Assembly: GCA_037143135.1 (NCBI GenBank)
Contig: JBAWZH010000001.1
Coordinates: forward strand, 9,553-73,552
DNA: 64,000 nucleotides
Source of the DNA: a bacterium
GTDB taxonomy: Bacteria; Verrucomicrobiota; Kiritimatiellia; CAIKKV01; CAITUY01
Reading direction: 5' to 3'
In this document: in pieces, positions 1 through 64,000 of the stretch
Position numbering within the stretch: the stretch's first letter is position 1
How the letters are laid out: every line of letters begins with the position of its first letter
Translations under genes and position numbers: made by a program
The notes under the pieces: model-generated
Seen by the model: only the letters and a program-made list of their open reading frames with translations
Databases searched by the model: none
What the model was told of the DNA's origin: nothing

Positions 1-1
1 C

Positions 2-1984
2 GAAAAAGGGATTGCCGAAAAACTTGATGAACAGCTGAACCTTCTTGCAAGATTTGACCGCCCTATTCCAGATCGTCTCGAAGAACGTGCCCACGCACTG
101 ATTGATGCCCATCATCTTGCACAAGAGAGGCGTCGCAAAAGATGGATGGTTACAGCTGCTGTCGGCATCGTTCTAATTGCGAGCGCAGTAGCATTCGTGT
201 TTATTCGGCACAGTCATAAAGAGATAAAAGCCCAACTGTTGAATAATTTGGCGAATGCATACAAGGTTGAGGACGTAGAACGCTTCAACATGTTGTTATC
301 CCGTACAGAACGAGACCAGTCATGGCTCATGCGAGACCCGGATGTTAGACTATGGGCACAGAAGAGTGCGCACTTAGCAGGTCTTTTAGCCAAGAAACAA
401 AGTTCATTCCTGCAGTCACTCTCACGGTTGGAGTCAATTCGAGATGGCGGGTTCAAGCAGGGATTAGACGGCATTGAAGATCTCATCACAGTTGCTAAAA
501 ATAATGTGACTCAAGGTGCTGACCGTGGACGTTTAGCAGTAATTCTTCAAGAGTGGGAGTCGCATAAGCTTGCAAATCAGGCTGAAATAGATCGTCAGGC
601 AGCAGCGTCTATTGACGAGATTACGTACTCCCTTGAAAAAATAGCAAGTCTCTGTGTTACCAATTGGGCGTCTGCTAAATCTGAACTGGCTGAGTTGCGG
701 TTCAAAGCCAAAGCGGTTGAAAATAAGATTGAAAGTGCATCTCCTGAACCGAAAGCAAGGATGGCATCGCAGATCAGCAGAATTGACGCGATCTGCAAGG
801 AAATAGAATGCAAGGAGCGGCAGCTTCAAGTAATTCGTGAAGCTTCAACATTGCGCGACTATTTGAATGGTGTTCAGACTTATGTTCGAGCTTTTCCAAA
901 TGATAAGAGCAGCAACTTGATGAAAGATGTTTTACGGGAACAGAGTGACTATCTATCATTCATTGAACCATCATTTAACTGCAATTCAAGCAATCCCTTC
1001 TGGTATTCCCTTTCTAAAGATCGTGCAGCGATAACCCAACTTACAACAGAGAAATGGCCAGAGGTTAAAACCCTTTTGATGGGCTTGAATCAAGAAACGA
1101 GATTAATGGAGCTCTGGGAATGCGACACGACCAAAGGGAAAGTATTCTTCGAAGGGAAGCCGAAGGAAGTCTACCTTAAAGGTTTCAGGGAATATGAGGG
1201 CTCTGCTTATACACCAGGTGAGTCCGACATTCAGCCTGAATTTAAATCTACTACAGTTGACGGGAATACCATTAAGTCAGCGCGAATTATGTCGCATTGT
1301 GACTTTGTAAAAGGAGTCATTAGCATGGCTAGGTTCTCGACGGCGAGCACAGCGCCAGACGATTTGATGAATAAAATGCAAGAACTTTATGAAACTAATG
1401 GGATATCACCCCTTTTGAAGATTCGCTTGATGGGTATACTTTTCGATAGCTTAACAACGTTGATCGGTCAAGATCAGATCCCCGGAGGCAGGTCACTAAC
1501 ACGTGATTTGAAATCTATTGATTCGGATCTCCATTGGTTGTGTATTCGGAATAGAGACGTATTGATTGCCAACAAAAAGGCAGAGACCATCATGCGGCCA
1601 TACTTTGATGGCGGATCTCTGTTCCGGCGAAACCGTTTTAATAACGATGTTCGAAACCTATGCCTGCAAAGGAGCATTAGGTGGCTCGGATATGCTGATT
1701 TGGAAGATTCTTCCAAGGTAATTTGGAAAACACAGTCTAAACCTGTAGAAATCTGGATCGTGAGATCATCAGGCAGTAATGGATTGCAGGTTATACTAGC
1801 CGCAGAACGAAAGGGCGAAGTTATGACTCAATATGTGCCGTACATTTGTGGAGAACCACTTTTTGCGCCGGCTGATGACATTGCAACACGAGTTCATATG
1901 ACTAAACTAAAAACCAAATATAACCTCACAGAAACTAAGACTTTAAAATGGCCATTGGTGTGGCCGGCAAATTTCCGGCAATGA
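2..1984 (+). CDS. Membrane-anchored protein of unknown function; 5' end lies outside the window
   Basis: The frame of ORF 146..1984 has no stop back to base 2 (48 sense codons before the ATG), so the gene probably starts upstream. RRRKRW is followed by TM helix VTAAVGIVLIASAVAFVFI. The stop overlaps the next start (ATGA at 1981). No family recognised. Confidence 0.55.
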   Translation, partial: EKGIAEKLDEQLNLLARFDRPIPDRLEERAHALIDAHHLAQERRRKRWMVTAAVGIVLIASAVAFVFIRHSHKEIKAQLLNNLANAYKVEDVERFNMLLSRTERDQSWLMRDPDVRLWAQKSAHLAGLLAKKQSSFLQSLSRLESIRDGGFKQGLDGIEDLITVAKNNVTQGADRGRLAVILQEWESHKLANQAEIDRQAAASIDEITYSLEKIASLCVTNWASAKSELAELRFKAKAVENKIESASPEPKARMASQISRIDAICKEIECKERQLQVIREASTLRDYLNGVQTYVRAFPNDKSSNLMKDVLREQSDYLSFIEPSFNCNSSNPFWYSLSKDRAAITQLTTEKWPEVKTLLMGLNQETRLMELWECDTTKGKVFFEGKPKEVYLKGFREYEGSAYTPGESDIQPEFKSTTVDGNTIKSARIMSHCDFVKGVISMARFSTASTAPDDLMNKMQELYETNGISPLLKIRLMGILFDSLTTLIGQDQIPGGRSLTRDLKSIDSDLHWLCIRNRDVLIANKKAETIMRPYFDGGSLFRRNRFNNDVRNLCLQRSIRWLGYADLEDSSKVIWKTQSKPVEIWIVRSSGSNGLQVILAAERKGEVMTQYVPYICGEPLFAPADDIATRVHMTKLKTKYNLTETKTLKWPLVWPANFRQ

Positions 1985-3180
1985 ATGATCGAGATTCAAT
2001 TGATACGCGGAACCACGGACTGATACATGTGAGGTGGCGTGGAGTTGTAACCGGGCCTTATCTTGAGCAGACAATTCTTCAAATGCTGCGCGACAATAGC
2101 ATCACAAAGCACCACGAAATATCGAGAGACAGTGTTCGTTGGAGTTCGATCGCTCGAAGTGACTTATTGTCGAAGGCGTTTAATCAAAGCAGTAATGCAA
2201 ATTCTCAGGCCAAAGGTATTGTTGTGAATCACTCGGCAACAAAATCAATGCACAATGCGATATCCTTACAGGATCGGCGAAGCGAGCACGGGACGGGTAT
2301 TGCGCCAAACCGTGAATGCGGCAATCAGGATCCCCTCGATATCAGCGTCTCATCTCATCCCCTAGCCATGGTTTTGTTTGAAATTAAATCCGTTCCCTGG
2401 ATTCTTGCATTTGGCCTGTCCCCGCTGTTGATTCTGTTTCTGCAATCACTTCTAGGGTTATACTTTGCTCAAATCGCATGGCTTTTTAGTGCATACTTTT
2501 GCGCTTTATGGGCCTATATAGTCGGGAGACTCGCAGATCGGAATACTGAGACATGGAAAACAGGCATTTTATATGCCGTATTTACTGCCTTTATTGGAAT
2601 CGCAATGTTGCTTATTTGGCGATTCATACCGGTTATCGGGTCACTTTATGGCGCTATTGAAAGCGCGAATCCTATTAAGCGTCTGTTGGGTTTTGTTTTT
2701 GGTGTCGGCATTTGTGAGGAACTATGCAAGGCAGCCCCTTTGCTGATATTTGGGCTACGTTCCAAAATACTGCAATCTCCAGTTGATGGGCTTTTCTTAG
2801 GTATGATGTCAGGATTGGGTTTCGCCATGAACGAAGGCGTTGGATATACGATACAATACTGGTCAGCCGCGTCTGATCTGGGAGCCACATCTTTTGAACA
2901 ATACGGACAGATATTAGTTGTTCAATTGGTTCGATTCATGTCTCTTCCTCTATTGCATGCTGCTTGGGCAGGATTAGTCGGCTATGGTATAGCTTATGCG
3001 TTTCTCAATGCCCGTTGGGAGTTTGTCTTCCTTAGCATTGGTGCTGCGGCAATATTACATGGTTTCTACAACTTTGCGTCTCCGACAGTGTATTCACTTT
3101 TGATTGCAGGGTTATCGATGTCATTGACTCTGAGTTTACTTGTCAGAGAAACTCAATCCCACAGGAGGTGTTTTTCGTGA
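1981..3180 (+). CDS. PrsW-family intramembrane protease with N-terminal GYF_2-like domain
   Basis: The multi-TM C-terminal half carries PrsW-type motifs: GICEELCKAAPLL (EExxK), GLGFAMNEGVGY, LLHAAWAGLVGYG and ILHGFYNF. The N-terminus IHVRWRGVVTGPYLEQTILQMLRDNSITKHHEISRDSVRWSSI resembles GYF_2. Start moved from 1948 to ATG 1981, which overlaps the upstream stop. Confidence 0.7.
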   Translation: MNDRDSIDTRNHGLIHVRWRGVVTGPYLEQTILQMLRDNSITKHHEISRDSVRWSSIARSDLLSKAFNQSSNANSQAKGIVVNHSATKSMHNAISLQDRRSEHGTGIAPNRECGNQDPLDISVSSHPLAMVLFEIKSVPWILAFGLSPLLILFLQSLLGLYFAQIAWLFSAYFCALWAYIVGRLADRNTETWKTGILYAVFTAFIGIAMLLIWRFIPVIGSLYGAIESANPIKRLLGFVFGVGICEELCKAAPLLIFGLRSKILQSPVDGLFLGMMSGLGFAMNEGVGYTIQYWSAASDLGATSFEQYGQILVVQLVRFMSLPLLHAAWAGLVGYGIAYAFLNARWEFVFLSIGAAAILHGFYNFASPTVYSLLIAGLSMSLTLSLLVRETQSHRRCFS

Positions 3181-4139
3181 GTGACACATATTATCTTCGT
3201 TGGAAATCCCAAGTCACTGGTCCTTACCAAGATGAGGACATAAGGACAATGCTTGAAGAAGCAAGGATTACAAAACACCATCAAGTCTCGACAGATCAAA
3301 CAACATGGATCTCCCTAATAGAATCAGAGGCTTTTCGAAACAATTGCCGTGTTACGCTTGCTCCTAACGTAATCCAAGGTGCCGCTCAGGTAATTAGCGC
3401 GACACCAGTACGCAATCCTGATTGGGAATCGAACACGGGCCGTCTTCGTGTTAAAACGGCTGAAGACATTGCCGATGAATCGATGTGGTATTATGTTGAT
3501 GGCAGTTCTTCAGCGGGACCCGTAAGTGGTGCTGAGTTACAACGACTTGCTGATGAAGGTGTAATAGCAGGTCAAAGTCCAATTTGCCGAGAAGGCGAGG
3601 AGCGCTGGGTCAAGGCAATAACTGTATTCCCCAGTTACTGGTCTGATCAGCCGCGCTCTGTAGATCGAAGTGGTCAAGGGTCTTTGGCTGAGTCTTCTGA
3701 TTTTAGATATGCAGGCTTTTGGATTCGTTTTTGTGCATTATTCATAGACTCAATAATTGTCGGTATTTTTGCGGTTATTACAGAATTTGTCGTTTGTTTT
3801 GCGCTGGGGCTTTCGCTCGGTGCCGCTGGCGCCAATATTGCCTCGATCACATCAAAAGCTGCCCTTCTAGCCATGGCCGTAGGTGCTACAGTCAATTGGC
3901 TCTACTATGCTGCTGGTGAATCTTCTATGGCTCAGGCTACTCTAGGAAAACGCGCTATGGGGATAATTGTCACCGATATGAACGGAAAACGAATCACGTT
4001 CGGACATGCCACTGGGCGATACATAGGGAAGTTTATCTCTAGTATTTTATTGTGCGTTGGGTATCTGATGGTGGCCTTTACTGAAAAGAAACAAGGATTG
4101 CATGACATTATGGCAGGCACATTAGTGCTTCGGAAATAG
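3177..4139 (+). CDS. RDD-family membrane protein with two N-terminal GYF_2-like modules
   Basis: RDD-type membrane domain (RYAGFWIRFCALFIDSIIVG ... QGLHDIMAGTLVL). Two GYF_2-like modules (YYLRWKSQVTGPY..., WYYVDGSSSAGPVSGAELQRLADEGVI...). AGGAGG at 3163-3168 lies 8 nt before GTG 3177, which overlaps the upstream stop (GTGA). The ORF-track start is 3168. Confidence 0.7.
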   Translation: MSDTYYLRWKSQVTGPYQDEDIRTMLEEARITKHHQVSTDQTTWISLIESEAFRNNCRVTLAPNVIQGAAQVISATPVRNPDWESNTGRLRVKTAEDIADESMWYYVDGSSSAGPVSGAELQRLADEGVIAGQSPICREGEERWVKAITVFPSYWSDQPRSVDRSGQGSLAESSDFRYAGFWIRFCALFIDSIIVGIFAVITEFVVCFALGLSLGAAGANIASITSKAALLAMAVGATVNWLYYAAGESSMAQATLGKRAMGIIVTDMNGKRITFGHATGRYIGKFISSILLCVGYLMVAFTEKKQGLHDIMAGTLVLRK

Positions 4140-4174
4140 GGTGCCTTTTTGAGCAATAAGAAAGGGAATGAACG

Positions 4175-5053
4175 ATGACGGAGACAAACCACGAGAAACT
4201 TATTCGCATTCTCGATTGGCGAAAAGAAGATATTGAGCAAAGGATGGGCTTCAAGGGGGGCAAATACACTGATGTTAATAATTTTCTGGCCTTTGGAATA
4301 GCCGCGCTTGTGACGATATTGTTTTATGGTGCGTTGATCGGAACCGGGGAGACTTTGCGTCGGGCGAGTTTCAGCCAAACCTTTTTAGACCGGGGGCCTA
4401 CCCCATACTTCATAATGTTCTTCACCTTTTGGTCACTGAGTACTTTAGCGCTCAAATGGCGAAAACTATTATTTCAGAAAAAAGCCCTTGATCTGGAAAT
4501 TGTACCTCACTCTCACGACTTCTCCCTAGCTCCTGCAACTGCGAGAGATGTTCTAGATCGTATGTACGGGCTTGTCGATGATCCCAAACATTTTGTCCTT
4601 TTCAATAGGATTGAACGCGCATTATTGAACTTGCACAACATAGGGATGATATCTGACGTATCTGAAATGCTTCGATCCCAGGCGCAAAATGATGAGGATC
4701 AGATGGAGTCGAGTTATGGTCTTATACGAGGCTTCATCTGGGGTGTCCCGATTCTCGGATTCATAGGCACAGTGCTCGGATTATCCATTGCCATTGGAAA
4801 GTTTGGAGCCGTACTGAGTGCTGGTGATGCCGTATTACAATTAAAGACATCCCTCACAGAAGTGACTTCCGGGCTTTCTGTTGCCTTCGACTGCACATTT
4901 CTGGCCCTTGTCTCGGCATTTGTGATGCAACTCATATTGACAGCCCTCAAGAAACAAGAGGAAGCCTTCTTTGATGATTGTAAGGACTATTGCCACCGGC
5001 ACATTATCAGCAAATTGCGGCTTAGTCACTTGCAGGGCGAGACTCAAGGGTAA
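4175..5053 (+). CDS. MotA/TolQ/ExbB-family ion-channel (stator-type) protein
   Basis: Two N-terminal TM helices, a cytoplasmic insert, then the family-typical TM pair GFIWGVPILGFIGTVLGLSIAIG ... GLSVAFDCTFLALVSAFVMQLIL. Confidence 0.7.
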   Translation: MTETNHEKLIRILDWRKEDIEQRMGFKGGKYTDVNNFLAFGIAALVTILFYGALIGTGETLRRASFSQTFLDRGPTPYFIMFFTFWSLSTLALKWRKLLFQKKALDLEIVPHSHDFSLAPATARDVLDRMYGLVDDPKHFVLFNRIERALLNLHNIGMISDVSEMLRSQAQNDEDQMESSYGLIRGFIWGVPILGFIGTVLGLSIAIGKFGAVLSAGDAVLQLKTSLTEVTSGLSVAFDCTFLALVSAFVMQLILTALKKQEEAFFDDCKDYCHRHIISKLRLSHLQGETQG

Positions 5054-5071
5054 TATTAGTCAGGTCAATTC

Positions 5072-5866
5072 ATGAGTCGAAGAAACAGAGAAGATAAAAC
5101 TCCCCCAATTTCGCTATTTGCATTTCAAGACGTCATTTCCACTCTTTCTGGAATATTTATCTTTATTGTTTTGATAATGGCCGTTGATCTTTCGATGCTC
5201 AAGCCTGTTGGGGCGGATGGCGACTCGATCAACGATAAAGCGGTCATAGATCAACTCAGGACCTCCGTCCAGGCACTCAAGCAGCGTATTGTTGCTTTGA
5301 AAAGCGCTATGACCACTTTGAGTTCGCAGGACTCTGTAAATATTGCCGAGAAATGTACTCAGACCGAAAACGAAAATGAACTATTGCTTCGCCGGCATCA
5401 ACAACTCGTTGACGCGAATGTGTTGCTCGAAAAGCGACTGAGTGATGTTAAGCACAAACAGCGTGAGTCTGAGGTTAGGATAAATCCGTTGAACCATGAA
5501 ATTCAACGTTTACAGGCTGCGCTTGCAAAGGCGGCAAAAGAGAAGCAACTCTTTTTCATCCCAGAACCCGGTATAACAAAAACACCCCTTATCGTTGAAT
5601 GTTCAAAGGATAAAATTCGCGCAGGCTTTATTGCGCGTGACGCTGAGCCTGTCGTTTTTGAAATTTCTAACCATGGTTATGAAGCTTTCGAGAAATATAT
5701 TGGGCATCTGTCAATTACCAGTGAATATCTTGTATTTATGATAAAACCTTCAGGCAGTATTCATCGCTCGCGCCTATATTCTATCGCAAAATCTGCCGGC
5801 TTTGACTTGGGATTCGATGCCCTCGAGGAGTCGAAAGCGATTAACTTTGGGAAGGCCACACAGTGA
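5072..5866 (+). CDS. ExbD/TolR-like single-TM protein with a long coiled-coil insert
   Basis: N-terminal PPISLFAFQDVISTLSGIFIFIVLIMAV resembles the ExbD/TolR TM helix with its membrane-edge Asp. About 110 aa of heptad-like Q/E/L/K-rich sequence follows. The C-terminal alpha/beta part (PLIVECSKDKIRAGF ... YLVFMIKPSG ... AKSAGFDLGF) is ExbD-periplasmic-domain-like. Confidence 0.45.
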   Translation: MSRRNREDKTPPISLFAFQDVISTLSGIFIFIVLIMAVDLSMLKPVGADGDSINDKAVIDQLRTSVQALKQRIVALKSAMTTLSSQDSVNIAEKCTQTENENELLLRRHQQLVDANVLLEKRLSDVKHKQRESEVRINPLNHEIQRLQAALAKAAKEKQLFFIPEPGITKTPLIVECSKDKIRAGFIARDAEPVVFEISNHGYEAFEKYIGHLSITSEYLVFMIKPSGSIHRSRLYSIAKSAGFDLGFDALEESKAINFGKATQ

Positions 5867-6768
5867 GGCAACGCGCTGAAAGTGATACAAGCAGTTTTTA
5901 CCTGCTGCTTGACATGATGTGCAACGCATTTGGTGGCATAGTATTCATAGGCTTGCTAATTGCTATCCTGTCTAGCTCCATGAGTCGTCAGGATGCAGAA
6001 AAAAAGAGTAACAGCAGTCGAAACCTCGACAAGGTTGAACAGAAATTAGAGGCTGAACGCCTTGCTAGAGAGCAACAAGAACTTACAGCAGCTCAGAGAC
6101 ATTTGGAAGAAACGTTAAGAAAGATTAAGGGGCCATCTGGGGCAAGTCCAGCAACTGATCTTGCTTCTTTGATCTGTAGCAATGGATTATTACAATCTGC
6201 CTGTGATGCTCTTGCCGCTTCTAACTCATTGATATCTGTTTCAATTTTCGACTCCGAAACATCGATTGAGTTAAATTCAACATCAGCAGCCGACGTTGAA
6301 AAGCAAATCACCCGACTTCGTGCGGATCTTTTACAAAAGCAGGAGGCGTCCAAGGAGACGTTGAGATTACCGCGAGAACATCCTGTTACAGGCAAAAACG
6401 CCGCGTTTATCGGAATTAAGGATGGAAAGTTATATGCGATAAGTAATGTGTCAGGATCTCGTCCGCGTAACTACGACCGTGAGGATGTTGATGTCGAAAG
6501 TGGCCCAGGACGGGACGTGGTCGAGTTACGTAAAAACAGAGGGCAGTTCATTAAGCGGGGTTGCGAAGATGAGGGTAAGTTCGCACAGGCGCTCGCAAGT
6601 TTGAATAGTCATTACGAATTTGTGTCATTTGCAGTGTCTACTAATTCATTTGCTGAGTTTAATTATGTGAAAGCTATTTTTGTCGGGCATGGATTCTTAT
6701 ACAACTGGGTCGTCACAGAGGGAGCCATTGAAATTGTGGTTCAGGATGAACCACTCCGTGTTCAGTGA
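5863..6768 (+). CDS. Second ExbD/TolR-like single-TM protein with coiled-coil insert
   Basis: GTG 5863 overlaps the upstream stop (GTGA), with GGGAAGG 8 nt upstream. The TM segment SFYLLLDMMCNAFGGIVFIGLLIAIL has an Asp at the helix edge. A coiled-coil-like region follows, then a C-terminal alpha/beta domain (AAFIGIKDGKLYAISN ... EFVSFAVSTNSF). Confidence 0.4.
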   Translation: MRQRAESDTSSFYLLLDMMCNAFGGIVFIGLLIAILSSSMSRQDAEKKSNSSRNLDKVEQKLEAERLAREQQELTAAQRHLEETLRKIKGPSGASPATDLASLICSNGLLQSACDALAASNSLISVSIFDSETSIELNSTSAADVEKQITRLRADLLQKQEASKETLRLPREHPVTGKNAAFIGIKDGKLYAISNVSGSRPRNYDREDVDVESGPGRDVVELRKNRGQFIKRGCEDEGKFAQALASLNSHYEFVSFAVSTNSFAEFNYVKAIFVGHGFLYNWVVTEGAIEIVVQDEPLRVQ

Positions 6769-6769
6769 G

Positions 6770-7903
6770 TTATTGATGGAAAGAGCGGGCGATCAACATC
6801 ATTAGGCGTAATTCCTCTTCGGTATAAGCGGCAAGTCGAATAAAAGAATTCGCGTTTTCGGTAAACGATTTCACGCGATCCGCCATAATACCTCTAATGA
6901 CTTGCTCATTTGACATACTTCGATCCCAAGCGCGCGCGGATCCCTCGAGAATTGCACAAAGTGATGCGTGTATAGATTCATTCTTGCGGACAATGTGTAG
7001 ATTGCTCTCCATAGTGATGTTCAGTGTGTGTTCGAGTTGATCCCAAGGTTGGGAATGACCCGTGGATCGTGTGCCTTTGCGCCCTATTAGCATAAATGCA
7101 CGTCCAGTCACATAAGCAGCATCACATGCGCCCTCAACATTGGATGGGCGAATGGCGGATAACTTATCAGCAAGGGAGGGAGATGCTGACATTTCACTTT
7201 CTGTCTGGGACGCGACTACAACCGTTACGTCTGCAAGGAGTCGACTGTAACTGGCTATTGCAGATGAATAGTACGGTGCATCTTCTTGTGCGTATATAAG
7301 TTCCATTTGTTTCTGTATTTTATTAGCCAGATTTGTTGAGTCGGCCACATTGGCGCTCTTCAAAAGAATTACCTGTACCTTTATGGATTGTTTGATTGCG
7401 TTCATAATGCGCTGATAAACACTAGTATCGGGCATCTCTAGATATGCGTTATGATCGTGCTCAATTCGCGTCAACTCTTCGATTCGTTCGCTATTGTCCA
7501 GATCTGATGTGTTTGAGGTGACCTTTCTTACTGCTGAGGCATTATCCATAGGTGTACGAACAGTTGAATTTGTGATGGATTCTACTCCATTAGGGAATTG
7601 ACTCGTCTCTGGGGAAACATTCTCAGGGTGCACTTCGGTCGATGTTTTGCCACTGGATGTGTTTGTTAGATTGGGGCTTGTATCTTTACTTGGATCGCTT
7701 GGTTCTTGCTTCCCTCCTGTGTAGTATTTGACACCTGTAAAGACAGCAAATAGAAGCCCTATAACGGTGATGATGATGATGCTGATGAGAAATAGGTTTG
7801 GAGCCGAGCTATTGCGATCCGGCTTCTTTGTGCTAAGCAGTTCTCTGGGAATACGTGGTGGCCTGGGTGGTGTCAGAGATTGGGTATATTTCTTGTCACT
7901 CAT
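6770..7903 (-). CDS. Hypothetical single-TM anchored protein
   Basis: 377-aa ORF with a basic/Pro-rich N-terminus, TM helix LFLISIIIITVIGLLFAVFTGV, an S/T/N-rich linker and a helical C-terminal domain. No family recognised. Confidence 0.5.
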   Translation of the reverse strand: MSDKKYTQSLTPPRPPRIPRELLSTKKPDRNSSAPNLFLISIIIITVIGLLFAVFTGVKYYTGGKQEPSDPSKDTSPNLTNTSSGKTSTEVHPENVSPETSQFPNGVESITNSTVRTPMDNASAVRKVTSNTSDLDNSERIEELTRIEHDHNAYLEMPDTSVYQRIMNAIKQSIKVQVILLKSANVADSTNLANKIQKQMELIYAQEDAPYYSSAIASYSRLLADVTVVVASQTESEMSASPSLADKLSAIRPSNVEGACDAAYVTGRAFMLIGRKGTRSTGHSQPWDQLEHTLNITMESNLHIVRKNESIHASLCAILEGSARAWDRSMSNEQVIRGIMADRVKSFTENANSFIRLAAYTEEELRLMMLIARSFHQ

Positions 7904-7966
7904 TCGAAACCTTTTGCCATCAAATTGTTGACGATCAGAAAATCGCGACCGTAGTGGGGTGGTGTC

Positions 7967-8506
7967 TCACTTTCGGATTGTCGACTTCTTCCCTTGATTT
8001 GGTTGCATCCTTGAGTTTCCCGTAAGTTTGCTCTCGCCGATTATTGGATAGAGAAATGCGGACACTTGAGCGGTTGTAGCAGTAGATGCGATGCCCGATG
8101 CTCGAATCGAAACTGGGGGTTGACCAGGCCTATCAACTGTGTAGTTCCCGCCGCTGGATTGCCGGACATAGATAGGCAGTTTCCCTGGCGTGTTGATAGT
8201 GGCACCACCACCAGATGACGGTCTAATGGTGACTGGTAGCTGCCCAGGCATCGACACCGTCGAGCCCCCTCCCGATACTGGCCTCACGTAGGTCGGCAAT
8301 TGCCCTGGGGTGCTGATTATTGCGCCTCCACCTTGATTAGGCCTTACAGAGATGGGTAGCTCACCCGGCCTATTGATCGTTACTCCACCTCCCTGTGCAG
8401 TCCTCACATAGGTCGGAAGCTTGCCGGGTTCTTGAATAATGTAGGATTGAGCTTCTACTGATAATGCGCAGACGAGAAGTGCCAGAATGAAAACTATATT
8501 TTTCAC
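7967..8506 (-). CDS. Secreted protein with tandem 20-aa PGxLPxxVR-x3-GGG repeats
   Basis: Signal peptide MKNIVFILALLVCALSVEA/QS. It has five full copies and one partial copy of PG(K/E/Q)LP(T/I/V)x(V/I)Rxxx(G/S)GGxx(I/V)xx. Confidence 0.6.
   Translation of the reverse strand: MKNIVFILALLVCALSVEAQSYIIQEPGKLPTYVRTAQGGGVTINRPGELPISVRPNQGGGAIISTPGQLPTYVRPVSGGGSTVSMPGQLPVTIRPSSGGGATINTPGKLPIYVRQSSGGNYTVDRPGQPPVSIRASGIASTATTAQVSAFLYPIIGESKLTGNSRMQPNQGKKSTIRK
8090..8428 (-). repeat. In-frame 60-bp tandem repeat array inside CDS 7967..8506
   Basis: Positions derived from protein residues 27 to about 139, which form consecutive 20-aa units. Boundaries are approximate. Confidence 0.6.
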
Positions 8507-8555
8507 AGGGAGGGAGCATCCTTCCGATTTAGGATTATGGATGATATTGACCCAG

Positions 8556-9095
8556 TTAGCTATTCAAATTCAGGCACACGGGGCAAGCACGGGGCAGATC
8601 CAGATCCTTAAACTGTTTGAAAACAATTCGAATGGATGCCTTGCTTTGTGGTGTGCGTTCCCTGTCGATCAAGGGATCTTGTTGCATTCGCCAGATTGAC
8701 TCATAACGCAGACTACCAAACCGAATTTCAAATGTTATGTCGGTGACGAAATGTAAACCGTTTGCGACATTCTCTAGCAATTGCTCGAGTCTATGTTTTT
8801 CTTTTGAGTTGGCGGTGGTGACTTTTCGCAACAGTTCCATGGCCTCTTGTTTTGCGATGTCATCTGCTACCATGTGTGAATTGTGACACAGCGCGGACAA
8901 TGGCGTTTCAGGAAGATCAACCTGTCCGCCACGACAACACATGACAAGATATGGCATCAAATCAGGGTTACTGTCTGCAATCGGTTGGAATAACCGTGAA
9001 GCTGTACGAATGGCGAGAGCCAATTCGTCCCAACATAAAACGTCCTTTTTCTCTTCTGATACCGGGATGATTTGTCCTGTATTCTCGTCATTCAT
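8556..9095 (-). CDS. Hypothetical protein
   Basis: 179-aa ORF with balanced composition. No motif recognised. Confidence 0.4.
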   Translation of the reverse strand: MNDENTGQIIPVSEEKKDVLCWDELALAIRTASRLFQPIADSNPDLMPYLVMCCRGGQVDLPETPLSALCHNSHMVADDIAKQEAMELLRKVTTANSKEKHRLEQLLENVANGLHFVTDITFEIRFGSLRYESIWRMQQDPLIDRERTPQSKASIRIVFKQFKDLDLPRACPVCLNLNS

Positions 9096-9169
9096 ATGAA
9101 TAGTCTAGGGGCTGCTGGTTCGCACGACCATGGGAGCATCAGGGAACAAACGGGATAATCTGGGATCAT

Positions 9170-9652
9170 TCATCGCGGTCTGTACGTGCGGATAAAATTC
9201 ACCAGATCAGATCCTGTCTTGACGATGACGCGCTTTACCGAGCGTCCAAATGCAATTTGCGCATTCGGAAATACTAGAACCGATACGATCCAGGGTTTCC
9301 TCCTGAATAACTGCTCAGTTATGCTCCGTATCCACCGGATGCCCCGGTTGATCTGTGAAATGGGGTTGGAGGAAAAGCGATGGCGGTTGATTAAAAGATG
9401 TTTTCCGTCCCAGGTAACATTCCCCTCATGCGACTTGGTTTCAATGAGGAATATGATGCCATCGGGACGAACAACTACATGATCCAGATTGCCATAAGGA
9501 TATGGCACATTATTCAGTATGAGGCAACCATCTGAGAGAAGGGGTGTCAGCAACCTGCAGATTTCTTGTTCTGCCACCACCCATCGGGCGTTCTCTGTGC
9601 GACTTTCTCGATCATAAGTGGTTTTGCCACGGACGGTGTCTTTCTGAACCAT
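9170..9652 (-). CDS. NERD (nuclease-related) domain protein
   Basis: The core GNLDHVVVRPDGIIFLIETKSHEGNV matches the NERD D...E-x-K pattern. Confidence 0.6.
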   Translation of the reverse strand: MVQKDTVRGKTTYDRESRTENARWVVAEQEICRLLTPLLSDGCLILNNVPYPYGNLDHVVVRPDGIIFLIETKSHEGNVTWDGKHLLINRHRFSSNPISQINRGIRWIRSITEQLFRRKPWIVSVLVFPNAQIAFGRSVKRVIVKTGSDLVNFIRTYRPR

Positions 9653-9743
9653 TTCTCATGAAGGAATCATCTACTTATAAAACTTTCGGATAAACAATCA
9701 GCATACCGAAACATTCAAATACTCCCCTTCGCATCCCTACGGG

Positions 9744-10133
9744 ATGAGTGATTATCATTATCAAACAGGCCGACGGCCTGAGTACAAATCTCGCATGGAA
9801 CGCCAAATCGGGGATTACTTGGCCAGCCGTCGCATTCCTTTCATCTATGAAAAACCGACGGCTGTTATAGATTCAGGCAAACTTAAAGTCTGGTATCCCG
9901 ACTTTAGTCTCAAATATGGCCTGATCATTGAATATTTTGGCATTACCGGAGACCCCCAATATCTCGCTAGTGCCCGGCACAAGCTTCGCGTCTATCATGA
10001 GAACCAGTTCGACGTGATCCCGCTATACCCCGCAGACATCGTGCCTGAATGGGAAAACAACCTTATGCATCGAATGGACACGGTGCTGGAGGGGCGGCTT
10101 CAGGATATTCGGTCGTGCTCCTTGATCGGCTGA
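9744..10133 (+). CDS. Hypothetical protein, possible PD-(D/E)XK-fold nuclease-like
   Basis: The VWYPDFSLKYGLIIEYFG arrangement (PD ... E) is reminiscent of restriction-endonuclease-fold cores, but the Lys of ExK is not evident. Confidence 0.35.
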   Translation: MSDYHYQTGRRPEYKSRMERQIGDYLASRRIPFIYEKPTAVIDSGKLKVWYPDFSLKYGLIIEYFGITGDPQYLASARHKLRVYHENQFDVIPLYPADIVPEWENNLMHRMDTVLEGRLQDIRSCSLIG

Positions 10134-10272
10134 ATAATGTCTCCCGATTTATCCCCGAGCATCCCATAAACCACCCATTAAATCCCTCATCCACCCATAT
10201 ATCGGAACTCATGTTTTGTGAGATCGTATTTCTGGGGAAGAGAAAGGTTGAATAGCAAAAAGGAGAGACAAT

Positions 10273-10986
10273 ATGAACACAATCAAAGACGACTTTAAGC
10301 TTGGGGTAATGGAGACTATAGCGGCCTCTTTTAACGGCGCATTTGCAATGAATGACATAACAACACTCGAGGACGACAGCAGGCTTATTGTTCCGATTTG
10401 CGGCTTAATCGAAGCATGCCTGCCAGTGCCCACGTTGCACATCGTCGAACGACCGTCTCTCATTCTTATTGAGGCGCATGCATTGGCGGTTCTTGGATCC
10501 CCTGGCAGCCTAATGAACTGCGTTCCCCAGGAACTTCTAGCGTTCTTTTTAAACGAAAAGGATCTGAAGGAGGGCGATGAACGCCTGAAGCTTAGCGCCA
10601 TGATCCTGCGGATGTGCGCTAACACATATCTTTCAAGTGTGCGCACTCAAGACGAACTGCTTGCCTCCGTCATCCAAGCCTCGAATATCAACGCCATGAT
10701 CACTAAGGCGGTCAAGGATCCGCTCGACGGGGAAATTTATGTCTCGGCGTATGTCTTTAGTGATTTTCTTTGTATCCCAAAGGAAGTTGACATGGTAGCG
10801 CAGGGTGTCTTGGATCACGCCAGTCGCATTCGTAAATTCATCCAGATCATGCGTCGCATGGTGCTTCCCGACACTACAAGGTGGGAAGATCTTGCGGCCG
10901 CCTTGTTGGTAGCAAATTCTGCACAGGCGTCTAGCGGGGAAGCCACTCCTTCGTCTTCCAACTCGTCGCCTCGTGCCACTCTGTAG
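10273..10986 (+). CDS. Hypothetical protein
   Basis: 237-aa ORF preceded by AAAGGAGAGA. Its composition is more protein-like than the antisense ORFs 10209..10646 and 10633..11376. Confidence 0.45.
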   Translation: MNTIKDDFKLGVMETIAASFNGAFAMNDITTLEDDSRLIVPICGLIEACLPVPTLHIVERPSLILIEAHALAVLGSPGSLMNCVPQELLAFFLNEKDLKEGDERLKLSAMILRMCANTYLSSVRTQDELLASVIQASNINAMITKAVKDPLDGEIYVSAYVFSDFLCIPKEVDMVAQGVLDHASRIRKFIQIMRRMVLPDTTRWEDLAAALLVANSAQASSGEATPSSSNSSPRATL

Positions 10987-11017
10987 ATTGAAATGACAAA
11001 TATGAGGAGATGCAGCC

Positions 11018-11962
11018 GTGAAACCTCGAACTCCAGAAAGCGCAGGCATCGCTAAGTCAATTGCTCTCACCAGGAAACTGGCCTTATCCCAGTTCTCGGG
11101 CCAAAATGTTGCTATTGGTCCTGAGTTTCTGGCAGCAGGAATATTGAAATCTCTCCCTGATGGTGGCGAGTATTTGAAGAGTTGCGGCCTGGCGCATATC
11201 GCTACGTTTATGTCCAGTATGCCTGATGCTTTAGAGTCAGAAATGGACAAGGTTCCGCCATTACAAGTTACCGATGAACTGAATCTGCTGCTGAACAGCA
11301 AACTTAGCGGGTTTAAGGATGGAACGCTATCGGCTAAAGATGCTTTACGTATCCTTCTGGAAATTCCGGGCATCACTGATCGACTGGTAACGCTTTCTGA
11401 GGATATACAAAATAGGCAGAATCCGGTTATTGGTGAACGTGAAATAATGGCGAGGGTAACAAGGCTGTTTCAGTATGGTTACAGGCTAGCCCTGACGTAC
11501 TATTCTCCGGATTCGAAAATAGGCATCTCTGAATTCGCGACTGAACAACCGACTCAGTCTTTTCTTAAGGCCGCTGACGAGTATCGAAAGGAACGTGATG
11601 CCGTGCGCAGCATGATGTACAGCGGCCCCCGAAAACAAAAAATGTCCGCTTATGAACGATACATGCGTACCTATGGTCCCTTTACGGCTGATGTCGCCAC
11701 GGCGGTCGTTGTCAACGAGTTAACTCCTTATGTTTGTGATGGGTCGCTGATAACGGTGCGTGACATCGCTTACACGATTGCGCCTTATGATTACCACCGA
11801 ATGGCTGGCAAAGTAATTGAGGCGGTACAAACCTTGAAAAAGGATGCCCTTGTCCGCCTTTTCCCGGAGCCGGATTATTGTCAAATGTTCTCTGGCGTTC
11901 TGCCCACCGAGGCTCTGATCAGCGATTATACTCAATATCTTGGTAGATCGGCTGATTGGTAA
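11018..11962 (+). CDS. Hypothetical protein with Clp_N-like N-terminal repeats
   Basis: IGPEFLAAGILKSLPDGG and LSAKDALRILLEIPG resemble the paired helical repeats of Clp N-terminal domains. The rest is unrecognised. Confidence 0.4.
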   Translation: MKPRTPESAGIAKSIALTRKLALSQFSGQNVAIGPEFLAAGILKSLPDGGEYLKSCGLAHIATFMSSMPDALESEMDKVPPLQVTDELNLLLNSKLSGFKDGTLSAKDALRILLEIPGITDRLVTLSEDIQNRQNPVIGEREIMARVTRLFQYGYRLALTYYSPDSKIGISEFATEQPTQSFLKAADEYRKERDAVRSMMYSGPRKQKMSAYERYMRTYGPFTADVATAVVVNELTPYVCDGSLITVRDIAYTIAPYDYHRMAGKVIEAVQTLKKDALVRLFPEPDYCQMFSGVLPTEALISDYTQYLGRSADW

Positions 11963-12117
11963 CTCTGGTGGATGACGCGCGGAGGGTGGCCGGTGCTCGA
12001 CCATCCGGCACCCACGAACAAAAATGGCCAGCATGAAAAATCTTCGAGTGATTCATTTCAGGATTGGATGTTTATATGGTGTCGGACCTGACGAAAGCCA
12101 TGTTTGAGGGAAGCCGC

Positions 12118-12152
12118 CGACCCAGTCACCGATCTAGTCGAGCGACCCAGTC
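12118..12152 (+). promoter_or_regulatory. Direct repeat CGACCCAGTC x2 (25-bp period) upstream of the XRE gene; possible operator
   Basis: Exact 10-mers at 12118-12127 and 12143-12152. Confidence 0.25.
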
Positions 12153-12181
12153 GTGAGGTGAAATAAGGTTAGAAATAGTGC

Positions 12182-12211
12182 TTGACTCAGAAAGCGTACG
12201 CATCGTAAGCT
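12182..12211 (+). promoter_or_regulatory. Candidate sigma70-type promoter giving a near-leaderless XRE transcript
   Basis: TTGACT (12182-12187), an 18-nt spacer containing the palindrome GCGTACGC (12194-12201), then TAAGCT (12206-12211). The ATG is at 12218, only 6 nt after the -10 element. Confidence 0.3.
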
Positions 12212-12217
12212 GACAGC

Positions 12218-12571
12218 ATGAACGATTCATTAGGCAAACGAATACGTGAGCTTCGAGAAGCCAAGGATCTGTCGCTGAGAGATCTGGCTAAGAAGATTAA
12301 CGTTTCAGCTGCATTCCTGTCAGATGTTGAGTTAGAACGGCGTTATCCCTCCGAGGATAAGCTCTTGCTGCTTGCTACGGAACTTGGTGTCCCGACCGAG
12401 GATCTTCGGCGTTTCGACACGCGGGTGCCAGTGAAAGCTTTGCAGGAGGCATCCCGCCGAGACCCGACGGTAGGAATGGCACTTCGTTCCATTCTAAAAT
12501 CTGGAATCTCGTTCGATGAATTGAATGAGATCGCTCAGAAGAAAAAGGCGGAGGAGGTTGACGAAAAGTGA
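12218..12571 (+). CDS. capH: XRE-family HTH regulator (CapH-like, by context)
   Basis: LGKRIRELREAKDLSLRDLAKKINVSAAFLSDVELERRYPS is a classic XRE/Cro-C1 HTH. The stop overlaps the start of a downstream ImmA/IrrE peptidase, and a CBASS core follows. Confidence 0.75.
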   Translation: MNDSLGKRIRELREAKDLSLRDLAKKINVSAAFLSDVELERRYPSEDKLLLLATELGVPTEDLRRFDTRVPVKALQEASRRDPTVGMALRSILKSGISFDELNEIAQKKKAEEVDEK

Positions 12572-13284
12572 GAACACGCCGATCACAATCAGGTCCCTTC
12601 AAGGAAAAGGTCTATTATCGGGACAGTGATTTCGAGGGTATCTGTCTCGATGCCCTGAAAGCATCAGCCTGCCTCCCCGCTTCACCATCTCCGGTGAGGA
12701 TAGATCGGTTTGTCGAGAAGCATTTCGCTAGTCTCCAGTTTGCGGATCTCGGGCCGAACATCCTTGGTTGTACCGAATTCTCGGCTAAGGGCGTTAGTGC
12801 GATCCTCATATCCTCTTCCTTGGAAGAGGAGCCAGGAAAGCCTGCGGAACGTAGGCTCCGATCCACGATTGCCCACGAAGCTGGCCATGGATTGCTTCAT
12901 GCACATCTGTTTGCCGACTTGGCTGCGGCACAGGCGCAATCGCAATTCGCGGATTGGACGAACCCCTCGAAGCCGCGGATCTTGTGCCGCGAGATTGAGG
13001 GGCTGTCTCCGTCCGTGAGGGTATCTTCATATGCTGGCCGTTGGTGGGAGTATCAGGCAAATAGGTGTATTGGGTCGCTGCTACTTCCTCAGAAACTCTT
13101 CACAGAGGCGATCAGGCCATACGGCCAGATGAAAGGCATGTTGGGAACCCTCGTTGTGCCATCTGACAAACGGCAAGTCGCTGCTGAGGGCTTGGCCGAG
13201 GTGTTTGATGTAAACCCTGCTGCAGTTAGGATTCGGATGGATCAGCTTTTCCCAGAAACTCAGGAGAATCAGCTTTCACTGTGA
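12568..13284 (+). CDS. capP: ImmA/IrrE-family zinc metallopeptidase (CapP-like, by context)
   Basis: HExxH motif in STIAHEAGHGLLHAHLF. GTGA overlap with the XRE gene. Confidence 0.75.
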   Translation: MRTRRSQSGPFKEKVYYRDSDFEGICLDALKASACLPASPSPVRIDRFVEKHFASLQFADLGPNILGCTEFSAKGVSAILISSSLEEEPGKPAERRLRSTIAHEAGHGLLHAHLFADLAAAQAQSQFADWTNPSKPRILCREIEGLSPSVRVSSYAGRWWEYQANRCIGSLLLPQKLFTEAIRPYGQMKGMLGTLVVPSDKRQVAAEGLAEVFDVNPAAVRIRMDQLFPETQENQLSL

Positions 13285-13359
13285 TTTTTTTTGGATTTAG
13301 TGTCCGCTTTGTCGGCTGACACTGTTGTTGTGAGAATACGTAAACTAGGAGACTGAAGA

Positions 13360-13881
13360 ATGACAGACATGACAAATGAGCAGAAATTCCAGGTTCTGAT
13401 GGCCGAGTTGCAGGAACGATACGATTCGTCTCATAAGATCCGGGACCGAAGCACACAGTTCACCTTATGGATTTCAGGTATGGCGATTGGCCTATCGTGG
13501 TTGTTAGTCAGCGAAGCTGTGCTATCCACACTACAAAAAGTCGCGATCACATTGTTGACTCTCGCGCTCTATTTTGGGGCAGTCTTCTTGATTCGTGCCC
13601 TTCATAAGGGTGCCCACGCAAACCGTGAAGCCATGATCAGAACAGAACGGGCGCTAGGCATGTATGAAAAGGGACTGTATTTGCAAGACGTTACATTGCT
13701 TCCTACTCAATATGGGCACACCGTTCCAAAGTGGAGTCACGATTCATGTACGCTCCCAATCTGGTTGACGGTGGTAGCCGTTGCCTTACTGATCCTGACC
13801 TGGACAACCCCATGTTCTCGAAAACAACAGAGTGAATCAACACAACCGCAACAACAGACAGGAGTACACAACCATGGCTGA
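13360..13881 (+). CDS. Small multi-TM protein, candidate CBASS membrane effector
   Basis: It has three predicted TM helices (FTLWISGMAIGLSWLLV, VAITLLTLALYFGAVFLI, LPIWLTVVAVALLILTW). AGGAGA RBS. The 3' end overlaps the CD-NTase start by 8 nt. Confidence 0.5.
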   Translation: MTDMTNEQKFQVLMAELQERYDSSHKIRDRSTQFTLWISGMAIGLSWLLVSEAVLSTLQKVAITLLTLALYFGAVFLIRALHKGAHANREAMIRTERALGMYEKGLYLQDVTLLPTQYGHTVPKWSHDSCTLPIWLTVVAVALLILTWTTPCSRKQQSESTQPQQQTGVHNHG

Positions 13882-14863
13882 CCTACACAGTGAATTCGGA
13901 ACATTCCACGATAAAGTCGCTCTTTCCTCAAGCAAGAAGGCGTCTTTACGCACATCGCGAGACGCCATTCGTGACCGTATTCGCAAACACTTTATTGAGG
14001 TTCTGAAAGTCGATCCTCCAAAGTTCCATGCCCAGGGCTCATTTACCATGGTAACGACAATGAACCCGCTCGACGGCGAGTTCGACATCGACGATGGTGT
14101 TTACCTGCAACACTTGGATCCTCATGACAGCAGCAAATGGCCGACGCCTGAAACCGTCCATGGATGGATCATCGACGCTATTGATGATCATACGGATGAG
14201 AAGCCGATAGACAAGCGCACGTGTGTTCGTGTTCAGTACGCAGGGCAGTATCATGTGGACCTCCCATCCTATGCCAAACTGAATGGCGATTACATGCTGG
14301 CAGTCAAAGGAGATGCCGGTTGGCATCGCAGCGATCCAAAAGCTATCACCGACTGGTTCAAGAAGCGCGTGAAACAGAACGGTGAGCAATTTCGGCGCAT
14401 CGTGCGTTATCTGAAGGCATGGACTGACTACCAGTCTGGGAAGCGTGGTAAGATGCCGAATGGACTGATCATGACCGTTCTGGCATCAGACTGTTTCTGC
14501 GCGGATGCACGAGATGATGTGTCTCTGGCAAATACCGCCGCCGCCATCAAGCGTGCCGTCACACCAGTCTTCTGTGTTCGCAACCCAACTGACACCTCAG
14601 AGGAGATCACACGACGCTTGACAGATGAGCAAAAGAGTCGTTTCCAGGCGGCAATAACGGACTTAGCGGCAGATGGTGCGGCTGCCGTCGCGGAGAAAAG
14701 CAGGAAGAAGGCGTCGAAGCTATGGCAGGGGCAACTGGGTGATCGTTTTCCTCTAATTGATGAAGAGGATAGTAAAGATGAAGACCGAAAGAAAGAGGAT
14801 GCCAACCGACTGGCGGCGTTCTTCGTGTCCACGAAGCCCCCAAAGCCATGGGCATTCCAATGA
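13874..14863 (+). CDS. CD-NTase / SMODS-family cyclic oligonucleotide synthase
   Basis: Pol-beta NTase core QGSFTMVTTMNPLDGEFDIDDGVYL (GS ... DxD). The N-terminal helix pattern (FHDKVALSSSKKASLRTSRDAIRDRIRKHF) is typical of CD-NTases. ATG 13874 has AGGAG upstream; the ORF-track start is 13832. Confidence 0.75.
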   Translation: MADLHSEFGTFHDKVALSSSKKASLRTSRDAIRDRIRKHFIEVLKVDPPKFHAQGSFTMVTTMNPLDGEFDIDDGVYLQHLDPHDSSKWPTPETVHGWIIDAIDDHTDEKPIDKRTCVRVQYAGQYHVDLPSYAKLNGDYMLAVKGDAGWHRSDPKAITDWFKKRVKQNGEQFRRIVRYLKAWTDYQSGKRGKMPNGLIMTVLASDCFCADARDDVSLANTAAAIKRAVTPVFCVRNPTDTSEEITRRLTDEQKSRFQAAITDLAADGAAAVAEKSRKKASKLWQGQLGDRFPLIDEEDSKDEDRKKEDANRLAAFFVSTKPPKPWAFQ

Positions 14864-15672
14864 CTGCCTGGTACCAGATCAACCAGCGGCTCTTTCGGAA
14901 GGAAAAGGCGGCACTAGAAACTGCTCAGCCAGGCATGAGCCTCGAAATACGAGAAACTGGTTTCAGGATCAATCGGGAGCTCAGTCTTAAACGGGAATGC
15001 GCTGTCGCCGCTGGCGTCTTCAGCCTCAAAGCTCCTGGGACGGGAGTCTATGACTATCGGATCGCCGTGCTCCCGCCGGATAACTACCCTGCATCTCCGT
15101 GCATAGTCTTCTGCGATGATCCACGATTACCGATCGGCAACATCGATCGTCACATTCTCTCCGATGGACAGGCATGCCTGGCGGTTCCTGGGGATCTTTG
15201 GCATCGCTGGAGGCCTGAAGACGGCATCGTCGGTTTTCTTGATGAATTCGTTGCGCCATTTCTGGCATGGCAGGTGTACTACGATGCACATGGGTGTCCG
15301 CCTCCTTGGGGACAGCGGGCTCATGGTCTCCTGGGCATAACCGAGTACTACACGGAAGTCTTGGGCATTCCAGCCGAATCCAACATTACCGCATTCATTC
15401 CGCTCATTGCCCGGAAGAATCCCCCACAAGGCCACGAAACATGCCCTTGTGGCTCAGGACTCCGTCTCCGGCATTGCCATATTAAAGAATTAAGAGAAGC
15501 TCGATCACGGATCCCCTGGCAGGCCGCAAAGCAGGATCTCTCCGCCGTATCTCGGATCGTGGGAAACAGGAACAATGGCAATAAACAACCTGGCTCACTC
15601 GCTTCAATAAAGGTGTCTAGTTTTGCAGAATCAAGATCAATGTCCACAACCGTCGCCGCAGGCGAAGGCTGA
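14860..15672 (+). CDS. Prokaryotic E2-like (UBC-fold) protein with C-terminal SEC-C zinc motif
   Basis: IDRHILSDGQACLAVPGD matches the E2 H-x-N/D ... G-x-x-C-L catalytic-Cys loop. C-terminal CPCGSGLRLRHCH is a SEC-C motif. ATG 14860 overlaps the CD-NTase stop (ATGA); the alternative start is 14848. Confidence 0.6.
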   Translation: MTAWYQINQRLFRKEKAALETAQPGMSLEIRETGFRINRELSLKRECAVAAGVFSLKAPGTGVYDYRIAVLPPDNYPASPCIVFCDDPRLPIGNIDRHILSDGQACLAVPGDLWHRWRPEDGIVGFLDEFVAPFLAWQVYYDAHGCPPPWGQRAHGLLGITEYYTEVLGIPAESNITAFIPLIARKNPPQGHETCPCGSGLRLRHCHIKELREARSRIPWQAAKQDLSAVSRIVGNRNNGNKQPGSLASIKVSSFAESRSMSTTVAAGEG

Positions 15673-15689
15673 ATCAGGACCGAAAGGAG

Positions 15690-15911
15690 GTGAAAAATAT
15701 GGCGAAAGATGCAGAAGGTATGCGGGGCTATCGGTCTCGGAACGAAAACGGTCACTTACGTGACACCCGAGATGATAAGCATGTCGGCACTCTGGAGAAG
15801 CAGTACAATCGTGACTTCGGGGTTCGGAAAGACATGCATGTTGGCACTCTCTTGAAGGAAACTGGAAAGGCGTCAGTCAATGACCTTGTTCACAGTAATA
15901 TCGGCAAGTAG
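15690..15911 (+). CDS. Small basic hypothetical protein with an internal repeat
   Basis: 73-aa ORF with AAAGGAGG just upstream. DKHVGTLEK and DMHVGTLLK are repeated 21 aa apart. Confidence 0.35.
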   Translation: MKNMAKDAEGMRGYRSRNENGHLRDTRDDKHVGTLEKQYNRDFGVRKDMHVGTLLKETGKASVNDLVHSNIGK

Positions 15912-15926
15912 TAGTGACCACCCGGG

Positions 15927-15977
15927 GAACACGCGCTAAGTCTAATGGGAGGCCCATAACCGGCGCGTGTTCTTTTT
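15927..15977 (+). terminator. Rho-independent terminator candidate closing the CBASS operon
   Basis: GAACACGCGC (15927-15936) pairs with GCGCGTGTTC (15963-15972) and is followed by TTTTT. The loop contains an inner TGGG-AGG-CCCA hairpin. Confidence 0.45.
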
Positions 15978-16006
15978 CCATAGCCCAATCATTCTTTCGT
16001 CCGTCC

Positions 16007-16480
16007 TTATTTGCGTATAAAGAATATGAGGCCCAGCAGAATGGCCATGCCAACAATGGCAACTCCGATAGATAAGAAGTTCCGTGGAGCGACACCTTCT
16101 CTCCTCATTAACAGCCGCCACCCTTGCTCGTATTCAACATATTTTCGCATCACTGGTCCCGGATCAGGGCCGAGTGATGAAACAAAGACAGTGCATGATT
16201 GAGCCATGATATCTCTTTGTCTTCTGTCTCCCGCCAGATGAGACCATGCTGAAATAAACGAGGATGCCAGCATGTATCGGTGCATTAAGGATAGCTCATC
16301 GAGAGAAAGGGACATCGAGCGCGACCAATCAGAATCAGTTGCCGTGCTTGCCCCCTCAATAAATGCTCTTAATCCATTCGTGTAGACCAAAGCTATCGCG
16401 GGCGGATGTCTATTAATTGCCTGTTCCTGTTGATCTGTGAGCTCTGCTATATGCTGAAGTGATTTTTGCTTCTCAGTCAT
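16007..16480 (-). CDS. Hypothetical protein with C-terminal TM anchor, coupled to the PLD nuclease
   Basis: Its start overlaps the PLD gene stop by 4 nt. C-terminal helix FLSIGVAIVGMAILLGLIFFI. Confidence 0.5.
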   Translation of the reverse strand: MTEKQKSLQHIAELTDQQEQAINRHPPAIALVYTNGLRAFIEGASTATDSDWSRSMSLSLDELSLMHRYMLASSFISAWSHLAGDRRQRDIMAQSCTVFVSSLGPDPGPVMRKYVEYEQGWRLLMRREGVAPRNFLSIGVAIVGMAILLGLIFFIRK

Positions 16481-17010
16481 TTTCCCTCGTAAATATCAGA
16501 ATGAGCTGCATGAGTTTTCCAGTTCTTAAGATACTTCTCTGCTAGAGTCGGATCCCTAATTACAAGGATGTTTTCAGCGTTATTACTTTCCGCCGCCTTG
16601 GTAAAGTTAAAACTCCCGGTGATCACAATATTTTCATCAATGACTATGACCTTGTTATGGGCAATGGCGTGCTGGGCATCTATCATCGTTTCGATCCCTG
16701 AGTGAGCAAAGAAGTCTGCCGAAGAATATTTCCCGGTTCGTTGGCTCTTGTCCAAAATAACGCTTACCTTAACACCCTGCTTATGGGCATTCAGGAGCGC
16801 CTTCGCGATGGTATCGGATGTGAATGAGTATGCCTGCACATGGATGGTGGTTCGTGCCTTTGCTATCTCAGCGACGATGGCTGCAGTACACCCGCCCTGC
16901 GGTGAGAAATAGACCGCCCAGGCCGGGTTTGTGCCGTTTGCCCAGACCGGGCCTGATAGTAGAGCAGCTAAGCAGACTGCAAAAAGCGATGAAAATCTAG
17001 ACCCAGTCAT
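16477..17010 (-). CDS. Secreted phospholipase-D-family endonuclease (Nuc-like)
   Basis: Signal peptide MTGSRFSSLFAVCLAALLSGPVWA. Single HKD motif HNKVIVIDENIVITGSFNFTKAAESNNAEN. The size (177 aa) is typical of Nuc. Confidence 0.8.
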   Translation of the reverse strand: MTGSRFSSLFAVCLAALLSGPVWANGTNPAWAVYFSPQGGCTAAIVAEIAKARTTIHVQAYSFTSDTIAKALLNAHKQGVKVSVILDKSQRTGKYSSADFFAHSGIETMIDAQHAIAHNKVIVIDENIVITGSFNFTKAAESNNAENILVIRDPTLAEKYLKNWKTHAAHSDIYEGK

Positions 17011-17269
17011 GCAGGGACATTAGCACCGTTCCTTCGTAATGAAAACCGTGATGACGAGCTGATGGAAGCGCATATGCCGGAAAAGGGTAAAATCCACCGC
17101 CAGAAACGGGGTTTACCCTCTTGATTGACAGCAGCAATCGTGTCGCCGACAGGTGAAAACTAGACAGAATATACCATGGTCTTGACATCTGGAGGCACCT
17201 AAGTTACAAGATTCAACTAGAGCAACGGCGAATAACTGTGATTCGATTGCGTCATTGAGGTTCACTGCA

Positions 17270-17500
17270 ATGCCACATGAAAAACAGATCAAGCATGATG
17301 ATGTATTGAACGCTGACGAGGCTTCCACCTGGCTTAAAATCCCTAAGTCCACCCTCTACAAGTTATGTAGCGAAGGTGAACTGCCGGCCGCAAAGGTGGG
17401 GCGTCATTGGCGATTCCACCGGGAAACGCTTGAGCAATGGTTGTTAGAGAAGACTCAGCGCCCCCAGGCCGATGACCCAGAAGCCAATTCAGAGGAATAA
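17270..17500 (+). CDS. Excisionase/MerR-superfamily HTH DNA-binding protein
   Basis: LNADEASTWLKIPKSTLYKLCSEGELPAAKVGRHWRFHRETLEQWL matches the excisionase-family HTH. ATG 17270 chosen; the ORF track uses TTG 17255. Confidence 0.7.
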   Translation: MPHEKQIKHDDVLNADEASTWLKIPKSTLYKLCSEGELPAAKVGRHWRFHRETLEQWLLEKTQRPQADDPEANSEE

Positions 17501-17501
17501 T

Positions 17502-18608
17502 ATGCCACTTCTCCAGGAAGGCTTAAATATACGAGGGACATACGAAGTGGAGAAATTCCTCGGCGAGGGCGCTTTTGCCGAGGTTTACCGCGTCCGGCAC
17601 CGGTTTCTTGGCCGACAGGCCATGAAGGTTTTCAAGCGCCTTAACATGACCGAAGAGGAAGTGCTCGATGCGCTGAATGAGGCGATTCTGCTGACGCACC
17701 TCAAACACCCCAATATTGTTAGTGTCCACGATGCAAACGTTTTTGAATTTCCCAAAGGTGTCTGCGGCTACTTCACAATGGAATTTGTGCCAGGGGGCAG
17801 TCTTGATAGGTTTTGGAGATCGCACGGCTCCACTCTTGTCCCGATTGAGACGACGGTCGACGTCATGCGTCAGGTATGCCGGGGTCTTTCCATTGCTCAT
17901 GCAGGAACCCCACCCATCATTCACCGTGACATAAAACCTCAAAATATTCTCGTGGGTTATGAGGCCGACGGGCTTCGCGCCCGAGTAAGCGATTTCGGAT
18001 TAGCCAAGAAGGTTAATCCGCTGACACTCCTTGCAACTGCTGCCGGGACGCTTCAATTCAAACCCCCGGAAACATTTCTGAAGTCGAAGGCAGATTCGTG
18101 TGCAGCTGACGTTTGGGCGCTTGGTGTGACGCTCTACCTCTTATTAACCGATCAATTTCCCTTCGAGCTTGATTCTGATTTGGGCTGGTCAAACAAGAAG
18201 GCATTTGAAAAGGAAATCACTCCTCCCAATTCATGGAACGTCGAAGTCGATCCTGCCCTTGAGAAAATTGTTTACAAATGTCTCAAGCCGAAACCAGAGG
18301 ATCGATATCCGACAGCCAAAGAATTGCTTGAAGCCTTGGAATCCTGGAAAAAGCCTTCACCCTCCAAAATCATCAAGCCGGCAAAAACAGTTTCTTCGGA
18401 AATGTCAAAAAGCATTCTTGGGGCACATTCACCTATCAATCAAGAAGAAGGTCATCGCCTAGTCAAGCAAGCCGTCAAGAAGGCTAAGGAAGAGGGGCGA
18501 TTGTTTGAGGCTGCTGATCTTATGGAAGAGGCTTTTAACAAGTCGCCATCACTTCGGCAGAAGTATGCGAACCAAGTCAAACTATGGCGTTGCGGCATCA
18601 GCATGTAA
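17502..18608 (+). CDS. Hanks-type Ser/Thr protein kinase
   Basis: LGEGAFAEVY (G-loop), QAMKVF (Lys), IIHRDIKPQNIL, VSDFGLAK and GTLQFKPPE are all present. ATG 17502 has GAGGA 5 nt upstream, directly after the HTH stop. Confidence 0.85.
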   Translation: MPLLQEGLNIRGTYEVEKFLGEGAFAEVYRVRHRFLGRQAMKVFKRLNMTEEEVLDALNEAILLTHLKHPNIVSVHDANVFEFPKGVCGYFTMEFVPGGSLDRFWRSHGSTLVPIETTVDVMRQVCRGLSIAHAGTPPIIHRDIKPQNILVGYEADGLRARVSDFGLAKKVNPLTLLATAAGTLQFKPPETFLKSKADSCAADVWALGVTLYLLLTDQFPFELDSDLGWSNKKAFEKEITPPNSWNVEVDPALEKIVYKCLKPKPEDRYPTAKELLEALESWKKPSPSKIIKPAKTVSSEMSKSILGAHSPINQEEGHRLVKQAVKKAKEEGRLFEAADLMEEAFNKSPSLRQKYANQVKLWRCGISM

Positions 18609-18612
18609 ACCA

Positions 18613-21420
18613 ATGAACACCAACGAAGATATATACGAATGTCGTTTGGCGGCAGAAGGTGGCGATGCCGAAGCCCAGTACCAGCTGGGCTTGAAGTTCG
18701 TTAACGGACAAGGTGTAGAAAAGGATGAGGCAGAAGCTGTAAGGTGGTATCGAAAAGCTGCCGAACAGGGGCATTCTACTTGTCAATATTTCCTTGGCTG
18801 GTATCTCGCCAACGGTCGGGGTGTTGAAAAGAATGAAGCGGAAGCCGTCACATGGTATCGAAAAGCTGCCACTCAGAATGTTTTAGGCGCACAATTTGAC
18901 CTTGGGGTTATGTATGCCAATGGTCGTGGCGTGACTAAGGATGCTGTTGAGGCGGCTAAATGGGCTCGCAAGGCAGCTGAACAGGGGCATGCAGAAGGTC
19001 AATATTATCTTGGGTGGTATCTCGCCCGTGGTCAGGGAGTGAATAAGGACGAAGTAGCGGCAGTCACATGGTATCGTAAGGCCGCTGAACAGGGTAATGC
19101 TGGCGCGCAGTGCGAAATGGGGATTATGTGTGCCGATGGGCGAGGTACGGGAAAAGATGCAGCAGAAGCCGCGATGTGGTTTCGCAAGGCCGCAGCTCAG
19201 GGAAACAAGAAAGCGCAGGAACTTCTATCCAATCTGCCTCAAGCAGCTCAAACAATACAAGCCCCAGCGGCTAAACCACGAGCCGCAAGTCGTGAAGCAA
19301 AAGCGGCTGCGCCAGAGTGCAAACCCCTATTGGATGCCAGTACACCCAGAGTTTACGTCCAAAACGCCTTCAGAATCACGGGACTTGCTGTTGATGCACA
19401 AACGCGAGACATCAAGCGTCGCATCGATGACCTAAAACACGCCGAAGAAAATGGGGAAGCAGAGGATGAGCATAATCATGCGTTTGCAATTGTTCCGCCC
19501 CCCTCAATTGAACATATCCGTGAAGCTGCACAGAGATTGCATGATCCGGAGCGTCGTCTAATCGAGGAGTTCTTTTGGTTTTGGCCTAGTGAATGGGGTA
19601 AAGGGAATTCAGATCCCTCATTACTTGCGATGAAGAATGGGGATAAAGACACCGCGTTTAAGAATTGGCTGGCATGTATCTCCGATGACGCCAAGAGTGG
19701 AGTCGTTTCGCGAAATGGAGGAATAGTAATCCGCGATCAGTCGGCTTTGGCAAGCCCTCGCGAAATTGCGGTTGCCAAGCATAATCTTGCAGTGATGTAT
19801 CAACTGGTTGCTCTCGACTCAGAGCATCACGTTCTGGAAAACGAATTTACTGCGGCACAACTTGAAACCATCGAGCAATATTGGCGTAAATGTTTCAAAT
19901 GGTGGGAAGAACTAACTGAGGACGAAACCTTTTGGAGCCTGATAACTGAGAGAATTCGCATGTATAACGAGCCGGAACGCCTCAAAACCGGATTTGCTCG
20001 ACAAATGCGTGCTTCTCTCCCGGAGGCGATGGACAAAATCAATGCCATGCTGGCAATTAGCTATTCTGAACGCGGGAAACTGGCGCTAGCGGAGAATCAC
20101 ATCCGTTATATGAAGGAGACGCATCAAGGTCAGGATGATATTGAGAAAACCTTAGCAATGGTGACGCAACCGCTTAAGGCTCGTGTCATAAGTTATGTGG
20201 AGAAAGCTACTGGCGTGGCGGATAGGCAACCACAGCAAGCCGCTAAATCGGCACGTGAATTGTTGCAGGCGGTTGCCGAACCAATGAAGATCATTCAGCA
20301 GATCCTGTCGCCAGAGGATCACGTGCGAATTGATCTATTCGACAGCGTCGCTGAAGCGTGCCTGACATGCCAACTTGCCTATGCGCGCGAAACGAAAGAT
20401 TGGTCAGCGAGCCTAGCAATTATCGAAGATGGCGCCAAGTACGCCGTCTCCAGTGAGACGAAAAAAAGACTTGCCGAGAATATTGCAAAAGTTACCAGAA
20501 ATAAACTTTTCGGGCAGTATATTGAACCTCTAGCAGAGTTAATTGAGAAGAGCCGAGCCAGAAGTTCAACAGCGGCGAAAGTGAGATCCGTTGAAGAGAA
20601 TCTGCTGCCCTACCTTAAGAAAATAGAGAGTGCCAAAGGCGTTAGCATTGATGTCTATAATGAGTGTGCGGATCTTGTTGCACTCTTTGTCCGGGGGGTA
20701 TCAATTTCTGCATATAATGAGGATAACGATTTGGCCGGCTCGATTAACATTTTAAATATTGCGCTAAACACAGCTCGAGGCCGAGAAGCACGTGAACAAT
20801 TGCAAAAAGATAAAGATCAGCTTAAAGGTTTTGAGGCTGAATCCACCAAACATAATCTTCGTATGCAGATTCGTGGTGACGACATTGAGATCACTCGCGA
20901 CTATGTTCGCTACAAACAGGATAAAATTCCAGTTTCTCAAATCCAAGGCGTTAAATTTGGTGTCTTTGTGCAGTACACAAACGGCGTGGAATCAAGTTCA
21001 TCGTATTTGATCGATATTACGGATGGCGGCAACATAAGAATCCACATTGAGTGCAAGCGAATATTTCGCGGTAAATCAGATGCCGAACAGGATTACAGAC
21101 GGATCCTCGACGCGATTTTTGAGCAGATCGCCACTCCGCTAGTTCAGAAGTTGGCTCAAAGCGTAGTCGCGGGGCGACCCTTGCAGATGGGGGGAGCTCG
21201 ATTAACGTCCGAAGGAGTCTATCTAACAACAGGATCTCTTTGGTGGCAAAAAGAAATAATGGTCCCGTGGTCAGACATCCGATACGGAAATCATCAAGGT
21301 TCGCTGAATCTGTCATCATCAAAGGATAAGAATATTTCTACTTCCATGGCATTACGTGACGCGTGGAATGCTGTTTTCTTTGAATATATTGCCAAAGCAG
21401 TAGTAAAGCTTAAAGGCTAA
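18613..21420 (+). CDS. Sel1-repeat protein with a degenerate J-like segment and a large C-terminal region
   Basis: About six Sel1 repeats (AEAVRWYRKAAEQGH ... AQYxLGxxYxxGxGVxKD). The J-like segment is NAFRITGLAVDAQTRDIKRRIDDLKH ... AAQRLHDPERRLIEEFFWFW, without HPD. ATG 18613 lies 4 nt after the kinase stop; the ORF-track start 18505 overlaps the kinase. Confidence 0.65.
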   Translation: MNTNEDIYECRLAAEGGDAEAQYQLGLKFVNGQGVEKDEAEAVRWYRKAAEQGHSTCQYFLGWYLANGRGVEKNEAEAVTWYRKAATQNVLGAQFDLGVMYANGRGVTKDAVEAAKWARKAAEQGHAEGQYYLGWYLARGQGVNKDEVAAVTWYRKAAEQGNAGAQCEMGIMCADGRGTGKDAAEAAMWFRKAAAQGNKKAQELLSNLPQAAQTIQAPAAKPRAASREAKAAAPECKPLLDASTPRVYVQNAFRITGLAVDAQTRDIKRRIDDLKHAEENGEAEDEHNHAFAIVPPPSIEHIREAAQRLHDPERRLIEEFFWFWPSEWGKGNSDPSLLAMKNGDKDTAFKNWLACISDDAKSGVVSRNGGIVIRDQSALASPREIAVAKHNLAVMYQLVALDSEHHVLENEFTAAQLETIEQYWRKCFKWWEELTEDETFWSLITERIRMYNEPERLKTGFARQMRASLPEAMDKINAMLAISYSERGKLALAENHIRYMKETHQGQDDIEKTLAMVTQPLKARVISYVEKATGVADRQPQQAAKSARELLQAVAEPMKIIQQILSPEDHVRIDLFDSVAEACLTCQLAYARETKDWSASLAIIEDGAKYAVSSETKKRLAENIAKVTRNKLFGQYIEPLAELIEKSRARSSTAAKVRSVEENLLPYLKKIESAKGVSIDVYNECADLVALFVRGVSISAYNEDNDLAGSINILNIALNTARGREAREQLQKDKDQLKGFEAESTKHNLRMQIRGDDIEITRDYVRYKQDKIPVSQIQGVKFGVFVQYTNGVESSSSYLIDITDGGNIRIHIECKRIFRGKSDAEQDYRRILDAIFEQIATPLVQKLAQSVVAGRPLQMGGARLTSEGVYLTTGSLWWQKEIMVPWSDIRYGNHQGSLNLSSSKDKNISTSMALRDAWNAVFFEYIAKAVVKLKG

Positions 21421-21470
21421 CCTGACAAAAACTGTCTGATTTTATGTAACACAACGAATAGGAAGCACCT

Positions 21471-22034
21471 ATGAGCAAACAGAAGCGTATGCAGGCGAGT
21501 CCGCCGAGTCGTGGTATTGTCCACATGTTTAACATGCTTAATCTCAAGCTCCCAAAGGAGCTGCGACTTCCTCCCCTCAATGACGCACCTAATTTAAACG
21601 CCCTTAAGACTCGCTTCAATGAGCTTGAAGCATTGTTGGCGCGGTCGAAGACTTCAACCCGAATCTCATCTTCTACCCCGGCTGCACCGAATCTTGATGA
21701 AAAAGCGATTGCGAACCTGGCCACTAATGCTTGGCGTGCTAAAACCAAGATGCTTGACCAGGATTCGGGTGAAGTTAAGGAAGAAATGAAGCGTGTGTAT
21801 CGGCACATTGAAGCTATCTTTGAAACGCTGAAAGGGCTGGGTGCTGAGATTCTTGACCCATGCGGTCGAAATTATGATTCCGGCATGGCGTTAAAGGTTA
21901 TCAGTTTTGAGCCGACCCCGGGAGTTTCAAAGGAAGAAATTAAGGAAACAATCAAACCATCTGTGATGTGGCAAGGACGCCTTATACAAATGGGTGAGGT
22001 AATTGTGGGTACTCCCAGCAAAGTAGATAAATGA
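21471..22034 (+). CDS. GrpE-like nucleotide-exchange-factor homologue
   Basis: The C-terminal part IEAIFETLKGLGAEILDPCGRNYDSGMALKVISFEP ... GRLIQMGEVIVG follows the GrpE four-helix/beta-domain pattern (G-x-E-x-I ... G-x-x-(F/Y)D ... V-x-V). It sits directly upstream of an Hsp70 gene with an ATGA overlap. Confidence 0.55.
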   Translation: MSKQKRMQASPPSRGIVHMFNMLNLKLPKELRLPPLNDAPNLNALKTRFNELEALLARSKTSTRISSSTPAAPNLDEKAIANLATNAWRAKTKMLDQDSGEVKEEMKRVYRHIEAIFETLKGLGAEILDPCGRNYDSGMALKVISFEPTPGVSKEEIKETIKPSVMWQGRLIQMGEVIVGTPSKVDK

Positions 22035-24529
22035 TTAATGAGGGAATGAATATGACAAGAACAACTATTGACTTCGGAATCGATCTTGGGACAACAAACA
22101 GCGCGATCGCTGTTCTAAATGGCACGCGGCCCGATGTCATTAAAAACAACGTGGATACTGATATTACTCCGTCGGCTGTGTTTATTGATAAGCGTGGATT
22201 GGTTCAAGTAGGTCAACGTGCAAAGAATCGCCAGGAGGATGAAAGCGCTGTAGACGACGTTTACATTGAGTTCAAACGCCGCATGGGTACTGACCACCGG
22301 TACGAGTTCAAAACAGCGGCGCGAACTATGCGGCCAGAAGAAGTTTCCGCCGAAGTCCTGAAAAGTTTACGTGGTGATGTTCAACAACGCCTGGGTGAGG
22401 ATGTCCAATCAGCCGTTATTACTGTGCCTGCTATATTTGAACAGAATCAATGTGCGGCAACTATTAAGGCTGGGCAACTTGCAGGGTTTGTTCAGTGTCC
22501 ACTGCTTCAAGAACCGGTTGCGGCAGCTCTTGCCTATGGTTTTCAATCTGATGTTACAAAAGAGTATTGGCTCATTTACGACTTCGGTGGCGGTACATTT
22601 GACGCTGCAATCATGAAGGCGGAAGACGGTGGTATTAGCGTGGTTAATCACGGTGGGGATAACTACCTTGGCGGCTCTGATATTGACTGGGCAATTATCG
22701 ATCAATTGATAATTCCAGACCTTAAGTCAAAGTTCAACCTGCCCGAGTTTTCGAGAAATAACAATAAATGGCGGACCGAATTTGCTCGCATTAAAAATGC
22801 AGTTGAAATTGCGAAAATTCAGCTTTCTCGCAGTGATACTGCCTTTTTGGAAGGGGGTGTGCTTAAAGATGCGGATGGGAAAAGGGTGGAACTGGATTTC
22901 AAGCTAACCAGAAATGCACTTGTTGGAGTTGCCGAGCCATTCATTATGCGCTCGGTCGAAATATGCAAAAGAGTTTTGAAGGAGAAGGGGCTATCGCCGA
23001 CTGCAATCGAGAAGGTTATTCTGGTTGGTGGGCCAACCCTTGCGCCATATTTCCGTGATATGCTGAAGTCCGGCTTAGGTATTCACCTTGATCATTCCGT
23101 AGATCCGCTGGTTGTTGTGGCGAAGGGTGCTGCTGTGTTTGCAGGAACTCAACGATTTGATACTGGTGCGGCGCCTCGACCCATTGCGGGCGAGTACAGC
23201 GTCGACCTGAAATACAAACCCGTTGGCGCTGATGAGGATCCGACTGTTCGAGGGGAAGTTACAGCAGATTCCGGCACAAGTATTGAGGGATTAACAATTG
23301 AGTTCGTCAATAATAAGAGCCTCTGGCGGAGCGGTAAAATTCCGCTAAAAACAGGAGGGAAATTTAAAGTCAACTTGTTGGCAGAGAAAGGCGGCCAAAA
23401 TGTATTCAGTATTGAGCTTGTAGACTCAAAAGGGCGCAAGCAGATTGTTAAACCGGATAATCTCTCCTACACAATCGGTATGGCGATATCTGAGCAGCCG
23501 TTTTGTAACGATGTTCGGTTAGCACTTGCAAATAACGATAGTGAGATATTCTTTAAAAAAGGTGATGCGTATCCCGCTACGCATTCATACCGGGGTTTCA
23601 AGACAACTCAAACGGTTCGCAAAGGCGAAAGTGGTGACATGCTCCGCATTCCAGTGGTTGAAGGTAATGAGGAGAAAGCAGACTGGAACCGCAAGTTGGG
23701 TGAACTAGTCATTTCCGGATCACAAATTAGACGCGACGTGCCTGCTGGCAGTGACCTTGAGGTTACTTTGCACGCAAAAGGTCCGGGAGCAATCCTCGCC
23801 AAAGCATATGTACCGTTGCTTGATGAGGAATTTGAGGCGATTATTGATTATGATAGGAAAGAACTGAATGTTAAGGATTTGCGCCGCCAATTTGAAGCCG
23901 AGTCAAAACGGCTTAAATCTTTAACTGCTAAAGCGAATGATGCAGAAGATGAGGGCGCTGGTAACTTGCTCGAAAGCGTGCCCGATATGGAAGTGATAGA
24001 CGGCCTCCTTGATACGGCAAAGGGGGATCCTGACTCGGCAAAAAAAGCGGAAAAGCGACTTATTGAATTGCGCATTCATTTGGATAAGGCCGAAGATTTA
24101 CTCAAATGGCCCGCGCTGGTGACGGAAGCCAAAACGGCGCTTGATGATTTAGATGAACTGATCGAGAAACACGGCGACGATACTCATCGCGATCAAAGTG
24201 CAAAATTCCGGGATCAGATTAAAGATCTAATTACCCAAAAACGCACTGAACCATTACGAAAGAAAGTCGCTCAAGTCTCAGATCTGCGTCTTGAAATACT
24301 TTTAGCACAACCAGGTTGGTGGGTGGGTTACCTTGAATATCTCATCGAACGACAGGGTAAGATGAATGATCAAGATAGCGCCGAGCGTCTTATCAATCAG
24401 GGAAGGCTTGCTATCAGCAAAAACAATCTTCAGGGGTTGCGTAGCGCCGTTGTCCAACTCTTAGACCTCTTGCCTAAGGAGGTTCAGGATGAAGTTCAGA
24501 GGGGATTTGGATCGGGAGTAATCAAGTAA
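22031..24529 (+). CDS. Non-canonical Hsp70 (DnaK-family) ATPase, 832 aa
   Basis: IDFGIDLGTTNSAIAVL, AVITVPAIFEQNQ, IYDFGGGTFDAAIMK and ILVGGPTLAPYFRDML are the actin-fold phosphate-1, connect, phosphate-2 and adenosine motifs. An SBD-beta-like part follows (LRIPVVEGNEEKADWNRKLGELVISG ... LEVTLHAKGPGAILAKAYV), then a long helical tail. Confidence 0.85.
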   Translation: MINEGMNMTRTTIDFGIDLGTTNSAIAVLNGTRPDVIKNNVDTDITPSAVFIDKRGLVQVGQRAKNRQEDESAVDDVYIEFKRRMGTDHRYEFKTAARTMRPEEVSAEVLKSLRGDVQQRLGEDVQSAVITVPAIFEQNQCAATIKAGQLAGFVQCPLLQEPVAAALAYGFQSDVTKEYWLIYDFGGGTFDAAIMKAEDGGISVVNHGGDNYLGGSDIDWAIIDQLIIPDLKSKFNLPEFSRNNNKWRTEFARIKNAVEIAKIQLSRSDTAFLEGGVLKDADGKRVELDFKLTRNALVGVAEPFIMRSVEICKRVLKEKGLSPTAIEKVILVGGPTLAPYFRDMLKSGLGIHLDHSVDPLVVVAKGAAVFAGTQRFDTGAAPRPIAGEYSVDLKYKPVGADEDPTVRGEVTADSGTSIEGLTIEFVNNKSLWRSGKIPLKTGGKFKVNLLAEKGGQNVFSIELVDSKGRKQIVKPDNLSYTIGMAISEQPFCNDVRLALANNDSEIFFKKGDAYPATHSYRGFKTTQTVRKGESGDMLRIPVVEGNEEKADWNRKLGELVISGSQIRRDVPAGSDLEVTLHAKGPGAILAKAYVPLLDEEFEAIIDYDRKELNVKDLRRQFEAESKRLKSLTAKANDAEDEGAGNLLESVPDMEVIDGLLDTAKGDPDSAKKAEKRLIELRIHLDKAEDLLKWPALVTEAKTALDDLDELIEKHGDDTHRDQSAKFRDQIKDLITQKRTEPLRKKVAQVSDLRLEILLAQPGWWVGYLEYLIERQGKMNDQDSAERLINQGRLAISKNNLQGLRSAVVQLLDLLPKEVQDEVQRGFGSGVIK

Positions 24530-24640
24530 GGACGGTACGTCTTACGACCATAATTAGGAGTTCTTTTTGTCAGTACCAAGGCATAAGAAACAGTGATGGA
24601 TTCCAGGGTTAGCGGTCAATGCAAGTGAACGGCGATCTTC

Positions 24641-25897
24641 ATGGCGAATGGGGAAATCAACTTCGACGAAATGCGAGCACCCGAGGTGGTTCGACCGCTT
24701 TCATTAAAGCAGGAAAAACCACCACGGGTGTCTACGCCCCCCCCGCCACTTAAGCAGCCCCCTCCGCCGCCCATTCCGCGTGCAGCCGCTCGCCCTCCAT
24801 CACCCCCGGCCGCAACACAAACTTCTCAAAAACAAAAACCAACTTCGATCGCACCAAAACCGCCAGAGACTAATAACGCATGGGTCGGCATCCTCGTTGT
24901 TGCGGGAATCATATTGTTGATCTGTTTCATGGTCGGGATTAGTTCGAGTCAGAACGGCGAAACTCCCAGGAATAATACCAGTGCGCCATCCGATCAAGTA
25001 CGCGTTCCGGAACAATCGATTATTCAACACATTCCCGAAACCGTAACAACAGTATTCCCGGAAACTCCAAAGGCGCCGATCCCGACACAAGTTGTACCTG
25101 ATATTCCGAAAACGACAGGTTCATGTCGGATTTCTGCTTTTGCAGTCGCTGGGAACGGAGAAAGACATTCTGTAACTGGAAATGCCGTTATTGCGTTCAG
25201 GCATGTTGATACAAGCGCGGCAATTTCGACGAATGTGATGATTCCGCGGATATGGCACGATATGCCAGCCGGGGAATACCACTTTGCCATTTTTATTTCT
25301 GGATTCACCCAGTCTTTTACAAATAAGATCAACATAACTGCGGATGATTACAATAATGTCGCTTTTTCATTGCAACCTCTCCCCGCTCGAGTGACCTTTG
25401 TCTGCCCATCAAATTCATTACCCTTCGCGATCTTTGATGATCACGGGTACCTGGGAAGCTCTGACAAAAGTTTTGAACTTTCGCCCTACCTCACCCATTT
25501 CTTGACGTTCAAAGCAGAAGGATGGCGTGACAAACCCATGAAGGTCAAGTTGGAGAAGCCAGGCGGGGCGTACCGATGTGCTGTTGAAATGGAACGTATC
25601 GCGTCAGGGCTTCGCATCACAGTTAGTGCAAATAAAGGGGAACCGCCGGTGGCCGGTGCTCTGATTGTGAATGGCGGGGAACCGGTAAAAGTGGCGTTCC
25701 CGTCCGAACAATCAAATTTGGCTTTCGCTGGCCCGTTGTCACTCGTTCTGGCGGTTGACGGGTATCAGGTCATTAACAACACCCAGCAAGTCACTCTCAT
25801 TGATAGAGAAATGGTTAACATTGAATTTCAGGTTGTGAAGAAATCATGGCTGTCGCGGATGCTTAACGGATCAGCTCGTAAGCAAATACAAAAGTAA
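24641..25897 (+). CDS. Pro-rich single-TM protein with PEGA/beta-sandwich-like extracytoplasmic repeats
   Basis: PPPPLKQPPPPPIPRAAARPPSPP tract, TM helix AWVGILVVAGIILLICFMVGI, then beta-rich segments with PEGA-like MPAGEYHFAIFISGF. Confidence 0.45.
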   Translation: MANGEINFDEMRAPEVVRPLSLKQEKPPRVSTPPPPLKQPPPPPIPRAAARPPSPPAATQTSQKQKPTSIAPKPPETNNAWVGILVVAGIILLICFMVGISSSQNGETPRNNTSAPSDQVRVPEQSIIQHIPETVTTVFPETPKAPIPTQVVPDIPKTTGSCRISAFAVAGNGERHSVTGNAVIAFRHVDTSAAISTNVMIPRIWHDMPAGEYHFAIFISGFTQSFTNKINITADDYNNVAFSLQPLPARVTFVCPSNSLPFAIFDDHGYLGSSDKSFELSPYLTHFLTFKAEGWRDKPMKVKLEKPGGAYRCAVEMERIASGLRITVSANKGEPPVAGALIVNGGEPVKVAFPSEQSNLAFAGPLSLVLAVDGYQVINNTQQVTLIDREMVNIEFQVVKKSWLSRMLNGSARKQIQK

Positions 25898-25945
25898 GTG
25901 CGACAATCCGCTTGTGACTGCGGTCATTGCGAGGAAGGTAAAGTA

Positions 25946-26959
25946 ATGAATAACGAAATCGAAACCGGCGAGGATAATTCAGGGTTATCCAATGATCTTG
26001 ATCTTCTTGAGGCTTCGCGCCTTATAACGGCTGGCGAAATCACTCAGGCGGAGGAAATCCTTCGGCGGATACATGCACGCATGCCCTCCTGTGAAGCATT
26101 AGACTTGATGGCGCGCATCTCAGTTTCAAAAGGGCAAATGTCCGAGGCGAGGCGCCTGTGGCAGGAGGTACTGGAAATTGATCGTTCCAATGTCTCGGCC
26201 AAATCTGCATTGGCGCGGCTCGACAGCCCATGGCTTGTTCCGGCAATTCTCGCGAGGTGTGGCTTTCTTGTCACAATTGCATTGCTGGCGAGTTTGGTGA
26301 TCGTTGGCGTTTTTGCTTTGTTCAACATTCAGCGTTTTATCGATTCAAATCATCCTGGTGGTTTTCAATCTTCAGAAACTGTAATTCATATTTCCAGTTC
26401 CGAATGCCCAACGAGAGATCAATCTCAGCCATCCACCACAGGAGATATCAAATCATCGAAAACAGTAGCGCAGGAAGACGCACCCATTCCGGTGCAACCT
26501 TTCAGCAACCCGCCTCCATTGTTTTCAATTCCTGCTTGTAGCGTCACCACGAATTTAACAGAAACCAGGATCATCTTTGAGGAGGGCATATTTGCGCGGC
26601 GATGCGAGTTAGTCAGCGATGCAAATGCGCGCCTCGATGCAGTCTCCCGAACCTTGTCTGAGCGCGGGACAGGTTGTTGGATCATAGTTGAGGGCTATAC
26701 GGATTCCGATCCGATTTCGGCTAATAGCATCTATCAGGATAATTTTGACTTGGGCATGCATCGCGGATTAGTAGTGGCTGAAGTACTGAAAATGTCGACG
26801 ACAATTCCTTCGCAAGATATTCTTGTCGGTTCAGCTGGGGATAATATCTCCCCATTGTTCCCGGGAGACGAGCCTGAGGTGAAAATGAAAAACAGAACGG
26901 TGGTCATTCATGTTATGCCGAAAGCATCAGCAACGACCACACTCGGAGAATCAAAATGA
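25946..26959 (+). CDS. TPR - TM - OmpA_C-like (peptidoglycan-binding) protein
   Basis: N-terminal TPR-like helices, TM helix FLVTIALLASLVIVGVFALF, and C-terminal IIVEGYTDSDPISANSIYQDNFDLGMHRGLVVAEVL (OmpA/MotB C-domain pattern). ATG 25946 has GAGGAAGG upstream; the ORF track uses GTG 25898. Confidence 0.65.
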   Translation: MNNEIETGEDNSGLSNDLDLLEASRLITAGEITQAEEILRRIHARMPSCEALDLMARISVSKGQMSEARRLWQEVLEIDRSNVSAKSALARLDSPWLVPAILARCGFLVTIALLASLVIVGVFALFNIQRFIDSNHPGGFQSSETVIHISSSECPTRDQSQPSTTGDIKSSKTVAQEDAPIPVQPFSNPPPLFSIPACSVTTNLTETRIIFEEGIFARRCELVSDANARLDAVSRTLSERGTGCWIIVEGYTDSDPISANSIYQDNFDLGMHRGLVVAEVLKMSTTIPSQDILVGSAGDNISPLFPGDEPEVKMKNRTVVIHVMPKASATTTLGESK

Positions 26960-28329
26960 GTTTGAACGCAGACCTTTCTATTCAACTTGTCTGGGCCATA
27001 GCGAACACTGAAGCTAATCTTTCAGGCGAGAAACGCATTCGACCAATTCACTTCTATTTAGGCATTCTCAAGTTGGTTGATCCAAGATTCCTGAAACAGT
27101 TGCATGGTGTGGATATACCGGAAGAGGAACAGCGCAGCCTCGGACAACTGTCCAAAGATGTCCGGCACTATCTTGAGATGACGGTTGATGAAATCACGAA
27201 ATTGCGCCGAGCCCTTAGAAGCGGGTTGCGAGAGGGAACGCCTGAAAAAGTCGAAATACACATGCTGCACAGATCAGATGATTCGAGAAAAGTCTTTCTG
27301 GAGGCTGGGAATAAAGTGATTCAAGCCGGGGGTAAGTCTTTGTCCGTCCTCCAGCTCGCAGAAGCTCTTTTCGAGTCTGGCGCCATCAGTCTAGATGGCC
27401 TTAAACGTCCCCATGGGCGTCCAAGTTCGAAAGGCGCGAAATGGGAGGTCGTTAATGACGGGAAGCCAGACAATCAAAAAAAGTATTCAGAATGGTTCGG
27501 GCGTAATCTGCTGAAAATGGCAATTGAGGGGACACTGCCACCTTTTGAGGGAAGAGAGCGGGAAATTAAAACCATCCTACGCGTTCTTTCCCGAACAAGA
27601 AAACGCCATATTGCCATCATCGGTGATCCTGGAGTTGGTAAAACGGCGCTAGTCGAAGGTCTGGCAAAGACTATTGCAGAGAAAAAGGTGCCTGTTGATT
27701 TGCATAATTCGGAAGTCCTTGAACTTCATGGCAGCGATATTTCAGCTGATTGTAAGAGCGAAGCAGAAATTAACCGGCGCATCTCGCATGTATTTCATGT
27801 TCTCGAGAACCATAAGCGGGCTGTACTTCTGCTCGATGATTTTCATGGTCTGTTCCCCAGCCATTTGAAGCATGATGCGACAGTTGACCTTCTTACAACT
27901 CTTCTGGCTGAGGATAATACTCCTGTGATTATTACAACCTTACCCGGGAAATGGGCGGGATTAACTGCCAGTGCGCCATCTCTTTTGAGGCATTTCGAGG
28001 TCATCAATATAACGGATCCGTCAGAAATGGAATGTAAGCGTGTTGCAGAGGCGTGGGTAAAGCGTATCGCAGAATCGCAAAGGATTAACTTCGCCCCAAA
28101 AGTGCTTGAGGCCATAATATCAGCGGCGGCTGGGTTATCGGCAGATCGGGCTTTAATTGATCGAATTGTGGATTTGATCGAGAATGCGGCAACATATGTA
28201 AAAGTGTCGGCGTTTTCATCAAATGATGCACGGCGCGACGTAACCACCGAGGTTATAGCGTCTGTCCTTACGGAGCATCACAAAGTTCGCTCAGTTAGAG
28301 CACCAAGAAGCATTGGTGAAAATCCATGA
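26956..28329 (+). CDS. Clp_N domain + single ClpA/ClpB-D1-like AAA+ module
   Basis: Clp_N-like N-terminus (IRPIHFYLGILKLVDP). FEGREREIKTILRVLSRTRKRHIAIIGDPGVGKTALVEGLA (Walker A). Walker B reads VLLLDDFH. ATGA overlap with the upstream gene. Confidence 0.75.
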   Translation: MSLNADLSIQLVWAIANTEANLSGEKRIRPIHFYLGILKLVDPRFLKQLHGVDIPEEEQRSLGQLSKDVRHYLEMTVDEITKLRRALRSGLREGTPEKVEIHMLHRSDDSRKVFLEAGNKVIQAGGKSLSVLQLAEALFESGAISLDGLKRPHGRPSSKGAKWEVVNDGKPDNQKKYSEWFGRNLLKMAIEGTLPPFEGREREIKTILRVLSRTRKRHIAIIGDPGVGKTALVEGLAKTIAEKKVPVDLHNSEVLELHGSDISADCKSEAEINRRISHVFHVLENHKRAVLLLDDFHGLFPSHLKHDATVDLLTTLLAEDNTPVIITTLPGKWAGLTASAPSLLRHFEVINITDPSEMECKRVAEAWVKRIAESQRINFAPKVLEAIISAAAGLSADRALIDRIVDLIENAATYVKVSAFSSNDARRDVTTEVIASVLTEHHKVRSVRAPRSIGENP

Positions 28330-28497
28330 AAGATGGCTATCAATTGGCAATATCATTCTCAAAGATGATATAGGTCAGCCAATACGTACTGTCCAAAAGT
28401 GAGACGCAACAACTTTATGTCTTGATCATCCTGGTATACCAAACGATAAACTGAACCATTCTTATCCTAATTCATCCGTCTTCATACCACTAGAAGC

Positions 28498-28526
28498 TTG
28501 ACAAGTGGCTTGATTTGGAGTCTAAT
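28498..28526 (+). promoter_or_regulatory. Candidate sigma70-type promoter for the HTH-SNF2 operon
   Basis: TTGACA (28498-28503), a 17-nt spacer, then TCTAAT (28521-28526), about 50 nt upstream of ATG 28575. Confidence 0.3.
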
Positions 28527-28574
28527 TACATAAGTTGTTGTCTCCGTGAATATTCCATAAAGGGGGGCATTGTT

Positions 28575-28754
28575 ATGGATGACCGATGGTTCTCTGTTGA
28601 AGACATAGCTGCATATCTGGGAGTCAAAAAAGACACCATCTATAAATGGGTGCGCCTTAAGGCAATGCCAGCTCACAAGGTAGGGCGGTTGGTGAAATTC
28701 AAGGTCACAGAAGTTGACCAGTGGATTAGGTCAGGCAAGGCTAGACAACAATAA
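28575..28754 (+). CDS. Excisionase/MerR-superfamily HTH DNA-binding protein
   Basis: FSVEDIAAYLGVKKDTIYKWVRLKAMPAHKVGRLVKFKVTEVDQWI. ATG 28575 has a G-rich RBS 8 nt upstream; the ORF-track start is 28515. Confidence 0.7.
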   Translation: MDDRWFSVEDIAAYLGVKKDTIYKWVRLKAMPAHKVGRLVKFKVTEVDQWIRSGKARQQ

Positions 28755-28757
28755 TGT

Positions 28758-31622
28758 ATGAAGATTACCGACTACCATGCCAAATACTACGCTTGTGAGT
28801 TGACCAAACGGTGTCCATCCGACAGCGTTGAGAAACTTGCGGCTTCGCTGGTTGATGCCCAGGTCGATCTGAACCCCCATCAAGTTGAAGCGGCCCTCTT
28901 TGCGTTCAAATCCCCATTTTCAACCGGGGCAATTCTCGCCGATGAAGTGGGCTTGGGTAAAACCATTGAAGCGGGACTCGTTCTGTCCCAGATATGGGCT
29001 GAAAAGAAACGCAAGATACTCATCGTTGTCCCATCAAGCTTGCGTAAACAATGGAACCAGGAACTCGCTGAAAAGTTCTTTCTTCCCTCCGAAATCCTGG
29101 AATCCAAGCCATTCAATGATTACGTCAAGGCCGGGCATCCGAATCCATTCCAGCAAGACAAGATCGTTATCTGTTCCTATCATTTCGCCCGGAACAAGGC
29201 AGATTACGCCGGTAAGGTTAGTTGGGATCTTGTGATTTTCGATGAAGCGCATCGTTTGCGCAACGTATATAAGCCGGAAAACAAGATAGCAAGGACCCTC
29301 AAAGAATCGCTAGGTCATTGCCCGAAATTGCTTCTAACAGCCACCCCTCTCCAAAACTCTTTGCTGGAGCTCTATGGGCTTGTGAGTTTCATTGATGAAT
29401 ACAGTTTCGGTGATCTGAAAAGTTTCAAGAATCAGTATGCTCGGATCAATACGCAGGAGACGTTTATCGAACTCAAAGCCCGCCTTGCGCCGATCTGTAA
29501 GAGAACCTTGCGACGGCAAGTCCTTGAGTATGTCAAATATACGAACCGCATTCCCATAACCCAAGAGTTTGTGCCGACGAAGGACGAAGAAAGACTTTAC
29601 GATCTCGTCTCCGACTACTTGCAGAGGCCTAATCTTCAGGCGCTCCCAGCCAGTCAACGTTCTCTTATGACGCTGGTGCTCCGCAAACTGCTTGCTTCCT
29701 CTACATTTGCAATTGCAGGGGCTTTGAACACGCTCATACACCGCCTCGAAGCCCGCATGAAGAACTCCAAAGTCGTTGATGCCAGCGCAGAGTTGTCCAT
29801 TGACTTTGAGGGGCTGGACGAAATCAAAGATGAATGGAATGACGAAGATAGTGATGCTGATGGGCCTGAGCAGATTACCAAAGAGGATGCGGATGCCATT
29901 GCGCAGGAGATCAGGGAACTTAAGGATTTCAGGATGTTGGCTGAATCCATTGCTCAGAATGCCAAAGGGAAAGCCCTCATCAAGGCTTTGAAAGCGGGAT
30001 TTGATAAGGCCACGACCCTTGGCGCAAGCAAAAAGGCTGTGATATTCACCGAATCCTGCCGCACCCAGGAATACCTGATTCGCCTCCTTTCCAATACCGA
30101 GTATGCGAATGGTATTGTGTTATTCAATGGCCAGAATAATCATCCGCAAGCCAAGCAGATTTATGGCGAGTGGCTCAAGAAGCATGAAGGCACCGATTTA
30201 ATCACGGGTTCAAGGACCGCCGATCTTCGCGCGTCTCTCATTGATAATTTCCGCGACGATGCACAGATCCTCATTGCGACTGAAGCCGCGGCAGAAGGTA
30301 TAAACCTGCAATTCTGTTCCCTAGTCGTGAATTATGATCTGCCATGGAATCCCCAACGCATTGAACAGCGCATTGGCCGTTGTCACCGATACGGGCAGAA
30401 ACATGATGTAGTTGTCGTCAATTTCCTGAATAAGAAGAATGCCGCCGATCAGCGGGTTTACCAGCTACTTGCCGAGAAGTTTCAGTTGTTTAGCGGCGTA
30501 TTCGGTGCCAGCGACGAAGTTCTGGGCAGTATTGAGTCCGGCGTGGATTTTGAAAAGCGTATTGTGGCCATCTATCAGACCTGCCGAACACCGGAGGAAA
30601 TTGAGGCCTCATTCGACCTTCTTCAGAAAGAGCTTTCTGGTCAAATTGATGAGACCATGAAAGTCACCCGGCAGCAGCTTCTGGATAACTTTGACGAAGA
30701 AGTCCATGAGAAGCTTCGGGTGAACCTGCAAGCCAGCAAGGATTACTTGAATCGGTATGAATCGCTTCTCTGGCGCCTCACATCACATGCCCTTACTAAC
30801 TTTGCGAAAATAGATGATTCAGCGTTAACATTTGACCTAACGGCCAATCCTTTCCCAACAAATAGCATTCCCTTAGGCCATTATCGCTTTGGCAGAGAGG
30901 TGGCTGATGCGCATCATTATCGGTTTGCCCACCCTCTTGCTCAACAGATCCTGCACGATTCCAAGGGTCTGAAACTACCGGCCGCAGAGGTTTGTTTCGA
31001 CTACTCTGCAAATCAGGCGCAGATCACGGCGATCATGCCTTTATTGAAGAAATCCGGGTGGATACGGCTTTGTCAGCTCACAGTCTCGTCATTTGAGGCC
31101 GCCGATTACCTTCTGTGGGCCGGGATCACAGATGATGGGGCGGCGCTCTCCGATGAACAATGCAAAAGACTATTCAACCTCCCTGCCGTTTCTGGGAAAA
31201 CTTGCTATTCAGCGCCTTCCGAGGATTCTTCCCTGAATAGCATTCTTAAGGGGGGTGAGAAGTCTATTCTCCAGAGCAATGCAGAGCGTGACGCTGGATT
31301 GTTTGACGCAGAAATGGGTAAGCTCGAACATTGGTCTGAAGACATGAAGACCAGCTTGGAAATCAAATTGAAGCAATTGGATATGGACATCAAAATGCGC
31401 AAAGCCGAAGCGCGTAAGATCACCAACCTTGAAGATAAGGTCAAAGCCCACCGCGAAATTAAAGACCTTGAGAAATCCCGTAACGATATGCGTCTCAACC
31501 TCTACCAAGCTCAGGATGACGTAGAGAACCAGAAAGAACGTTTGATAGAAAAGATTGAGGCAAGACTGAAGCAAAACGTAAATAAAACCGACATCTTTAC
31601 CATTCGCTGGAGGGTAGTATGA
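28758..31622 (+). CDS. SNF2-family helicase/translocase with unassigned ~350-aa C-terminal region
   Basis: ILADEVGLGKTIEAG (I), DLVIFDEAHRLRN (II), LLLTATPLQNSLLELYGL (III), NYDLPWNPQRIEQRIGRCHRYGQ (VI). The C-terminus ends in a K/E-rich coiled coil. Confidence 0.85.
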   Translation: MKITDYHAKYYACELTKRCPSDSVEKLAASLVDAQVDLNPHQVEAALFAFKSPFSTGAILADEVGLGKTIEAGLVLSQIWAEKKRKILIVVPSSLRKQWNQELAEKFFLPSEILESKPFNDYVKAGHPNPFQQDKIVICSYHFARNKADYAGKVSWDLVIFDEAHRLRNVYKPENKIARTLKESLGHCPKLLLTATPLQNSLLELYGLVSFIDEYSFGDLKSFKNQYARINTQETFIELKARLAPICKRTLRRQVLEYVKYTNRIPITQEFVPTKDEERLYDLVSDYLQRPNLQALPASQRSLMTLVLRKLLASSTFAIAGALNTLIHRLEARMKNSKVVDASAELSIDFEGLDEIKDEWNDEDSDADGPEQITKEDADAIAQEIRELKDFRMLAESIAQNAKGKALIKALKAGFDKATTLGASKKAVIFTESCRTQEYLIRLLSNTEYANGIVLFNGQNNHPQAKQIYGEWLKKHEGTDLITGSRTADLRASLIDNFRDDAQILIATEAAAEGINLQFCSLVVNYDLPWNPQRIEQRIGRCHRYGQKHDVVVVNFLNKKNAADQRVYQLLAEKFQLFSGVFGASDEVLGSIESGVDFEKRIVAIYQTCRTPEEIEASFDLLQKELSGQIDETMKVTRQQLLDNFDEEVHEKLRVNLQASKDYLNRYESLLWRLTSHALTNFAKIDDSALTFDLTANPFPTNSIPLGHYRFGREVADAHHYRFAHPLAQQILHDSKGLKLPAAEVCFDYSANQAQITAIMPLLKKSGWIRLCQLTVSSFEAADYLLWAGITDDGAALSDEQCKRLFNLPAVSGKTCYSAPSEDSSLNSILKGGEKSILQSNAERDAGLFDAEMGKLEHWSEDMKTSLEIKLKQLDMDIKMRKAEARKITNLEDKVKAHREIKDLEKSRNDMRLNLYQAQDDVENQKERLIEKIEARLKQNVNKTDIFTIRWRVV

Positions 31623-31719
31623 GTGAGCCGAACATCATCTGTCCAAAGTGCAAGGCGGAAATCAGGCTGTCCGAATCAATATGCTATTGTTTGCATTTTC
31701 GTTATGGAGAACCACTGAA

Positions 31720-33009
31720 ATGACCGTCATGAAATCTACAACTCACGACCCGCGCGAACACATTCGCGGCATTCACCAGATATTAATCTCCGACAAGAAA
31801 CGCATAGGCTTTCTTTTTGGAGCAGGCACTTCATTTGCAACGGGACTTGCCACAGTCAACGTGCCCACCATCGCGAAGATGACAGAATTGATCGTCTCCG
31901 AGTTGAAGAAACTCCCTCCTCCGATACCTAACGCCATAGACGAAATAGAGAAAGAAATTGGCGCCGACCATTTCACTGTTGAGTCGCTCCTATCAACAAT
32001 CGAAGCGAAGCGAGCCGTGATCGCATCTGGAAAACTGAATGGTCTCACAGCCGAGAAATTCTCAGAACTCTCAAAGGCTATGAAGAGTCATGTGAAAACA
32101 TTGGTATCAATTCACAGTGCCATTAAACCCGACGAGACTCGAAACCTTTCACACTTCAAGCTTGCGAGTTGGGTGTCAAAGGCGAGGCGAAGCTTTCCCG
32201 CCGAGTTATTCACAACAAACTATGACTACCTTTTCGAAATTGCACTAGAAACTCTGGGCATTCCCTACTTTGATGGATTCTCTGGAAGTTATGAACCCTT
32301 CTTTTGTCCAGAAGCTGTAGAAGACATTAAATGTTACCCTCAGCTCGTGAAGTTATGGAAACTTCACGGATCACTGGGTTGGATATACCGTGACGCAGAT
32401 AAGTCTGTGCGCAGAATCAACTCAGCAACGGATGACGACATTCTTATCTATCCATCACACCTCAAATACAACACCTCAAAGAAGCAGCCTTACGTCGGTC
32501 TAATTGATCGTTTGTGCGACTTCCTCCAACAAGACGACTCCGTCTTAATCACTTGCGGATATTCTTTCGGCGACAATCACATAAACGAACGCATTGGGAC
32601 ATCATTGAGACGCGGTGCCAATTCGCAGGTTATTGCCATGTACTACGACGAAGTATGCTGCAAAAATAATGAGCGCGAGTATGCATTGGCGAAGCCTGAC
32701 AATCATGTGCGAAGCATGGCAACGCACGAGACAGGTGGGAAAATGTCAGCATATGGAATGCGTCACGCGGTGATTGGTGGTAAATTCGGGGAATGGCAAC
32801 TGCGCGATGAGCCAAGAGCAGATGAAGCGATTCGTGTCAGCCAATACTTTGATGAGGACGCATCGATTCCGTCAGATAATGCTGGCGAGCAAACAGGTAA
32901 TGAAAGATGGGAAGGAACAGGCCGTTTCATTCTGCCGGATTTCTGCAAGCTCGCCGAATTCCTAAATTCTCTTTCAACGAGCGAGCAGAGCTTCGCGCCG
33001 GTGCAGTAA
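31720..33009 (+). CDS. SIR2-like protein (SIR2-HerA defence system)
   Basis: RIGFLFGAGTSFATGL, LFTTNYDYLFE and LWKLHGSLGW are SIR2_2-type motifs. A HerA gene lies immediately downstream. ATG 31720 has GGAGA upstream; the ORF track uses 31648. Confidence 0.75.
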   Translation: MTVMKSTTHDPREHIRGIHQILISDKKRIGFLFGAGTSFATGLATVNVPTIAKMTELIVSELKKLPPPIPNAIDEIEKEIGADHFTVESLLSTIEAKRAVIASGKLNGLTAEKFSELSKAMKSHVKTLVSIHSAIKPDETRNLSHFKLASWVSKARRSFPAELFTTNYDYLFEIALETLGIPYFDGFSGSYEPFFCPEAVEDIKCYPQLVKLWKLHGSLGWIYRDADKSVRRINSATDDDILIYPSHLKYNTSKKQPYVGLIDRLCDFLQQDDSVLITCGYSFGDNHINERIGTSLRRGANSQVIAMYYDEVCCKNNEREYALAKPDNHVRSMATHETGGKMSAYGMRHAVIGGKFGEWQLRDEPRADEAIRVSQYFDEDASIPSDNAGEQTGNERWEGTGRFILPDFCKLAEFLNSLSTSEQSFAPVQ

Positions 33010-33011
33010 CC

Positions 33012-34784
33012 ATGAAACACAATCCCACACTCATTGGTGAAGTCGAGAGCGTCAGCGGAAATGTGGTATCCGTAAGAATGTCGCAATCGTATCCGTCGAA
33101 TATGCCTATTGTCGATGGTACGGTTTATCGTATCGGTCAAATCGGTTCGTTTCTTAAAATTCCTTTGGGCTATGCCAATCTCTATGGAATCATAACGCAA
33201 GCGGGTGTCTTGGCCATGCCAGAGACCCTTGCGCAGGCATACAGGGATAACCCTTCACTCGCCGATGCACACCGATGGCTGAGAATGATCCTCATCGGTG
33301 AGCAAGTGGGATCGTCCTTTGAGAGAGGAGTGTTACAATCGCCAACGTCTGGCGATCAGGTTCATTTGGTCACAAATGAAGATCTTCGTATCGTTTACGG
33401 TGGATATCATTCTGAATCTTCCATTGTGGTTGGCAACCAGAGTGCTTCTGAGGGTCTGGCGGCTCAGTTTGACCTCGATAAGCTGCTCTCACGTCATTGC
33501 GCGATCCTTGGGGCAACCGGAAGTGGAAAATCAAACGCAGTCAGTGTCATAATAAGAGCAATTTCAGAAAAACCTTTCAAAAGTGCTCGCATATTGATGA
33601 TTGACCCACACGGCGAGTATGCAAATGCTCTTAGAGACAAGTGCCGAGTATTCAAAGTTGGAGCGGTGAATGCCAACGCTGAATTCGAGCTTTGCGTTCC
33701 GTATTGGGCTTTGCCCTTCAAAGAGCTTCTTTCAATATTTCCTGGCAAATTAAATGACCAGAATGAGGACTATGTTCGCGGTAAAGTCTTGGAAAAGAAA
33801 AGGGCTTCTGCAAAGAAGATTACTAATCTTCGGGAAGAAGCAATAACGGCCGACAGTCCAATTCCCTTTTCACTTAAACAGCTCTGGTATGAACTTGACG
33901 AGTTCGAAAGAATGACGCTGAAGGCTGACCGAGTGACACCAGAGAACAAGACGCCGGGTGATGCCGACAAGCTTGCGTCCTGCCAGTATCCTGTCGCAGG
34001 TCTTGGCTCGTCCGCGCCGTTCTTAAACAACAAGGCGAAAGGCATATTAGGGTTCTTGGATGGTATGCGTTCGCGCATGTTGGATCAACGATACGGCTTC
34101 CTGTTTGACCCTGCCGGATACAGCCCGAATCTTAAAGGCGAAATATCCAACGACCTTCCGGAACTCCTGGCAAGCTGGTTTTCCCACGGCGCGCCGATTT
34201 CTATTCTTGATCTGTCTGACGTGCCCGCTTCAATTACGCAAGAAATTTCAGGTTCAATTCTGAAGTTGATCTACGATGCACTGTTTTGGGGGCAGGAAAC
34301 GCCTGTTGGTGGCAAGAGACAACCCTTGCTCGTCGTGCTGGATGAGGCTCACGCCTATCTCAAGGCTGGAGAGGACTCTATCTCCTCTCGGACAGTACAG
34401 GCAATTGCCAAGGAAGGACGGAAACACGGAGTTGGACTCTTGTTAGTGACACAGCGGCCATCTGAACTAGATGAAACCGTGCTAAGCCAATGTGGCTCGG
34501 TTGTGGCTCTTCGCATGACGAACTCGAATGACAAGGGGCATGTGTCTGCTGCAATGCAAGATGAACTGCGCGAAATGGCGGACGTGCTTTCAAGTTTACG
34601 CACTGGAGAGGCGATAGTCAGTGGAGAAATGGTTCGAATTCCGTCTCGAATCAAGTTCTTTCAATCCACTAAATCAACGAAGAGTGCAGATCCAGTTGCA
34701 TCAAAACTATGGTCGAAGGACGCGCCAAATGGTACGGAATATGAAACCTCTATCCGAAAATGGAGAAATCAGTCATTCAATTAG
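33012..34784 (+). CDS. herA: HerA-like (DUF87/FtsK-HerA superfamily) ATPase of SIR2-HerA
   Basis: Walker A AILGATGSGKSNAVSVII and Walker B LLVVLDEAHAYL. N-terminal barrel-like LIGEVESVSGNVVSVRM. ATG 33012 lies 2 nt after the SIR2 stop. Confidence 0.8.
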   Translation: MKHNPTLIGEVESVSGNVVSVRMSQSYPSNMPIVDGTVYRIGQIGSFLKIPLGYANLYGIITQAGVLAMPETLAQAYRDNPSLADAHRWLRMILIGEQVGSSFERGVLQSPTSGDQVHLVTNEDLRIVYGGYHSESSIVVGNQSASEGLAAQFDLDKLLSRHCAILGATGSGKSNAVSVIIRAISEKPFKSARILMIDPHGEYANALRDKCRVFKVGAVNANAEFELCVPYWALPFKELLSIFPGKLNDQNEDYVRGKVLEKKRASAKKITNLREEAITADSPIPFSLKQLWYELDEFERMTLKADRVTPENKTPGDADKLASCQYPVAGLGSSAPFLNNKAKGILGFLDGMRSRMLDQRYGFLFDPAGYSPNLKGEISNDLPELLASWFSHGAPISILDLSDVPASITQEISGSILKLIYDALFWGQETPVGGKRQPLLVVLDEAHAYLKAGEDSISSRTVQAIAKEGRKHGVGLLLVTQRPSELDETVLSQCGSVVALRMTNSNDKGHVSAAMQDELREMADVLSSLRTGEAIVSGEMVRIPSRIKFFQSTKSTKSADPVASKLWSKDAPNGTEYETSIRKWRNQSFN

Positions 34785-34795
34785 GGAGAATTCAA

Positions 34796-35017
34796 ATGTC
34801 TATGCCCGAAATGCAACCTGTATCGTCTTCAAATATTACAGCAATTGGATACGATGTTGAGAATCAAGTCGTCTACGTGCAATTCCTGAACGGTTCAACA
34901 TATGCCTATAAAGGAGTTCCAGAGCACGAGTTTGAGAACCTAAAAACAGCGTCATCTATCGGATCATATCTGAATCGAAACTTCAAAAATGTTTATCCGT
35001 ACGAACGAGCATCCTAA
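34796..35017 (+). CDS. KTSC-domain protein
   Basis: ITAIGYDVENQVVYVQFLNGSTYAYKGVPEHEFENLKTASSIGSYLNRNFK matches the KTSC domain pattern. AGGGAGA RBS before ATG 34796. Confidence 0.6.
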   Translation: MSMPEMQPVSSSNITAIGYDVENQVVYVQFLNGSTYAYKGVPEHEFENLKTASSIGSYLNRNFKNVYPYERAS

Positions 35018-35061
35018 TTTATCGGACAAGACTGCTGTCGCAAGGTGGCAAGGATTTAGCA

Positions 35062-36789
35062 ATGAGTAACAAACCCAAACTTGAACTGACGTGGATTGGC
35101 AAGGACAAGCAGCCACAACTTGAGCCGCGGATTCTGATTGAGGATGCGGGTAAATCATATGGCGACAGGAATGCCGGCAACATGCTTATCCACGCCGACA
35201 ATCTTCTCGCGGTCAAGGCGCTGGAACAGGATTTCGCGGGAAAGATTAAATGCGAATTCATTGATCCGCCATACAATACCGGCTCGGCATTTTCGCACTA
35301 TGATGACGGAGTGGAACATTCCATCTGGTTATCGCTAATGCGAGATCGGCTTGTGTTGCTAAGGAGGTTGCTTTCGAATGATGGATCTCTCTGGATCACC
35401 ATTGATGACACTGAGTGCCACTATCTGAAGGTGCTTTGCGATGAAGTGTTTGGCCGGCAGAATTTTGTAGCAAACTGTGTTTGGCAGAAGAAATCATCCC
35501 CACAACCGAATGCAGTTTGGCTGTCCGATAGTCACGATCACATTCTTGTCTATGCGAAGAATAAAAGCATCTGGCGCCCCGGCCGGTTAGAGCGCACGGA
35601 AGAGCACAATTCGATCTATAAACATTCAGATGAGTGGGACGGCGTAGCAAAAGATGGCAAAAGTTATGGTCGCGGCACCTGGTTTCCGGGTGACGCAACC
35701 GCTAGTCTACGAGGTGGTCAGCGTGGCGCTCAATTTGCACGCACGGGATATTCAGCGAATGCGTACGAGATTACTACGCCTTCCGGACGCAAGATATCAC
35801 CACCCTCCGGCACGTGTTGGAGATTCAGCAAGGAACGTATGGTGGAAATGATTGCTGATCACCGTATTACTTTCGGCAAAGCCGGGAATAATCGCCCCTG
35901 CGTGAAGCGGTTCCTTTCTGAACTCGAAGGGAAAGGGGTAGTGCCAATGACGGTTTGGCATTATGAAGATGTTGGTGAAAATCGTGTTGCTGCTCAAGAA
36001 GTTAAGGAATTCAACCCTATAAACCCTTTTGCAACACCCAAGCCAGAAAGATTAATTCATAGAGTCATTTCCCTCGCTTCCAATCCCGGTGATCTTGTTC
36101 TTGATTCGTTCGGTGGTTCAGGCACAACGGGCGCAGTGGCGCACAAGATGGGTCGTAGATGGATCATGGTTGAGCTAGGTGAACAATGTGAAACGCATTG
36201 TCTTCCTAGGCTTAAAATGGTTTGTGATGGCACGGATCAAGGTGGCATTTCCGAGGATGTTGAATGGAAAGGTGGCGGTGGATTCAAATATTATGAGCTA
36301 GCGCCAAGCCTTCTCTCAAAAGATAAGTACGGAAACTGGGTTATTAGCGAAGGTTACAATGCTAATATGCTTGCAGCGGCCATGGCTAAACATGAGGGAT
36401 TCAAGTATTCGCCACACCCAGAGATTTATTGGAAGCACGGCAATTCTTCGGAAAAAGATTTCATATTCACGACGACAGCTTTCGTGCAAGCCGCATTCAT
36501 TGACAGTATTCACGAGGAAATGGCAAAAGATGAACACTTGCTGATTTGCTGTAAAAAGTATTCGTCCGCATGCAAGGGGCGATATCCAAATATAGAGATC
36601 AAAAAGATTCCATCGATGCTTCTTGGCCGATGTGAATTTGGGCGGGACGATTACAGCCTCAATATTGTCAATATGCCGGAAGATCCAGATGAGTCTGATT
36701 TCGTGCCAGTCGGCCCAACAAAAGTGAAGGCAAAAACCAAAGACAATCCTGCACAGCCGGGTCTTTTTGACAATGAGGAGGTCGAATGA
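35062..36789 (+). CDS. mod: Type III restriction-modification methyltransferase (Mod)
   Basis: Motif IV FIDPPYNTG precedes motif I VLDSFGGSGTTGAVA (beta-class order). Its 3' end overlaps a Res helicase-nuclease gene. Confidence 0.85.
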   Translation: MSNKPKLELTWIGKDKQPQLEPRILIEDAGKSYGDRNAGNMLIHADNLLAVKALEQDFAGKIKCEFIDPPYNTGSAFSHYDDGVEHSIWLSLMRDRLVLLRRLLSNDGSLWITIDDTECHYLKVLCDEVFGRQNFVANCVWQKKSSPQPNAVWLSDSHDHILVYAKNKSIWRPGRLERTEEHNSIYKHSDEWDGVAKDGKSYGRGTWFPGDATASLRGGQRGAQFARTGYSANAYEITTPSGRKISPPSGTCWRFSKERMVEMIADHRITFGKAGNNRPCVKRFLSELEGKGVVPMTVWHYEDVGENRVAAQEVKEFNPINPFATPKPERLIHRVISLASNPGDLVLDSFGGSGTTGAVAHKMGRRWIMVELGEQCETHCLPRLKMVCDGTDQGGISEDVEWKGGGGFKYYELAPSLLSKDKYGNWVISEGYNANMLAAAMAKHEGFKYSPHPEIYWKHGNSSEKDFIFTTTAFVQAAFIDSIHEEMAKDEHLLICCKKYSSACKGRYPNIEIKKIPSMLLGRCEFGRDDYSLNIVNMPEDPDESDFVPVGPTKVKAKTKDNPAQPGLFDNEEVE

Positions 36790-39467
36790 TGAATAGCACG
36801 GCACTATATGTCAGGAATCGGCTCAGTTTGCGCCCTCCTCAGGAGGAAAGCCTGCGGATTCTTTCCGAGTTAGCGACAGAATTGACGCTTAAGAAGGGAT
36901 GTGATCTAAGTTCAGAACTGACGAAGGTGAAGGCAAAATATCCGACCTGTTCGGACTTCGAGAGAAACTTCCCCTCCATGTGTTTCGCCTTGGCAACAGG
37001 TGTTGGCAAGACGCGTCTTATGGGTGCTTTCATCGCATATCTTTATCTTGAGAAGAAGATTCGCAATTTCTTTGTTTTGGCCCCGAACCTGACGGTCTAC
37101 ACGAAATTGATCGAGGACTTCTCGAATCCACTGAATCCGAAGTACGTTTTTCCGGGTATTGGCGTACTAGCCCAGAATGCACCCAATATCATCACTGGCG
37201 ACAACTATGATGACGCTCGGCATGGAAATTTATACACAGATTTGAATATCAATGTGTTCAATATCTCGAAAATCAATGCCGAAGCGAGAGGTGGCGCAGA
37301 ACCTCGAATTAAACGAATGGTTGAATACTTAGGCGAGCCGTATTTCAACTATCTCTCGAATCTCGATGACCTTGTTATTCTCATGGATGAATCCCATCAC
37401 TATCGGGCTGATCGCGGTATGGCTGTAATCAATGAGCTGAACCCGATTCTCGGACTGGAACTAACCGCGACGCCACAGGTCGAACGAGGAAGTAACACGC
37501 TCAAATTCAAGAATGTGGTCTACGAATACTCGCTAAAAAAAGCCATAGACGGCGGGTTTGTGAAGATTCCGGCGGTTGCCACTCGAAAGGACTTTAACCC
37601 GGCACAATATAGCGATGATGATCTTGATCGGATCAAACTTGAGGATGGTATTCGTATTCACGAAGACACGAAAGTTGCCCTTCAAATCTATTCCAGGGAT
37701 TCACGAAAGCGGCTGGTCAAGCCCTTCGTTCTTGTCGTGGCTAAAGATACACAGCACGCCGGGCAATTGAAGGAACTTATTGAATCACCGTCGTTCTTCA
37801 AGGGACAGTATGCTGGAAAAGTCATGGAGATCCATTCTGGCCAAAGCGGTTCAGAGAAAGACGAGAATATCGCCAAGTTGCTTTTGCTAGAGCATCCTGA
37901 AAACACAATAGAGATCGTCATTCACGTCAACATGCTTAAAGAAGGCTGGGACGTGACGAACCTTTACACAATCATCCCTCTCCGGACGGCCGCATCCACA
38001 ACTTTGCGCGAACAGACAATTGGTAGAGGTCTTCGCTTGCCTTATAACGGCGAAAAGACGGGCGACCCCAAGGTAGACAAGCTAACTATTGTATCACATG
38101 ACCGGTTCCAGGAGATCCTTGACGCCGCTAATTTGTCCGGCTCAATCTTCCGGCGGGAAAACATCATTGAGATTGACGAAGAACTCACGGCACAGAAAGA
38201 GACCCTCACGGCCACCTCACCAATGACGCGGGGATTGCAGGACGAGCAGAAACGAATTGAGACACTTGCCGATCCAGTGGAGAAACAAAAAGCGCAACTT
38301 ACCCTTGAGACGAAGAAACAGATCGTTTCAACCCTTAATGACCTCAATACCGAGATCAAATCCGTTCAAGAACTGAGTCGGCCTGAAATCAAACAGAGGG
38401 CCATGGATAAATTCAAGGAGCGCATTCAGTCAGCATCCCAGCAATCGCTCTTTGTGAACGAAATGGTCAAGGAGGCCGAGTCGCATTACGACGAAGTTGC
38501 CAGGGAATTCGTGCTCAATATTATTGAAATACCGCGAATTATTATTCAGCAGTCGGATAAGGTCCGCTCCGGTTTTCATGGCTTTACTCTCGACACAATC
38601 GGCTTGAGCTATCGCCCGGTCTCTGAGGCGATTCTTCGGCGGTCCTTGATGGACAACAAGGAGGAAATCATTCATGGCGTTGGCCGGATCACTCCGGAAA
38701 GTCTCGGCAATCTGATTGTGAGTGAATTAATAAACTACCCTGAAATTGACTACGATGAACAATCAGCGCTGCTTTTCAGTCTCGCGAATGATGCCTTGTC
38801 CAAACTAAAGGGTGATCTTACCGGGGATGAACTGATCAACGTTGTGCAGTATCACAAGCGCGAAATCGGAGCATTCATTTATGCCCAGATGATGTCATCC
38901 GAGCATTTCTATTGTGATACTCCGGTATATGACGAGCCCATTGTCAAACCATTCACGGTAATTGAGGAGCATAATTATTCCAAGTTTACCGCCGATAACG
39001 TACATGACTACTCAGAGACCATTACACCAACCCGTCTCATTCCGACCAAGATTTTCAGCGGGTTCAAGAAAGCGTGCCATACGCTCTATAAGTTCGACTC
39101 AAAAACAGAAAAGGATTTCGCGGCGATCCTTGAGAATCCCAATAACGAAGTTCTGAAATGGCTTCGCCCGGCGAAGAATCAGTTTCAAATATACTGGAAA
39201 CACAATTCCAGCCGGTATATTCCCGATTTTGTTGTTGAGACGCCCGACACCATTTACATGGTGGAAACTAAAAAAGAGGGGGATATTGACACCGGCGAGG
39301 TACAAGAAAAGGCGACAGCGGCCGATGAGTACTGCAAACATGCCACCGACTTCACCACAAAGCACAAAGGCAAACCTTGGAAATACGTCATCATTCCGCA
39401 CAACGCTGTGTTGGCGAATATGAGTTTCCGCACGCTTGCTGTAAAATACGAGTACAAGGGTGTGTGA
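36786..39467 (+). CDS. res: Type III restriction enzyme Res subunit (helicase + PD-ExK nuclease)
   Basis: LATGVGKTRLM (Walker A), VILMDESHHY (DEAH-type), TIGRGLRLP (motif VI), and C-terminal YIPDFVVETPDTIYMVETKKEGD (PD ... ExK). Confidence 0.85.
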   Translation: MMNSTALYVRNRLSLRPPQEESLRILSELATELTLKKGCDLSSELTKVKAKYPTCSDFERNFPSMCFALATGVGKTRLMGAFIAYLYLEKKIRNFFVLAPNLTVYTKLIEDFSNPLNPKYVFPGIGVLAQNAPNIITGDNYDDARHGNLYTDLNINVFNISKINAEARGGAEPRIKRMVEYLGEPYFNYLSNLDDLVILMDESHHYRADRGMAVINELNPILGLELTATPQVERGSNTLKFKNVVYEYSLKKAIDGGFVKIPAVATRKDFNPAQYSDDDLDRIKLEDGIRIHEDTKVALQIYSRDSRKRLVKPFVLVVAKDTQHAGQLKELIESPSFFKGQYAGKVMEIHSGQSGSEKDENIAKLLLLEHPENTIEIVIHVNMLKEGWDVTNLYTIIPLRTAASTTLREQTIGRGLRLPYNGEKTGDPKVDKLTIVSHDRFQEILDAANLSGSIFRRENIIEIDEELTAQKETLTATSPMTRGLQDEQKRIETLADPVEKQKAQLTLETKKQIVSTLNDLNTEIKSVQELSRPEIKQRAMDKFKERIQSASQQSLFVNEMVKEAESHYDEVAREFVLNIIEIPRIIIQQSDKVRSGFHGFTLDTIGLSYRPVSEAILRRSLMDNKEEIIHGVGRITPESLGNLIVSELINYPEIDYDEQSALLFSLANDALSKLKGDLTGDELINVVQYHKREIGAFIYAQMMSSEHFYCDTPVYDEPIVKPFTVIEEHNYSKFTADNVHDYSETITPTRLIPTKIFSGFKKACHTLYKFDSKTEKDFAAILENPNNEVLKWLRPAKNQFQIYWKHNSSRYIPDFVVETPDTIYMVETKKEGDIDTGEVQEKATAADEYCKHATDFTTKHKGKPWKYVIIPHNAVLANMSFRTLAVKYEYKGV

Positions 39468-39713
39468 CTTTCGACATTTATGTTTGAGGTACGACGAATT
39501 CCAATTCCTAGTAAAGTATGAACTTCTTGCCCTTCTCAACAGTATATGATCCTGCGGAAGACCCTCCGGTTACCCATGGCGGCTGGGGCATGGTTTTGTT
39601 CAGAATAGGTCGAATATCATCGATCTGGTAATCTGTGGAAGCGAAGAGTATCCGGTGTAGCCTAGAATTGGGAATATGGTGTCGTCCTTAGACCGAAACA
39701 AGGAGATTAAGAG

Positions 39714-41582
39714 ATGTGGCATGACGTAGAGACAACCAGAGACCTACTCAATTTCACCGTCGTTGCCGAAACTGCTGCGCAGCTTGTACGGGAGTCCGCT
39801 GGGCAGCCCCTCTCGATCGGTGTCTCTGGTAACTGGGGTACCGGGAAATCATCCCTGGTCAAGATGATCGGGTCCTCCTTGAAGACGGCAGACGCTCATG
39901 AGGGCAAGTATGTATTCCTTGAGTTCAATGCGTGGCTTTACCAAGGGTACGACGATGCTCGAATGGCTTTGCTCCAATCTGTTGCGGACAAGCTTCTCGC
40001 TGAAGCAGAGCGACGTAAGACCCATCTTGACAAGGCCACTGAGTTCGCCAAGCGGGTGAACTGGCTTCGCGTGGGAAAGCTCCTTGCACCAACCGTTTCC
40101 GGGGCGCTAATTGGTGGCACACTGGCAGGACCGGTTGGGGCCATTATCGGCGCCGTCGGGGGACTATGCAAAGCGGGGGTGCCCCCAAGCCCAGAGGATA
40201 TCGAAAAGGTTAAAGACGCTTACGCCACACTCCAGCCTGAGTTGGCGAGTTTGCTCAAGGAAAGAGAAGCAAAATCCCTTCCCAGGGAAATTGCTGAGTT
40301 ACGCGCTGCTTTTGAGGACATACTGACGTCCCTTGACGTTACGCTTATTGTGCTGGTCGATGACCTCGACCGTTGTTTGCCTGACACAGCCATCTCCACT
40401 CTTGAAGCAATGCGGCTACTGCTTTTTCTTCCCCGTACCGCTTTTATTATTGCCGCAGATGAGCAGATGATTCGGGGCGCCGTCCGCGTGCATTTCAGGG
40501 ATGTTGATTTGGACGACGACCTTGTGACGAGCTACTTCGACAAGCTTATTCAAGTGCCGTTGAGAGTTCCGAGGTTAGGCATCACAGAGGTTAAATGTTA
40601 CCTCATTCTACTTCTCGCCGAGTTATCTGAACGTAGAGGTGACATCACCAAAGAGGCACGCACCCGTGCCGAGACAACCATTCTGATTGCTGTGCGTCAG
40701 TCGTGGGCAGGCGGTCTCACGCGCAAGAAAATGGAAGAGGCGTTCGGCGCTGATGCCGCGAAAGTCAGCACGGCGATCGATATTGCCGATCAACTCGCGA
40801 GCATCATGGTCTCGGCTGACCGTATCGCAGGTAACCCGCGACTAATCAAACGGTTTCTCAATAATTTGATGATTCGTGACGCCGTTGCGAGAGCCCAGGG
40901 ATTGACAATTGCATTCGACCAACTCGTGAAACTGCAACTCTTTGAGCGCTGCGCACCAGCGGCAGCATTCGAGTATCTCGTGAAGCAGGTTGCAGATCGA
41001 GAAGACGGCAAGGCGGCGTTTCTAATTGAAATTGAGGCTTTCTTGGCAAAGGGCGAATCGTTTGGCATTCCTGATCCAAGCTGGGATGTGCCTTTCGTCG
41101 CTGATTGGCTCAAGCTCAACCCAAGACTCGGGGACGTAGACCTACGTCCGTTGCTCTATCTGAGCCGGGATCGTGCTCTCTCTCTGGCCAGTTTTGATGA
41201 ACTCTCGCCGGAAGGACGGGCATTGCTGGAGGGGCTTCTGGAGGCGAATAGCATTATGTCACCACTCGTGGATCAACTGAAGTCACTGGGCGAAGCTGAA
41301 AGTGAACGAATACTGAGTCGCATTCGGCGGCGGGCTAGGTCAAACCAATGGGATCGAGTCACGCTGACTCAAGCTCTGCACGTCCCGAAAGCCTTTCCGA
41401 ACTTGGGGCCATCATTCGTCAACCTTCTGAATGAGATCCCAGCATCCAAACGGCCTGCCCCGTTAATTCCACTGATTCGCAACGAAGCCTGGGCAAGAGA
41501 GATGTTGGAGCGATGGGGCGCTGACGAGAAGTCGCCCCAGCCTGTGAAGAATGCTGTTACTGGTTTAGGAAGGAAATCGTAG
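39714..41582 (+). CDS. qatA: KAP-family P-loop NTPase (QatA)
   Basis: IGVSGNWGTGKSSLVKMI and LIVLVDDLDRCLPD. It is the first gene of a four-gene set with QatABCD order. Confidence 0.8.
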   Translation: MWHDVETTRDLLNFTVVAETAAQLVRESAGQPLSIGVSGNWGTGKSSLVKMIGSSLKTADAHEGKYVFLEFNAWLYQGYDDARMALLQSVADKLLAEAERRKTHLDKATEFAKRVNWLRVGKLLAPTVSGALIGGTLAGPVGAIIGAVGGLCKAGVPPSPEDIEKVKDAYATLQPELASLLKEREAKSLPREIAELRAAFEDILTSLDVTLIVLVDDLDRCLPDTAISTLEAMRLLLFLPRTAFIIAADEQMIRGAVRVHFRDVDLDDDLVTSYFDKLIQVPLRVPRLGITEVKCYLILLLAELSERRGDITKEARTRAETTILIAVRQSWAGGLTRKKMEEAFGADAAKVSTAIDIADQLASIMVSADRIAGNPRLIKRFLNNLMIRDAVARAQGLTIAFDQLVKLQLFERCAPAAAFEYLVKQVADREDGKAAFLIEIEAFLAKGESFGIPDPSWDVPFVADWLKLNPRLGDVDLRPLLYLSRDRALSLASFDELSPEGRALLEGLLEANSIMSPLVDQLKSLGEAESERILSRIRRRARSNQWDRVTLTQALHVPKAFPNLGPSFVNLLNEIPASKRPAPLIPLIRNEAWAREMLERWGADEKSPQPVKNAVTGLGRKS

Positions 41583-42446
41583 ATGGGAACTTCCGCATCA
41601 AGCAATGGTCCCGGCGGTGGCGTCCCCTTCGATCCCCCTTGGTTGGACGATATCCCATCACCATCGCCCGGAAACGACTCGCCTCCTGACGACCAGGAAG
41701 CAGATGATAGCGATTCAGGCGATGACCAGTCAGCGCCGCCACAGGAACCACCCCGAAAACCATTGGACACTGCGCCGCAGCGGCGTTTTGCCAATGCTCG
41801 CCGTGCACTTGGGGAGTTTGCGCGCACAGGTAAGGAAGACGCATTCAGGAGGGCAGTCGGACACTACTCCCGTACCGGCATGGGTGGTGCACGCGGCATG
41901 GCGCACCGTATGCGGGCATCCACAAAGACCGGGGCACAAGTATTTAGCATTCTTCAGTCGGCTCGTGAAGGGATCGACCCCGCAGTCAACGAGTGGGTTG
42001 CTTCGCTTACTGGAAGAAACGCAAGCGCACAGGAGATCGCCGACGAAATCATACAGCGAGCAACGCCTAGTGGCGGACGCCAAGACGAAGTGGCCTGCCA
42101 AGAATCGATCGCTCAGGCGATGGAAGACCTACTTGCGGACGACCCTGCAGTCGACCTTCTACATTTAGACGATGACCATATCTGGTCACTCATAGAATCG
42201 TTTCTTGGTTATGAAGCCTTTCATCGTATGTGTCTAGACATCGGCCAGGTATTTGAAAAGTCCACACTAAGCCCTCGTGACCGGGTTGCGCGAATGAACG
42301 AGATGCAGGATTACCTTAAGGCCGAAATCCGGGCACAAATCGAGGCGGTGAGGGCAAAGACCCCGAATGCCGGATCAGGCCAACTTCAGTTTGTTTTGCA
42401 AACCGCACTACAGAACACATTCGCCGTGTATGAGGGATCCATATGA
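41583..42446 (+). CDS. qatB: QatB-position protein (no recognisable domain)
   Basis: It starts directly after the qatA stop. The N-terminus is P/D/S-rich and low in complexity, and the rest is helical. Assignment is by position only. Confidence 0.55.
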   Translation: MGTSASSNGPGGGVPFDPPWLDDIPSPSPGNDSPPDDQEADDSDSGDDQSAPPQEPPRKPLDTAPQRRFANARRALGEFARTGKEDAFRRAVGHYSRTGMGGARGMAHRMRASTKTGAQVFSILQSAREGIDPAVNEWVASLTGRNASAQEIADEIIQRATPSGGRQDEVACQESIAQAMEDLLADDPAVDLLHLDDDHIWSLIESFLGYEAFHRMCLDIGQVFEKSTLSPRDRVARMNEMQDYLKAEIRAQIEAVRAKTPNAGSGQLQFVLQTALQNTFAVYEGSI

Positions 42447-43711
42447 AAAAGGTCATGTGTTGCCCGGAGTCCCTTTTGCCAGATCCCATCGATCCCGATA
42501 TCTTGTATTTCACCACGTTTTATTCCACAGGACGTGAGGGCATAGGACACATCGCTGTTGATCTGCCGACTGCCATCCGTAGAGACGGGCTTGAGCCTTC
42601 GGTGCGCGCTTGGGACTTCGCCGCTATTGCCTCAGCCGTTGCTGCCTCCGACAAGGCCATTCTTCGTCAGGACAGCGCAGACGGCTGGACCCGCATGATC
42701 GAACTTAGCATTTGCCTGTGCGAACCTGCTCCTTGGGACGCCAAGCGTGCTGAATTGGAGTCGCTTCTCGGCTTCCTCACAGGTGACTTCTGGACGCTGC
42801 GCCTTCTGCCGGGTGGCAAGGAAGTTCCGAAGGCGAAGAAACCAATGAATCGGAGCGCCGACTGTGTTTGTCTTCTGTCTGGTGGAATTGACAGTCTTGT
42901 AGGAGCAATCGACCAGACAGCGGCGGGCAAGAAGCCACTTTTCGTTTCGCAAGTTGTCAGAGGAGACCGAGATGCCCAGGCGAGATTCTCGTCAACACTT
43001 GGCAGCTCTAACTGCCACTGTCAGTGGAGTTTTGCCGTCGGCCATCCTGGCTCTTCAGAGAAATCAACAAGAGCTAGATCGATTGTGTTTTTTGCGTTTG
43101 CGGCGCTCGCAGCGTCCGCAGTTTTCTCAAGCAAGAAACAACCTGTCGAGATTATCGTTCCCGAAAATGGTTTCATCAGTCTGAACGTGCCGCTCGGACC
43201 TGGGCGACTGGGAAGCCTGAGCACCAAGACAACGCATCCTGTGTATATGACTGGCATCCAAGCTCTGTGGGATGCGGTTGGCATCCATGCGAGTCTGTCC
43301 TTCCCATACCGAGAAAGAACTAAGGGCGAGTTGCTCTTACAATGCGCCGATCAGAAACAGCTAGCGGCCTTGATCGGGGACTCAACGAGCTGTGGTAAGT
43401 TCCAGCGGCACAACCTGAGACACTGCGGCGAGTGCGTTCCGTGTATGGTGCGCCGCGCAGCATTTTTACGGGCACAGTTACCTGATATCACTGCCAAAGG
43501 TTACTGCCGCCAGTGTCTCAAAACCTCCGAATCGAAGGATGTGGCCGCAGCTGCAGCTGCGTATCTTCGCTATCGGGACAAGGGTATACGTCGTTTTGTG
43601 GGCGGCGCGCTCGCCTTCGCTTCCCAAGGCGAACGCGGGCGGTATGAAGCCCTTGTATCGCGCGGAATGGACGAACTGGGGCAGCTTCTTATTGGTCACG
43701 GCGTCATATGA
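42443..43711 (+). CDS. qatC: QueC-like PP-loop ATPase (QatC)
   Basis: CLLSGGIDSLVGA (SGGxDS PP-loop). C-terminal Cys cluster CGKFQRHNLRHCGECVPCMVRR. Confidence 0.8.
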   Translation: MKKVMCCPESLLPDPIDPDILYFTTFYSTGREGIGHIAVDLPTAIRRDGLEPSVRAWDFAAIASAVAASDKAILRQDSADGWTRMIELSICLCEPAPWDAKRAELESLLGFLTGDFWTLRLLPGGKEVPKAKKPMNRSADCVCLLSGGIDSLVGAIDQTAAGKKPLFVSQVVRGDRDAQARFSSTLGSSNCHCQWSFAVGHPGSSEKSTRARSIVFFAFAALAASAVFSSKKQPVEIIVPENGFISLNVPLGPGRLGSLSTKTTHPVYMTGIQALWDAVGIHASLSFPYRERTKGELLLQCADQKQLAALIGDSTSCGKFQRHNLRHCGECVPCMVRRAAFLRAQLPDITAKGYCRQCLKTSESKDVAAAAAAYLRYRDKGIRRFVGGALAFASQGERGRYEALVSRGMDELGQLLIGHGVI

Positions 43712-44436
43712 TCGATTTCCACTGCCATCTTGACTTGTATCCAGATGCGCTGAAGCTCCTGCCAGAAGTCGTCGCCCGGAACAGATTCACCCTCGTGGTT
43801 ACGACAAGCCCCCGTGCATGGCTGGCAACTTCACGCATATTCTCCGGGTATGACAACATTAAGGTCGCTTTGGGCATGCACCCTGAGATCGTCGAAAAGA
43901 AGGCCAACGAACGCGCGCTGCTGATGTCTAGCATTTCTAGCGCCAAATTCTTGGGCGAAGTCGGTCTTGACGGGTCAGTTCAGCACACGGACACCATGCC
44001 TCTCCAGCAGTCTATTCTAAGTGAAGTGCTGACTGAATGCGAACGGGTTGGAGGAAGGATCCTCAGCATCCATTCGAAAAATGCTGCAACCCACGTTCTT
44101 AACCTCCTCGAGCGCCATTGTCACAGAAGTGTACCCGTTTTGCACTGGTTCTCGGGTACGATTCAAGAGACACGTCGTGCTGTTGCTATGGGGTGTTGGT
44201 TCAGTGTTGGGCCTGCCATGTTACGGGGCGCAACAGGCCGGGCAATACTTCAAGAGTTACCGATAGATAAAGTTCTGCCGGAGACGGACGGACCATTCGC
44301 TAAGAATCGCTCTGTTCCGCTCATGCCGTGGGACGCCATGACAATTGTGGATACAGTCGCGTCCACTTGGCAAATGCCGAAAGTTAGTGTGTGTCGACAG
44401 CTTGAACAAAACCTTCTTGCGTTATTGGCATGCTGA
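43708..44436 (+). CDS. qatD: TatD-family metal-dependent hydrolase/DNase (QatD)
   Basis: MIDFHCHLD (HxH), ALGMHPE, GEVGLD, SIHS, and LPETDGP near the C-terminus. Confidence 0.85.
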   Translation: MIDFHCHLDLYPDALKLLPEVVARNRFTLVVTTSPRAWLATSRIFSGYDNIKVALGMHPEIVEKKANERALLMSSISSAKFLGEVGLDGSVQHTDTMPLQQSILSEVLTECERVGGRILSIHSKNAATHVLNLLERHCHRSVPVLHWFSGTIQETRRAVAMGCWFSVGPAMLRGATGRAILQELPIDKVLPETDGPFAKNRSVPLMPWDAMTIVDTVASTWQMPKVSVCRQLEQNLLALLAC

Positions 44437-44585
44437 TAGCCTGCCTGGCCGACGACTTGGCCAAGGCAATCCAAAAATACCAGCGCGCCAAGGCCGTTGA
44501 GGGAGATCGACTGGTGACATCTCAGAAAATGATCCTGGGCCAAATATAGGGTCAAGAGTGTATTGATTGTGATTTATCGAGAGTC

Positions 44586-44870
44586 TTATACTCGTTTCAG
44601 TGTCTTTTTGGCTTTTCGTATGAATTCATCTTCATTTTTACAAATGTCGGCTCGAACCCCTGTTATTTCCTGCATATCTGCTGCTAAGTCTTGCATTATT
44701 TCATCATTATCAAAGCTGAAGAAGGCAACACCCTTGTGAATTGCAAAACTCCGCATTTTACAGTCATAGGCTTGAGCACAATTCTGCAGGAGATTCATGA
44801 ACTCCTTAACCTGTGGATCATCCAGTGAGTCAACTGTGGCTTCAAACAGATTCATTGTCATTACGCTCAT
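44586..44870 (-). CDS. Hypothetical small protein
   Basis: 94-aa ORF with AGGGGAAACC upstream on the minus strand. No family recognised. Confidence 0.4.
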   Translation of the reverse strand: MSVMTMNLFEATVDSLDDPQVKEFMNLLQNCAQAYDCKMRSFAIHKGVAFFSFDNDEIMQDLAADMQEITGVRADICKNEDEFIRKAKKTLKRV

Positions 44871-45040
44871 TAGGTTTCCCCTCCCAGTCTGAACGTCCGA
44901 AGATCGCAGGGCCCTTCGACGAATCAGCCAAAACAGTCCTGAAAAGAATATTTAAGGTACCAGTAGCTTTTCATTATTATTATGTCAATACCCATCAGTG
45001 AAGCGCCATCAAAAAAAGCTACCGCTAGGCAGAGAAAGAA

Positions 45041-45065
45041 GCCCGGATCAGAAAAAGATCCGGGC
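45041..45065 (-). terminator. Rho-independent terminator candidate downstream of 45085..45420
   Basis: GCCCGGATC / GATCCGGGC form a 9-bp stem with a 7-nt loop. On the minus strand it is followed by TTCTTTCTCT. Confidence 0.4.
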
Positions 45066-45084
45066 AAGGAAAAAGAAGTAAGAA

Positions 45085-45420
45085 TCAGGCTATCTGGAGT
45101 TCAGCTTCGTCTTCTTGAATAATCACTGGCTCAAGATTCCTGGTATATTCTCTGGCTTCCACCTCGACATGGCATATGCCGCCATTCGCCCGCCATACGG
45201 CCTGCTCTATTCGCTTAATAATCCAACTTGCATCCTCAAACTCGTAGAGCGTGCCCATGGATGACGCGTGGAGCAATCTTCTGCGCCCGTATGCCGGCTT
45301 CATAAAGCCAAAGTCATACTTCTTAAAGCACCATTCCACCATACAGGCGGAGATGATGCTCTTTGTCCTGAGCGCGTTGTAGTTGCCAATCGTTACCCTC
45401 AATTCGCATAACCTCTCCAT
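45085..45420 (-). CDS. Hypothetical protein
   Basis: 111-aa ORF with GGAGACTGAA upstream on the minus strand. Confidence 0.45.
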   Translation of the reverse strand: MERLCELRVTIGNYNALRTKSIISACMVEWCFKKYDFGFMKPAYGRRRLLHASSMGTLYEFEDASWIIKRIEQAVWRANGGICHVEVEAREYTRNLEPVIIQEDEAELQIA

Positions 45421-45491
45421 TTCAGTCTCCTTCCGATAAAAAGGGCGGACCCTTTGTTGGTGAGCCCTCCCTCATGGTTTGCCGTCAATGT

Positions 45492-47036
45492 TTATGCCGC
45501 GGCTTCACTCGAAGCCTGGCTTGTCGTTTCCGGTGGAGTGGCCGCTATCACCTTCCGGCCTGTTCGCTCCTGTTCCTGCGTGGTCGCCGGTCTGGCCCTG
45601 CCTTTGGCCCATTTGCGCAGCGCCGATATCTGGTCGCCCATCAACTTGCTGAGGGGCACCAAATCGTTCAACACCATGCTGATGGTGAGATCTGACGGCT
45701 CCTTGCCCTGACTGAACGCCGTATAGAGTGCGTCAATAAACGCCTGCTCAATCTCTGCGCCGGTCAGTCCTTCCGTAGCTTTTGCCAATTGGGTGACATC
45801 AAACCGTTCCGGCTTGCGGCCATACTTGACGATTTGAATCCGCCAAATGGCTACCCGTTCCTCATAAGTAGGCAAATCCACAAAGATCGTCTCATCAAAA
45901 CGCCCCTTTCTGAGGAATTCCGGTGGCAGTTGCGTCACATCATTGGCTGTAGCCACGACGAATACCGGCGCTGACCGTTCCTGCATCCAGGAAAGAAATG
46001 TCCCGAATACCCGGCTGGCGGTCCCGCCATCAGATGCTCCTGAACTTTTGGATCCGCTGAAACCCTTCTCGATCTCGTCAATCCAAACTACGGCGGGCGC
46101 AATGGCCTCCGCCGTTTGAATGACTGACCGAAGATTGGATTCCGACTGGCCCACAAGCCCGCCGAACAACCGCCCGGCATCTAACTTGAGCAAAGGCCGC
46201 TGAAATACGCTCGCAGTAGCCTTTGCCGTTAGTGACTTGCCGGTTCCCGGAATGCCTATAATGAGCAACCCTTTTGGCGAGGGGAGCCCATACTCCCGTG
46301 CTTTCGGACCAAAGGCGTCCTTGCGTTGTACAAGCCACGCCTTGAGCAGATCCAGCCCGCCAATATCATCCAGTGAACGCGCAGTGGAGCAGACCTCCAA
46401 GAGCCCGTTCTTCTTCACCGCCTGCGACTTTTCCCGCGATACCACCGACGGGGAAAGCTCTCCGCTCTCAACCAGTGACAGTGCAAACGCATTCTCCGCC
46501 TCAATGGAGGTGAGCCCTGATGCTGAATCCAGCAACAGCTCCCGCCGGTCTTTCTTCGGCTTCGCTTTGCCTGCCGACTCAGCGATGTTGTCGAGTACGT
46601 CACCAAGTTCATCTTTTCCTGGTAGCGCAAACTCAACCATCACAAACTCCCGCTCCAGTTCTGGCGGCAAAATTGTCCGGCACCCGACAATAATCAGCGC
46701 CTTGCCCCTGGTCTTGGCAACCCTGAGCACGTCCTTCACCGTGCGAATCAACACCGGATTGCCGTTTTCCAGGAACTGGTGAAAGTCCCGGAGGAAAACA
46801 ACGGTATTTTCCGGCAGTTCCAGCACATGGAGCAGCATTTCCTGGGGATCCTGCCCCCCTTGACTGCTTCCATCTGATGTGTCCACCAATCCTTCCGTAA
46901 TGGACCAGGCATAAAGACCGTGGCCCAATTCCTTTGCCACCGTCTTGATCTCACCTTCAATCCGTGATTCCTCGCTCGATACTATATAAATTCCGGGGTA
47001 TCCCGCCCGGATGTAGTTCATAATTGCAGTTTTCAT
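45492..47036 (-). CDS. AAA+ ATPase (classic-clade, single module)
   Basis: [19 protein letters not shown] (Walker A), [12 protein letters not shown] (Walker B), and second-region-of-homology-like [25 protein letters not shown]. Confidence 0.8.
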
Positions 47037-47064
47037 TCCTATTCTTTTCCTTTCATGATTTCAG

Positions 47065-47388
47065 TTATTCAGCCCCACTGGCGGCTTTTGCCAATGTTTC
47101 GCGGATCAGTTTGAAATCCGTGTCCGCGTAGCGGTGCGGGATGTCATTGAGCCGCCTCTGTGCATGCTCAAGGGCATGTATAAGTTCACGAATCAAATCC
47201 GAGGCGCGATTCTTGGGAAGGTGTCGAGCTATGCCGTCCGACAGGTCAACCCTGACCATCTTCCCCCGGTATTGAACGTCAAACACCGTCGCGATGGACG
47301 CCGGATCCCGCTGAATGGCCAGCGCCTTGCGCGCCGCCTCCATGGGGGTCCTAGCATCTACATCTATTTCCCAACATACACGGATCAT
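47065..47388 (-). CDS. Hypothetical protein
   Basis: 107-aa ORF. Its start overlaps the upstream gene's stop. Confidence 0.45.
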   Translation of the reverse strand: MIRVCWEIDVDARTPMEAARKALAIQRDPASIATVFDVQYRGKMVRVDLSDGIARHLPKNRASDLIRELIHALEHAQRRLNDIPHRYADTDFKLIRETLAKAASGAE

Positions 47389-47612
47389 CGGTACACCTCC
47401 GGGGTTAAATCGTCATGCCAGCCTTCCAATGTAATCAGCGGGTGATAATCAATGGACTCAAGATCGAGGTCGTCGATCTTGGCCACTTCCGCCTGTGCCG
47501 CCAAAACAGCAGCCGAAACGGAATCCGCCTCCACTTGAGCCAGGTATGTGTCGGTCCCAAAACCATCAGCCACATAGTCTGGCCGTAACAAAAGCACTGT
47601 ATATTTCTTCAT
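47385..47612 (-). CDS. Hypothetical protein
   Basis: 75-aa ORF in the operon string. Confidence 0.4.
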   Translation of the reverse strand: MKKYTVLLLRPDYVADGFGTDTYLAQVEADSVSAAVLAAQAEVAKIDDLDLESIDYHPLITLEGWHDDLTPEVYR

Positions 47613-47625
47613 GTCTTGCCTCTCA

Positions 47626-47910
47626 TCATGTTGTTTGTCCTTTTATTGGATCGAACCACGGCACAATCTGCCCAATGGCTTCCGGATCGCTGTTGCTAAT
47701 GGTGAAATCCCCATAGAGGACGCCGTCGTAGTACAGCAGATCGCCGACGAACTTCAGAAAATGCCAATCCTCGTCAGCCAGTTTCACCCGGTAGGTAGAC
47801 AGATAGGTGACGTGAAGTCCTCCGATTGCCAATAGCGGCCCATCGGATCCCCAGTCATTCATCTGCTCCTCCGGATTCTTACGCCCGTGATACAGCTTGA
47901 TTGTCAGCAT
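47626..47910 (-). CDS. Hypothetical protein
   Basis: 94-aa ORF that overlaps the upstream gene by 7 nt. Confidence 0.4.
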   Translation of the reverse strand: MLTIKLYHGRKNPEEQMNDWGSDGPLLAIGGLHVTYLSTYRVKLADEDWHFLKFVGDLLYYDGVLYGDFTISNSDPEAIGQIVPWFDPIKGQTT

Positions 47911-48368
47911 GACAGCATTCCCTCCCCAGCGCTAAAGTCCCTTGTTTCCCAGTGGGTGCCACTATGCTTGCCGTACGCCCCCACATAAACTTCGGTATCG
48001 GTGATGGTGAGGTGCATACAGTCAACACGCGTCACACTGTCATCCTCGATGGCGAACAACCGTTCGGCCTCCTCATGCCCGATTCTGGTTGCTGTTCCGC
48101 CATCTAGCCCTTCCCGCAGTCCCTCGACGTCATCCACCCAATCCGGTAGATAATTGAGGAATTGTACGCGCGGACCGGGCCCGGTCTTTACCGAGTACCA
48201 CCGGCCGCCTGTGTCCATTATCTTTAATTGCCGCCGCACCATCTCAACTACGCACTCTTCAGCCTTCGTCCACTGAAAAACCAAATACCGTGTGTCCTCC
48301 ATGGAATTCCCTGTAGCTGGCGCCTCGGCGATGTAATAGCCTTCTTTCAATTTATTTTTCATGCTCAT
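47904..48368 (-). CDS. Hypothetical protein
   Basis: 154-aa ORF. Confidence 0.45.
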   Translation of the reverse strand: MSMKNKLKEGYYIAEAPATGNSMEDTRYLVFQWTKAEECVVEMVRRQLKIMDTGGRWYSVKTGPGPRVQFLNYLPDWVDDVEGLREGLDGGTATRIGHEEAERLFAIEDDSVTRVDCMHLTITDTEVYVGAYGKHSGTHWETRDFSAGEGMLSC

Positions 48369-48418
48369 GATTCCTTCCCGGAAACCCGGCCTTGTTTGAG
48401 GCCTGGCTCCATTACTTG

Positions 48419-48703
48419 TTATGCTGCTTTCTCCTTCATGAGCCCTGCTAGTGCATCTGCGACCCTTTGCAGGTCATCAGCCGCTGTCTGCATGGCTTTC
48501 ACCGCATTGGTGATTTGTTCCGTATCGGAAGCGTTGACGTCATAGATGTCGTGAATCTCCTGGGCAATGAACTGGGCCAGGGTGTCGCCACCCATCCTGT
48601 TCTCCCGGGGTTCCGACGCTTCCTTGTCCCAATACTCCAGGATGAAGGCTTCGGGATAAACCGATGCCGCGCTGGAGATCAGTTGATTCAATGTCATTCT
48701 CAC
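48419..48703 (-). CDS. Hypothetical protein
   Basis: 94-aa ORF. Confidence 0.4.
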   Translation of the reverse strand: MRMTLNQLISSAASVYPEAFILEYWDKEASEPRENRMGGDTLAQFIAQEIHDIYDVNASDTEQITNAVKAMQTAADDLQRVADALAGLMKEKAA

Positions 48704-48769
48704 TCCTTAATAGAAAGGCCCGCTCGACCAAAATAGGCAAAGCGGGCTGGTTGTTTTGATGTTTGTTAA

Positions 48770-49483
48770 CTATGCCGCGAAACCGGGTAGCTCCTGTTGC
48801 CCGTTACGGATCACCACATCAGGAACGGCGTCCGGGATCACATCGGGAATGGCCTCTTGGCTTGTCGCGGAAACTTGCCCCGCCAACAGCCCGGCCATCC
48901 TGCCGAAATAATCCAGTCCATTCATCCTGAGTTGAATCCGGCACATGTTCACGCACCGGATATCCATGTCGGTTCCGTAGAGCCTGAGCTTGCCGGTCCC
49001 CCAGCGTCCCAACGCCTGATGTACAACTTTGGCGAAGGATAGGAGCATGACTCCCGACCCGACCGCCGGATCACACACCGTGACAACGCCTTTCTCTTCA
49101 ACCAGTTGCTTGAATGTTTCCTGGTCAAATTGCATGCGCGCCATCATTTCGGCGATTGGCTCTGGAGTGAAGAACTGTCCGGAACGCACTGAGTTGACGT
49201 CCAGCCGCATGAAGAGTTCCCCCAGGATATCCCGGAATGGATCTTGTTCAACGGCGTCAACGTACAATCCCAGCAACCGGCTAAATTCTGCACCCTCGGC
49301 CCCGCTATACCGATCCAGGCACTGCTTGAACCCAGCAGGATCCTTCACGGCATCGAGAAATGCCCACATGGCTTCGAGCCAATTCCGGTAAAGGTCATAC
49401 GAATGCATATGACCAAACACAGGATTATTTTCAAAGCTACGGGCAAGCTCCTCGAACGCCGATCGCGTTACTGCGCTACCCAT
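48770..49483 (-). CDS. N6-DNA-methyltransferase-like SAM-binding protein lacking catalytic motif IV
   Basis: SGQFFTPEPIAEMMARM (motif X), VCDPAVGSGVMLLSF (motif I), LYGTDMD (motif II/III). No (D/N)PP(Y/F) follows before the stop. Confidence 0.55.
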   Translation of the reverse strand: MGSAVTRSAFEELARSFENNPVFGHMHSYDLYRNWLEAMWAFLDAVKDPAGFKQCLDRYSGAEGAEFSRLLGLYVDAVEQDPFRDILGELFMRLDVNSVRSGQFFTPEPIAEMMARMQFDQETFKQLVEEKGVVTVCDPAVGSGVMLLSFAKVVHQALGRWGTGKLRLYGTDMDIRCVNMCRIQLRMNGLDYFGRMAGLLAGQVSATSQEAIPDVIPDAVPDVVIRNGQQELPGFAA

Positions 49484-49531
49484 TCTTTTCCCGCCTTTCC
49501 AGCTTTACGCGATTGCATCGATAATCTGATG

Positions 49532-49786
49532 TCATGCATGTTTCATGTCCTCCTTTCGCTCCAGGTACCGGCGTTCCCAGTCTAGGCATTCCTGACGGGA
49601 AGGCGCAGTGAAGAGGGGTTGCCCCTTCATGTCCTTGACCCGCCATGACTGCTTGACGTTATCGAACTCGATGCGGGTCGCCCGGCTGATCTTGAGTCGG
49701 CCCAGGCAGGCGAGATCAATGACCTCGCTATAGGTGCCCCGAATCATGCCTTTGGGTGTGAAGATGAGTGAAGCCACCGCATTCAT
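49532..49786 (-). CDS. Hypothetical protein
   Basis: 84-aa ORF with a 4-nt overlap to the upstream gene. Confidence 0.4.
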   Translation of the reverse strand: MNAVASLIFTPKGMIRGTYSEVIDLACLGRLKISRATRIEFDNVKQSWRVKDMKGQPLFTAPSRQECLDWERRYLERKEDMKHA

Positions 49787-49980
49787 TGTCCCACCTTCTG
49801 TTCCTGGCGTTGTGTGTTGCGGATGAAGTAGTCCGCCTTCTTGGTTTTCCGGCCTGTCACCCCCAGCGCTTTCTCCAGAAAGGCTGTTGCCTTTTCACAG
49901 TCCGCGCCCTGAAACCCCATGGCCTCAATGCGAATGGTGCCGTCCGGCGCCACCACCACTTCAATGGTTTTCTGTGTCAT
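49783..49980 (-). CDS. DUF2997-like small protein
   Basis: MTQKTIEVVVAPDGTIRIEAMGFQGADCEKATAFLEKALG resembles DUF2997. The internal ATG at 49980 overlaps the upstream stop (ATGA). The ORF-track start 50151 would overlap the neighbouring gene by 175 nt. Confidence 0.5.
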   Translation of the reverse strand: MTQKTIEVVVAPDGTIRIEAMGFQGADCEKATAFLEKALGVTGRKTKKADYFIRNTQRQEQKVGQ

Positions 49981-50363
49981 TGGCGGGGCCCTCCTGAAAG
50001 AAGCACTTTGATGCTTCCATTCTTGAGACCTTGCCGCGTGACCATGTAGCCTTTGCGGGTGGCTTCCATGGCGGTTTTCCACACGCCATAAAGCTGGAGC
50101 AGTTTTCCGTAGTTTGCTCCGACTTCCTTTTCCACATGGCCGTCCCACCAATCGGTGGTAAGACCATAGGTGCCGTCGGGCTGCCGGTTGACGGCAATGT
50201 CATAGGGCCCTTTGAGCACAATAATGTGCTCACCAATATGGCGGTTGGCGCCATACCCCCTTGCTTCGATTCCCTGCCTGAGTGAAAGGCCTATCTCCTC
50301 ACAGGCCTTGCGTAGCGCCTCAATGTCCTTGATTTGTGTCGTTATCGTTGTGAAATGACTCAC
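49977..50363 (-). CDS. DUF1257-like protein
   Basis: VSHFTTITTQIKDIEALRKACEEIGL resembles the DUF1257 N-terminus. GTG 50363 has AAAGGAGAA 7 nt upstream; the ORF-track start is 50447. Confidence 0.55.
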   Translation of the reverse strand: MSHFTTITTQIKDIEALRKACEEIGLSLRQGIEARGYGANRHIGEHIIVLKGPYDIAVNRQPDGTYGLTTDWWDGHVEKEVGANYGKLLQLYGVWKTAMEATRKGYMVTRQGLKNGSIKVLLSGGPRQ

Positions 50364-50443
50364 TTTGGTTCTCCTTTTATTAATGAAAAAGCCCACGCCC
50401 CGGTAAAGGGCAGTGGGCCTTATTGTTTGCTGTAGGTATTGGA

Positions 50444-51517
50444 TCAACCGGCTTTCATCATGGGCGCTTCATCCTGGCGTTCCACGAAACCGGGTTCTGC
50501 CAGAGGGGCGGTCGCGATATGGAGCTTTCTGTGGCCCAACTGGCCAAACTGCTCCACAAGTTGACGGTTATCCTGCCGGGTCATCTCCCGCGCTGTATCC
50601 GCCAGTGACTGCAACCCCGTCTGGAGTTTGCCCCGGTAGAACGCGCTGTCCCGGTATTGTTCAGCCGGCCGGGTCAGGAATTCCTGCCTCACCCGGTTCA
50701 ACTGTGCCTCAAGCTCAACGTCGCCGACAAAGTTCAAAGATTTGAACTCATCAATGAACTTCACCAGCCGGTTGAGCGTTTTCTGGTGTACCCCGGTCTT
50801 TCCGGACTTCATGCTATCCAGCATTTCCTCGCAGAGTTTTGCTGTCTGCTCCCGCAGGGATGCCACACAATCCGAGACAAAGCCCTCCACACCCTTGTGG
50901 ATTTGTTCGGCTGCCTCCCGGACCGCCTGGTCCCTGGCATTGATGATATCCTGCTGTTCCCCAAGGCTGATCTGATCCATCGTGAACCCATCCGGCACAC
51001 TGATCTGGAAGAGTTGGGTCGTGAACCCAAAGGACCGCTCCATCCTTTCCGGTGTGGGGAAGGCTTCCTCGATCTTTTCGACCAATCTTTCCGGGTTGCC
51101 GCCGAGTCGCCCTGCGGCTTCCCGCCATTCGGCAAGACCCAGTGCGCGCATTTCGGCGTACCGGCCCAGGAAAACATCCTTTTCAGCCATGAATTCCTGT
51201 TCCAGTTTCGCTAGCTTGCCCATGGTTTCCTCCAGCCGGGTATTGGGCAGAAAATGCCCGAGTCCGTTAAGGAATGGAAACGTACACGTATCCACCAGCG
51301 CATGGGTTCGGCTCTCAATCAGGGCAAAGGCCTGCAATGATCCCCGTGGAATCAGGTTCTTATGCCCCAGGCTGAAAAGCCGCTTTTCCACGCTCTCCGG
51401 ATCCAGACCCAGATCCTCAGCGGTCAGTTTCTTGGTAGCCCGCCAGTAGCGAACCGATACATTCAAAAGCACGCCTTTGCGGGTGAGTACGTCCAATATA
51501 TGATTATTATCCTGCAT
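50444..51517 (-). CDS. Conserved mobile-element protein, possibly DUF3150-like
   Basis: 357-aa ORF. The N-terminus LLNVSVRYWRATKKLTAEDLGLD is reminiscent of DUF3150. The family name is recalled from memory and not verified. Confidence 0.45.
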   Translation of the reverse strand: MQDNNHILDVLTRKGVLLNVSVRYWRATKKLTAEDLGLDPESVEKRLFSLGHKNLIPRGSLQAFALIESRTHALVDTCTFPFLNGLGHFLPNTRLEETMGKLAKLEQEFMAEKDVFLGRYAEMRALGLAEWREAAGRLGGNPERLVEKIEEAFPTPERMERSFGFTTQLFQISVPDGFTMDQISLGEQQDIINARDQAVREAAEQIHKGVEGFVSDCVASLREQTAKLCEEMLDSMKSGKTGVHQKTLNRLVKFIDEFKSLNFVGDVELEAQLNRVRQEFLTRPAEQYRDSAFYRGKLQTGLQSLADTAREMTRQDNRQLVEQFGQLGHRKLHIATAPLAEPGFVERQDEAPMMKAG

Positions 51518-51568
51518 TGTTATTCTCCTGTTTTGTGTTGTTTTCTTATCCTGCCAGCTTGTCCGCCA

Positions 51569-52243
51569 TCAGGGCGTCAGTCGGCATTTTGTTTTCATAC
51601 TGTTCGATTTCATCTCTGCCGGGGTCGCCATCCTGAGCCTTACGGTTCGAGCCAAGGCAACACCCATAACACTCCGGGCACCTGCTTCACGCAGAACCCT
51701 CGCGCATTCCCGCATTGTGGCCCCAGAGGTCAGCACATCATCCACCAGGATGACATGACACCCTTCCACCGCTAACTTGTCGGATACTGCGTAAAGACCG
51801 GTCACATTGGCCTTTCGTTCCTTCATACCCGCACACTGATGCTGTTTCTTGCCCTTGGGGCGCAATTGCACGAGCAGTGTGTCCAAGTGAACGTTCACCC
51901 GGCGGCCCAGATGCCGATAGATGCTTTCTGCCAACATTTCCGGAGCGCCGTGTCCATAAGCGTTGAACAGGTATTGCACCGGTTCAGGCTCAGCGGGCAC
52001 ATGCGTAACCACATAGGACACATCATTCCCAAGCCAGCGCTCCAGCCGTTCTGCAATCATGACCCCAAATTGGTCTATGATCTCAGTGGCCCGCCGCTTG
52101 GCCAGGATGACAGCCCTGCTCCAATCAGAATGTTGGTGTTCAACAGCCTGATGGCGGGGGTAATACACACCAAAAGCATGTATCCAACCTGAATCCACTA
52201 TCTCTCTTGGAACTAAATGCAGAAAACCAAACCGGTTTTCCAT
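51569..52243 (-). CDS. ComF-like phosphoribosyltransferase-domain protein
   Basis: PRPP-binding loop HVILVDDVLTSGATMRECARVL. Confidence 0.7.
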   Translation of the reverse strand: MENRFGFLHLVPREIVDSGWIHAFGVYYPRHQAVEHQHSDWSRAVILAKRRATEIIDQFGVMIAERLERWLGNDVSYVVTHVPAEPEPVQYLFNAYGHGAPEMLAESIYRHLGRRVNVHLDTLLVQLRPKGKKQHQCAGMKERKANVTGLYAVSDKLAVEGCHVILVDDVLTSGATMRECARVLREAGARSVMGVALARTVRLRMATPAEMKSNSMKTKCRLTP

Positions 52244-52421
52244 ATAACCTTCCTTTCAATGAAAAAAGCGGCCCTGTCATGGGGACCGCCCGTTACTGTC
52301 TGATCCACCGACCCCTCTACAACAGAATCCTGCCACCAGGGCAGAGCTCCGCCATAAAAGGGTGTCGGTGGGTTATTATTCTTCAATCAACCGCATTGCA
52401 CGGTTGCGATTCATGCGCGGT

Positions 52422-52904
52422 TCAGTCGAACTCGCATAGGCCTGATTCACGCATGGACAGAAATTCCCGGCTGACGGTCGCCATGTTGTCGCCGTGCTTT
52501 CGCCCGACGATGACATGATCCAGCACCTTGATGCCGAGAATCTGACCACCCTGAATCATCTGTTTGGTCAACTTGACGTCTTCCGCGCTCGGGGAGGGAT
52601 CGCCGGAGGGATGGTTGTGCACGAGTATGACGGCCGACGCGCTTTCGCTGATCGCCCGCCGAAACACCTCTCGCGCATGAACGAGGCAGGAATCCACCAC
52701 GCCCATGCCAATCATCCGTTTGTCCAATAACCGGTTCCTTGTGTTCAAGGCCAGTACCACAAAGGTCTCCTGGCCCAGATCACGCATTTCCCGGCATTCT
52801 ACCCAGGTATCTTCCGGGGTGCGGATCATGGTGGTTCCGTCCCTCGCCAAAGGCAACTCGCACATGAACGAGATTGCCCGGTATTCAGGTTTTTTCATCA
52901 CCAC
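52422..52904 (-). CDS. radC: RadC-like JAB/MPN-domain protein
   Basis: JAMM motif AVILVHNHPSGDPSPSAEDVKLT. Confidence 0.8.
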   Translation of the reverse strand: MVMKKPEYRAISFMCELPLARDGTTMIRTPEDTWVECREMRDLGQETFVVLALNTRNRLLDKRMIGMGVVDSCLVHAREVFRRAISESASAVILVHNHPSGDPSPSAEDVKLTKQMIQGGQILGIKVLDHVIVGRKHGDNMATVSREFLSMRESGLCEFD

Positions 52905-53269
52905 TCCGATCCGTTTCCATCACCTGAAGCTTCAACAATTCCCTGTAACTCCAGCACTTCAAGGCTGCGTTCATCCACAATAACCTCTGTGCTGTACTTG
53001 GTCTGCCCATCCTTGGTCTCGAACTTGGACGTGTTAACCCGGCCTTCCAGCCCGATCAACACACCTTTCGGATCCCCGGTCAGCAGGCTGATGGCGAGTT
53101 CGGACGGACTGAACACCACGCAAGGCACAAAGGCCTTGTGAGGCTTTTTGTCCTTTCCCCCATGACCATTCTTTGTGGCCAGCGTAAACCTGAGAACCTT
53201 CTTCTCATTACCATTCAATGTGCCGCTGCGCGGCAGGGTTCCAACTCCTATGAACTTATTCATGATCAT
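52898..53269 (-). CDS. ssb: Single-stranded DNA-binding protein (OB fold)
   Basis: MNKFIGVGTLPRSGTLNGNEKKVLRFTLA ... FVPCVVFS ... LIGLEGRVNTSKFETKDGQTKYSTEVIV follows the SSB OB-fold pattern. Confidence 0.7.
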   Translation of the reverse strand: MIMNKFIGVGTLPRSGTLNGNEKKVLRFTLATKNGHGGKDKKPHKAFVPCVVFSPSELAISLLTGDPKGVLIGLEGRVNTSKFETKDGQTKYSTEVIVDERSLEVLELQGIVEASGDGNGSEW

Positions 53270-53723
53270 TTCCTTTCAGTTCGGTTGATTGTCATTATTT
53301 TCAATTACAGACATGCTTTCCTCATAAACACCTTCTTCCGCGTTAGCGGAACATCATGGAATAGCCTCCTTTCAATTGATTTCCTCGTAGAGGACACTGG
53401 AGCTACCGCTCCTGTGATTATTGCCGTTTCCAGAAATATGGACGCCCGAATCCGGCTTGATTCAGTCGCATCACGCAGACACTTGCCCGCGATTTCAATA
53501 ACGAACGAATTTCTCCGCTCATGAACTATTGGTTCAACAGGAGAAGGTGAATAGAGTTTATAAATCTTGCCCTGGCAGATGGCGGAAGTTGTGCAAAGGC
53601 GTTACTACTTCACAAAGGCAAAAGCTTTAAATAGATTCGTGCGTTTATAGTGGGGTATCAGTTTGCCCGGAAGGGCCCCTTCTTTACGTACCAATACGTG
53701 TACTTATATGTAGGTAAGACTGA

Positions 53724-53975
53724 TTGCTCTGGAATATGCGGAATACCTCACCCGAAAAAATCATCATGGTTGGCTCATGTAGAGTCTCTATATTTCGGAA
53801 TCTCGTCTGGATAGATGGAAAAGAAATCGAGATCCCAAAACTGGTTCTGGAAGTACGGTACAAGGACAAGCAGGGCCGCTGGTGCGGGACGCCGGCCATC
53901 AGTTTAAGAGAATTGCCCAAAGCCATTCTGGCTTTACAACAGGCTTTTGAATATCTGACTTCTAATGAGAAATGA
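53724..53975 (+). CDS. Small hypothetical protein, possibly PC4/YdbC-like
   Basis: RVSIFRNLVWIDGKEI ... YKDKQGRWCGTPAISLRELPKAILALQQAFEYL loosely resembles PC4-like ssDNA-binding folds. Weak. Confidence 0.3.
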   Translation: MLWNMRNTSPEKIIMVGSCRVSIFRNLVWIDGKEIEIPKLVLEVRYKDKQGRWCGTPAISLRELPKAILALQQAFEYLTSNEK

Positions 53976-53979
53976 GTAC

Positions 53980-54234
53980 TTACCGTGCCGCCGCGATTCT
54001 TCGGTCGATTTCAGATCCGAGGGCATCGGATAATACCACTGCAATGAATGCCAGCAGGACAATCATGAAACCCATTTCCATAGCAATTAAGAGGGTCATC
54101 GTTCCCGCAAAGAACATGATGCCAAAACTGACTGCGATGAGGGCAAGAAAGGATAAAAGGCGTCCGCAGATATAGATGACGACGCTACGGATTGAGTTAT
54201 TTCTGTTTCTCATATTTGACCCTCCACATGTCAA
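53980..54234 (-). CDS. Small two-TM membrane protein
   Basis: 84-aa ORF with two hydrophobic helices (VVIYICGRLLSFLALIAVSFGIMFF, LLIAMEMGFMIVLLAFIAVVL). Confidence 0.35.
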   Translation of the reverse strand: MTCGGSNMRNRNNSIRSVVIYICGRLLSFLALIAVSFGIMFFAGTMTLLIAMEMGFMIVLLAFIAVVLSDALGSEIDRRIAAAR

Positions 54235-54254
54235 TAATGGGGCGTATCAACTAT

Positions 54255-54995
54255 TTAAAGCTTTCGGGCGAAATCATCCGTGATCTCGTTATACGCCGCG
54301 CGTACAGCTTCCTCTGATGGATTGAGGTAAACGCTGGTGGCCCGGAGTGTTCTATGGCCAACCTGTTTCTGAACAATCGGCAGAGGTAGCTTGTAGCTGT
54401 GGATATGATGCATGATATGCGAGTGGCGCATGGAATGAACCGTGATCTGGCGCAGTTTTCGGCCTTTGGAGTCCTGGCCATACTCCCGGTTGAATCCGGC
54501 TTTAATGACATAGCGCTGGAATATCTGCCGTATTCGATTCTCACTGTAATGCCTGGCGGATCGAGTGGATCGCCGGAATAGATATTCATCCGGGCTGGTC
54601 ACACTTTCCGTTCGTTTCAACATCCGACCTTCCCTCCTGAGGAGGCTTTTGATCTCATTGATGACACCTTCCGGAAGGTGACTGGTCCGCTTGTGGCCCG
54701 TCTTGGTGTTGTCTGCTGGGATAAAGACGCTGTTCCGGCTGAAATCAAGGTGTTTGACCTGGATCCTGACAAACTCACCTACACGGCATCCAAGGTGGTA
54801 AATCACTCTGAACATGAGTTTGTGCCGGTAATCCTCTATACCATCAAGGAGTTTCTGCCATTCATCCAAGGTCAGGTACCGAATGGTCTCCCCAAAACGC
54901 TCATATTTCGGGGAATGTTTCACATTTGACGCTTTTGGGCCGATTCCGGCCTGTTTCACGCTTGGGAATGATTCGTTTTCTGTCATTTTCTTCAC
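54255..54995 (-). CDS. Tyrosine recombinase / integrase (short form, 246 aa)
   Basis: YHLGCRVGEFVRIQVKHLD (box I Arg), VHSMRHSHIMHHI (H-x-x-R), GHRTLRATSVYL (catalytic Tyr). Confidence 0.8.
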   Translation of the reverse strand: MKKMTENESFPSVKQAGIGPKASNVKHSPKYERFGETIRYLTLDEWQKLLDGIEDYRHKLMFRVIYHLGCRVGEFVRIQVKHLDFSRNSVFIPADNTKTGHKRTSHLPEGVINEIKSLLRREGRMLKRTESVTSPDEYLFRRSTRSARHYSENRIRQIFQRYVIKAGFNREYGQDSKGRKLRQITVHSMRHSHIMHHIHSYKLPLPIVQKQVGHRTLRATSVYLNPSEEAVRAAYNEITDDFARKL

Positions 54996-55139
54996 ACTGG
55001 GTCACAAATGTGAAGTTCGCCCCCTATTTATAGTTTGCGGAGAAAGCCTGAATAGTGAGAGACGTTACTTTTTGCCACCAACCGGCGGGGTTTTGAGTAT
55101 GCAAAGGTATATAAACCCTGATTGCGTTGTCATCCCAGA

Positions 55140-55361
55140 ATGACAACACATAATAAATACACCGAGAACACAAAGCTGTACCGGATGCTTGAAAGCATGG
55201 ATCGGGACATCAAAGGGATCGGCGTCGCCGTGCGAGGCATGAATGACACGGTCAGCGAGTTGCTGGCTAGAACTGAATGCATCTACGATGCCGTCTCCCA
55301 GCAACCTGAAAGTCGCATCGCCGGCATGACCGACGATAGCTTTTTGGATGAACTGGAATAG
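55140..55361 (+). CDS. Small hypothetical protein
   Basis: 73 aa from ATG 55140, embedded in the inverted repeat GTTGTCAT-N6-ATGACAAC (55127-55148). The ORF track uses TTG 55122. Confidence 0.3.
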   Translation: MTTHNKYTENTKLYRMLESMDRDIKGIGVAVRGMNDTVSELLARTECIYDAVSQQPESRIAGMTDDSFLDELE

Positions 55362-55905
55362 TAGGGATTCAGCGCGCGAGCAAAGAATGAATCGCCGTTC
55401 ATAGCGTCAGACGCGTCCAATCAGGGAGAACGGCAAACACTGATCCCCTGCGATTCTAGCAAGATCTGTAACGATCCCCGCATGTCCTGGATGATGAACC
55501 CTGCCGTAACAAACGTATTACCCCCGGCGAAAATCGTGCCCTATGGTCGGTAAATGCTCCTTATGACACGTGGGGAGGTGCGGATCCAACGGCTGCGGCA
55601 ACTTCATGGTCGGCGTGGCGGCGCGAAGTCCGCCTCTGCTGTTCAGCCAATGCAACCTCTAATCTCTCGTTAAAGGGAAAATCCCTGCGAACGACGATCT
55701 TCCACAAATAATTGTGGAATGCCCCCGTATCGGGAAGTATAGTCTAGACAAAGGGTGGCGGAATGGTCATTGAGCCGTGTCTCACAATGATGAATGAGAA
55801 AGTCTATATACATTATCGGGATGTTTTCCGTGGATAACAGGCAGGACTTTCGACTTTATCAAGATAATCGGGATCGGAATTAATAATTGTTGGGCATGAA
55901 ATATT

Positions 55906-56622
55906 GTGAGCAGTGCAATCAAATACGTCCTCAGCAACAAAGAGTGGATATTCTCCGGCTGTGGCTTGTTAGTTGTTAGTGCGATCGTATGGCTACTGCG
56001 CAGCTTGTTTTTCAGAACAAAAGAGGGAAGGCGCAGCGATGTACGGAGCGCATCAAATGCCGAGACGGAAAGCGTGCGCACGAAGAAAAGCCAGAACGAA
56101 GTGCCGCAACATTGGCATGGGATAATGCCTCCCGACAGCAAGTACAGCTTCTCGACAACAGAAGAGAGTTCATTCCCGATTGGCGAACAAACAATTTCGC
56201 TGGAATATGGTCCACGTGGGCACGCTTATCCCTTGCAGATGAAGGGATCACTCGTCAGCGCGCATATCGCCTTTACATGCCGAATCGTCAATGTTTCTCA
56301 GGCAATAGCCGGAGCAGACGGTTACGCATTGAATATCCTCCCGCCCATGTTCCTGACAGCAGCGAGATCTGTGCTTGAGTCTGCAACACTGTCACAACTC
56401 CGAAACGGGAGGGAGCGATACGCTACAGATGTCGTGAACAAGCTCAAACCACTCTTCAGCAAGCATGGCTTTCATCTTGAATCCGTGACTATTGGCGCAC
56501 TTGAGAGACTTGAACGGCCGGCGGCTGACAAGCGCAAATCAACAACTCTGATTAACGTGAACGTGACCCATCAAGTGCCCAACAATCGACCGGAGGTTAT
56601 TCGCCCGAAGACAGGCGAATAA
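55906..56622 (+). CDS. N-terminally TM-anchored protein with SPFH/band-7-like C-terminal half
   Basis: TM helix WIFSGCGLLVVSAIVWLL. AHIAFTCRIVNVSQAIAG ... LTAARSVLESATLSQLRNGRERYATDVVNKLKPLFSKHGFHLESVTIGALE resembles the SPFH pattern. Confidence 0.4.
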   Translation: MSSAIKYVLSNKEWIFSGCGLLVVSAIVWLLRSLFFRTKEGRRSDVRSASNAETESVRTKKSQNEVPQHWHGIMPPDSKYSFSTTEESSFPIGEQTISLEYGPRGHAYPLQMKGSLVSAHIAFTCRIVNVSQAIAGADGYALNILPPMFLTAARSVLESATLSQLRNGRERYATDVVNKLKPLFSKHGFHLESVTIGALERLERPAADKRKSTTLINVNVTHQVPNNRPEVIRPKTGE

Positions 56623-56677
56623 CCTCAGCCGTAACGTTAGGCCACCAAATTGAGATTGTGGAAACAAAGGAGCGGGA

Positions 56678-57427
56678 TTGAGACCTGAGACGCATTTTGC
56701 CGATTGGAGGGAGTTCGAGGACTACGTCTATGGCTTACTTCTTACCGCCAAGCCTGCGCTCGCACATCGCAATCTCGCTGTCCACAAACACAGACGGATG
56801 CGCGGGAACCGCACAACATGGACGATTGACGTGGAGTACGAACTTGATGTGCTTGGCATCAGGCATGTCGTCTTGGTTGAGTGCAAGTACTTCGCTCGCA
56901 AGGTCACACGACGGGAAGCCTCCTATCTCCTCGCGTGTGTGCAGGATGTCGGAGCGGCCAAAGGCATTCTCGTTAGCAATCAAGGGTTCACGGCTGGGGC
57001 TAGGGAAGTCGTTGCCGCCTCGCCCGTTCTTCTCCTTCAAGTCCCGGAGTTGTTCGGGATCTTGGAGGCTGATTTGCTTGTGTCCCTGAAGAAACGGCTC
57101 TTCCGCGACATAATCGACATGCGCGACGAGGCAATCTGGGTGCCAAAGGTTCGCGGCTTTGGCGGTGACCACGGGAGGTTCGTCGAGATTCAGAGTGAAC
57201 TGAGTCAGTACGTGGACTTCCCCCATCGCTTCCCTTTGCCCCTCGCCTTCAGCCGCCTCCAACTCGATGGACAGGATTCTGCGCCCATCAAGATCAGCAG
57301 CAAACTTGAATACGTCCTAACAGTGATTGACAACATCGCCGAGGTCAGGAAGCAGTACGGCGATAGGTACGGCTTCGCTGGATGTGAATACACGCAACAG
57401 CAGGAAGCACAAGAGCAGAGAGCCTAA
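56678..57427 (+). CDS. Mrr-like (restriction endonuclease fold) protein
   Basis: WTIDVEYELDVLGIRHVVLVECKYFARKVTRREASYLLACVQDVGAAKGILVSNQGFT shows the D ... E-x-K core of the Mrr_cat type. TTG start. Confidence 0.6.
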   Translation: MRPETHFADWREFEDYVYGLLLTAKPALAHRNLAVHKHRRMRGNRTTWTIDVEYELDVLGIRHVVLVECKYFARKVTRREASYLLACVQDVGAAKGILVSNQGFTAGAREVVAASPVLLLQVPELFGILEADLLVSLKKRLFRDIIDMRDEAIWVPKVRGFGGDHGRFVEIQSELSQYVDFPHRFPLPLAFSRLQLDGQDSAPIKISSKLEYVLTVIDNIAEVRKQYGDRYGFAGCEYTQQQEAQEQRA

Positions 57428-57694
57428 CAAAAGTACGGAAGGTATGGCGCTCCCCTGCGCTCCACGCCAACCTTCACGCTATTTGTACCTCGCCCACTCA
57501 GGTTATAAGGAGCATTTGCCGATCGTGAGGACACTGATTCCTGAGTTAATGATGTTAGAGGTTTTGCCCAACTATATTATCCTGATCCTGGCGATTCCTT
57601 CTTGATGCTCCCACCCGGCGGTGACACTCATGTGGGTTCGGTTCATGGAAACCTTTATATACTGCTCCACCTTCTCTACCCCGAGGTGAAGCCA

Positions 57695-57886
57695 ATGGGA
57701 AAAGGAAGACCGTCGAAATGTCCACACTGCAAGAAATCCGCAAGAAGTATATCCAAGGGGTTCAAATACCGTGCTCATGGAAAAGCTAAGGATCGGAAAT
57801 GTTGCAACTGCGGTAAAAGATATCTGGTTGAAGTGAAGCCGGGCATACATCGTGTGTGCCCGTCTCACGACTGTATGTCCGATTGA
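57695..57886 (+). CDS. Small zinc-ribbon protein
   Basis: CPHCKK ... CCNCGKRY gives two CxxC pairs. GAGGTG RBS before ATG 57695; the ORF-track start is 57602. Confidence 0.4.
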   Translation: MGKGRPSKCPHCKKSARSISKGFKYRAHGKAKDRKCCNCGKRYLVEVKPGIHRVCPSHDCMSD

Positions 57887-57898
57887 GAATACCTCTGG

Positions 57899-58219
57899 GT
57901 GGTGTCATGTCAGATGAAGAAAAACGATGAAGGGATCCAGAAGTTAATCGCAGAATTGCGTTTGTTATACGGAAAAGTTCGGGGGGAACGCGAGTTCCTC
58001 GCGCTTAAAAAGTCAGAGCTCCGGCCGGGTGATGAAATCTCGTTCTTTGGTTTCATACAAGCGCGGGAGCAGTTGGCGTGTGAGACATCATTACTGACCG
58101 GCCATGCGATCCTGGTCCAGGAGATCATTGCCAGGAAGAAGATCGTGGTTCCTGCGGCTGATCAGCGTTTTCTAAAGGAGATCAACGCCCTTTCTTGGAT
58201 GTATATATCCCGCATCTAA
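57899..58219 (+). CDS. Hypothetical protein
   Basis: 106-aa ORF with helical composition. Confidence 0.35.
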   Translation: MVSCQMKKNDEGIQKLIAELRLLYGKVRGEREFLALKKSELRPGDEISFFGFIQAREQLACETSLLTGHAILVQEIIARKKIVVPAADQRFLKEINALSWMYISRI

Positions 58220-58299
58220 CCCGGCGGGTTTCTGCCAATGCAAAGATATATAAAGGGGCTTTGTGTCTTATCACTGTACTACTCAGGAATGACAACAAC

Positions 58300-58887
58300 A
58301 TGGCAAACTATTCATTTATGACCGATCAAGGTTGGCGGGTTACGGAATACCGTCCATTCAGCCCAAGCTATGCGGTTTTGCATACGCCGGGAATGAAGGA
58401 GGAACGCAAATCCGCCTATGCAACTGCATTGTATTCTCATAGTGAGACAACCAATCTGGCGCCGGATGAAAACTCATCAGGGGACTTGCTCAAAACTCTC
58501 ACAGGCCAACAATTGAAGTTCGATTATTTCTCGGAGGATGTGCTGAAACAATTGCTCAAAGAGCGGGTGACTATACGCGACAGGAACCGTGCCGCGATCC
58601 AAGGCCGGCTTTCGGATCTTTCGGGCGAAATATACGGAGCAGTAATACTCAAAACACCCGATGGGGATAAACGCAGGCAGGGCTTGGAAAAGACCAAGAT
58701 GGATCTTGAAAAACAACTTCGCGACGAAGATGTTACGCTCTGGAAGGATGCCGTCGAACTTAGACGGGAACTCATTATTGCTGCCAAGAAATATGAAGGC
58801 ACAAAACTCAGGACCGGACTATTTGCTATGCCGCTGACTCAGGATGACCAACATAAAATCGAAGGATACGGTAACTTTTCAGGATAG
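58300..58887 (+). CDS. Hypothetical protein with coiled-coil C-terminal half
   Basis: ATG 58300 chosen because ORF-track start 58195 overlaps the previous ORF. Its 3' end overlaps the ATPase gene by 44 nt. Confidence 0.4.
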   Translation: MANYSFMTDQGWRVTEYRPFSPSYAVLHTPGMKEERKSAYATALYSHSETTNLAPDENSSGDLLKTLTGQQLKFDYFSEDVLKQLLKERVTIRDRNRAAIQGRLSDLSGEIYGAVILKTPDGDKRRQGLEKTKMDLEKQLRDEDVTLWKDAVELRRELIIAAKKYEGTKLRTGLFAMPLTQDDQHKIEGYGNFSG

Positions 58888-60514
58888 ATGCATCGCGCTT
58901 CGCCCAATTCTGGGGAAACAGGTCGATCAGATATGGCAATGCTACCTTTTTCAGGATGAAGATGGAAAATTCGAACTAGAGCAACAGCTTGAGCTCATGG
59001 TCAATTCGGCACTGAATACCGATGTGCAGGATAAAGCCCCAGTCTTTCCGCCGCCAACCGCCGAGGTTGCCGCCGGGGAGATTGCCCTCGGTGATGTCGA
59101 ATATAATCATAAGCCATATTGTCCCTTCGGGCTCAGGAAAGACGAACTGATGAAGCACGTCGGGCTCTTTGGTCAAACCGGTACCGGTAAAACCAATGCC
59201 GCCCATCTTCTGGCCTCCCAAATTCACAAACTGGGCACTCCGATCTGGGTGCTTGAATTCAAAAGGGGTTGGAGGGAATTGCGAGCATTGCCGGAATTCC
59301 AGGATTTATTGGTATTTACCGTCGGGCGTAATGACATTGCCCCCATTTCTTTCAACCCGCTCATCCCGGTGGAGGGCGTGGACCCGCATACATGGATAAA
59401 GAAGATCTCCCACACAATTTCCAACGCGTTCTTTCTCGGGCAGGGAGTTCTCTATTTGCTGGAGGTTGTTTTGGCAAAGCTATACGAGGAATATGGGATC
59501 TTTGAGGGTAAACCGGAGCGATATCCCACATTTCGGGATGTCTTGCGAATGCTGCAGAATTACCCGATCCGAAGTGGTAGGGAAACCCTTTGGCTGTCCT
59601 CAGCGCTAAGGGCGATACATTCGCTGTGTTTTGGCCAGATGGACCGGATTGTTAATGCCCAGGGAAATGACAGTCTCAAATCCCTGATCAATCATTCTGT
59701 CGTTTTTGAAATGGACTCCCTTGGCCATGAGGACAAGGTTTTCTTCACCGAATGTGTCATGCTCTGGGCCTATGAATATTACCAGGCGAGGCCGGTTAGG
59801 GAACAACTCCAACTGGTGATGTTCCTTGAGGAGGCCCATAACATCGCCGGGCGACAGGGACGGGATGATTCCGGGTCTAAGATCATTGTGGATCAGATGT
59901 TCCGTCAGAGCCGTGAATATGGGATTGGATTGGTCATCATAGACCAGATGCCCTCCGCCATCTCGCGTACGGCCCTGGCCAATGTGCATTGCCTCATCGC
60001 TATGGGTGTAAAAGAGAAGGCGGATGCCGTGGCTTTGACAGGTTCCATGCTGTTGGATCGGGAGCAGGGCGACATGCTCGGGCGACTCAGTCTGGGATCC
60101 GCGATTGTTAAGTTGCAGCGAAAGGGGCTGATTGATCCCTTTATCTTGAAGACCCCCTTGATGCCAGTGAAGAAGGGAACTATGTCGGATGATATGATCC
60201 GGGATATGATGCAGGTATATGTCCGGCCCGTTGAACATTCTGGAGAGGCATCCCATTCGACTTCTCAGCCGAAACTCTCGGAATCAGAAATGGCACTATT
60301 GGTGGATGTGGCGATCATGCCCGACTCCGGCGTGGTGGCGCGATATACAAGATGCAAACTGTCCGGCCGACAGGGCGACAAGGCCAAACGATCCCTGATA
60401 GAAATGGGATTCATCGAGGAAGTTGAACAGCTTACCCCAAGGGGGCGTTCAAAAATGATTCGGCTTACCGAAAAAGGAACGAGTTTTCTGGAAGCCAGGC
60501 CATCTGAAATATAA
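58844..60514 (+). CDS. HerA/FtsK-superfamily (DUF87-like) P-loop ATPase with C-terminal winged-helix
   Basis: VGLFGQTGTGKTNAAHLLA (Walker A), LVMFLEEAHNIAG (Walker B), and C-terminal wHTH-like LSGRQGDKAKRSLIEMGFIEEVEQLTPRGRSKMIRLTEKG. Confidence 0.7.
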   Translation: MTNIKSKDTVTFQDRCIALRPILGKQVDQIWQCYLFQDEDGKFELEQQLELMVNSALNTDVQDKAPVFPPPTAEVAAGEIALGDVEYNHKPYCPFGLRKDELMKHVGLFGQTGTGKTNAAHLLASQIHKLGTPIWVLEFKRGWRELRALPEFQDLLVFTVGRNDIAPISFNPLIPVEGVDPHTWIKKISHTISNAFFLGQGVLYLLEVVLAKLYEEYGIFEGKPERYPTFRDVLRMLQNYPIRSGRETLWLSSALRAIHSLCFGQMDRIVNAQGNDSLKSLINHSVVFEMDSLGHEDKVFFTECVMLWAYEYYQARPVREQLQLVMFLEEAHNIAGRQGRDDSGSKIIVDQMFRQSREYGIGLVIIDQMPSAISRTALANVHCLIAMGVKEKADAVALTGSMLLDREQGDMLGRLSLGSAIVKLQRKGLIDPFILKTPLMPVKKGTMSDDMIRDMMQVYVRPVEHSGEASHSTSQPKLSESEMALLVDVAIMPDSGVVARYTRCKLSGRQGDKAKRSLIEMGFIEEVEQLTPRGRSKMIRLTEKGTSFLEARPSEI

Positions 60515-60698
60515 CAGGCCGGCGAAGAGAGAGTGCGCCGTTTACGTCGAGGTGTTAATGCCTTCACATCAGGATTCATCATTGTTGTCACGCAACAACA
60601 ACAACAAAAACTTTTTAAAGAAAAGAAGAAGAAGAGAAGAGGTTCACTGCTCACATTACTGGATGATCTGACTCATCTGACGCGTTCAGCGCACTCTC

Positions 60699-61796
60699 TT
60701 ACTGGAACCGGGCGGAAAAGACGGCGCTCAGTTCCTCGGGTGAGACTAATGGCTCAATCCTGTTTGTAAAGGTCCGATCTACTTTGGCGCTGACCAGCAG
60801 GATCAGGCCAAGGGATGCCAAGTATCCCAGGGTTGAATAGAATTGTGTGTAACCGTAGGGTTCCTCCCCGCAAGCCCGACTCAGGGTGCTATAATGCTGA
60901 TACACCGACTTCACCAGTTTTGAAGACTCTTCCATGCTTGCCTTAAGAATGAGGAGCGCCTTGTCATTGGTACCCACCAGGACATCTTTCACCACATCTT
61001 CCCGTGCCTTGGCAAAACACTCATCCACGGTTGGAGCCTCCCCGGTGGAACAGTAAAGGAGGGCCTTGATGGCGACCCTGACATCGCCGTTTGTATTCTT
61101 GGCCGTCATGGCGGCGATTTCTTCCAACAACCCAGGAGCAACCCTCTTTAGGCCTGTCTCTGCCCGGTCTTTCAGGATGTCTAGGATCTCACTGGCTGAG
61201 TAGGTTCTGAATGATATGACTTCTGGCTGGAGTGAGGAGCGAGTGCTCTCATCCAGTTGCTTAAGGTAGCGGTGGTTATTGCTGAGGAGGACCAGGGAAT
61301 AGCGGTTGGGGCTTCGGCTCAGGAAGTACAGGATATCCCGCTTGAGGTCATTTTCGACCAGCATGTCGGCCTCGTCGAGGACGATGACCGCCGGGCCGGG
61401 GATTTCCTTCTCGAATCGTTCGCATAGCTCGGAATAGGCGTACCCCCGCGGCTTGGCTTTCAAGATGGCGGCCAATGCCTTAAAGCTGGAATTATGGATC
61501 CGGCAATTCACGCCAAAGAAGGGGAGTTTTAGCTTTTCAGAAAAGGCTTTTTCAAGGTACCGAAATGTCAGGGTTTTCCCGCAACCCCTGGCACCGAATA
61601 CCATCATGTTTCGGGCAATCCCGCTACCCTGATAGCGGACCAGGCAGTCCACAATCCGTTTAACTTCAGGCCGAATGACCGGCCGGTCCGGGATGTGGTC
61701 GAAGCTGAAAACCCGGAAGTCCTTTACACTGGATGCGACGCGTTCAGCCTCCTGACGCGACTGCTCAATGTATGCCAATAACTCTTCCTGACCCAT
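60699..61796 (-). CDS. Orc1/Cdc6-type AAA+ protein with C-terminal winged helix
   Basis: FDHIPDRPVIRPEVKRIVDCL, MMVFGARGCGKTLTFRYL (Walker A), AVIVLDEADML (Walker B), ISFRTYSASEILDILKDRA, TNGDVRVAIKALL, and the wH-like YTQFYSTLGYLASLGLILLV. Confidence 0.8.
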   Translation of the reverse strand: MGQEELLAYIEQSRQEAERVASSVKDFRVFSFDHIPDRPVIRPEVKRIVDCLVRYQGSGIARNMMVFGARGCGKTLTFRYLEKAFSEKLKLPFFGVNCRIHNSSFKALAAILKAKPRGYAYSELCERFEKEIPGPAVIVLDEADMLVENDLKRDILYFLSRSPNRYSLVLLSNNHRYLKQLDESTRSSLQPEVISFRTYSASEILDILKDRAETGLKRVAPGLLEEIAAMTAKNTNGDVRVAIKALLYCSTGEAPTVDECFAKAREDVVKDVLVGTNDKALLILKASMEESSKLVKSVYQHYSTLSRACGEEPYGYTQFYSTLGYLASLGLILLVSAKVDRTFTNRIEPLVSPEELSAVFSARFQ

Positions 61797-62145
61797 TCTC
61801 TTTTGACGTATTCACCTCACTCTTCAAGATGAATCGAAGTTAATAAACCTTTCGCTTTCTTGCTGAAATGGTGGCCAAAATAATTAATTTCCATACTTCT
61901 CATTATCCCCCCTCTCTCCTCAAAATTAATTAATCTCATTACAAATCAACAACTTACACAACAAAATCAATTCACATCATAAAATCAATACTCGTCGTCA
62001 CACGTCGTCGTCCCGTCGTCACGCGAACGCCAAAGCGACCGCGCACTCCCTTACTTCCACACCCTATCTTTCATCTCCCTGCCCCCAGAAATCATTACCA
62101 ATAACATCCCCAGATTCCCATCATTACACATCATAACTTCAATAC

Positions 62146-62294
62146 TCGTCGTCGTCCGTCGTCGTCCGTCGTCGTCCGTCCGTTCGTCCGTCCGTTCGTC
62201 CGTCCGTTCGTCCGTCGTCCGTTCGTCCGTCCGTTCGTCCGTCCGTTCGTCCGTCGTTCGTCCGTCCGTCGTCCGTCGTCCGTCCGTCGTCCGT
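62146..62294. repeat. Tandem 10-mer/12-mer repeat tract (CGTCGTCCGT x3, then CCGTTCGTCCGT x3 + CGT + x3, then degenerate copies)
   Basis: Read directly from 62146-62294. A related CTCGTCGTC...CGTCGTCGTC...CGTCGTC patch lies at about 61990-62020, and TCAATACTCGTCGTC occurs at about 61985 and about 62139. Confidence 0.85.
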
Positions 62295-62448
62295 TACTAT
62301 AAATATGGCACCCGCAGGTGCCCTTTACTTTCGTCTCCGTTATATCATCCATCCGTAGGCGTATCCGAGGCCTCCATCAGCGCGCCGTAGCGCGCCTATC
62401 TCCATTTGCCCAAAGTTGGCCCCGCCAACCTGATATTTGGACAAGCTG

Positions 62449-62607
62449 TTATCCGCTAACAGCGATTCTTCCGCTTGCCTCCAATACCTCTCTTGCTCGA
62501 TTAACGAGCCAAAGATTATCTGTTTTCTTCACTGAAGCCGCTTCGGCTTCCTGAATCATATCTTTGACAAGCTTCAAGAGCTCTTTGAGTCGCTTTGTGT
62601 CTTCCAT
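62449..62607 (-). CDS. Small helical hypothetical protein (52 aa)
   Basis: ATG at 62607 has AAAGGAGGTG 8 nt upstream, which favours this start over ORF-track start 62640. A hairpin GTTGGC-GGG-GCCAAC followed by TTT lies just downstream (62415-62429). Confidence 0.4.
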   Translation of the reverse strand: MEDTKRLKELLKLVKDMIQEAEAASVKKTDNLWLVNRAREVLEASGRIAVSG

Positions 62608-62640
62608 TCTCTGAGCACCTCCTTTTACTGATTTTTCCAT

Positions 62641-63289
62641 GCCGGAGGCCGCGGGCTTCGATAGATAAATTTTTCGGTTACCGCAGTGACCGAAAGATTT
62701 ACTGAGCGAAGCCTGCTTCGTTCGGGAAAAATCAGGGAGGTGCGAAGCCAGAAATCACACAATGCGGCAAACGAGCGCCGCTTGTCTTTTCGGCTTCCTT
62801 GCCTTCCTGGTTCCCTTATAGATAGTTGCCCGCGCGCGTATTCATAACCGCCCGCAGGCGGCTAACGTTAGGGGTGGGCGAAGCCCCCTCGCATTAGCGT
62901 GCCGCAGCACGCCTAGATTTCGTCGTCAGTCGTCATATGCGCGCCGCAGCGCGTCTATCATTTCCCCTTCGGTCGAAGACCGAAATCCGGGTCCCGTTCC
63001 CTGACACGGGCTCACAATGCCATTCAAATGACCGTGTCATTTCATAAGCGCCCTCTGGAGCCAGATTCAGAGCGGTACCTCGAATCTGGTGACGAGCGGC
63101 AGCGGATCACCGAACGGACCGAAAGCCATTGGGTTGAGGTTGAGTGTCCGTTACCCTCCCACGAAACCTCCCCTTGGGTTTCGTGTCCGGAGGACAATTC
63201 GTCCCCCATCTTCCCTTCATCCATCTCTCGCTATATCCCTAAACAAGACAACGCCCCGACGGGGGCCCGTCAAGGCGTCGCTTGTTTCC
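62641..63289 (-). ncRNA. Candidate large structured RNA or structured leader (strand uncertain)
   Basis: A roughly 650-nt stretch without a credible ORF contains at least 10 stable hairpins, several with conserved CGCA loops on different stems. See findings. No Rfam family recognised by eye. Confidence 0.3.
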
Positions 63290-63811
63290 TTACCAGCTTA
63301 TGCAAGGGTAGGGCTTCAGCCCCTCTTTCTGTTTCCTGATTCCCAATTCAAAGAAACTGTACACAGAATCCAACCACGATACCGCCCACCTGAACTCGTC
63401 AATTTCGCTGGTTTTTATCCAGCCACCTTCCGGGACTGTATTCCTGATAACCTGCAAAATGGCTTCTGCCGTTGTTTTCTGGTTCTGAAGCACCTCCTGC
63501 TGCTGACTTTCACTTTCAAAGGGTTCATTTCTGGCCACACTTACCAGATACCGGCATCCAATTTCGTTTAGCCGTTCAAAGTTTCCCTCAAAGTCATATT
63601 CATCCGTAGACCCCTCGGCCCAATACTTTTCGGGGAATAGCACTCTCAAGATATGCTCCTCAAGAACCATACTGATACTTGTTCTCAAATACCCATCTTC
63701 GCCAGCATCAATAGCCCATCCGGTAAACTGAGCTTTCTGCTCCTCCTCTGTCTTTGTATCCCATTCGAGATAAACATCCGTTCCCATTTTTTCATTCAAA
63801 CCTCCTTTCAA
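63290..63811 (-). CDS. Hypothetical acidic protein
   Basis: 173-aa ORF with protein-like composition. TTG 63811 overlaps the upstream stop (TTGA). The alternative in-frame ATG at 63787 lies 13 nt after GGAGG. Confidence 0.45.
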   Translation of the reverse strand: MKGGLNEKMGTDVYLEWDTKTEEEQKAQFTGWAIDAGEDGYLRTSISMVLEEHILRVLFPEKYWAEGSTDEYDFEGNFERLNEIGCRYLVSVARNEPFESESQQQEVLQNQKTTAEAILQVIRNTVPEGGWIKTSEIDEFRWAVSWLDSVYSFFELGIRKQKEGLKPYPCISW

Positions 63812-63987
63812 TATTTATGCCAGGCCATCAGCCGATTGCATCTCAAGCAGAGATACACTGCCAGCCCTTCTTTATCCTGAACCCGGATTTGGCCCTTGGG
63901 TTCACCACATACAGCGCAAGCTATCACCGGTTTATTCGGTTTACCGATAAACTGCCGTGAAGCCCCTTCTGTCCTATTTTCCTCCAT
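63808..63987 (-). CDS. Unlisted 59-aa zinc-ribbon ORF
   Basis: My own translation of the minus strand gives MEENRTEGASRQFIGKPNKPVIACAVCGEPKGQIRVQDKEGLAVYLCLRCNRLMAWHKY, with CxxC ... CxxC. It falls below the track's length cutoff. Confidence 0.35.
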   Translation of the reverse strand: MEENRTEGASRQFIGKPNKPVIACAVCGEPKGQIRVQDKEGLAVYLCLRCNRLMAWHKY

Positions 63988-64000
63988 TGTTCTTCATCAC

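Follow-up and report, generated by a model that had tools for sequence, protein, structure and literature searches.

Results

An Hsp70 gene in a conserved cassette

The window, a 64,000-nucleotide stretch of a genome from the Kiritimatiellia (Verrucomicrobiota), encodes an Hsp70 with an inserted Ig-like domain (825 aa; 22052..24529, +), which we delimited from the open-reading-frame list, the database protein P0001 and a homologue alignment. The longest open reading frame runs from 22031 to 24529 (+) and encodes 832 residues; its ATG at 22031 overlaps the end of the preceding, GrpE-like gene, stop codon included. The true start is likely M8, at 22052, because P0001, which has 825 residues and is 100% identical to the window Hsp70, and all homologues are of the 825-residue type. 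An identical Hsp70 is found on an independent metagenome contig.

The gene belongs to a cassette with a conserved order that recurs across loci: a Ser/Thr kinase, a scaffold protein, a GrpE-like protein, the Hsp70 and then, usually, an AAA+ ATPase. The kinase is the first cassette gene (17472..18608, +; Pfam Pkinase, E 2.2e-45), with HRD and DFG motifs visible. It is conserved in the neighbourhood of related Hsp70 loci, and is fused to an AAA ATPase at loci in Muribaculaceae (by Pfam) and Haliscomenobacter (28% blastp identity). Next lies a large scaffold protein (18613..21420, +) with N-terminal Sel1 repeats (Pfam Sel1, E 1.2e-47) and a conserved helical core, whose orthologues are always encoded upstream of the GrpE-like gene. 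By eye, the helical core shows a J-domain-like sequence pattern that lacks the HPD motif and has no statistical support; the scaffold has no J-domain match in Pfam or the PDB, and its hhalign comparison with 40 J-domains is not significant (P 0.0095, probability 4%). No canonical J-domain partner was detectable in the cassette with Pfam, PDB or hhalign searches.

Directly before the Hsp70 is a gene for a divergent GrpE-like protein of 187 residues (21471..22034, +), a putative nucleotide-exchange factor by weak Pfam similarity and conserved position; the gene holds the same place in distant loci. Three orthologues match Pfam GrpE at the same profile positions (E 0.12, 8.7e-4 and 0.042), with scores of 12-19 bits that lie below the 25.8 cut-off. 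Against the PDB, the orthologue profile finds the GrpE structure 4ANI at E 0.044, second behind the unrelated 7BQQ (E 0.0051). Two genes downstream of the Hsp70 (24641..26959, +) encode proteins of 418 and then 353 residues, characterised by their translations, Pfam and NCBIfam matches and orthologues in locus L001. The N-terminal region of the 418-residue protein is rich in proline, and we read a hydrophobic stretch of this protein as a putative transmembrane segment. The 353-residue protein combines TPRs with an OmpA/MotB-like peptidoglycan-binding part, OmpA/MotB being matched in both Pfam and NCBIfam, and a peptidoglycan-binding protein is also encoded at the Vibrio plasmid locus. The AAA+ ATPase (457 aa; 26956..28329, +) resembles the first ATPase module of ClpA/ClpB, as judged from Pfam AAA and from NCBIfam ClpA, which it matches at E 1.3e-39, below the family cut-off. 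Its gene recurs beside the Hsp70 in L001, L002, L008, Haliscomenobacter and Vibrio.

A folded domain at the junction of the ATPase and substrate-binding domains

The Hsp70 is built of a nucleotide-binding domain (NBD), a tether, an Ig-like domain, a degenerate linker, the beta subdomain of the substrate-binding domain (SBD-beta) and a long lid. The NBD, or ATPase domain (residues 1-366; 22052..23149, +), was assigned from Pfam HSP70 (E 1.5e-73, profile positions 2-373), DnaK NBD structures (PDB sequence search, E 1e-56) and invariant catalytic residues. Pfam HSP70 and the DnaK structures align to the ATPase domain only, over residues 15-375 of the open reading frame, which correspond to 8-368 in the 825-residue numbering; alignment to DnaK SBD-beta resumes only from about residue 487-497. 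In the homologue alignment, about 105-110 residues between NBD and SBD-beta have no DnaK counterpart. They begin with a variable, low-confidence tether (residues 367-381, TQRFDTGAAPRPIAG; 23150..23194, +), in which pLDDT falls below 50 at residues 371-375 and mean identity to the reference is 38%, as against 61-73% in the flanking domains.

Residues 382-476 (23195..23479, +) form an Ig-like beta-sandwich of seven strands in the AlphaFold models, with pLDDT of 77-90 between flanks below 50, whether the full protein or the insert alone is modelled. The strands make up two sheets that can be superposed on domains of the Ig, FN3, PKD or macroglobulin kind, which places the insert in the Ig-like fold class. 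W425, S427, G436, A444, N450, L456, G461, P468 and Y473 are invariant or nearly so. The insert is conserved in every family member examined and is, for this reason, not a chance feature. We conclude that the segment is a genuine, separate Ig-like domain of about 95 residues that folds independently and is not part of SBD-beta.

These results bear out the proposal of an earlier note on this DNA that a beta-rich insertion of about 100 residues lies between NBD and SBD: Pfam and PDB alignments, the AlphaFold sandwich and family-wide conservation all agree with it. The peptides quoted in that note are all present and in frame, and 23162-23460, which it gave as the insert, translates to TGAAPRPIAGEYSVDLKYKPVGADEDP...FSIELVDSKGRKQIVKPD. 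Those boundaries have to be shifted, as the folded module occupies 23195-23479 and follows the 15-residue tether. Both AlphaFold models make the peptide LSYTIG, which the note had counted as SBD-beta, the final strand of the insert, and the start proposed for SBD-beta was about 10 residues too early, since SBD-beta begins at about residue 487. The possibility that the segment is merely a divergent SBD-beta subdomain, which the note had itself raised, does not hold, as hhalign puts SBD-beta at 484-602 and leaves the insert unmatched.

In structure searches, the insert finds generic domains of the Ig-like, FN3, PKD and macroglobulin types, and its sequence identity to these matches is 5-17%. As these matches are generic, the fold gives no clue to function. 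A Foldseek search with the insert returned no match below E 1e-3, and Pfam, searched with the insert alone, gave no significant family (best, CarboxypepD_reg, E 0.053). The insert profile also hits giant multi-repeat proteins. These are Big_9/cadherin-like adhesins with weak per-repeat scores, and we rejected a specific kinship with them.

Downstream of the sandwich is a linker-like segment (residues 477-487, MAISEQPFCND; 23480..23512, +), defined by pLDDT, conservation and hhalign register. It stands at the position of DnaK VLLLDVTPL in that register and is largely non-hydrophobic. pLDDT is below 50 at residues 477-481; E481 is nearly invariant and Q482 invariant, within a conserved motif G-[ML]-A-I-S-E-Q-P (residues 476-483) that remote family members retain as G-x-h-x-x-(Q/P)-P-L. 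The interdomain linker of DnaK is 386-VKDVLLLD-393 (PMC8215388); the window Hsp70 has no short hydrophobic linker that joins NBD directly to SBD-beta.

SBD-beta itself (residues 488-600; 23513..23851, +) has eight strands and keeps its hydrophobic pocket, according to hhalign, profile and AlphaFold results. Residues 484-602 align with 37 DnaK SBD-beta sequences (hhalign probability 96.4%, E 1.1e-9, 91 columns), and the family profile matches DnaK structures as a second domain (i-E 0.001-0.03), so that SBD-beta is homologous to that of DnaK, as in the Hsp70 superfamily. In the pocket, V436 of DnaK is replaced by L, while I438 is I/V, I401 is V/I/L and F426 is Y/F, hydrophobic throughout. In hhalign, the insert has no match to the SBD-beta of DnaK or to that of its own protein. 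The remaining residues, 601-825 (23852..24526, +), make up an all-helical C-terminal lid region by AlphaFold secondary structure and conservation, with helices at 607-820. The lid is about twice as long as that of DnaK and is conserved in remote relatives.

Catalytic residues are kept and allosteric residues replaced

The equivalents of DnaK D8, K70, P143, E171, D194, T199 and D201 are invariant among 46 family members. The NBD is thus an actin-like domain with the full catalytic set of the Hsp70 superfamily ATPases, including the P143 switch. Residues that serve allostery or J-domain contact in DnaK are replaced: R151 by C, R167 by P, N170 by Q, T173 by V/I, Q378 by F/Y and D481 by S; the D477 equivalent varies among family members. 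In DnaK, R167 and Q378 contact the HPD motif of the J-domain, with further contacts from N170, T173 and D477 (PMC8215388). The residues expected of a J-domain-dependent cycle are therefore altered at R167, Q378, N170 and T173.

The earlier note had suggested that an Ig-like module replaced or extended the linker, and that NBD-SBD coupling, and with it client handling, probably differs from that of DnaK, HscA and HscC. An Ig-like module is present; insertion ahead of a conserved but degenerate linker-like segment describes it better than outright replacement of the linker. As to coupling, VLLLD is absent and contact residues are replaced while catalytic residues are kept, which supports a different coupling only indirectly. 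Complete uncoupling is spoken against by the full-length model, whose best superposition is on BiP in its ATP-bound state with docked domains (462 residues aligned).

Distribution and genomic context of the family

Identity to the reference is 61% in the insert, 55% in SBD-beta and 46% in the lid, and the insert is as conserved as SBD-beta. The family comprises 402 representatives at E<=1e-3, that is, about 400 clusters at 50% identity, and the full architecture of NBD, Ig-like domain and C-terminal part is present in 104 of the best 150 of these 402. Among the matches listed are at least 120 homologues of about 825 residues, the full-length ones carrying the segment. Relatives at 25-43% identity in Actinomycetota, Alpha- and Gammaproteobacteria, Bacteroidota, Myxococcota and Bacillota also have the insert, which gives the insert-bearing Hsp70 a range of at least six phyla. 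A genome scan with the whole-protein alignment yielded, among the matches listed, mostly canonical DnaK loci and at least nine distant full-length relatives. RefSeq plasmids of Haliscomenobacter hydrossis and Vibrio rumoiensis carry insert-bearing Hsp70 genes, and a search of a phage collection found no relative of the C-terminal half of the protein. Database annotation of the family reads only 'Hsp70 family protein', and literature searches returned nothing specific on Hsp70s that contain an inserted domain or on defence systems that combine Hsp70, kinase and AAA+ proteins. The insert defines a distinct family of bacterial Hsp70s with a wide distribution. Separately, a double zinc ribbon stands at this junction in an unrelated Hsp70 from an Anaerolineae genome, where an intact linker, VVLIE, comes after it, a precedent for an insertion at this site.

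Within the window, the cassette lies between CBASS on one side and SIR2-HerA, type III R-M and Qat systems on the other, and a DrmD-like helicase is also encoded; BREX adjoins the Haliscomenobacter copy. In PADLOC-DB v2, the Hsp70, the GrpE-like protein and the 418-residue protein have no match, the scaffold has a non-significant one (E 0.0065), and the other cassette proteins show only generic kinase, MotB and AAA similarities. No experimentally tested system of the Hsp70/kinase/AAA+ cassette type emerged from the literature search. By guilt by association, this setting suggests a defence role for the cassette.

Discussion

Comparison with known Hsp70s

The window Hsp70 resembles DnaK in its actin-like ATPase with all catalytic residues, in its helical lid, in the GrpE-like gene next to it, and in an SBD-beta of eight strands that keeps a hydrophobic pocket and equivalents of P419/K414. 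Unlike DnaK, it has about 110 residues of tether and Ig-like domain before the linker, no VLLLD, other residues in place of R151, R167, N170, T173, Q378 and D481, and a lid about two times longer. It scores well below the NCBIfam cut-offs for the DnaK equivalogs (TIGR02350, 256.4 vs 822.55 bits; NF001413, 253.7 vs 648), with matches confined to the NBD, and for HscA (TIGR01991, 221.2 vs 708.55 bits); no HscC model is among its NCBIfam matches. In Hsp110 and Grp170, the extra sequence consists of an acidic loop inside SBD-beta and an extension at the C terminus, and they are not known to have a folded domain that separates NBD from SBD. These proteins are eukaryotic and act as exchange factors (PMC13580251).

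Only DnaK, HscA and HscC are recognised as prokaryotic Hsp70 types (Mayer 2021, PMC8215388). HscA and HscC have a contiguous NBD, conserved linker and SBD with small indels only, and no GrpE dependence; HscC is marked by NBD deletions and a 4-8-residue insertion in loop L1,2 (Mayer 2021, PMC8215388). Like the family described here, both are Hsp70 paralogues with a special task that have spread horizontally and work with co-chaperones of their own, encoded close by (PMC8215388). The window Hsp70 differs from both, HscC being compared by its description, in its whole inserted domain and adjacent GrpE-like gene. A recent review groups NBD-containing paralogues of unknown function from complex bacteria, with modified linkers and added domains, as 'DnaK derivates' (FEBS J 2026, PMC13580251), a catch-all that covers the window family. 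In the derivates reviewed, the SBD is truncated or absent and sequence is added at the N or the C terminus, and the review contains no domain between an NBD and an intact SBD, no dedicated GrpE-like gene and no kinase/AAA+ cassette in a defence island (PMC13580251).

Comparative genomics has linked Hsp70s to predicted conflict systems before. HSP70, GrpE and DnaJ/TPR proteins occur in the predicted GAP1-N2 GTPase systems (Kaur et al. 2020, PMC7159879), and the CnuD proteins of CoCoNuT are Hsp70-like with degenerate ATPase motifs (Bell et al. 2024, PMC11090510), whereas the catalytic residues of the window family are invariant. The window cassette differs from both systems in having no GTPase, tubulin or McrBC component, and an Ig-like domain that separates NBD from SBD is described in neither publication (PMC7159879, PMC11090510). 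Generic Ig-like domains (macroglobulin MG, FN3, PKD, SoxYZ, Big_9/cadherin-like) are mostly extracellular, in contrast to the host of this insert, which, as a presumed ATP-dependent chaperone, we take to be cytoplasmic.

A proposed clamp with rewired coupling

We propose that an Ig sandwich was inserted at the junction of the ATPase domain and the interdomain linker, in a protein that would still clamp peptides at the expense of ATP, with a GrpE-like exchange factor of its own to drive the cycle. The Ig domain may be looped out on flexible tethers, in which case SBD-beta could still dock on the ATPase domain. NBD-SBD coupling would be rewired and would not depend on the canonical J-domain/linker trigger. 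The Ig domain may then provide an adaptor surface that recruits the scaffold, the kinase, the AAA+ ATPase or a target protein. Taken whole, as a separate Ig domain, a working clamp, rewired coupling and an adaptor surface in a distinct family, we give this explanation a probability of about 0.55.

Other explanations differ in what they make of the segment. The segment is rich in beta structure and lies right next to SBD-beta, itself a beta-sandwich, which would fit a divergent part or tandem duplicate of SBD-beta with no extra domain; the hhalign comparisons contradict such a reading, rejecting the insert as a duplicated SBD-beta, and we consider it highly improbable. An assembly or frame error, or a genome-specific mobile in-frame insertion, would make the segment an artefact or recent accident, a reading in whose favour we found nothing and which is close to inconceivable given a single uninterrupted open reading frame, the identical protein on an independent contig, and the segment's presence in the 120 or more listed full-length homologues and on the Haliscomenobacter hydrossis and Vibrio rumoiensis plasmids.

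Two further explanations accept the domain and assign it another role. The Ig domain could be a rigid spacer that leaves the ATPase permanently uncoupled from the peptide-binding domain, the protein having ceased to be an allosteric clamp and serving as a holdase or, through its NBD, as an Hsp110-like co-chaperone or exchange factor for the housekeeping DnaK. Loss of VLLLD and replacement of R151, R167, N170, T173, Q378 and D481 would fit, and bacterial DnaK derivatives have been proposed as Hsp110-like co-chaperones (2026 review, PMC13580251). We nevertheless think it unlikely: the linker-like motif is strongly conserved (Y473, G476, E481, Q482, P483) and the hydrophobic pocket is kept, the 15-residue tether is long enough for loop-out and the model fits docked, ATP-state BiP over 462 residues, and an own GrpE-like gene, weak as its matches are, argues for a self-contained nucleotide cycle. 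It could also be that the Ig domain itself binds a client, such as a phage structural protein, or oligomerises the Hsp70, and does not recruit cassette partners. Ig-like domains often recognise other proteins or make homotypic contacts, the Ig/cadherin-like repeats of adhesins bear a remote similarity to the insert, and the cassette sits in defence islands. A direct sensor of fast-evolving invaders would, however, be expected to vary, and the insert is at 61% identity where the lid is at 46%; we regard this role as doubtful.

Returning to the rewired clamp, the whole cassette probably senses stress or phages by means of a chaperone. As a more tentative possibility, the Hsp70 with its Ig domain may be the core of an unrecognised anti-phage system, together with the kinase, the scaffold, the GrpE-like protein, an AAA+ unfoldase and, sometimes, envelope-anchored proteins. 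In such a system, the Hsp70 would clamp a segment exposed on a protein of the phage or of the host, and the Ig domain, in place of J-domain control, would couple clamping to activation of the kinase or the AAA+ ATPase.

To our knowledge, Hsp70 allostery is understood almost entirely from proteins with a short hydrophobic linker between their domains. A folded domain at the exact NBD-SBD junction of a protein that keeps its ATPase and pocket and has replaced its relay residues is a natural experiment on how coupling can be rebuilt. The family is abundant, and its genes are accompanied by those for a kinase and an AAA+ ATPase, both in defence islands and on plasmids. Should the cassette turn out to serve immunity or stress sensing, it would clearly exemplify an Hsp70 machine as a component of bacterial signalling or defence; and if the anti-phage reading is true, prokaryotic Hsp70s would have a fourth class by mechanism, in which control between the domains is exerted in a new way.

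An Ig-like domain at the NBD/linker junction

The Hsp70 homologue described here is the product of the ORF at 22031-24529 (+). In all close homologues the protein starts at the eighth codon (22052), and we number residues by the resulting 825-residue form. In frame, 23162-23460 reads TGAAPRPIAGEYSVDLKYKP...ELVDSKGRKQIVKPD, residues 371-469, and every peptide quoted in the earlier note is found in the translation. Pfam HSP70 is limited to residues 15-372 of the 832-aa ORF (profile positions 2-373 of 599), and alignment with DnaK, mortalin, BiP and Hsc70 structures is restricted to residues 15-375. Because these matches end early, the C-terminal 450 residues are not recognisable as Hsp70 at ordinary thresholds.

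The AlphaFold2 model, computed from a 37-sequence alignment, is confident (mean pLDDT 85, pTM 0.70). It comprises a DnaK-like ATPase domain (NBD, 1-366), a tether (367-381; pLDDT below 50 at 371-375), an all-beta inserted module (382-476, window 23195-23479; pLDDT 77-90), a linker-like segment (477-487; pLDDT below 50 at 477-481), a peptide-binding SBD-beta (488-600) with eight strands at 488-599, and a lid (601-825) with helices at 607-820. The earlier note had proposed a beta-rich insertion of about 100 residues between NBD and SBD, to be checked by structure prediction and by alignment with DnaK and homologues. The model separates the insert from SBD-beta, and MAFFT alignment with three canonical DnaKs leaves a gap of about 100 columns in the DnaKs precisely at the insert, which is kept in relatives. 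The proposed domain boundary has to be moved: LSYTIG, which the earlier note placed at the beginning of SBD-beta, forms the final strand of the inserted domain in the AlphaFold models of both the full protein and the insert alone.

The insert could instead have been a divergent SBD-beta, the outcome that the earlier note said would undo its proposal, or a tandem duplicate of that domain. By hhalign, the insert (378-478) matches DnaK SBD-beta with a probability of 0.2% and the family's own SBD-beta with 0.5%, which excludes both; an artefact is also excluded. The presence of SBD-beta was tested in three independent ways (structure profile, DnaK loci profile and hhalign). A 37-member family profile matches DnaK structures in a second, separate domain (i-E 0.001-0.03), with profile positions 497-619 corresponding to Geobacillus DnaK 377-494, and, among the loci retrieved, a profile of family residues 485-825 picks up the SBD in many canonical DnaKs. 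Aligned by hhalign with 37 DnaK SBD-beta segments, residues 484-602 give a probability of 96.4% (E 1.1e-9, 91 columns), in a register that sets family V-E-G-E..A..N..LG and EVT over DnaK QGER..A..N..LG and IEVTFDID. An autonomous Ig-like domain occupies the NBD/linker junction of a protein that, by sequence homology of its NBD and SBD-beta, is a member of the Hsp70 superfamily.

Catalytic residues, peptide pocket and linker

The protein retains its ATPase catalytic residues and an intact peptide pocket, and has lost the canonical linker and the residues that contact the J-domain. E. coli DnaK numbering was transferred by MAFFT; the DnaK sequence used is 638 residues long and agrees at 26 of 27 known residues (the exception, D10, was an error in the list of expected residues). 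None of the catalytic and phosphate-binding residues (D8, K70, E171, D194, T199, D201) varies among 37 close and 9 remote members, nor does the P143 switch. P419 and K414 have likewise been preserved, and pocket positions are still hydrophobic (V436 to L, I438 as I/V, I401 as V/I/L, F426 as Y/F, I472 as V/I/L); the arch is altered (M404 to A, A429 to T/S). R151, which has a relay role in DnaK, is C in 36 of 37 close members. Further substitutions are R167 to P, N170 to Q, T173 to V or I, Q378 to an invariant aromatic and D481 to S, and D326 and D477 are variable. In DnaK, R167 and Q378 bind the HPD motif of the J-domain at D35, and ATPase activity is raised 40-fold by the linker 386-VKDVLLLD-393 (Mayer 2021, PMC8215388).

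VLLLD is absent from both junctions flanking the Ig domain. The segment leading from this domain to SBD-beta is G-[ML]-A-I-S-E-Q-P, in which Q482 is invariant and E481 nearly so; few motifs beyond the NBD are as well conserved, and AlphaFold confidence there is low. Remote members have G-x-h-x-x-(Q/P)-P-L, recalling DnaK L-L-D-V-T-P-L. We read the segment as a probable degenerate linker remnant, which would place the insertion point of the Ig domain on its upstream side. The suggestion that an Ig-like module replaces or extends the linker holds for the loss of VLLLD, but a linker-like motif remains downstream. An unrelated 760-aa Hsp70 in an Anaerolineae MAG (JAXLWL010000002.1; locus L015, 8905-11187) has two zinc-ribbon motifs, CPHC...CQKC and CRYC...CNYC, inserted at this very junction; the hydrophobic linker after them, VVLIETIPKPLGI, is intact. 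This order supports insertion of the Ig domain upstream of a linker remnant, and suggests that the NBD/linker junction is a recurrent domain-insertion site among bacterial Hsp70 paralogues.

Conservation and spread of the family

Within the close family, the NBD is on average 73% identical to the reference and the Ig module 61%, compared with 55% in SBD-beta, 46% in the lid and 38% in the tether preceding the Ig module. Invariant or nearly invariant insert residues include W425, S427, G436, A444, N450, L456, G461, P468 and Y473. When the insert profile was run exhaustively against 1.84 billion representatives, 402 proteins scored at E ≤ 1e-3. Among the best 150, NBD, insert and C-terminal region occur in the same order in 104, 35 have a partial architecture and are apparently fragments, and three, of 132-169 aa, contain nothing but the insert. 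The remaining eight are giant Big_9/cadherin-like adhesins that score through repetition; their single repeats match the insert weakly at best (5e-5 to 4e-4 in the two adhesins that passed a local per-domain threshold) or fail to match it. Some family members have additional Hsp70 modules: in P0066 (1246 aa) and P0076 (1254 aa) a complete NBD-Ig-SBD-lid protein is preceded by a fused extra copy of the NBD alone, whose phosphate-2 motif is degenerate (DFGNGTFD), and P0121 (1544 aa) joins two copies head-to-tail, each with NBD, Ig and C-terminal region, the first with a shorter C-terminal match.

Among the matches listed, full-length relatives at 25-43% identity come from at least 11 genomes or assemblies: Pseudonocardia and Actinophytocola; Reyranella, Byssovorax, a Myxococcales bacterium and Clostridium; a Muribaculaceae bacterium, an unclassified Bacteroidetes bacterium and Pedobacter albus; and, on plasmids, Haliscomenobacter hydrossis and Vibrio rumoiensis. 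An equivalent insert with (W/Y/F)-x-(S/T)-G and N-x-F motifs aligns in all 11 remote relatives, and the insert profile is significant in 7 of them. Since it is kept at such distances, the Ig insertion is ancient and defines this Hsp70 family.

A conserved cassette in a defence island

The Hsp70 belongs to a conserved cassette. The order kinase, large scaffold protein, small protein, Hsp70 is repeated in unrelated metagenome contigs, and the last three occur together in Actinomycetota and Reyranella (Hsp70 identity 37-43%). Three orthologues of the small protein have weak GrpE matches at the same profile positions (E 0.12, 8.7e-4 and 0.042). A six-orthologue profile matches GrpE structure 4ANI at E 0.044, across an L..aGV..i...G..yD signature, behind the unrelated 7BQQ (E 0.0051). 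The scaffold protein in the window (18613-21420) bears Sel1 repeats, and its core opens with a J-domain-like pattern without HPD (Y..N.FRI.GL..DA..RDIKRR...L ... IR.A..RL.DP.RR...EFFWFWP), a likeness that is statistically unsupported. Locus L001 has two scaffold paralogues (2821-5754 and 7298-9382), one with a tRNA_bind domain.

An AAA+ ATPase adjoins the cassette nearly always. In the window and in L001 it lies downstream and is a ClpA/B-like protein with a single module; L002-L004 have a full Clp-like protein of two modules on the upstream side. The window's copy (26956-28329), with its one ATPase module, has a candidate Clp N-domain-like N-terminal region and a Walker B region, LLLDDF, with D-D instead of the usual D-E. 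Directly downstream of the Muribaculaceae Hsp70 lies a kinase-AAA fusion with both domains found by Pfam (L008, 11524-13293). The equivalent position on Haliscomenobacter plasmid pHALHY02 (L085, 10347-12161) is held by an 'AAA family ATPase', WP_013769014.1, whose N-terminal region is 28% identical (blastp) to the window's kinase; judged by this similarity, it appears to be a kinase fused to a classic AAA ATPase. On Vibrio plasmid 2 (L086, 11573-14054) an 'AAA family ATPase' and a 'peptidoglycan-binding domain-containing protein' follow the Hsp70. In the window, 24641-26959, 3' of the Hsp70, encodes two proteins: one has a proline-rich N terminus and probably a transmembrane segment, the other is a peptidoglycan-binding protein of the TPR plus OmpA/MotB-like type. 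These proteins and the Vibrio one hint that part of the system is envelope-anchored.

The cassette (17472-28329) lies between CBASS genes (oligonucleotide cyclase, 13832-14863; E2-like protein, 14848-15672) and further defence genes at 28758-44436: a DrmD-like SNF2 helicase (28758-31622, E 1e-212), paired SIR2 (31648-33009) and HerA (32907-34784), a type III methyltransferase (35062-36789) and restriction enzyme (36786-39467), and QatABCD (39714-44436). BREX genes abut the Haliscomenobacter copy; other copies neighbour excisionase-type HTH genes, a recombinase, a PLD nuclease, a methyltransferase and a Cap4-type nuclease. PADLOC had no model matching the Hsp70 or GrpE-like protein, and its scaffold match was non-significant.

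Discussion

The protein scores far below the curated cut-offs for the DnaK and HscA equivalogs. Three prokaryotic Hsp70 types are recognised, all with a contiguous NBD-linker-SBD (Mayer 2021, PMC8215388); unlike canonical Hsp70s, the Ig-bearing protein lacks the defining short hydrophobic linker. Numerous bacterial 'DnaK derivates' have been called unexplored 'dark matter' (2026 review, PMC13580251), but those described have truncated SBDs or terminal additions, with no mention of a domain between NBD and intact SBD. Hsp70s in the predicted conflict systems of the GAP1-N2 GTPase type (PMC7159879) and CoCoNuT CnuD (PMC11090510) have other partners and no NBD-Ig-SBD architecture. RefSeq labels the Haliscomenobacter and Vibrio proteins 'Hsp70 family protein' and nothing more, and our literature search, in a collection with few subscription-journal papers, found no description of an Hsp70-Ig family or cassette. 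The sequences are already databased under a generic name, and their architecture and context appear undescribed in the literature searched.

One alternative is that the Ig domain acts as a spacer and disconnects NBD from SBD, leaving a holdase or a co-chaperone of the Hsp110 kind. A linker-like motif that is still conserved, a peptide pocket that is retained and a GrpE-like gene of its own make this less likely. It could also be a client sensor or oligomerisation module; its high conservation speaks against direct recognition of fast-evolving invaders. Most likely, the Ig domain would be looped out beside the NBD-SBD interface and present a surface to which a cassette partner or a target binds. 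The Hsp70 would still cycle between ATP and ADP states, served by its own GrpE-like exchange factor, and still clamp extended peptides, with the hydrolysis trigger and the NBD-SBD relay rebuilt. The Ig surface may then do some of the targeting that DnaK leaves to J-domain proteins, and a kinase-AAA fusion beside the Hsp70 would tie kinase and AAA+ functions to this chaperone.

Follow-up and report, generated by a model that had tools for sequence, protein, structure and literature searches.

Two adjacent plus-strand genes, O5 and O6, in the 64,000-nucleotide stretch of bacterial DNA analysed here (the window) form an uncharacterised conserved pair in which O5 is the obligate partner of the O6 ATPase. 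The pair was found in hundreds of bacterial species, and no description of the family was found in the literature. We tentatively favour the possibility that O5-O6 translocates DNA in a site-directed manner, as a module of an integrated plasmid-like element replicating via an Orc1/Cdc6-like initiator. The segment containing the pair is a composite: its six genes are real but do not constitute one system, and O5-O6 is the functional core.

O1, 55906-56622, plus strand: 238 aa, N-terminally anchored SPFH/Band-7-like protein; cargo, insertion 2
O2, 56678-57427, plus strand: 249 aa, Mrr-type PD-(D/E)xK nuclease extended by ~120 aa at the C-terminus; cargo, insertion 2
O3, 57602-57886, plus strand: small zinc-ribbon protein (CPHC...CCNC); accessory gene that shifts position between elements
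O4, 57899-58219, plus strand: 106 aa; backbone gene in the closest relatives only
O5, 58300-58887, plus strand: 195 aa, partner of O6; longest ORF 58195-58887
O6, 58844-60514, plus strand: 556 aa, soluble FtsK/HerA-superfamily ATPase

A sequence-only reading of this DNA had described six co-directional genes between a recombinase and an Orc1/Cdc6 gene. All six plus-strand ORFs were present at the coordinates given, as were the flanking tyrosine integrase (54255-54995, minus strand) and Orc1/Cdc6-like gene (60699-61796, minus strand). These ORFs are not chance occurrences, because homologues of O3 to O6 keep the same order elsewhere and O2 has homologues. We also confirmed the reported 44-nt overlap of O5 and O6 (58844-58887) and the Walker A (GQTGTGKTN) and Walker B (FLEEAH) motifs of O6. 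The archaeal context implied by that reading did not hold: the source is the metagenome-assembled genome of a bacterium in the Planctomycetota-Verrucomicrobiota-Chlamydiota (PVC) group, and the O6 family centres on Planctomycetota, Verrucomicrobiota, Kiritimatiellae and Lentisphaerae.

In the AlphaFold2 model of O6 (pLDDT 86), a helical domain at the N-terminus precedes a RecA-like core that contains a helical insert; the C-terminal winged helix already proposed from sequence lies at residues 480-550 and coincides with a PHROG regulator match (497-548), and there is no HAS barrel. The NCBI annotation is shorter (505 aa), but we favour the 556-aa form because the alignments to homologues start within residues 1-16 and Y34 is conserved almost throughout. 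Placement in the FtsK/HerA superfamily was borne out by the profile searches. The best curated match was CedD (NCBIfam NF053655, E=2.6e-25, residues 78-422); HerA matched at ~1e-8, and DUF87 and HerA_C in Pfam were both just over the cut-off. O6 homologues matched the P-loop_TraG and TrwB_AAD_bind models, and Foldseek retrieved HerA, DndH-C and VirB4 rings. No membrane segment was detected in 120 homologues. A PD-(D/E)xK-like domain is fused to the C-terminus in 33 of 81 loci (~40% of the family), and nine further loci carry a small downstream nuclease, whereas the window copy and its subfamily lack the fused domain. An ATPase-plus-nuclease theme is thus kept alive at the level of the O6 family, not through O2. 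Neither this domain nor the strict pairing of O5 with O6 had been noticed in the sequence-only reading.

O5 immediately precedes O6 in 73 of the 81 loci, usually in overlapping or abutting ORFs. Its start was set at ATG 58300, since homologues begin at MANYSF. In the protein, a disordered linker joins an N-terminal β-hairpin motif to a long hairpin of antiparallel helices (residues 59-176).

We compared the pair with its closest known systems. CedD/TedD, the VirD4-like proteins of crenarchaeal Ced/Ted DNA import, share with O6 the FtsK-HerA superfamily and a predicted hexameric pore, and a membrane segment is missing from some orthologues of CedD as well (PMC11823120). However, O6 scored 89 bits against a family cut-off of 600, no CedA/CedB or pilin genes accompany it, and it is bacterial, carries a winged helix at its C-terminus and has the hairpin protein O5 as obligate partner. 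Nor were T4SS genes found in the window or among 150 neighbouring ORFs of related loci, so that a clear assignment to a conjugative coupling or VirB4 family was not obtained. The top structural matches were HerA rings (4d2i, E=6.6e-16, among others), known from HerA-NurA repair and from SIR2-HerA, DUF4297-HerA and TdpAB defence, which share with O6 a ring-ATPase-plus-partner logic. Unlike these, O6 lacks the HAS-barrel N-domain, aligns in sequence only over the C-terminal half of the core, and is partnered by a helical hairpin instead of NurA, SIR2 or DUF4297. The best superpositions of the core were with the ATPase domains of DndH/DptH (C-terminal) and VirB4 (7es4, TM 0.74; 4ag5, TM 0.73, both normalised by target length), but those domains belong to far larger proteins or to T4SS machines, and no Dnd or T4SS genes occur here.

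In architecture, O6 matches FtsK/SpoIIIE and Streptomyces TraB, pump ATPases that recognise short DNA motifs through a winged helix at the C-terminus. TraB belongs to integrative conjugative elements of actinomycetes, which integrate and replicate themselves yet have no T4SS. In contrast to these proteins, the window O6 has neither an FtsK_SpoIIIE Pfam match nor a membrane anchor; TraB elements use another kind of Rep, whereas the replication protein here is Orc1/Cdc6-like, and to our knowledge PVC hosts are not mycelial, unlike those of TraB. Archaeal integrated elements show the same combination of an integrase, an Orc/Cdc6-related ATPase and a HerA-like ATPase, in islands where many genes lack relatives (PMC4158269, PMC6563490). 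O6 hosts are mostly PVC bacteria, however, and the likeness lies in the gene combination.

Further genes of the island, including a first insertion, lie to the left of O1, and the initiator and its repeats lie to the right of O6:

Phosphoribosyltransferase-domain protein (PRTase), 51569-52243, minus strand: Pfam Pribosyltran E=6.6e-9; left arm of the backbone
RadC-like JAB protein, 52422-52904, minus strand: Pfam RadC E=1.5e-38; backbone, collinear with L082 6969-7295
Bacterial-type SSB, 52898-53269, minus strand: Pfam SSB E=1.7e-12; backbone, collinear with L082 7460-7711
Small conserved backbone protein, 53724-53975, plus strand: 83 aa; first gene of the plus-strand block
Insertion 1, 53980-54995, minus strand: 84-aa membrane protein (53980-54234) and 246-aa tyrosine recombinase (54255-54995)
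Small backbone protein, 55122-55361, plus strand: 79 aa; homologues in L004, L005 and at L082 8455-8709
Orc1/Cdc6-like AAA+ protein, 60699-61796, minus strand: TIGR02928 E=3.6e-37; lid and C-terminal winged helix; convergent with O6
Repeat-rich intergenic region, 61797-62960: upstream of the Orc-like gene; possible origin or site of protein binding
AT-rich tract, ~61840-61990: within this region
(TCGTCCGTCCGT)n array, 62149-62295: within this region
Five GC-rich hairpins with CGYA loops, 62308-62953: perfect, the only ones of their type in the 64 kb

In the backbone, PRTase-RadC-SSB (minus strand) is thus followed by small genes-O4-O5-O6 (plus strand), by the convergent Orc1/Cdc6-like initiator gene and then by the repeat-rich, AT-rich region. 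Locus L082 has the same order without gaps: PRTase-RadC-SSB, three small genes, O5-O6 and the Orc1/Cdc6-like gene. At the protein level, PRTase (53% amino acid identity to L082 5933-6565), RadC, SSB, the 83-aa protein (69% to L082 8142-8384), the 79-aa protein, O4, O5, O6 and Orc are all collinear between the two. The 83-aa protein has homologues in 14-15 O6 loci and no Pfam, NCBIfam or PHROG match; our impression is of a putative PC4/YdbC-like single-stranded DNA binder. O4, which also returned no match in Pfam, NCBIfam and PHROG profile searches, has homologues directly upstream of O5 in L003, L004, L005 and L082, and the 83-aa, 79-aa, O4, O5 and O6 genes are contiguous in L004. Relative to L082, the window carries two insertions in this backbone, the integrase with its membrane protein and O1-O2-O3, corresponding to extra blocks at 53976-55100 and 55362-57898. 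The genes of insertion 1 are missing between the corresponding genes of both L082 and L004; homologues of its recombinase (Phage_integrase E=7.6e-23) adjoin the Orc-like gene in L044 and L025. The closest solved relatives of the Orc-like protein are archaeal Orc1/Cdc6 proteins (best, S. solfataricus Orc1-1, 2qby_A, E=1.7e-18), and Cdc6/Orc1 homologues on archaeal integrated elements have been read as replication initiators (PMC6563490). L003 has three hairpins of the same type at the equivalent place.

If O5-O6 is indeed a translocation module, O6 would form a ring, as its relatives do, and its winged helix would read sequence and position it on a specific site of the element DNA. It would then spend ATP on moving or processing that DNA, which would either be transferred to another cell or be segregated and resolved, with O5 as an adaptor or gate bound to the ring and with the fused PD-(D/E)xK-like domain contributing a cutting step in ~40% of relatives. 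The Orc1/Cdc6-like protein would act at the adjacent repeats to initiate replication of the element once it is excised or has come in, while the SSB, RadC and PRTase genes may deal with single-stranded DNA upon entry. Mobility is suggested by mosaicism, in that Orc is 94% identical to its L003 counterpart and O6 only ~52%, and by cargo exchange, in that L082 and L083 are 99.8% identical from position 3847 onward while their left genes differ (NERD versus type I restriction-modification). Nine genomes carry two O6 loci each, and in one the copies share >12 kb at ~90% identity. Neighbours of O6 include integrases (18 loci), Orc-like genes (25 loci) and ArdC-like, ThiF/JAB/E2-like and MoxR/VWA genes. 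Against an element, neither att-like direct repeats nor element ends were found, no contig was circular, a tRNA gene was present in only 1 of 56 loci, and the integrase is itself an insertion missing from many loci. In sequenced plasmids and phages, the only matches to the family are at ~25% identity, so no member lies on a proven mobile replicon. The O5-O6-c80-MoxR-VWA block shared at 90% identity within a syntenic region of L007 and L009 could reflect stable chromosomal inheritance, and L081, with O5-O6-Orc and one other gene between host genes, looks as much like a small system as an element. A relaxase, a T4SS and a membrane anchor are all absent, which leaves any transfer without an evident route.

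The sequence-only reading had offered either an integrated-element module or a nuclease-plus-ATPase defence set. The former fits better, given the collinearity of O4-O5-O6 with the SSB-RadC-PRTase arm and the Orc1/Cdc6-like gene in related loci. Nevertheless, a self-contained defence or anti-plasmid system merely carried by mobile islands is a serious rival, if on the unlikely side; the ring would load on foreign DNA, a nuclease or other effector would destroy it, and O5 would serve as sensor or inhibitor, with the fused or adjacent nuclease in part of the family and possibly the Orc-like ATPase taking part. Several solved defence complexes of HerA-type rings and effectors are among the top structural matches of O6, PADLOC gave partial matches to HerA (2e-13), mad8 (9e-12) and DndH (1.5e-9, residues 74-368), and the pair is a two-gene unit with variable neighbourhoods, more than one copy in several genomes and a minimal islet in L081. 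The fused nuclease of many relatives also fits a defence role, as does the position of the window copy at the edge of a large defence island (CBASS, a DrmD-like helicase, SIR2-HerA, type III restriction-modification genes and QatABCD). Yet the genuine defence HerA in the window matched the full PADLOC model at 6e-148, whereas O6 matched only ~110 residues of it; O6 lacks the HAS barrel, its subfamily lacks the nuclease, only ~10 of 150 neighbouring ORFs matched defence models, and the constant gene order shared with SSB-RadC and the small genes points to backbone, not cargo. We consider it improbable that O5-O6 and the Orc1/Cdc6-like protein form a replication module in which, in a bacterium without MCM, the initiator recruits O6 to act as replicative helicase and O5 serves as its loader or adaptor. 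In the closest relatives, the Orc-like gene converges with O6 at a distance of no more than ~200 bp, both proteins have winged helices, and L081 holds the minimal unit; however, 56 of 81 loci have no Orc-like gene within 10 kb of O6, the unequal divergence from L003 indicates that the two do not co-evolve tightly, and the nuclease domain of many relatives would be odd for a replicative helicase.

The packaging role raised in the sequence-only reading found no support, and an unrecognised prophage (for example, of a membrane-containing or pleomorphic virus) with O6 as packaging ATPase and O5 as structural or scaffold protein seems very improbable. FtsK/HerA-type ATPases do package the DNA of double-jelly-roll viruses (PMC6563490), weak PHROG matches to O6 include a model labelled 'terminase large subunit' (5e-9), and the long O6 variants have a terminase-like ATPase-plus-nuclease layout. 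However, the family is virtually absent from viruses, with two distant matches in 2.9 million viral contigs and two in 50,697 phage records; capsid, portal and tail families are missing from the window and among neighbours in related loci, and A32-like packaging ATPases ranked low in the viral fold search. That O1 to O6 all work together as a single nuclease-plus-ATPase system is hardly credible. The genes are close together and co-directional, and a nuclease theme recurs across the O6 family, but O1 and O2 accompany O6 in 0 of 80 loci, O1-O3 are an insertion relative to L082 and L004, and O2 homologues occur on contigs with no O6 gene nearby; an Mrr nuclease-plus-ATPase defence set is therefore unsupported.

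Most simply, O1-O2 is an independent cargo cassette unrelated to O5-O6. O1 has a hydrophobic N-terminus and matches Pfam Band_7/SPFH over profile positions 60-145 of 176 only (E=2.8e-6; 27.9 bits, cut-off 23.6); this match is the only sign that O1 is not a chance ORF. O2 matched Mrr_cat (E=1.1e-9) and carries the D...ExK motif (IDVEYE...VLVECK); only three relatives were found among 5.8 billion proteins, and a 50%-identical homologue is likewise preceded by a membrane protein, dissimilar to O1. O3 probably starts at ATG 57695, because its homologues are ~58-67 aa long; they occur in 10-12 loci, where both their position and their strand vary, and synteny of L003 with the window begins exactly at O3 (57601).

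Between a tyrosine recombinase region and an Orc1/Cdc6-like gene, the ORF listing of the window contains six co-directional plus-strand ORFs, designated O1 to O6, all present at the positions that an initial sequence-only reading had assigned to them. The six ORFs and the genes that flank them are as follows:

54255-54995, minus strand: tyrosine integrase (Phage_integrase E=7.6e-23), on the left flank
55906-56622, plus strand: O1, 238 aa, hydrophobic N-terminus, partial Band_7/SPFH match
56678-57427, plus strand: O2, 249 aa, Mrr_cat E=1.1e-9, D...ExK motif intact
57602-57886, plus strand: O3, about 63 aa, two CxxC pairs (zinc ribbon)
57899-58219, plus strand: O4, 106 aa
58300-58887, plus strand: O5, 195 aa, homologue start MANYSF
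58844-60514, plus strand: O6, 556 aa, GQTGTGKTN, FLEEAH, C-terminal winged helix
60699-61796, minus strand: Orc1/Cdc6-like gene, on the right flank

The 44-nt overlap of the ATPase start with the preceding ORF, read from the sequence, is that of O6 with O5, and both the Walker A (GQTGTGKTN) and the Walker B (FLEEAH) motif were found in the O6 translation. Three start sites needed attention. Homologues of O3 measure about 58-67 aa, so its start is probably the ATG at 57695. The longest ORF for O5 opens at TTG 58195; every homologue instead starts at MANYSF. The NCBI annotation of the source contig places the O6 start 51 residues downstream of the long-form start (window 58844-58996). The long form is favoured because the alignments with homologues begin within its first 16 residues and Y34 hardly varies; judged from the conservation of this N-terminal helical domain, the public start is 51 codons too late.

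We compared all ORFs of 80 loci encoding O6 relatives (given L-numbers), taken from species-representative genomes, in which O6 relatives gave at least 316 matches; counts out of 81 include the window. An O5 homologue lay directly upstream of O6 at 73 of the 81 loci, frequently as an overlapping ORF, and homologues of O1 and O2 were absent from all 80 related loci. By this comparison of gene content, the conserved unit is O5-O6. An Orc1/Cdc6-like gene was found within 10 kb of O6 at 25 loci, and in the closest relatives it is convergent and directly follows O6. Integrase genes occurred at 18/81 loci, homologues of an 83-aa protein (53724-53975 in the window) at 15 O6 loci, and the O3 zinc ribbon at 12, in variable positions. 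Among the matches listed, the hosts were chiefly MAGs of Planctomycetota, Verrucomicrobiota, Kiritimatiellae and Lentisphaerae. We found no published description of the O5-O6 pair in the literature searched; the pair is widespread, and both the superfamily and the type of genomic island to which it belongs are already known.

Synteny with related loci separated the six ORFs further. In L082 and L083, whose O6 is 57% identical to that of the window, the order is phosphoribosyltransferase (PRTase), RadC and SSB genes on the minus strand; three small genes, O5 and O6 on the plus strand; and an Orc-like gene on the minus strand, followed by host surface-protein genes. A translated comparison showed that the window is collinear with L082 across all these backbone genes and carries two extra blocks, 53976-55100 (a membrane protein and the integrase) and 55362-57898 (O1, O2 and O3). 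At L004, the genes for the 83-aa protein, a 79-aa protein, O4, O5 and O6 are contiguous, and synteny with L003 starts exactly at O3 and continues to the window end. Taken together with the co-occurrence counts, this synteny resolves the "six-gene set" into O4-O5-O6 as backbone, O3 as an accessory gene that changes place, and O1-O2 as inserted cargo. The sequence-only reading had treated the six genes as one set. That grouping did not survive: O1 and O2 are found in 0/80 loci, O1-O3 lie in an insertion relative to L082, and a single six-gene operon or system was rejected on this co-occurrence and on synteny with L082 and L004. Annotation should accordingly avoid labelling either the SPFH-like protein or the Mrr-type nuclease a partner of the ATPase.

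O1 matched Band_7/SPFH in Pfam at 27.9 bits (cut-off 23.6), a partial match covering profile positions 60-145 of 176, and O2 matched Mrr_cat at 38.8 bits (cut-off 21), with the D...ExK residues as IDVEYE...VLVECK. Only three relatives of O2 were found among 5.8 billion proteins. A 50%-identical homologue resides on small contigs behind a protein with two membrane segments, with no O6 nearby. A membrane-anchored protein of about 215-240 aa precedes both O2 (the two genes span 55906-57427) and this homologue (L084, 684-2154 for the two genes), and the two preceding proteins have no detectable similarity to each other. A metagenome scan for O1-O2 as a conserved pair found no instance. O2 and its preceding membrane protein could form a very rare two-gene cassette. 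The simplest view of O1-O2 is of such a cassette, independent of the other genes, in which a membrane protein is paired with an Mrr-type nuclease; it may be defensive.

The assignment of the ATPase to the FtsK/HerA superfamily was confirmed. In Pfam, O6 scored 26.8 bits for DUF87 and 23.6 bits for HerA_C, each only just over its cut-off, and Foldseek gave probability 1.0 to HerA, DndH-C and VirB4 (TM 0.74 to the DndH C-domain, TM 0.73 to VirB4). The AlphaFold2 model (pLDDT 86) has a helical N-domain (residues 1-57), then only a beta-hairpin (80-97) ahead of the P-loop, a RecA-like core into which a helical segment (181-281) is inserted and, at residues 480-550, the C-terminal winged helix recognised earlier, here as three helices and two strands. 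The winged helix additionally matched a PHROG regulator and, weakly, ScpB. O6 thus shows the Walker A/B motifs, the RecA-like core with helical insert and the ring-translocase fold of the broad superfamily. In nearly all of 120 O6 homologues Walker A is placed around residue 105-110, and a hydropathy scan found no N-terminal membrane segment in any.

Unlike HerA, O6 has no HAS beta-barrel in the AlphaFold2 model and no adjoining NurA, SIR2 or DUF4297 partner; its neighbouring partner is the helical hairpin O5. NCBIfam HerA equivalogs gave 26-32 bits, against cut-offs of 800-970, and classical HerA identity was rejected on the N-domain, the scores and the partner. The best NCBIfam match, and the best curated match overall, was CedD, the VirD4-like ATPase of crenarchaeal Ced/Ted DNA import (E=2.6e-25, residues 78-422), at 89 bits versus a cut-off of 600; TrwB_AAD_bind reached 13.5 bits, below its cut-off of 20.5, and some O6 homologues do pass the P-loop_TraG or TrwB_AAD_bind models. 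Relaxase, VirB4, other T4SS or Ced genes were absent from the window and from the 150 ORFs within 5 kb of O6 at the first 23 of the 80 related loci. In contrast to the VirD4/TraG/TrwB/CedD coupling proteins, therefore, O6 has no membrane anchor, falls below the family cut-offs and has no T4SS or Ced genes nearby, and a membrane coupling protein was rejected on the missing membrane segment and T4SS genes. A conjugative coupling or VirB4 ATPase with T4SS genes nearby, the result named beforehand as contrary to the sequence-only reading, did not materialise (CedD at 89 bits against 600). Like FtsK, SpoIIIE and TraB, O6 carries a winged helix C-terminal to the motor; unlike them, it lacks a membrane domain and the FtsK_SpoIIIE motor signature (PF01580), which gave no match for the window O6 and weak, sub-threshold matches for homologues.

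In O6 relatives at 33/81 loci and in 48/120 database relatives (about 40%), the winged helix is followed at the C-terminus by one more domain, about 115 aa long, for example in the homologues P0044, P0045, P0054, P0104 and P0118 and at L006, L007 and L009. It has no recognised family in Pfam. From its motifs (EH..W, vDvvA and IAIEIETGKSD) and its weak profile matches to Cas4 (4r5q at 0.003), AF1548 and Hjc, we predict a PD-(D/E)xK nuclease fold. The window O6 does not have this domain, and at nine loci with the short variant a small nuclease is encoded downstream instead of the fused domain.

O5 matched no family in Pfam, PADLOC, NCBIfam or PHROG, and O4 none in any profile library searched. 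The 207 O5 representatives at 50% identity are all small, and none is fused to another domain. In the O5 model, the N-terminus forms a conserved beta-hairpin motif (YSFTTDQGWRVTEYRPFSPSYAVLHTP), followed by a disordered linker and then by a long antiparallel helical hairpin. The fold search with O5 returned generic coiled-coil hairpins alone (PspA, HP0958, YscO and V-ATPase subunit D). By analogy, one thought is that O5 might resemble the stalk proteins of ring ATPases.

The Orc-like protein contains an AAA+ domain, Cdc6_lid (3.3e-5) and a C-terminal winged helix, Cdc6_C (9.8e-5). Among solved structures, archaeal Orc1/Cdc6 proteins are nearest to it (2qby_A, E=1.7e-18 over residues 32-331), and it scored 128 bits against TIGR02928, below the cut-off of 181. 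By its sequence, it is a divergent Orc1/Cdc6 member or a sister group. Orc1/Cdc6 figures in a 2026 survey of initiators on bacterial plasmids solely as a distant relative with a winged helix. The region upstream of the Orc-like gene contains the following features:

within 61797-62960: AT-rich tract, GC 0.25 versus 0.49 for the window
62149-62295: tandem array (TCGTCCGTCCGT)n, 146 bp
61966 and 62120: direct repeat, 48 nt
same upstream region, all on one strand: five perfect GC-rich hairpins, 5-bp stems, CGCA or CGTA (CGYA) loops

These CGYA-loop hairpins are the sole ones of that type in the 64 kb; on the opposite strand their loops read UGCG or UACG. At the equivalent place, L003 (13200-13560) has three such hairpins and shares with the window the short motifs GGCACCCGCAGGTGCC and CACGCGAACGC...GCGACCGCG. 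The (TCGTCCGTCCGT)n array is not conserved in the other loci. The region may be an origin, a protein-binding array or a structured RNA, and the AT-rich tract, array and hairpin cluster are suggestive of an Orc-like protein acting at an adjacent origin.

Several observations bear on mobility. A site-specific recombinase, by which an integrative element is recognised, is present (Phage_integrase E=7.6e-23). The Orc-like protein is 94% identical to its L003 counterpart, and O6 about 52% identical. L082 and L083 match at 99.8% identity on one side of a breakpoint; leftward of it, the one has NERD and the other type I restriction-modification genes. Among the matches listed, nine genomes hold two O6 loci each, and in one of them the two copies are about 90% identical over more than 12 kb. 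Neighbours at O6 loci include ArdC-like, ThiF/JAB/E2-like and MoxR/VWA genes. Counting against mobility, L007 and L009 resemble stable synteny between related genomes. L081 holds just O5-O6-Orc and one further gene, between host genes. We found no att-like flanking repeats, no terminal overlaps marking circular contigs, no Rfam families or tRNA genes in the window, and tRNA genes at 1 of 56 related loci. The right end of the element may be situated past base 64000. Between L057 and L064, the two copies in a single genome, there is a sharp homology edge at about 9076, which lies inside a divergent gene and is therefore a recombination breakpoint, not an element end. Searches of sequenced plasmids and phages returned O6 relatives at about 25% identity only, which on known plasmids lie inside roughly 1000-aa proteins of other families, and known plasmids were rejected as carriers of the O6 family.

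We tentatively favour, at somewhat less than even confidence, a reading in which O5-O6 forms the core that handles DNA for an integrated plasmid-like element. O6 would act as a ring translocase put on specific DNA by its own winged helix, and O5 would serve it as adaptor or gate; replication of the element would be initiated by the Orc-like protein, and SSB, RadC and PRTase would handle incoming single-stranded DNA. The nearest published analogues are islands of archaea that combine an integrase with two ATPases, one Orc/Cdc6-related and one HerA-like (PMC4158269; PMC6563490). A stand-alone defence system is less probable but a serious alternative. O6 has partial PADLOC matches to HerA (2e-13, residues 310-422 only), mad8 (9e-12) and DndH (1.5e-9); the defence HerA encoded elsewhere in the window (32907-34784) scores 6e-148 on the same HerA model, and its similarity to O6 is confined to Walker A and a stretch close to Walker B.

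A replicative helicase acting with the Orc-like initiator would fit the loci at which the two genes are adjacent, and an Orc-like gene lies within 10 kb at a minority of the loci compared; we consider this improbable. The packaging ATPase of an unrecognised virus is a still more remote prospect. The sequence-only reading had offered DNA packaging as one role; IMG/VR and INPHARED each yielded two distant O6 matches, and no capsid families occur among the ORFs neighbouring O6 at related loci. A prophage packaging ATPase of the A32/PRD1 type was rejected, as the viral collections are almost empty of the family. Least credible is the original proposal that O1 to O6, co-directional as they are, work together, given the synteny and co-occurrence already described.

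More broadly, and doubtfully, the core reading would extend to an unrecognised class of integrating plasmid-like elements in the Planctomycetota-Verrucomicrobiota-Chlamydiota (PVC) group and other environmental bacteria. Such elements would combine an archaeal-type Orc1/Cdc6 initiator, a soluble, sequence-directed CedD/HerA-like ring ATPase (often nuclease-fused) and a helical-hairpin partner, for DNA transfer or maintenance without a relaxase or T4SS. To our knowledge, the mobile elements of PVC bacteria are poorly known, and O5-O6 is among the commoner ring-ATPase modules in these bacteria without an assigned function. If the pair is the core of Orc1/Cdc6-initiated elements, the replication and transfer strategies known on bacterial mobile elements would be widened; if it is a defence system instead, a HerA-like branch with a new partner would be added.

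Two larger gene blocks recur around the pair. One is VWA-MoxR-463-aa protein (c29, without a Pfam match)-O5-O6, at L014, L042, L046, L063 and L066; the other is O5-O6-380-aa protein (c80)-MoxR-VWA, at L007, L009 and L011. O5-O6 may cooperate with MoxR/VWA modules in some lineages. A few O6 relatives (L016, L028, L036 and L053) belong to MAGs labelled as archaeal (Micrarchaeota, Bathyarchaeota, Methanomassiliicoccales and Nanoarchaeia), which could reflect inter-domain transfer or binning error.

The window is bacterial: an archaeal origin was rejected on the bacterial proteins encoded in its remainder and on relatives mostly from PVC MAGs. The window also contains a large defence island with a NERD-domain protein, CBASS, a STAND NTPase, a DrmD-like SNF2 helicase, SIR2-HerA, type III restriction-modification and QatABCD, and from 40 kb on the GC content of the window goes up from about 0.47 to about 0.55. 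The main stretches are as follows:

13832-15672: CBASS-type pair, oligonucleotide cyclase (PADLOC 5e-108) then E2-like protein (5e-36)
28758-44436: dense defence run, DrmD-like SNF2 helicase (1e-212), SIR2 and full-length defence HerA (6e-148), type III restriction-modification, complete QatABCD
45492-53269, minus strand: block downstream of the defence island, AAA ATPase, N6 methyltransferase, DUF1257, DUF3150, PRTase, RadC, SSB

The type III Res subunit in the dense run carries a TnsA-like endonuclease domain. Places matching the AAA ATPase-to-DUF3150 part of the minus-strand block (45492-51517), beside PRTase-RadC-SSB, are occupied in related loci by ThiF/JAB/E2-like, MoxR/VWA and ArdC-like genes, and this part may serve the island in establishment or anti-defence. 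Within the defence island, at 17472-24529, three successive genes may form a separate system; they encode a Ser/Thr protein kinase, a Sel1-repeat protein (971 aa) and an Hsp70-like protein (832 aa).

Follow-up and report, generated by a model that had tools for sequence, protein, structure and literature searches.

An Orc1/Cdc6-type protein encoded in the backbone of integrative elements of PVC bacteria, with a plausible role as initiator

Replication initiation by Orc1/Cdc6, in concert with MCM, is seen as an invention of archaea and eukaryotes, and bacterial initiation as the task of DnaA and of plasmid Rep proteins. We know of no client of Orc1/Cdc6 other than MCM, and to our knowledge bacteria, PVC hosts included, are expected to lack it. 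In actinomycete integrative and conjugative elements (AICEs, such as pSAM2 and SLP1), a tyrosine integrase is combined with a dedicated initiator and a single FtsK-like translocase, the wHTH of which recognises short repeats. The closest characterised relative of the protein described here is the Cdc6 of the Thermoplasmatales plasmid pPO1 (33% identity over 350 aa, E=2e-54). pPO1 comes from Picrophilus oshimae and is grouped here with pTA1 of Thermoplasma acidophilum; the Cdc6 (363 aa) matches ours in size. The authors of the pPO1 work infer theta replication with Cdc6 as the initiator, origin and initiator both being assigned by prediction, and cdc6 is immediately preceded by an AT-rich intergenic region that contains tandem repeats. 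Integrative elements of archaea, e.g. those of Thaumarchaeota, also carry a Cdc6/Orc1 homologue, which presumably recruits the replisome of the host. A different role is known from the haloarchaeal virus SNJ2, whose Orf8, an Orc1/Cdc6 homologue, responds to DNA damage and triggers a cascade leading to integrase expression. Finally, 'capture' neighbourhoods that associate Orc/CDC6 with HerA/FtsK have been predicted by comparative genomics to be defence systems (Krishnan et al., NAR 2024; PMC10853773).

The window, i.e. the whole 64-kb stretch of DNA that we analysed, contains a gene (orc, Table 1) that a preliminary description had read as a full-length Orc1/Cdc6 protein in a bacterial context, proposing profile and structure searches as a check. 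Those searches confirm the identity of the protein. TIGR02928 (orc1/cdc6) matches the ORF 60699-61796(-) with E=3.6e-37 and 128.1 bits, under its curated threshold of 181.3 bits; the Cdc6 of pPO1 scores at the same level (127.4 bits), and both proteins therefore represent a divergent, MGE-type branch. Pfam detects AAA_22 and, weakly, Cdc6_lid and the Cdc6_C winged helix (residues 286-356), and the profile of the Orc family matches Sulfolobus Orc1-1 over residues 32-340 (2qby_A, E=8e-35). The AF2 model (pLDDT 90) has archaeal Orc1/Cdc6-DNA complexes as its best PDB matches in Foldseek, over the full length (2v1u, 1fnn, and 2qby; E ~4e-18). Walker A (GARGCGKT), Walker B (VLDEAD), sensor 1 (LLSNN), and the GDVRVAIK motif with the sensor-2 arginine are kept in 16 diverse family members. 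To judge from profiles and predicted fold, the ORF is a bona fide Orc1/Cdc6-type AAA+/winged-helix protein.

Table 1. Features of the element and of the region upstream of orc (positions in the window).
Feature	Position	Strand	Details and basis
Short tyrosine recombinase	54255..54995	-	246 aa; Pfam Phage_integrase E=7.6e-23
Two small conserved element genes (94 aa, Cys-rich; 106 aa)	57602..58219	+	tblastn
Coiled-coil protein	58300..58887	+	~195 aa; gene overlaps start of ATPase gene; homologues, AF2
HerA/FtsK-superfamily ATPase with C-terminal wHTH	58844..60514	+	556 aa; convergent with orc; Pfam, NCBIfam, PADLOC
Orc1/Cdc6-family AAA+ protein with C-terminal winged helix	60699..61796	-	365 aa; profile, structure, pPO1 match
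Promoter-like region of orc, conserved	61806..61847	-	GAAAGG-TTTATTAA box 61840-61847; GTGAATACGT 61806-61815
AT-rich tract, ~100 nt, no C on orc-sense strand	61877..61975	-	between TTTTGGCC and GTGAATTGATTT
48-nt direct repeat, copy 1	61966..62013		GACGACGAGTATTGA..TTATGATGTG, orc-sense; repeat search, 85% identity
GC-rich box, two TTCGCG-type half sites	62014..62046	-	GCGCGGTCGCTTTGGCGTTCGCGTGACGACG; common to L007, L094
48-nt direct repeat, copy 2	62120..62167		runs into array; repeat search
Tandem array, ACGG/ACGA units	62149..62295		orc-sense; TRF; periods 4, 12, 39
GC hairpin GGCACC-UGCG-GGUGCC	62307..62322	-	first of five C(UNCG)G hairpins; hairpin scan
Conserved structured non-coding element	63032..63200	-	~160 nt; upstream of hairpin series; alignments
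Conserved 173-aa protein travelling with structured element	63290..63811	-	tblastn L007, L012, L013

The family to which this protein belongs comprises at least 226 protein clusters and 80 genomic loci, nearly all of them from PVC MAGs (loci bearing Orc homologues are given L-numbers: L001, L007, L094, L097, etc.). The family extends over Kiritimatiellae, Lentisphaerae, Phycisphaerae, and Pirellulales. The MAG contigs of the homologues are labelled Kiritimatiellae, Verrucomicrobiota, Victivallales, Phycisphaerae, and Pirellulales, and include ones of 1.17 and 5.6 Mb, so that the bacterial context of the gene is borne out; several MAGs contain 2-3 copies. Our full-text literature searches found no paper on a PVC Orc1/Cdc6 element family. 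A viral nature of the element was considered and rejected, given that no relatives of Orc were found in IMG/VR and that PHROG matches were generic only. Within the phage collection, the sole match of Orc is SNJ2 Orf8.

The neighbours of orc recur from locus to locus. A HerA-like ATPase is encoded less than 7 kb from orc in 24 of the 28 fully flanked loci, 12 of these ATPase genes being within 600 bp. The one in the window matches DUF87 and HerA_C in Pfam, CedD in NCBIfam (E=2.6e-25), and the HerA, mad8, and DndH models of PADLOC, and a PHROG regulator matches its residues 497-548. The coiled-coil protein is present in 20/28 fully flanked loci. No Pfam domain was found in any of its 60 homologues, and its AF2 model, an N-terminal beta hairpin followed by a long helical hairpin, shows no enzyme fold; the Orc/coiled-coil/HerA-like trio is hence devoid of a nuclease. 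An integrase of the same family as the recombinase in Table 1, for which XerA_Arch is the best NCBIfam model, is found in 11/28 of these loci. The recombinase is 56-72% identical across loci whose Orc is just 45-64% identical, and in several Planctomycete loci (L015, L020, L026) the integrase gene immediately precedes orc, in the same orientation. The two small genes have tblastn matches in L001, L003, L007, L009, and L012-L014. The trio is moreover syntenic with the integrase and with plasmid-type genes (DUF2958, a ThiF cassette, SSB, and RadC).

In one locus (L044) the limits of an element are apparent, as 17-bp direct repeats bracket a 19.7-kb stretch running from the integrase through Orc to HerA. 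No such flanking repeats were found in the other loci or in the window, where the far end of the element is beyond position 64000. Among the Orc loci scanned there was no circular-contig signature, and the neighbouring gene clusters scanned with Pfam contained no replicative helicase, primase, polymerase, or MCM-like family; tRNA and Rfam scans of the 64-kb window gave no matches. The backbone of the element consists of a short tyrosine recombinase, Orc, the coiled-coil protein, and the HerA/FtsK-type ATPase with its wHTH, and the cargo is variable. By its recurrent linkage, orc belongs to the core of a family of integrative mobile elements found across PVC bacteria. The foreign, integrated element postulated in the preliminary description is supported by the co-occurrence of recombinase, HerA-like ATPase, and coiled-coil protein, by the multi-copy MAGs, and by the repeats of L044.

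We compared the element with the systems outlined above. Like pPO1, it combines Cdc6 with an AT-rich, repeat-bearing upstream region, a HerA/FtsK-superfamily (COG0433/DUF87) ATPase, and a site-specific recombinase. Yet pPO1 is a free 7.6-kb plasmid in an archaeal host with MCM, whereas the element is integrated; its recombinase is tyrosine-type and that of pPO1 serine-type, the two ATPases share no significant pairwise similarity, and the repeats of pPO1 consist of A and T only, in contrast to the ACGG/ACGA array. To the Orc of the window, pPO1 Cdc6 is far closer than the remaining archaeal plasmid Orc proteins, which are at 25-27% identity. The nearest plasmid matches of the ATPase are actinobacterial DUF87 proteins at 25-28% identity, and the integrase has no plasmid match, for which reasons we rejected an archaeal origin of the whole backbone; by its closest matches, Orc is the only specifically archaeal-plasmid-like part of it. 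The archaeal iMGEs/ICEs (e.g. Thaumarchaeota) are likewise integrative and encode both a tyrosine recombinase and a homologue of Cdc6/Orc1, but they reside in archaea rather than bacteria and no obligatory HerA-like partner has been described for them. With AICEs the element shares the module logic and the actinobacterial affinity of its ATPase (at the low identity just given), although AICE initiators are RepSA-/RepAM-type and not Orc1/Cdc6. A transfer function for the PVC element would be purely conjectural.

The region upstream of orc is unusual in composition, and here too the initial observations hold. An AT-rich stretch had been noted at 61800-62000, and the GC content of 61801-62000 is indeed 0.33, lower than in any other 200-nt segment of the 64 kb (mean 0.495, sd 0.048). 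The reported depletion of G outside CG dinucleotides is equally clear: 53 of the 57 G on the plus strand of 61880-62300 sit in CG, and the density of non-CpG G, 0.01, has no equal on either strand of the window (mean 0.186, sd 0.032). Strand-specific cytosine deamination was rejected as the source of this 'C only in CpG' pattern, for there is no C-to-T excess in the alignment with L007 (C>T 12, G>A 20, T>C 10, A>G 10). A repeat said to occur twice about 155 bp apart corresponds to 48-nt direct repeats that are 85% identical at a spacing of 154 nt. The C-free tract (Table 1) aligns with C-poor AT-rich tracts in L007 and L094, the nearest relatives, and is not general among more distant loci. 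The GC box has two counterparts in L007 (9465-9501 and 9685-9720) and one in L094 (3346-3380); it is absent from more distant loci. Nearer to the gene, a TATA-like box is found ~35-50 nt 5' of the orc ATG in most of the 73 loci listed (29/73 under a strict pattern), and 20 of the 87 matches of TTTAT[AG]CG[TC] in 2.2 Mb scanned fall within 150 nt upstream of orc. Across the loci compared, the TATA-like box and the TTTAT(G/A)CGT motif are conserved family-wide; TTTATGCGT and the TATA-like motifs at the orc promoter could be plain promoter or operator elements.

We consider that the best overall explanation of these data (rough probability 0.5) is that Orc would act as the initiator of the element at its own upstream region, the tandem array not being involved. 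An initiator role is plausible. The recombinase would excise the element, and Orc would bind sites in its own upstream region, the candidates being the family-wide TTTAT(G/A)CGT beside the TATA-like box and, in the subclade of the window, the TTCGCG-type GC box. Orc would then melt the adjacent C-depleted AT-rich tract of ~100 nt (61877-61975). Since bacteria are expected to lack MCM, the task of helicase would fall to host DnaB or to the linked HerA-like ATPase; alternatively, the latter could serve the segregation or transfer of the element. An origin-like architecture is possible in L007 and L094 because the AT-rich C-poor tract is conserved there. Most Planctomycete loci have another gene 300-450 nt upstream of orc, which leaves little room for an origin.

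The preliminary description had placed the origin differently, with the 10/12-bp array and the repeats about 155 bp apart as iterons or ORB-like sites next to an AT-rich unwinding tract. Array, tract, and initiator gene do adjoin, as in archaeal origins and in pPO1, and TRF confirms the array as a sequence feature (62149-62295); AT content, G depletion, and tandem repetition each reach the extreme of the 64-kb window here. A GACGACG seed beside the GC box is, in addition, common to L007 and L094. However, the ACGG/ACGA array is absent upstream of all the other homologues, more than 70 in number, including those of Orc proteins 94% identical and hence expected to share DNA specificity, where tandem repeats are short, at chance level, and unlike it; it is absent from IMG/VR as well. 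Its length is 149 nt in the window vs 176 nt in L097, an independent contig, and these 27 nt are the only difference across 9.3 kb, though part of them may be due to the assembly of a 150-nt repeat from short reads. A 4-nt sub-period and the strict confinement to A, C, and G are what slippage typically produces, and are not typical of 18-22-bp iterons. By comparison with its relatives, the array is a recent, slippage-prone, lineage-specific expansion of the GACGACG seed and not a set of conserved initiator-binding repeats. Absence beside homologues and free variation are also what the preliminary description had itself named as evidence to the contrary, and we regard the iteron reading as very improbable. 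Of the origin it proposed, the AT-rich C-poor tract (kept in L007 and L094) stands and the array as origin repeats does not. A 73-aa ORF across the array (62131-62352) was judged spurious, as it is nearly all repeat and occurs in no other element.

The preliminary description had also considered that the AAA+ protein may have been co-opted to other ends. Orc could instead be a transcriptional switch of the element, as Orf8 is in SNJ2, with the promoter motifs as its operators. There is a precedent in SNJ2 itself, an integrated MGE with a tyrosine integrase, and its Orf8 alone resembles Orc in the phage collection; the integrase gene directly upstream of orc in the three Planctomycete loci and a conserved motif that is promoter-proximal and orc-specific would fit as well. 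Against this, SNJ2 is a virus, its Orf8 aligns partially (24% identity over 61% of the protein, compared with 33% over the full length for plasmid Cdc6), no partners like its orf4 and orf7, i.e. its three-gene regulatory module, were recognised here, and orc is linked more tightly and more often with a DNA-pumping ATPase than with the integrase, so that we find a switch unlikely. A further reading is one of defence, in which Orc, coiled-coil protein, and HerA-like ATPase would form an anti-invader module ('HerA/FtsK capture') carried as island cargo. Mobile neighbourhoods of an Orc/CDC6-clade ATPase, a HerA/FtsK ATPase, and a wHTH have been proposed as such systems (PMC10853773), the ATPase matches defence models of PADLOC, and defence genes abound in both the window and L001 (KAP NTPase, SNF2, ResIII, Mrr-like REase, and CBASS). 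But the inactive-REase insert between AAA+ and wHTH that defines those systems is missing from Orc, which has 365 aa and a contiguous Orc1/Cdc6 fold in AF2, and PADLOC matches of Orc itself are marginal only. Nor is any nuclease conserved in the neighbourhood: the Mrr_cat gene at 56678-57427 has a counterpart in the near-identical L097 and in none of the other loci, the third member of the trio is a coiled-coil protein, and the trio behaves as an element backbone in its synteny with integrase and plasmid-type genes. We therefore deem a defence module decidedly improbable.

A bolder version of the initiator reading, that PVC elements replicate by an archaeal-plasmid-type Orc1/Cdc6 without MCM, the initiator having been rewired to DnaB or to the HerA/FtsK-type ATPase, is put forward as a tentative possibility. 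If true, it would amount to a cross-domain transplant of initiator-origin logic. Should Orc initiate, it would show an initiator switching its helicase partner across domains, and would give genetically intractable PVC bacteria the replicon type that they have lacked, e.g. for Planctomycetes or Kiritimatiellae vectors; should it not, the family would be a clean case of Orc1/Cdc6 exaptation. Either way, hundreds of bacterial protein clusters from several PVC phyla have a full-length Orc1/Cdc6 fixed in a mobile-element backbone.

Further upstream of orc, alignments of the structured element (Table 1) have 96.8% of cells paired and 13 pairs with compensatory changes, values that 0/500 shuffles reached. 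It corresponds to no Rfam family, and its covariance model has no match in the Planctomycete loci or in the L001, L003, L009, and L010 clades, which makes it no universal core part. Between this element and the array, 62307-62953 (650 nt) holds five C(UNCG)G hairpins, all in orc sense and with none elsewhere in the 64 kb; the one at 62307..62322 is terminator-like, has an identical copy in L007, and is shared with L094 as well. The structured RNA (63032-63200) and the hairpin series may be part of a control region. A strong terminator-like hairpin follows the stop codon of the gene for the 173-aa protein. The units of the array show complementarity to a conserved part of the structured element 63032..63200, which is probably a low-complexity coincidence.

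The gene orc encodes an Orc1/Cdc6-type protein. Orc scores 128 bits against TIGR02928, below the curated cut-off of 181, and its Pfam matches, to the Cdc6 lid and to the winged helix at the Cdc6 C terminus, are weak. With a profile of 16 diverse homologues, residues 32-340 align with Sulfolobus Orc1-1 (2qby_A; E=8e-35), and an AlphaFold model made from the 16-homologue alignment (mean pLDDT 90) has as its top solved-structure matches the archaeal Orc1/Cdc6-DNA complexes 2v1u, 1fnn and 2qby, over the full length and with E of about 4e-18. Members throughout the family retain Walker A, Walker B, sensor 1 and the sensor-2 arginine. Identity and fold are hence established, confirming the assignment that the preliminary description had made from sequence alone.

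Orc has more than 200 homologous clusters, and a genome scan gave 80 loci, nearly all on contigs of PVC-bacterial metagenome-assembled genomes (MAGs) labeled Kiritimatiellae, Verrucomicrobiota, Victivallales/Lentisphaerae, Phycisphaerae/Sedimentisphaerales or Pirellulales; a few records bear other labels, Nitrospirae among them. Because some loci sit on contigs of 1.17 and 5.6 Mb, orc is integrated into bacterial chromosomes; two or three copies occur in several MAGs. Full-text literature searches returned no description of this bacterial family, and the database names of its members are automatic only.

To define the backbone around orc, we searched all loci by tblastn with the proteins neighboring it in the window and clustered all locus ORFs. 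In the 28 loci where the sequence extends 8 kb or more on each side of orc, a HerA/FtsK-superfamily ATPase lies within 7 kb of it in 24 (within 600 bp in 12 of these), a small protein of ~195 aa is present in 20, and a short tyrosine recombinase in 11. The recombinase is 56-72% identical even at loci where Orc is only 45-64% identical, and the small protein is predicted to combine a beta hairpin with a long helical hairpin and to lack an enzyme fold. One locus (L044) is a 19.7-kb unit between 17-bp direct repeats, and cargo varies: L001 carries CBASS, L003 carries SSB and RadC, and the window contains an SPFH protein together with an Mrr-like REase. We found no relative of Orc in IMG/VR and saw no circular contig among the orc loci which, together with the backbone linkage and the bacterial loci, indicates an integrative, non-viral mobile element family with Orc in its backbone; the foreign element proposed earlier is real. 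Orc1/Cdc6-based replicons of mobile elements are a kind already known from archaea. What is new is Orc as a conserved backbone gene across bacterial phyla, with a HerA-type ATPase as its partner.

Planctomycete loci are strongly syntenic (integrase, DUF2958, ThiF cassette, HTH protein, Orc, coiled-coil protein, ATPase). Their cassette also contains Cys-rich and further unassigned proteins, Pfam confirming DUF2958 and ThiF only, and presumably recalls the ThiF-related cassettes of conjugative elements (PRTRC type). The series DUF2958, ThiF-family, small, Cys-rich and further protein was seen upstream of orc in L016, L018, L025, L029, L030, L034, L041 and L086. Beside the Orc homologue of L024, four ORFs in a row (6157-10210) cluster with the tyrosine recombinase family. 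In the window, the ATPase and orc genes converge, and the gap between their stop codons (60515-60698) contains low-complexity runs of (CAA)n and then (GAA)n-type purine tracts. Positions 1-53000 resemble a defense or conflict island, with a PrsW protease, an SNF2 helicase, a KAP P-loop NTPase, an AAA ATPase, a Ser/Thr kinase adjoining a 971-aa Sel1-repeat protein and an Hsp70-like 832-aa protein, and a ResIII helicase bearing a TnsA-like endonuclease domain; GC content there shifts in steps between ~45% and 55%.

Features of the orc region and of related loci
Feature	Position	Strand	Remarks
Tyrosine recombinase	54255-54995		short; backbone member
Small protein	58300-58887		~195 aa; gene overlaps ATPase gene
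HerA/FtsK-superfamily ATPase	58844-60514	plus	556 aa; Pfam DUF87/HerA_C; NCBIfam CedD E=2.6e-25; C-terminal wHTH
orc	60699-61796	minus	365 aa; TIGR02928 (orc1/cdc6) E=3.6e-37
GAAAG and TATA-like box	61840-61852
Tandem array	62149-62295		TRF; periods 4, 12, 39
Hairpin series, C(UGCG)G or C(UACG)G tetraloop	62307-62953	minus
Same, L007	9403-9737
Same, L094	2645-3390
63-aa helical ORF	62449-62640	minus
Same module, L094	2403-2597; 2882-3075
Structured non-coding element	63032-63200	minus	~160 nt; two helices
Same, L007	9176-9334
Same, L012	10974-11132
Same, L013	15985-16142
Same, L014	13927-14084
Same, L089, L090, L091

In PLSDB, Orc matched 252 plasmid records, and the organisms named among the matches are all archaea, mostly haloarchaea. 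Cdc6 of plasmid pPO1 (Picrophilus oshimae) matches far better than the rest (33% identity over 350 aa, E=2e-54; other plasmid matches 25-27%) and scores 127 bits against TIGR02928, the same level as Orc. At the level of sequence, the similarity of Orc to this plasmid Cdc6 is specific. The authors of the pPO1 study observed no single-stranded intermediates and inferred theta replication, put Cdc6 forward as the initiator, and described the AT-rich, tandem-repeat-bearing intergenic DNA immediately upstream of cdc6 as archaeal-origin-like, adding that experiments were still required for these proposals (PMC3177234). pPO1 also has its own recombinase and its own COG0433 HerA/FtsK-like ATPase (Pfam DUF87/AAA_10), yet the latter has no detectable pairwise similarity to the ATPase of the window element. 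From the ATPase, the recombinase and the upstream AT-rich repeats, it follows that both elements have a common module logic: initiator, HerA-like pump, recombinase and upstream AT-rich repeat region.

Scans of the whole window bore out the base composition noted upstream of orc, i.e.: an AT-rich stretch at 61800-62000 and a near-absence of G outside CG. Positions 61801-62000 have the lowest GC of any 200-nt window in the 64 kb (0.33; mean 0.495, sd 0.048), and at 61880-62300, 53 of 57 plus-strand G are in CG, with a non-CpG G density of 0.01 (vs 0.186, sd 0.032) that is the extreme of both strands. This CpG-only pattern is partly due to the tandem array and is weaker in relatives; strand-specific C deamination as its cause was unsupported by the substitution spectrum against L007. 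An AT-rich tract of ~100 nt, nearly C-free on the orc-sense strand, is common to the window, L007 and L094, and is therefore no accident of the window.

The array, an ACGG/ACGA repeat, fares differently. The repeat pair reported ~155 bp apart is indeed there, as a 48-nt unit present twice, 154 nt apart. In the 800 nt upstream of orc at all loci, however, TRF found the array in the window only; it is absent even where Orc is 94% identical (L007, L094-L096), and neither the other loci nor any IMG/VR contig contains its unit. An independent metagenome contig (L097), encoding an identical Orc, can be aligned to the window for 9.3 kb without a mismatch. The sole difference is one 27-nt indel inside the array (176 nt in L097, 149 nt in the window), pointing to microsatellite-like instability or to assembly uncertainty, as short-read assembly can mis-size a 150-nt repeat. 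The difference maps to 62188-62244 in the window and 5500-5650 in L097. At the array position, L007 and L094 have just a GACGACG seed, with a GC box on one side and a hairpin on the other, and comparison with them reveals that part of the array flank is duplicated in the window. The seed-only relatives, flank duplication and length change thus make the array a recent, slippage-prone expansion, unstable and lineage-specific. Judged by the criterion that the preliminary description itself set, the array is no conserved set of initiator sites, and its interpretation as iterons is disfavored by its absence at related loci and its variable length against L097. The preliminary description was half right: gene and foreign element are real, and the array is the least meaningful part.

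We propose that Orc would bind its own upstream region and, once the element is excised, start element replication within or close to the AT-rich tract. Because MCM is not known from bacteria, the helicase role would fall to DnaB or to the linked HerA-like ATPase; neighbor gene clusters scanned against Pfam gave no match to replicative helicase, primase or polymerase families. The ATPase and its coiled-coil partner may alternatively move element DNA for segregation or transfer. Two other readings of Orc remain alongside replication initiation. It could be a regulatory switch like SNJ2 Orf8, or could form with the ATPase one of the Orc/CDC6-HerA/FtsK defense modules that Krishnan et al. (PMC10853773) predicted, although the inactive-REase insert and active REase that define such modules are absent here.

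Conserved cis-motifs precede orc. In most of 73 listed loci, a purine-rich GAAAG precedes a TATA-like box (TTTATAAA, TATTAAATA or TATAAATA) situated ~35-50 nt before the ATG, the strict pattern matching at 29 of the 73. The arrangement resembles an archaeal BRE/TATA and is kept from Kiritimatiellae to Planctomycetes (most of the listed loci among L001-L086); the box may be a plain -10-like element, but its cross-phylum conservation is striking. A TTTAT(G/A)CGT-type motif comes after the box, and often also upstream of it in Planctomycete loci; in 2.2 Mb scanned, 20 of 87 occurrences of TTTAT[AG]CG[TC] fall within 150 nt upstream of orc starts.

The window, L007 and L094 form a subclade with a common promoter box and a common GC box (TTCGCGGTC..GCGTTCGCGTG). 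Its members also share GC hairpins whose stems covary around an invariant UGCG or UACG loop, each of them lying on the orc-sense strand. In the whole 64 kb, the tetraloop hairpins number five, all within one 650-nt stretch; three are inside a 26-nt repeated unit (62375, 62892, 62934). That the hairpins keep one orientation and that their stems covary suggests a function as single strands (RNA) rather than as protein-binding palindromes. Further upstream, a conserved structured element restricted to a Kiritimatiellae/Lentisphaerae subclade has 96.8% of cells paired and compensatory changes in 13 of 36 pairs, values that none of 500 shuffles reached. It is located either after a homologue of the conserved 173-aa protein p173 or before the p230-ATPase operon, and in every case it is oriented into the orc/ATPase block. 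It matched no Rfam family, and we regard it as a candidate for a new motif, RNA or ssDNA, in these mobile elements. The window also has a 63-aa helical ORF with a long palindrome on one side (TTGCCCAAA..TTTGGGCAA) and a UGCG hairpin on the other; because the same module occurs twice in L094, this small gene is probably real.
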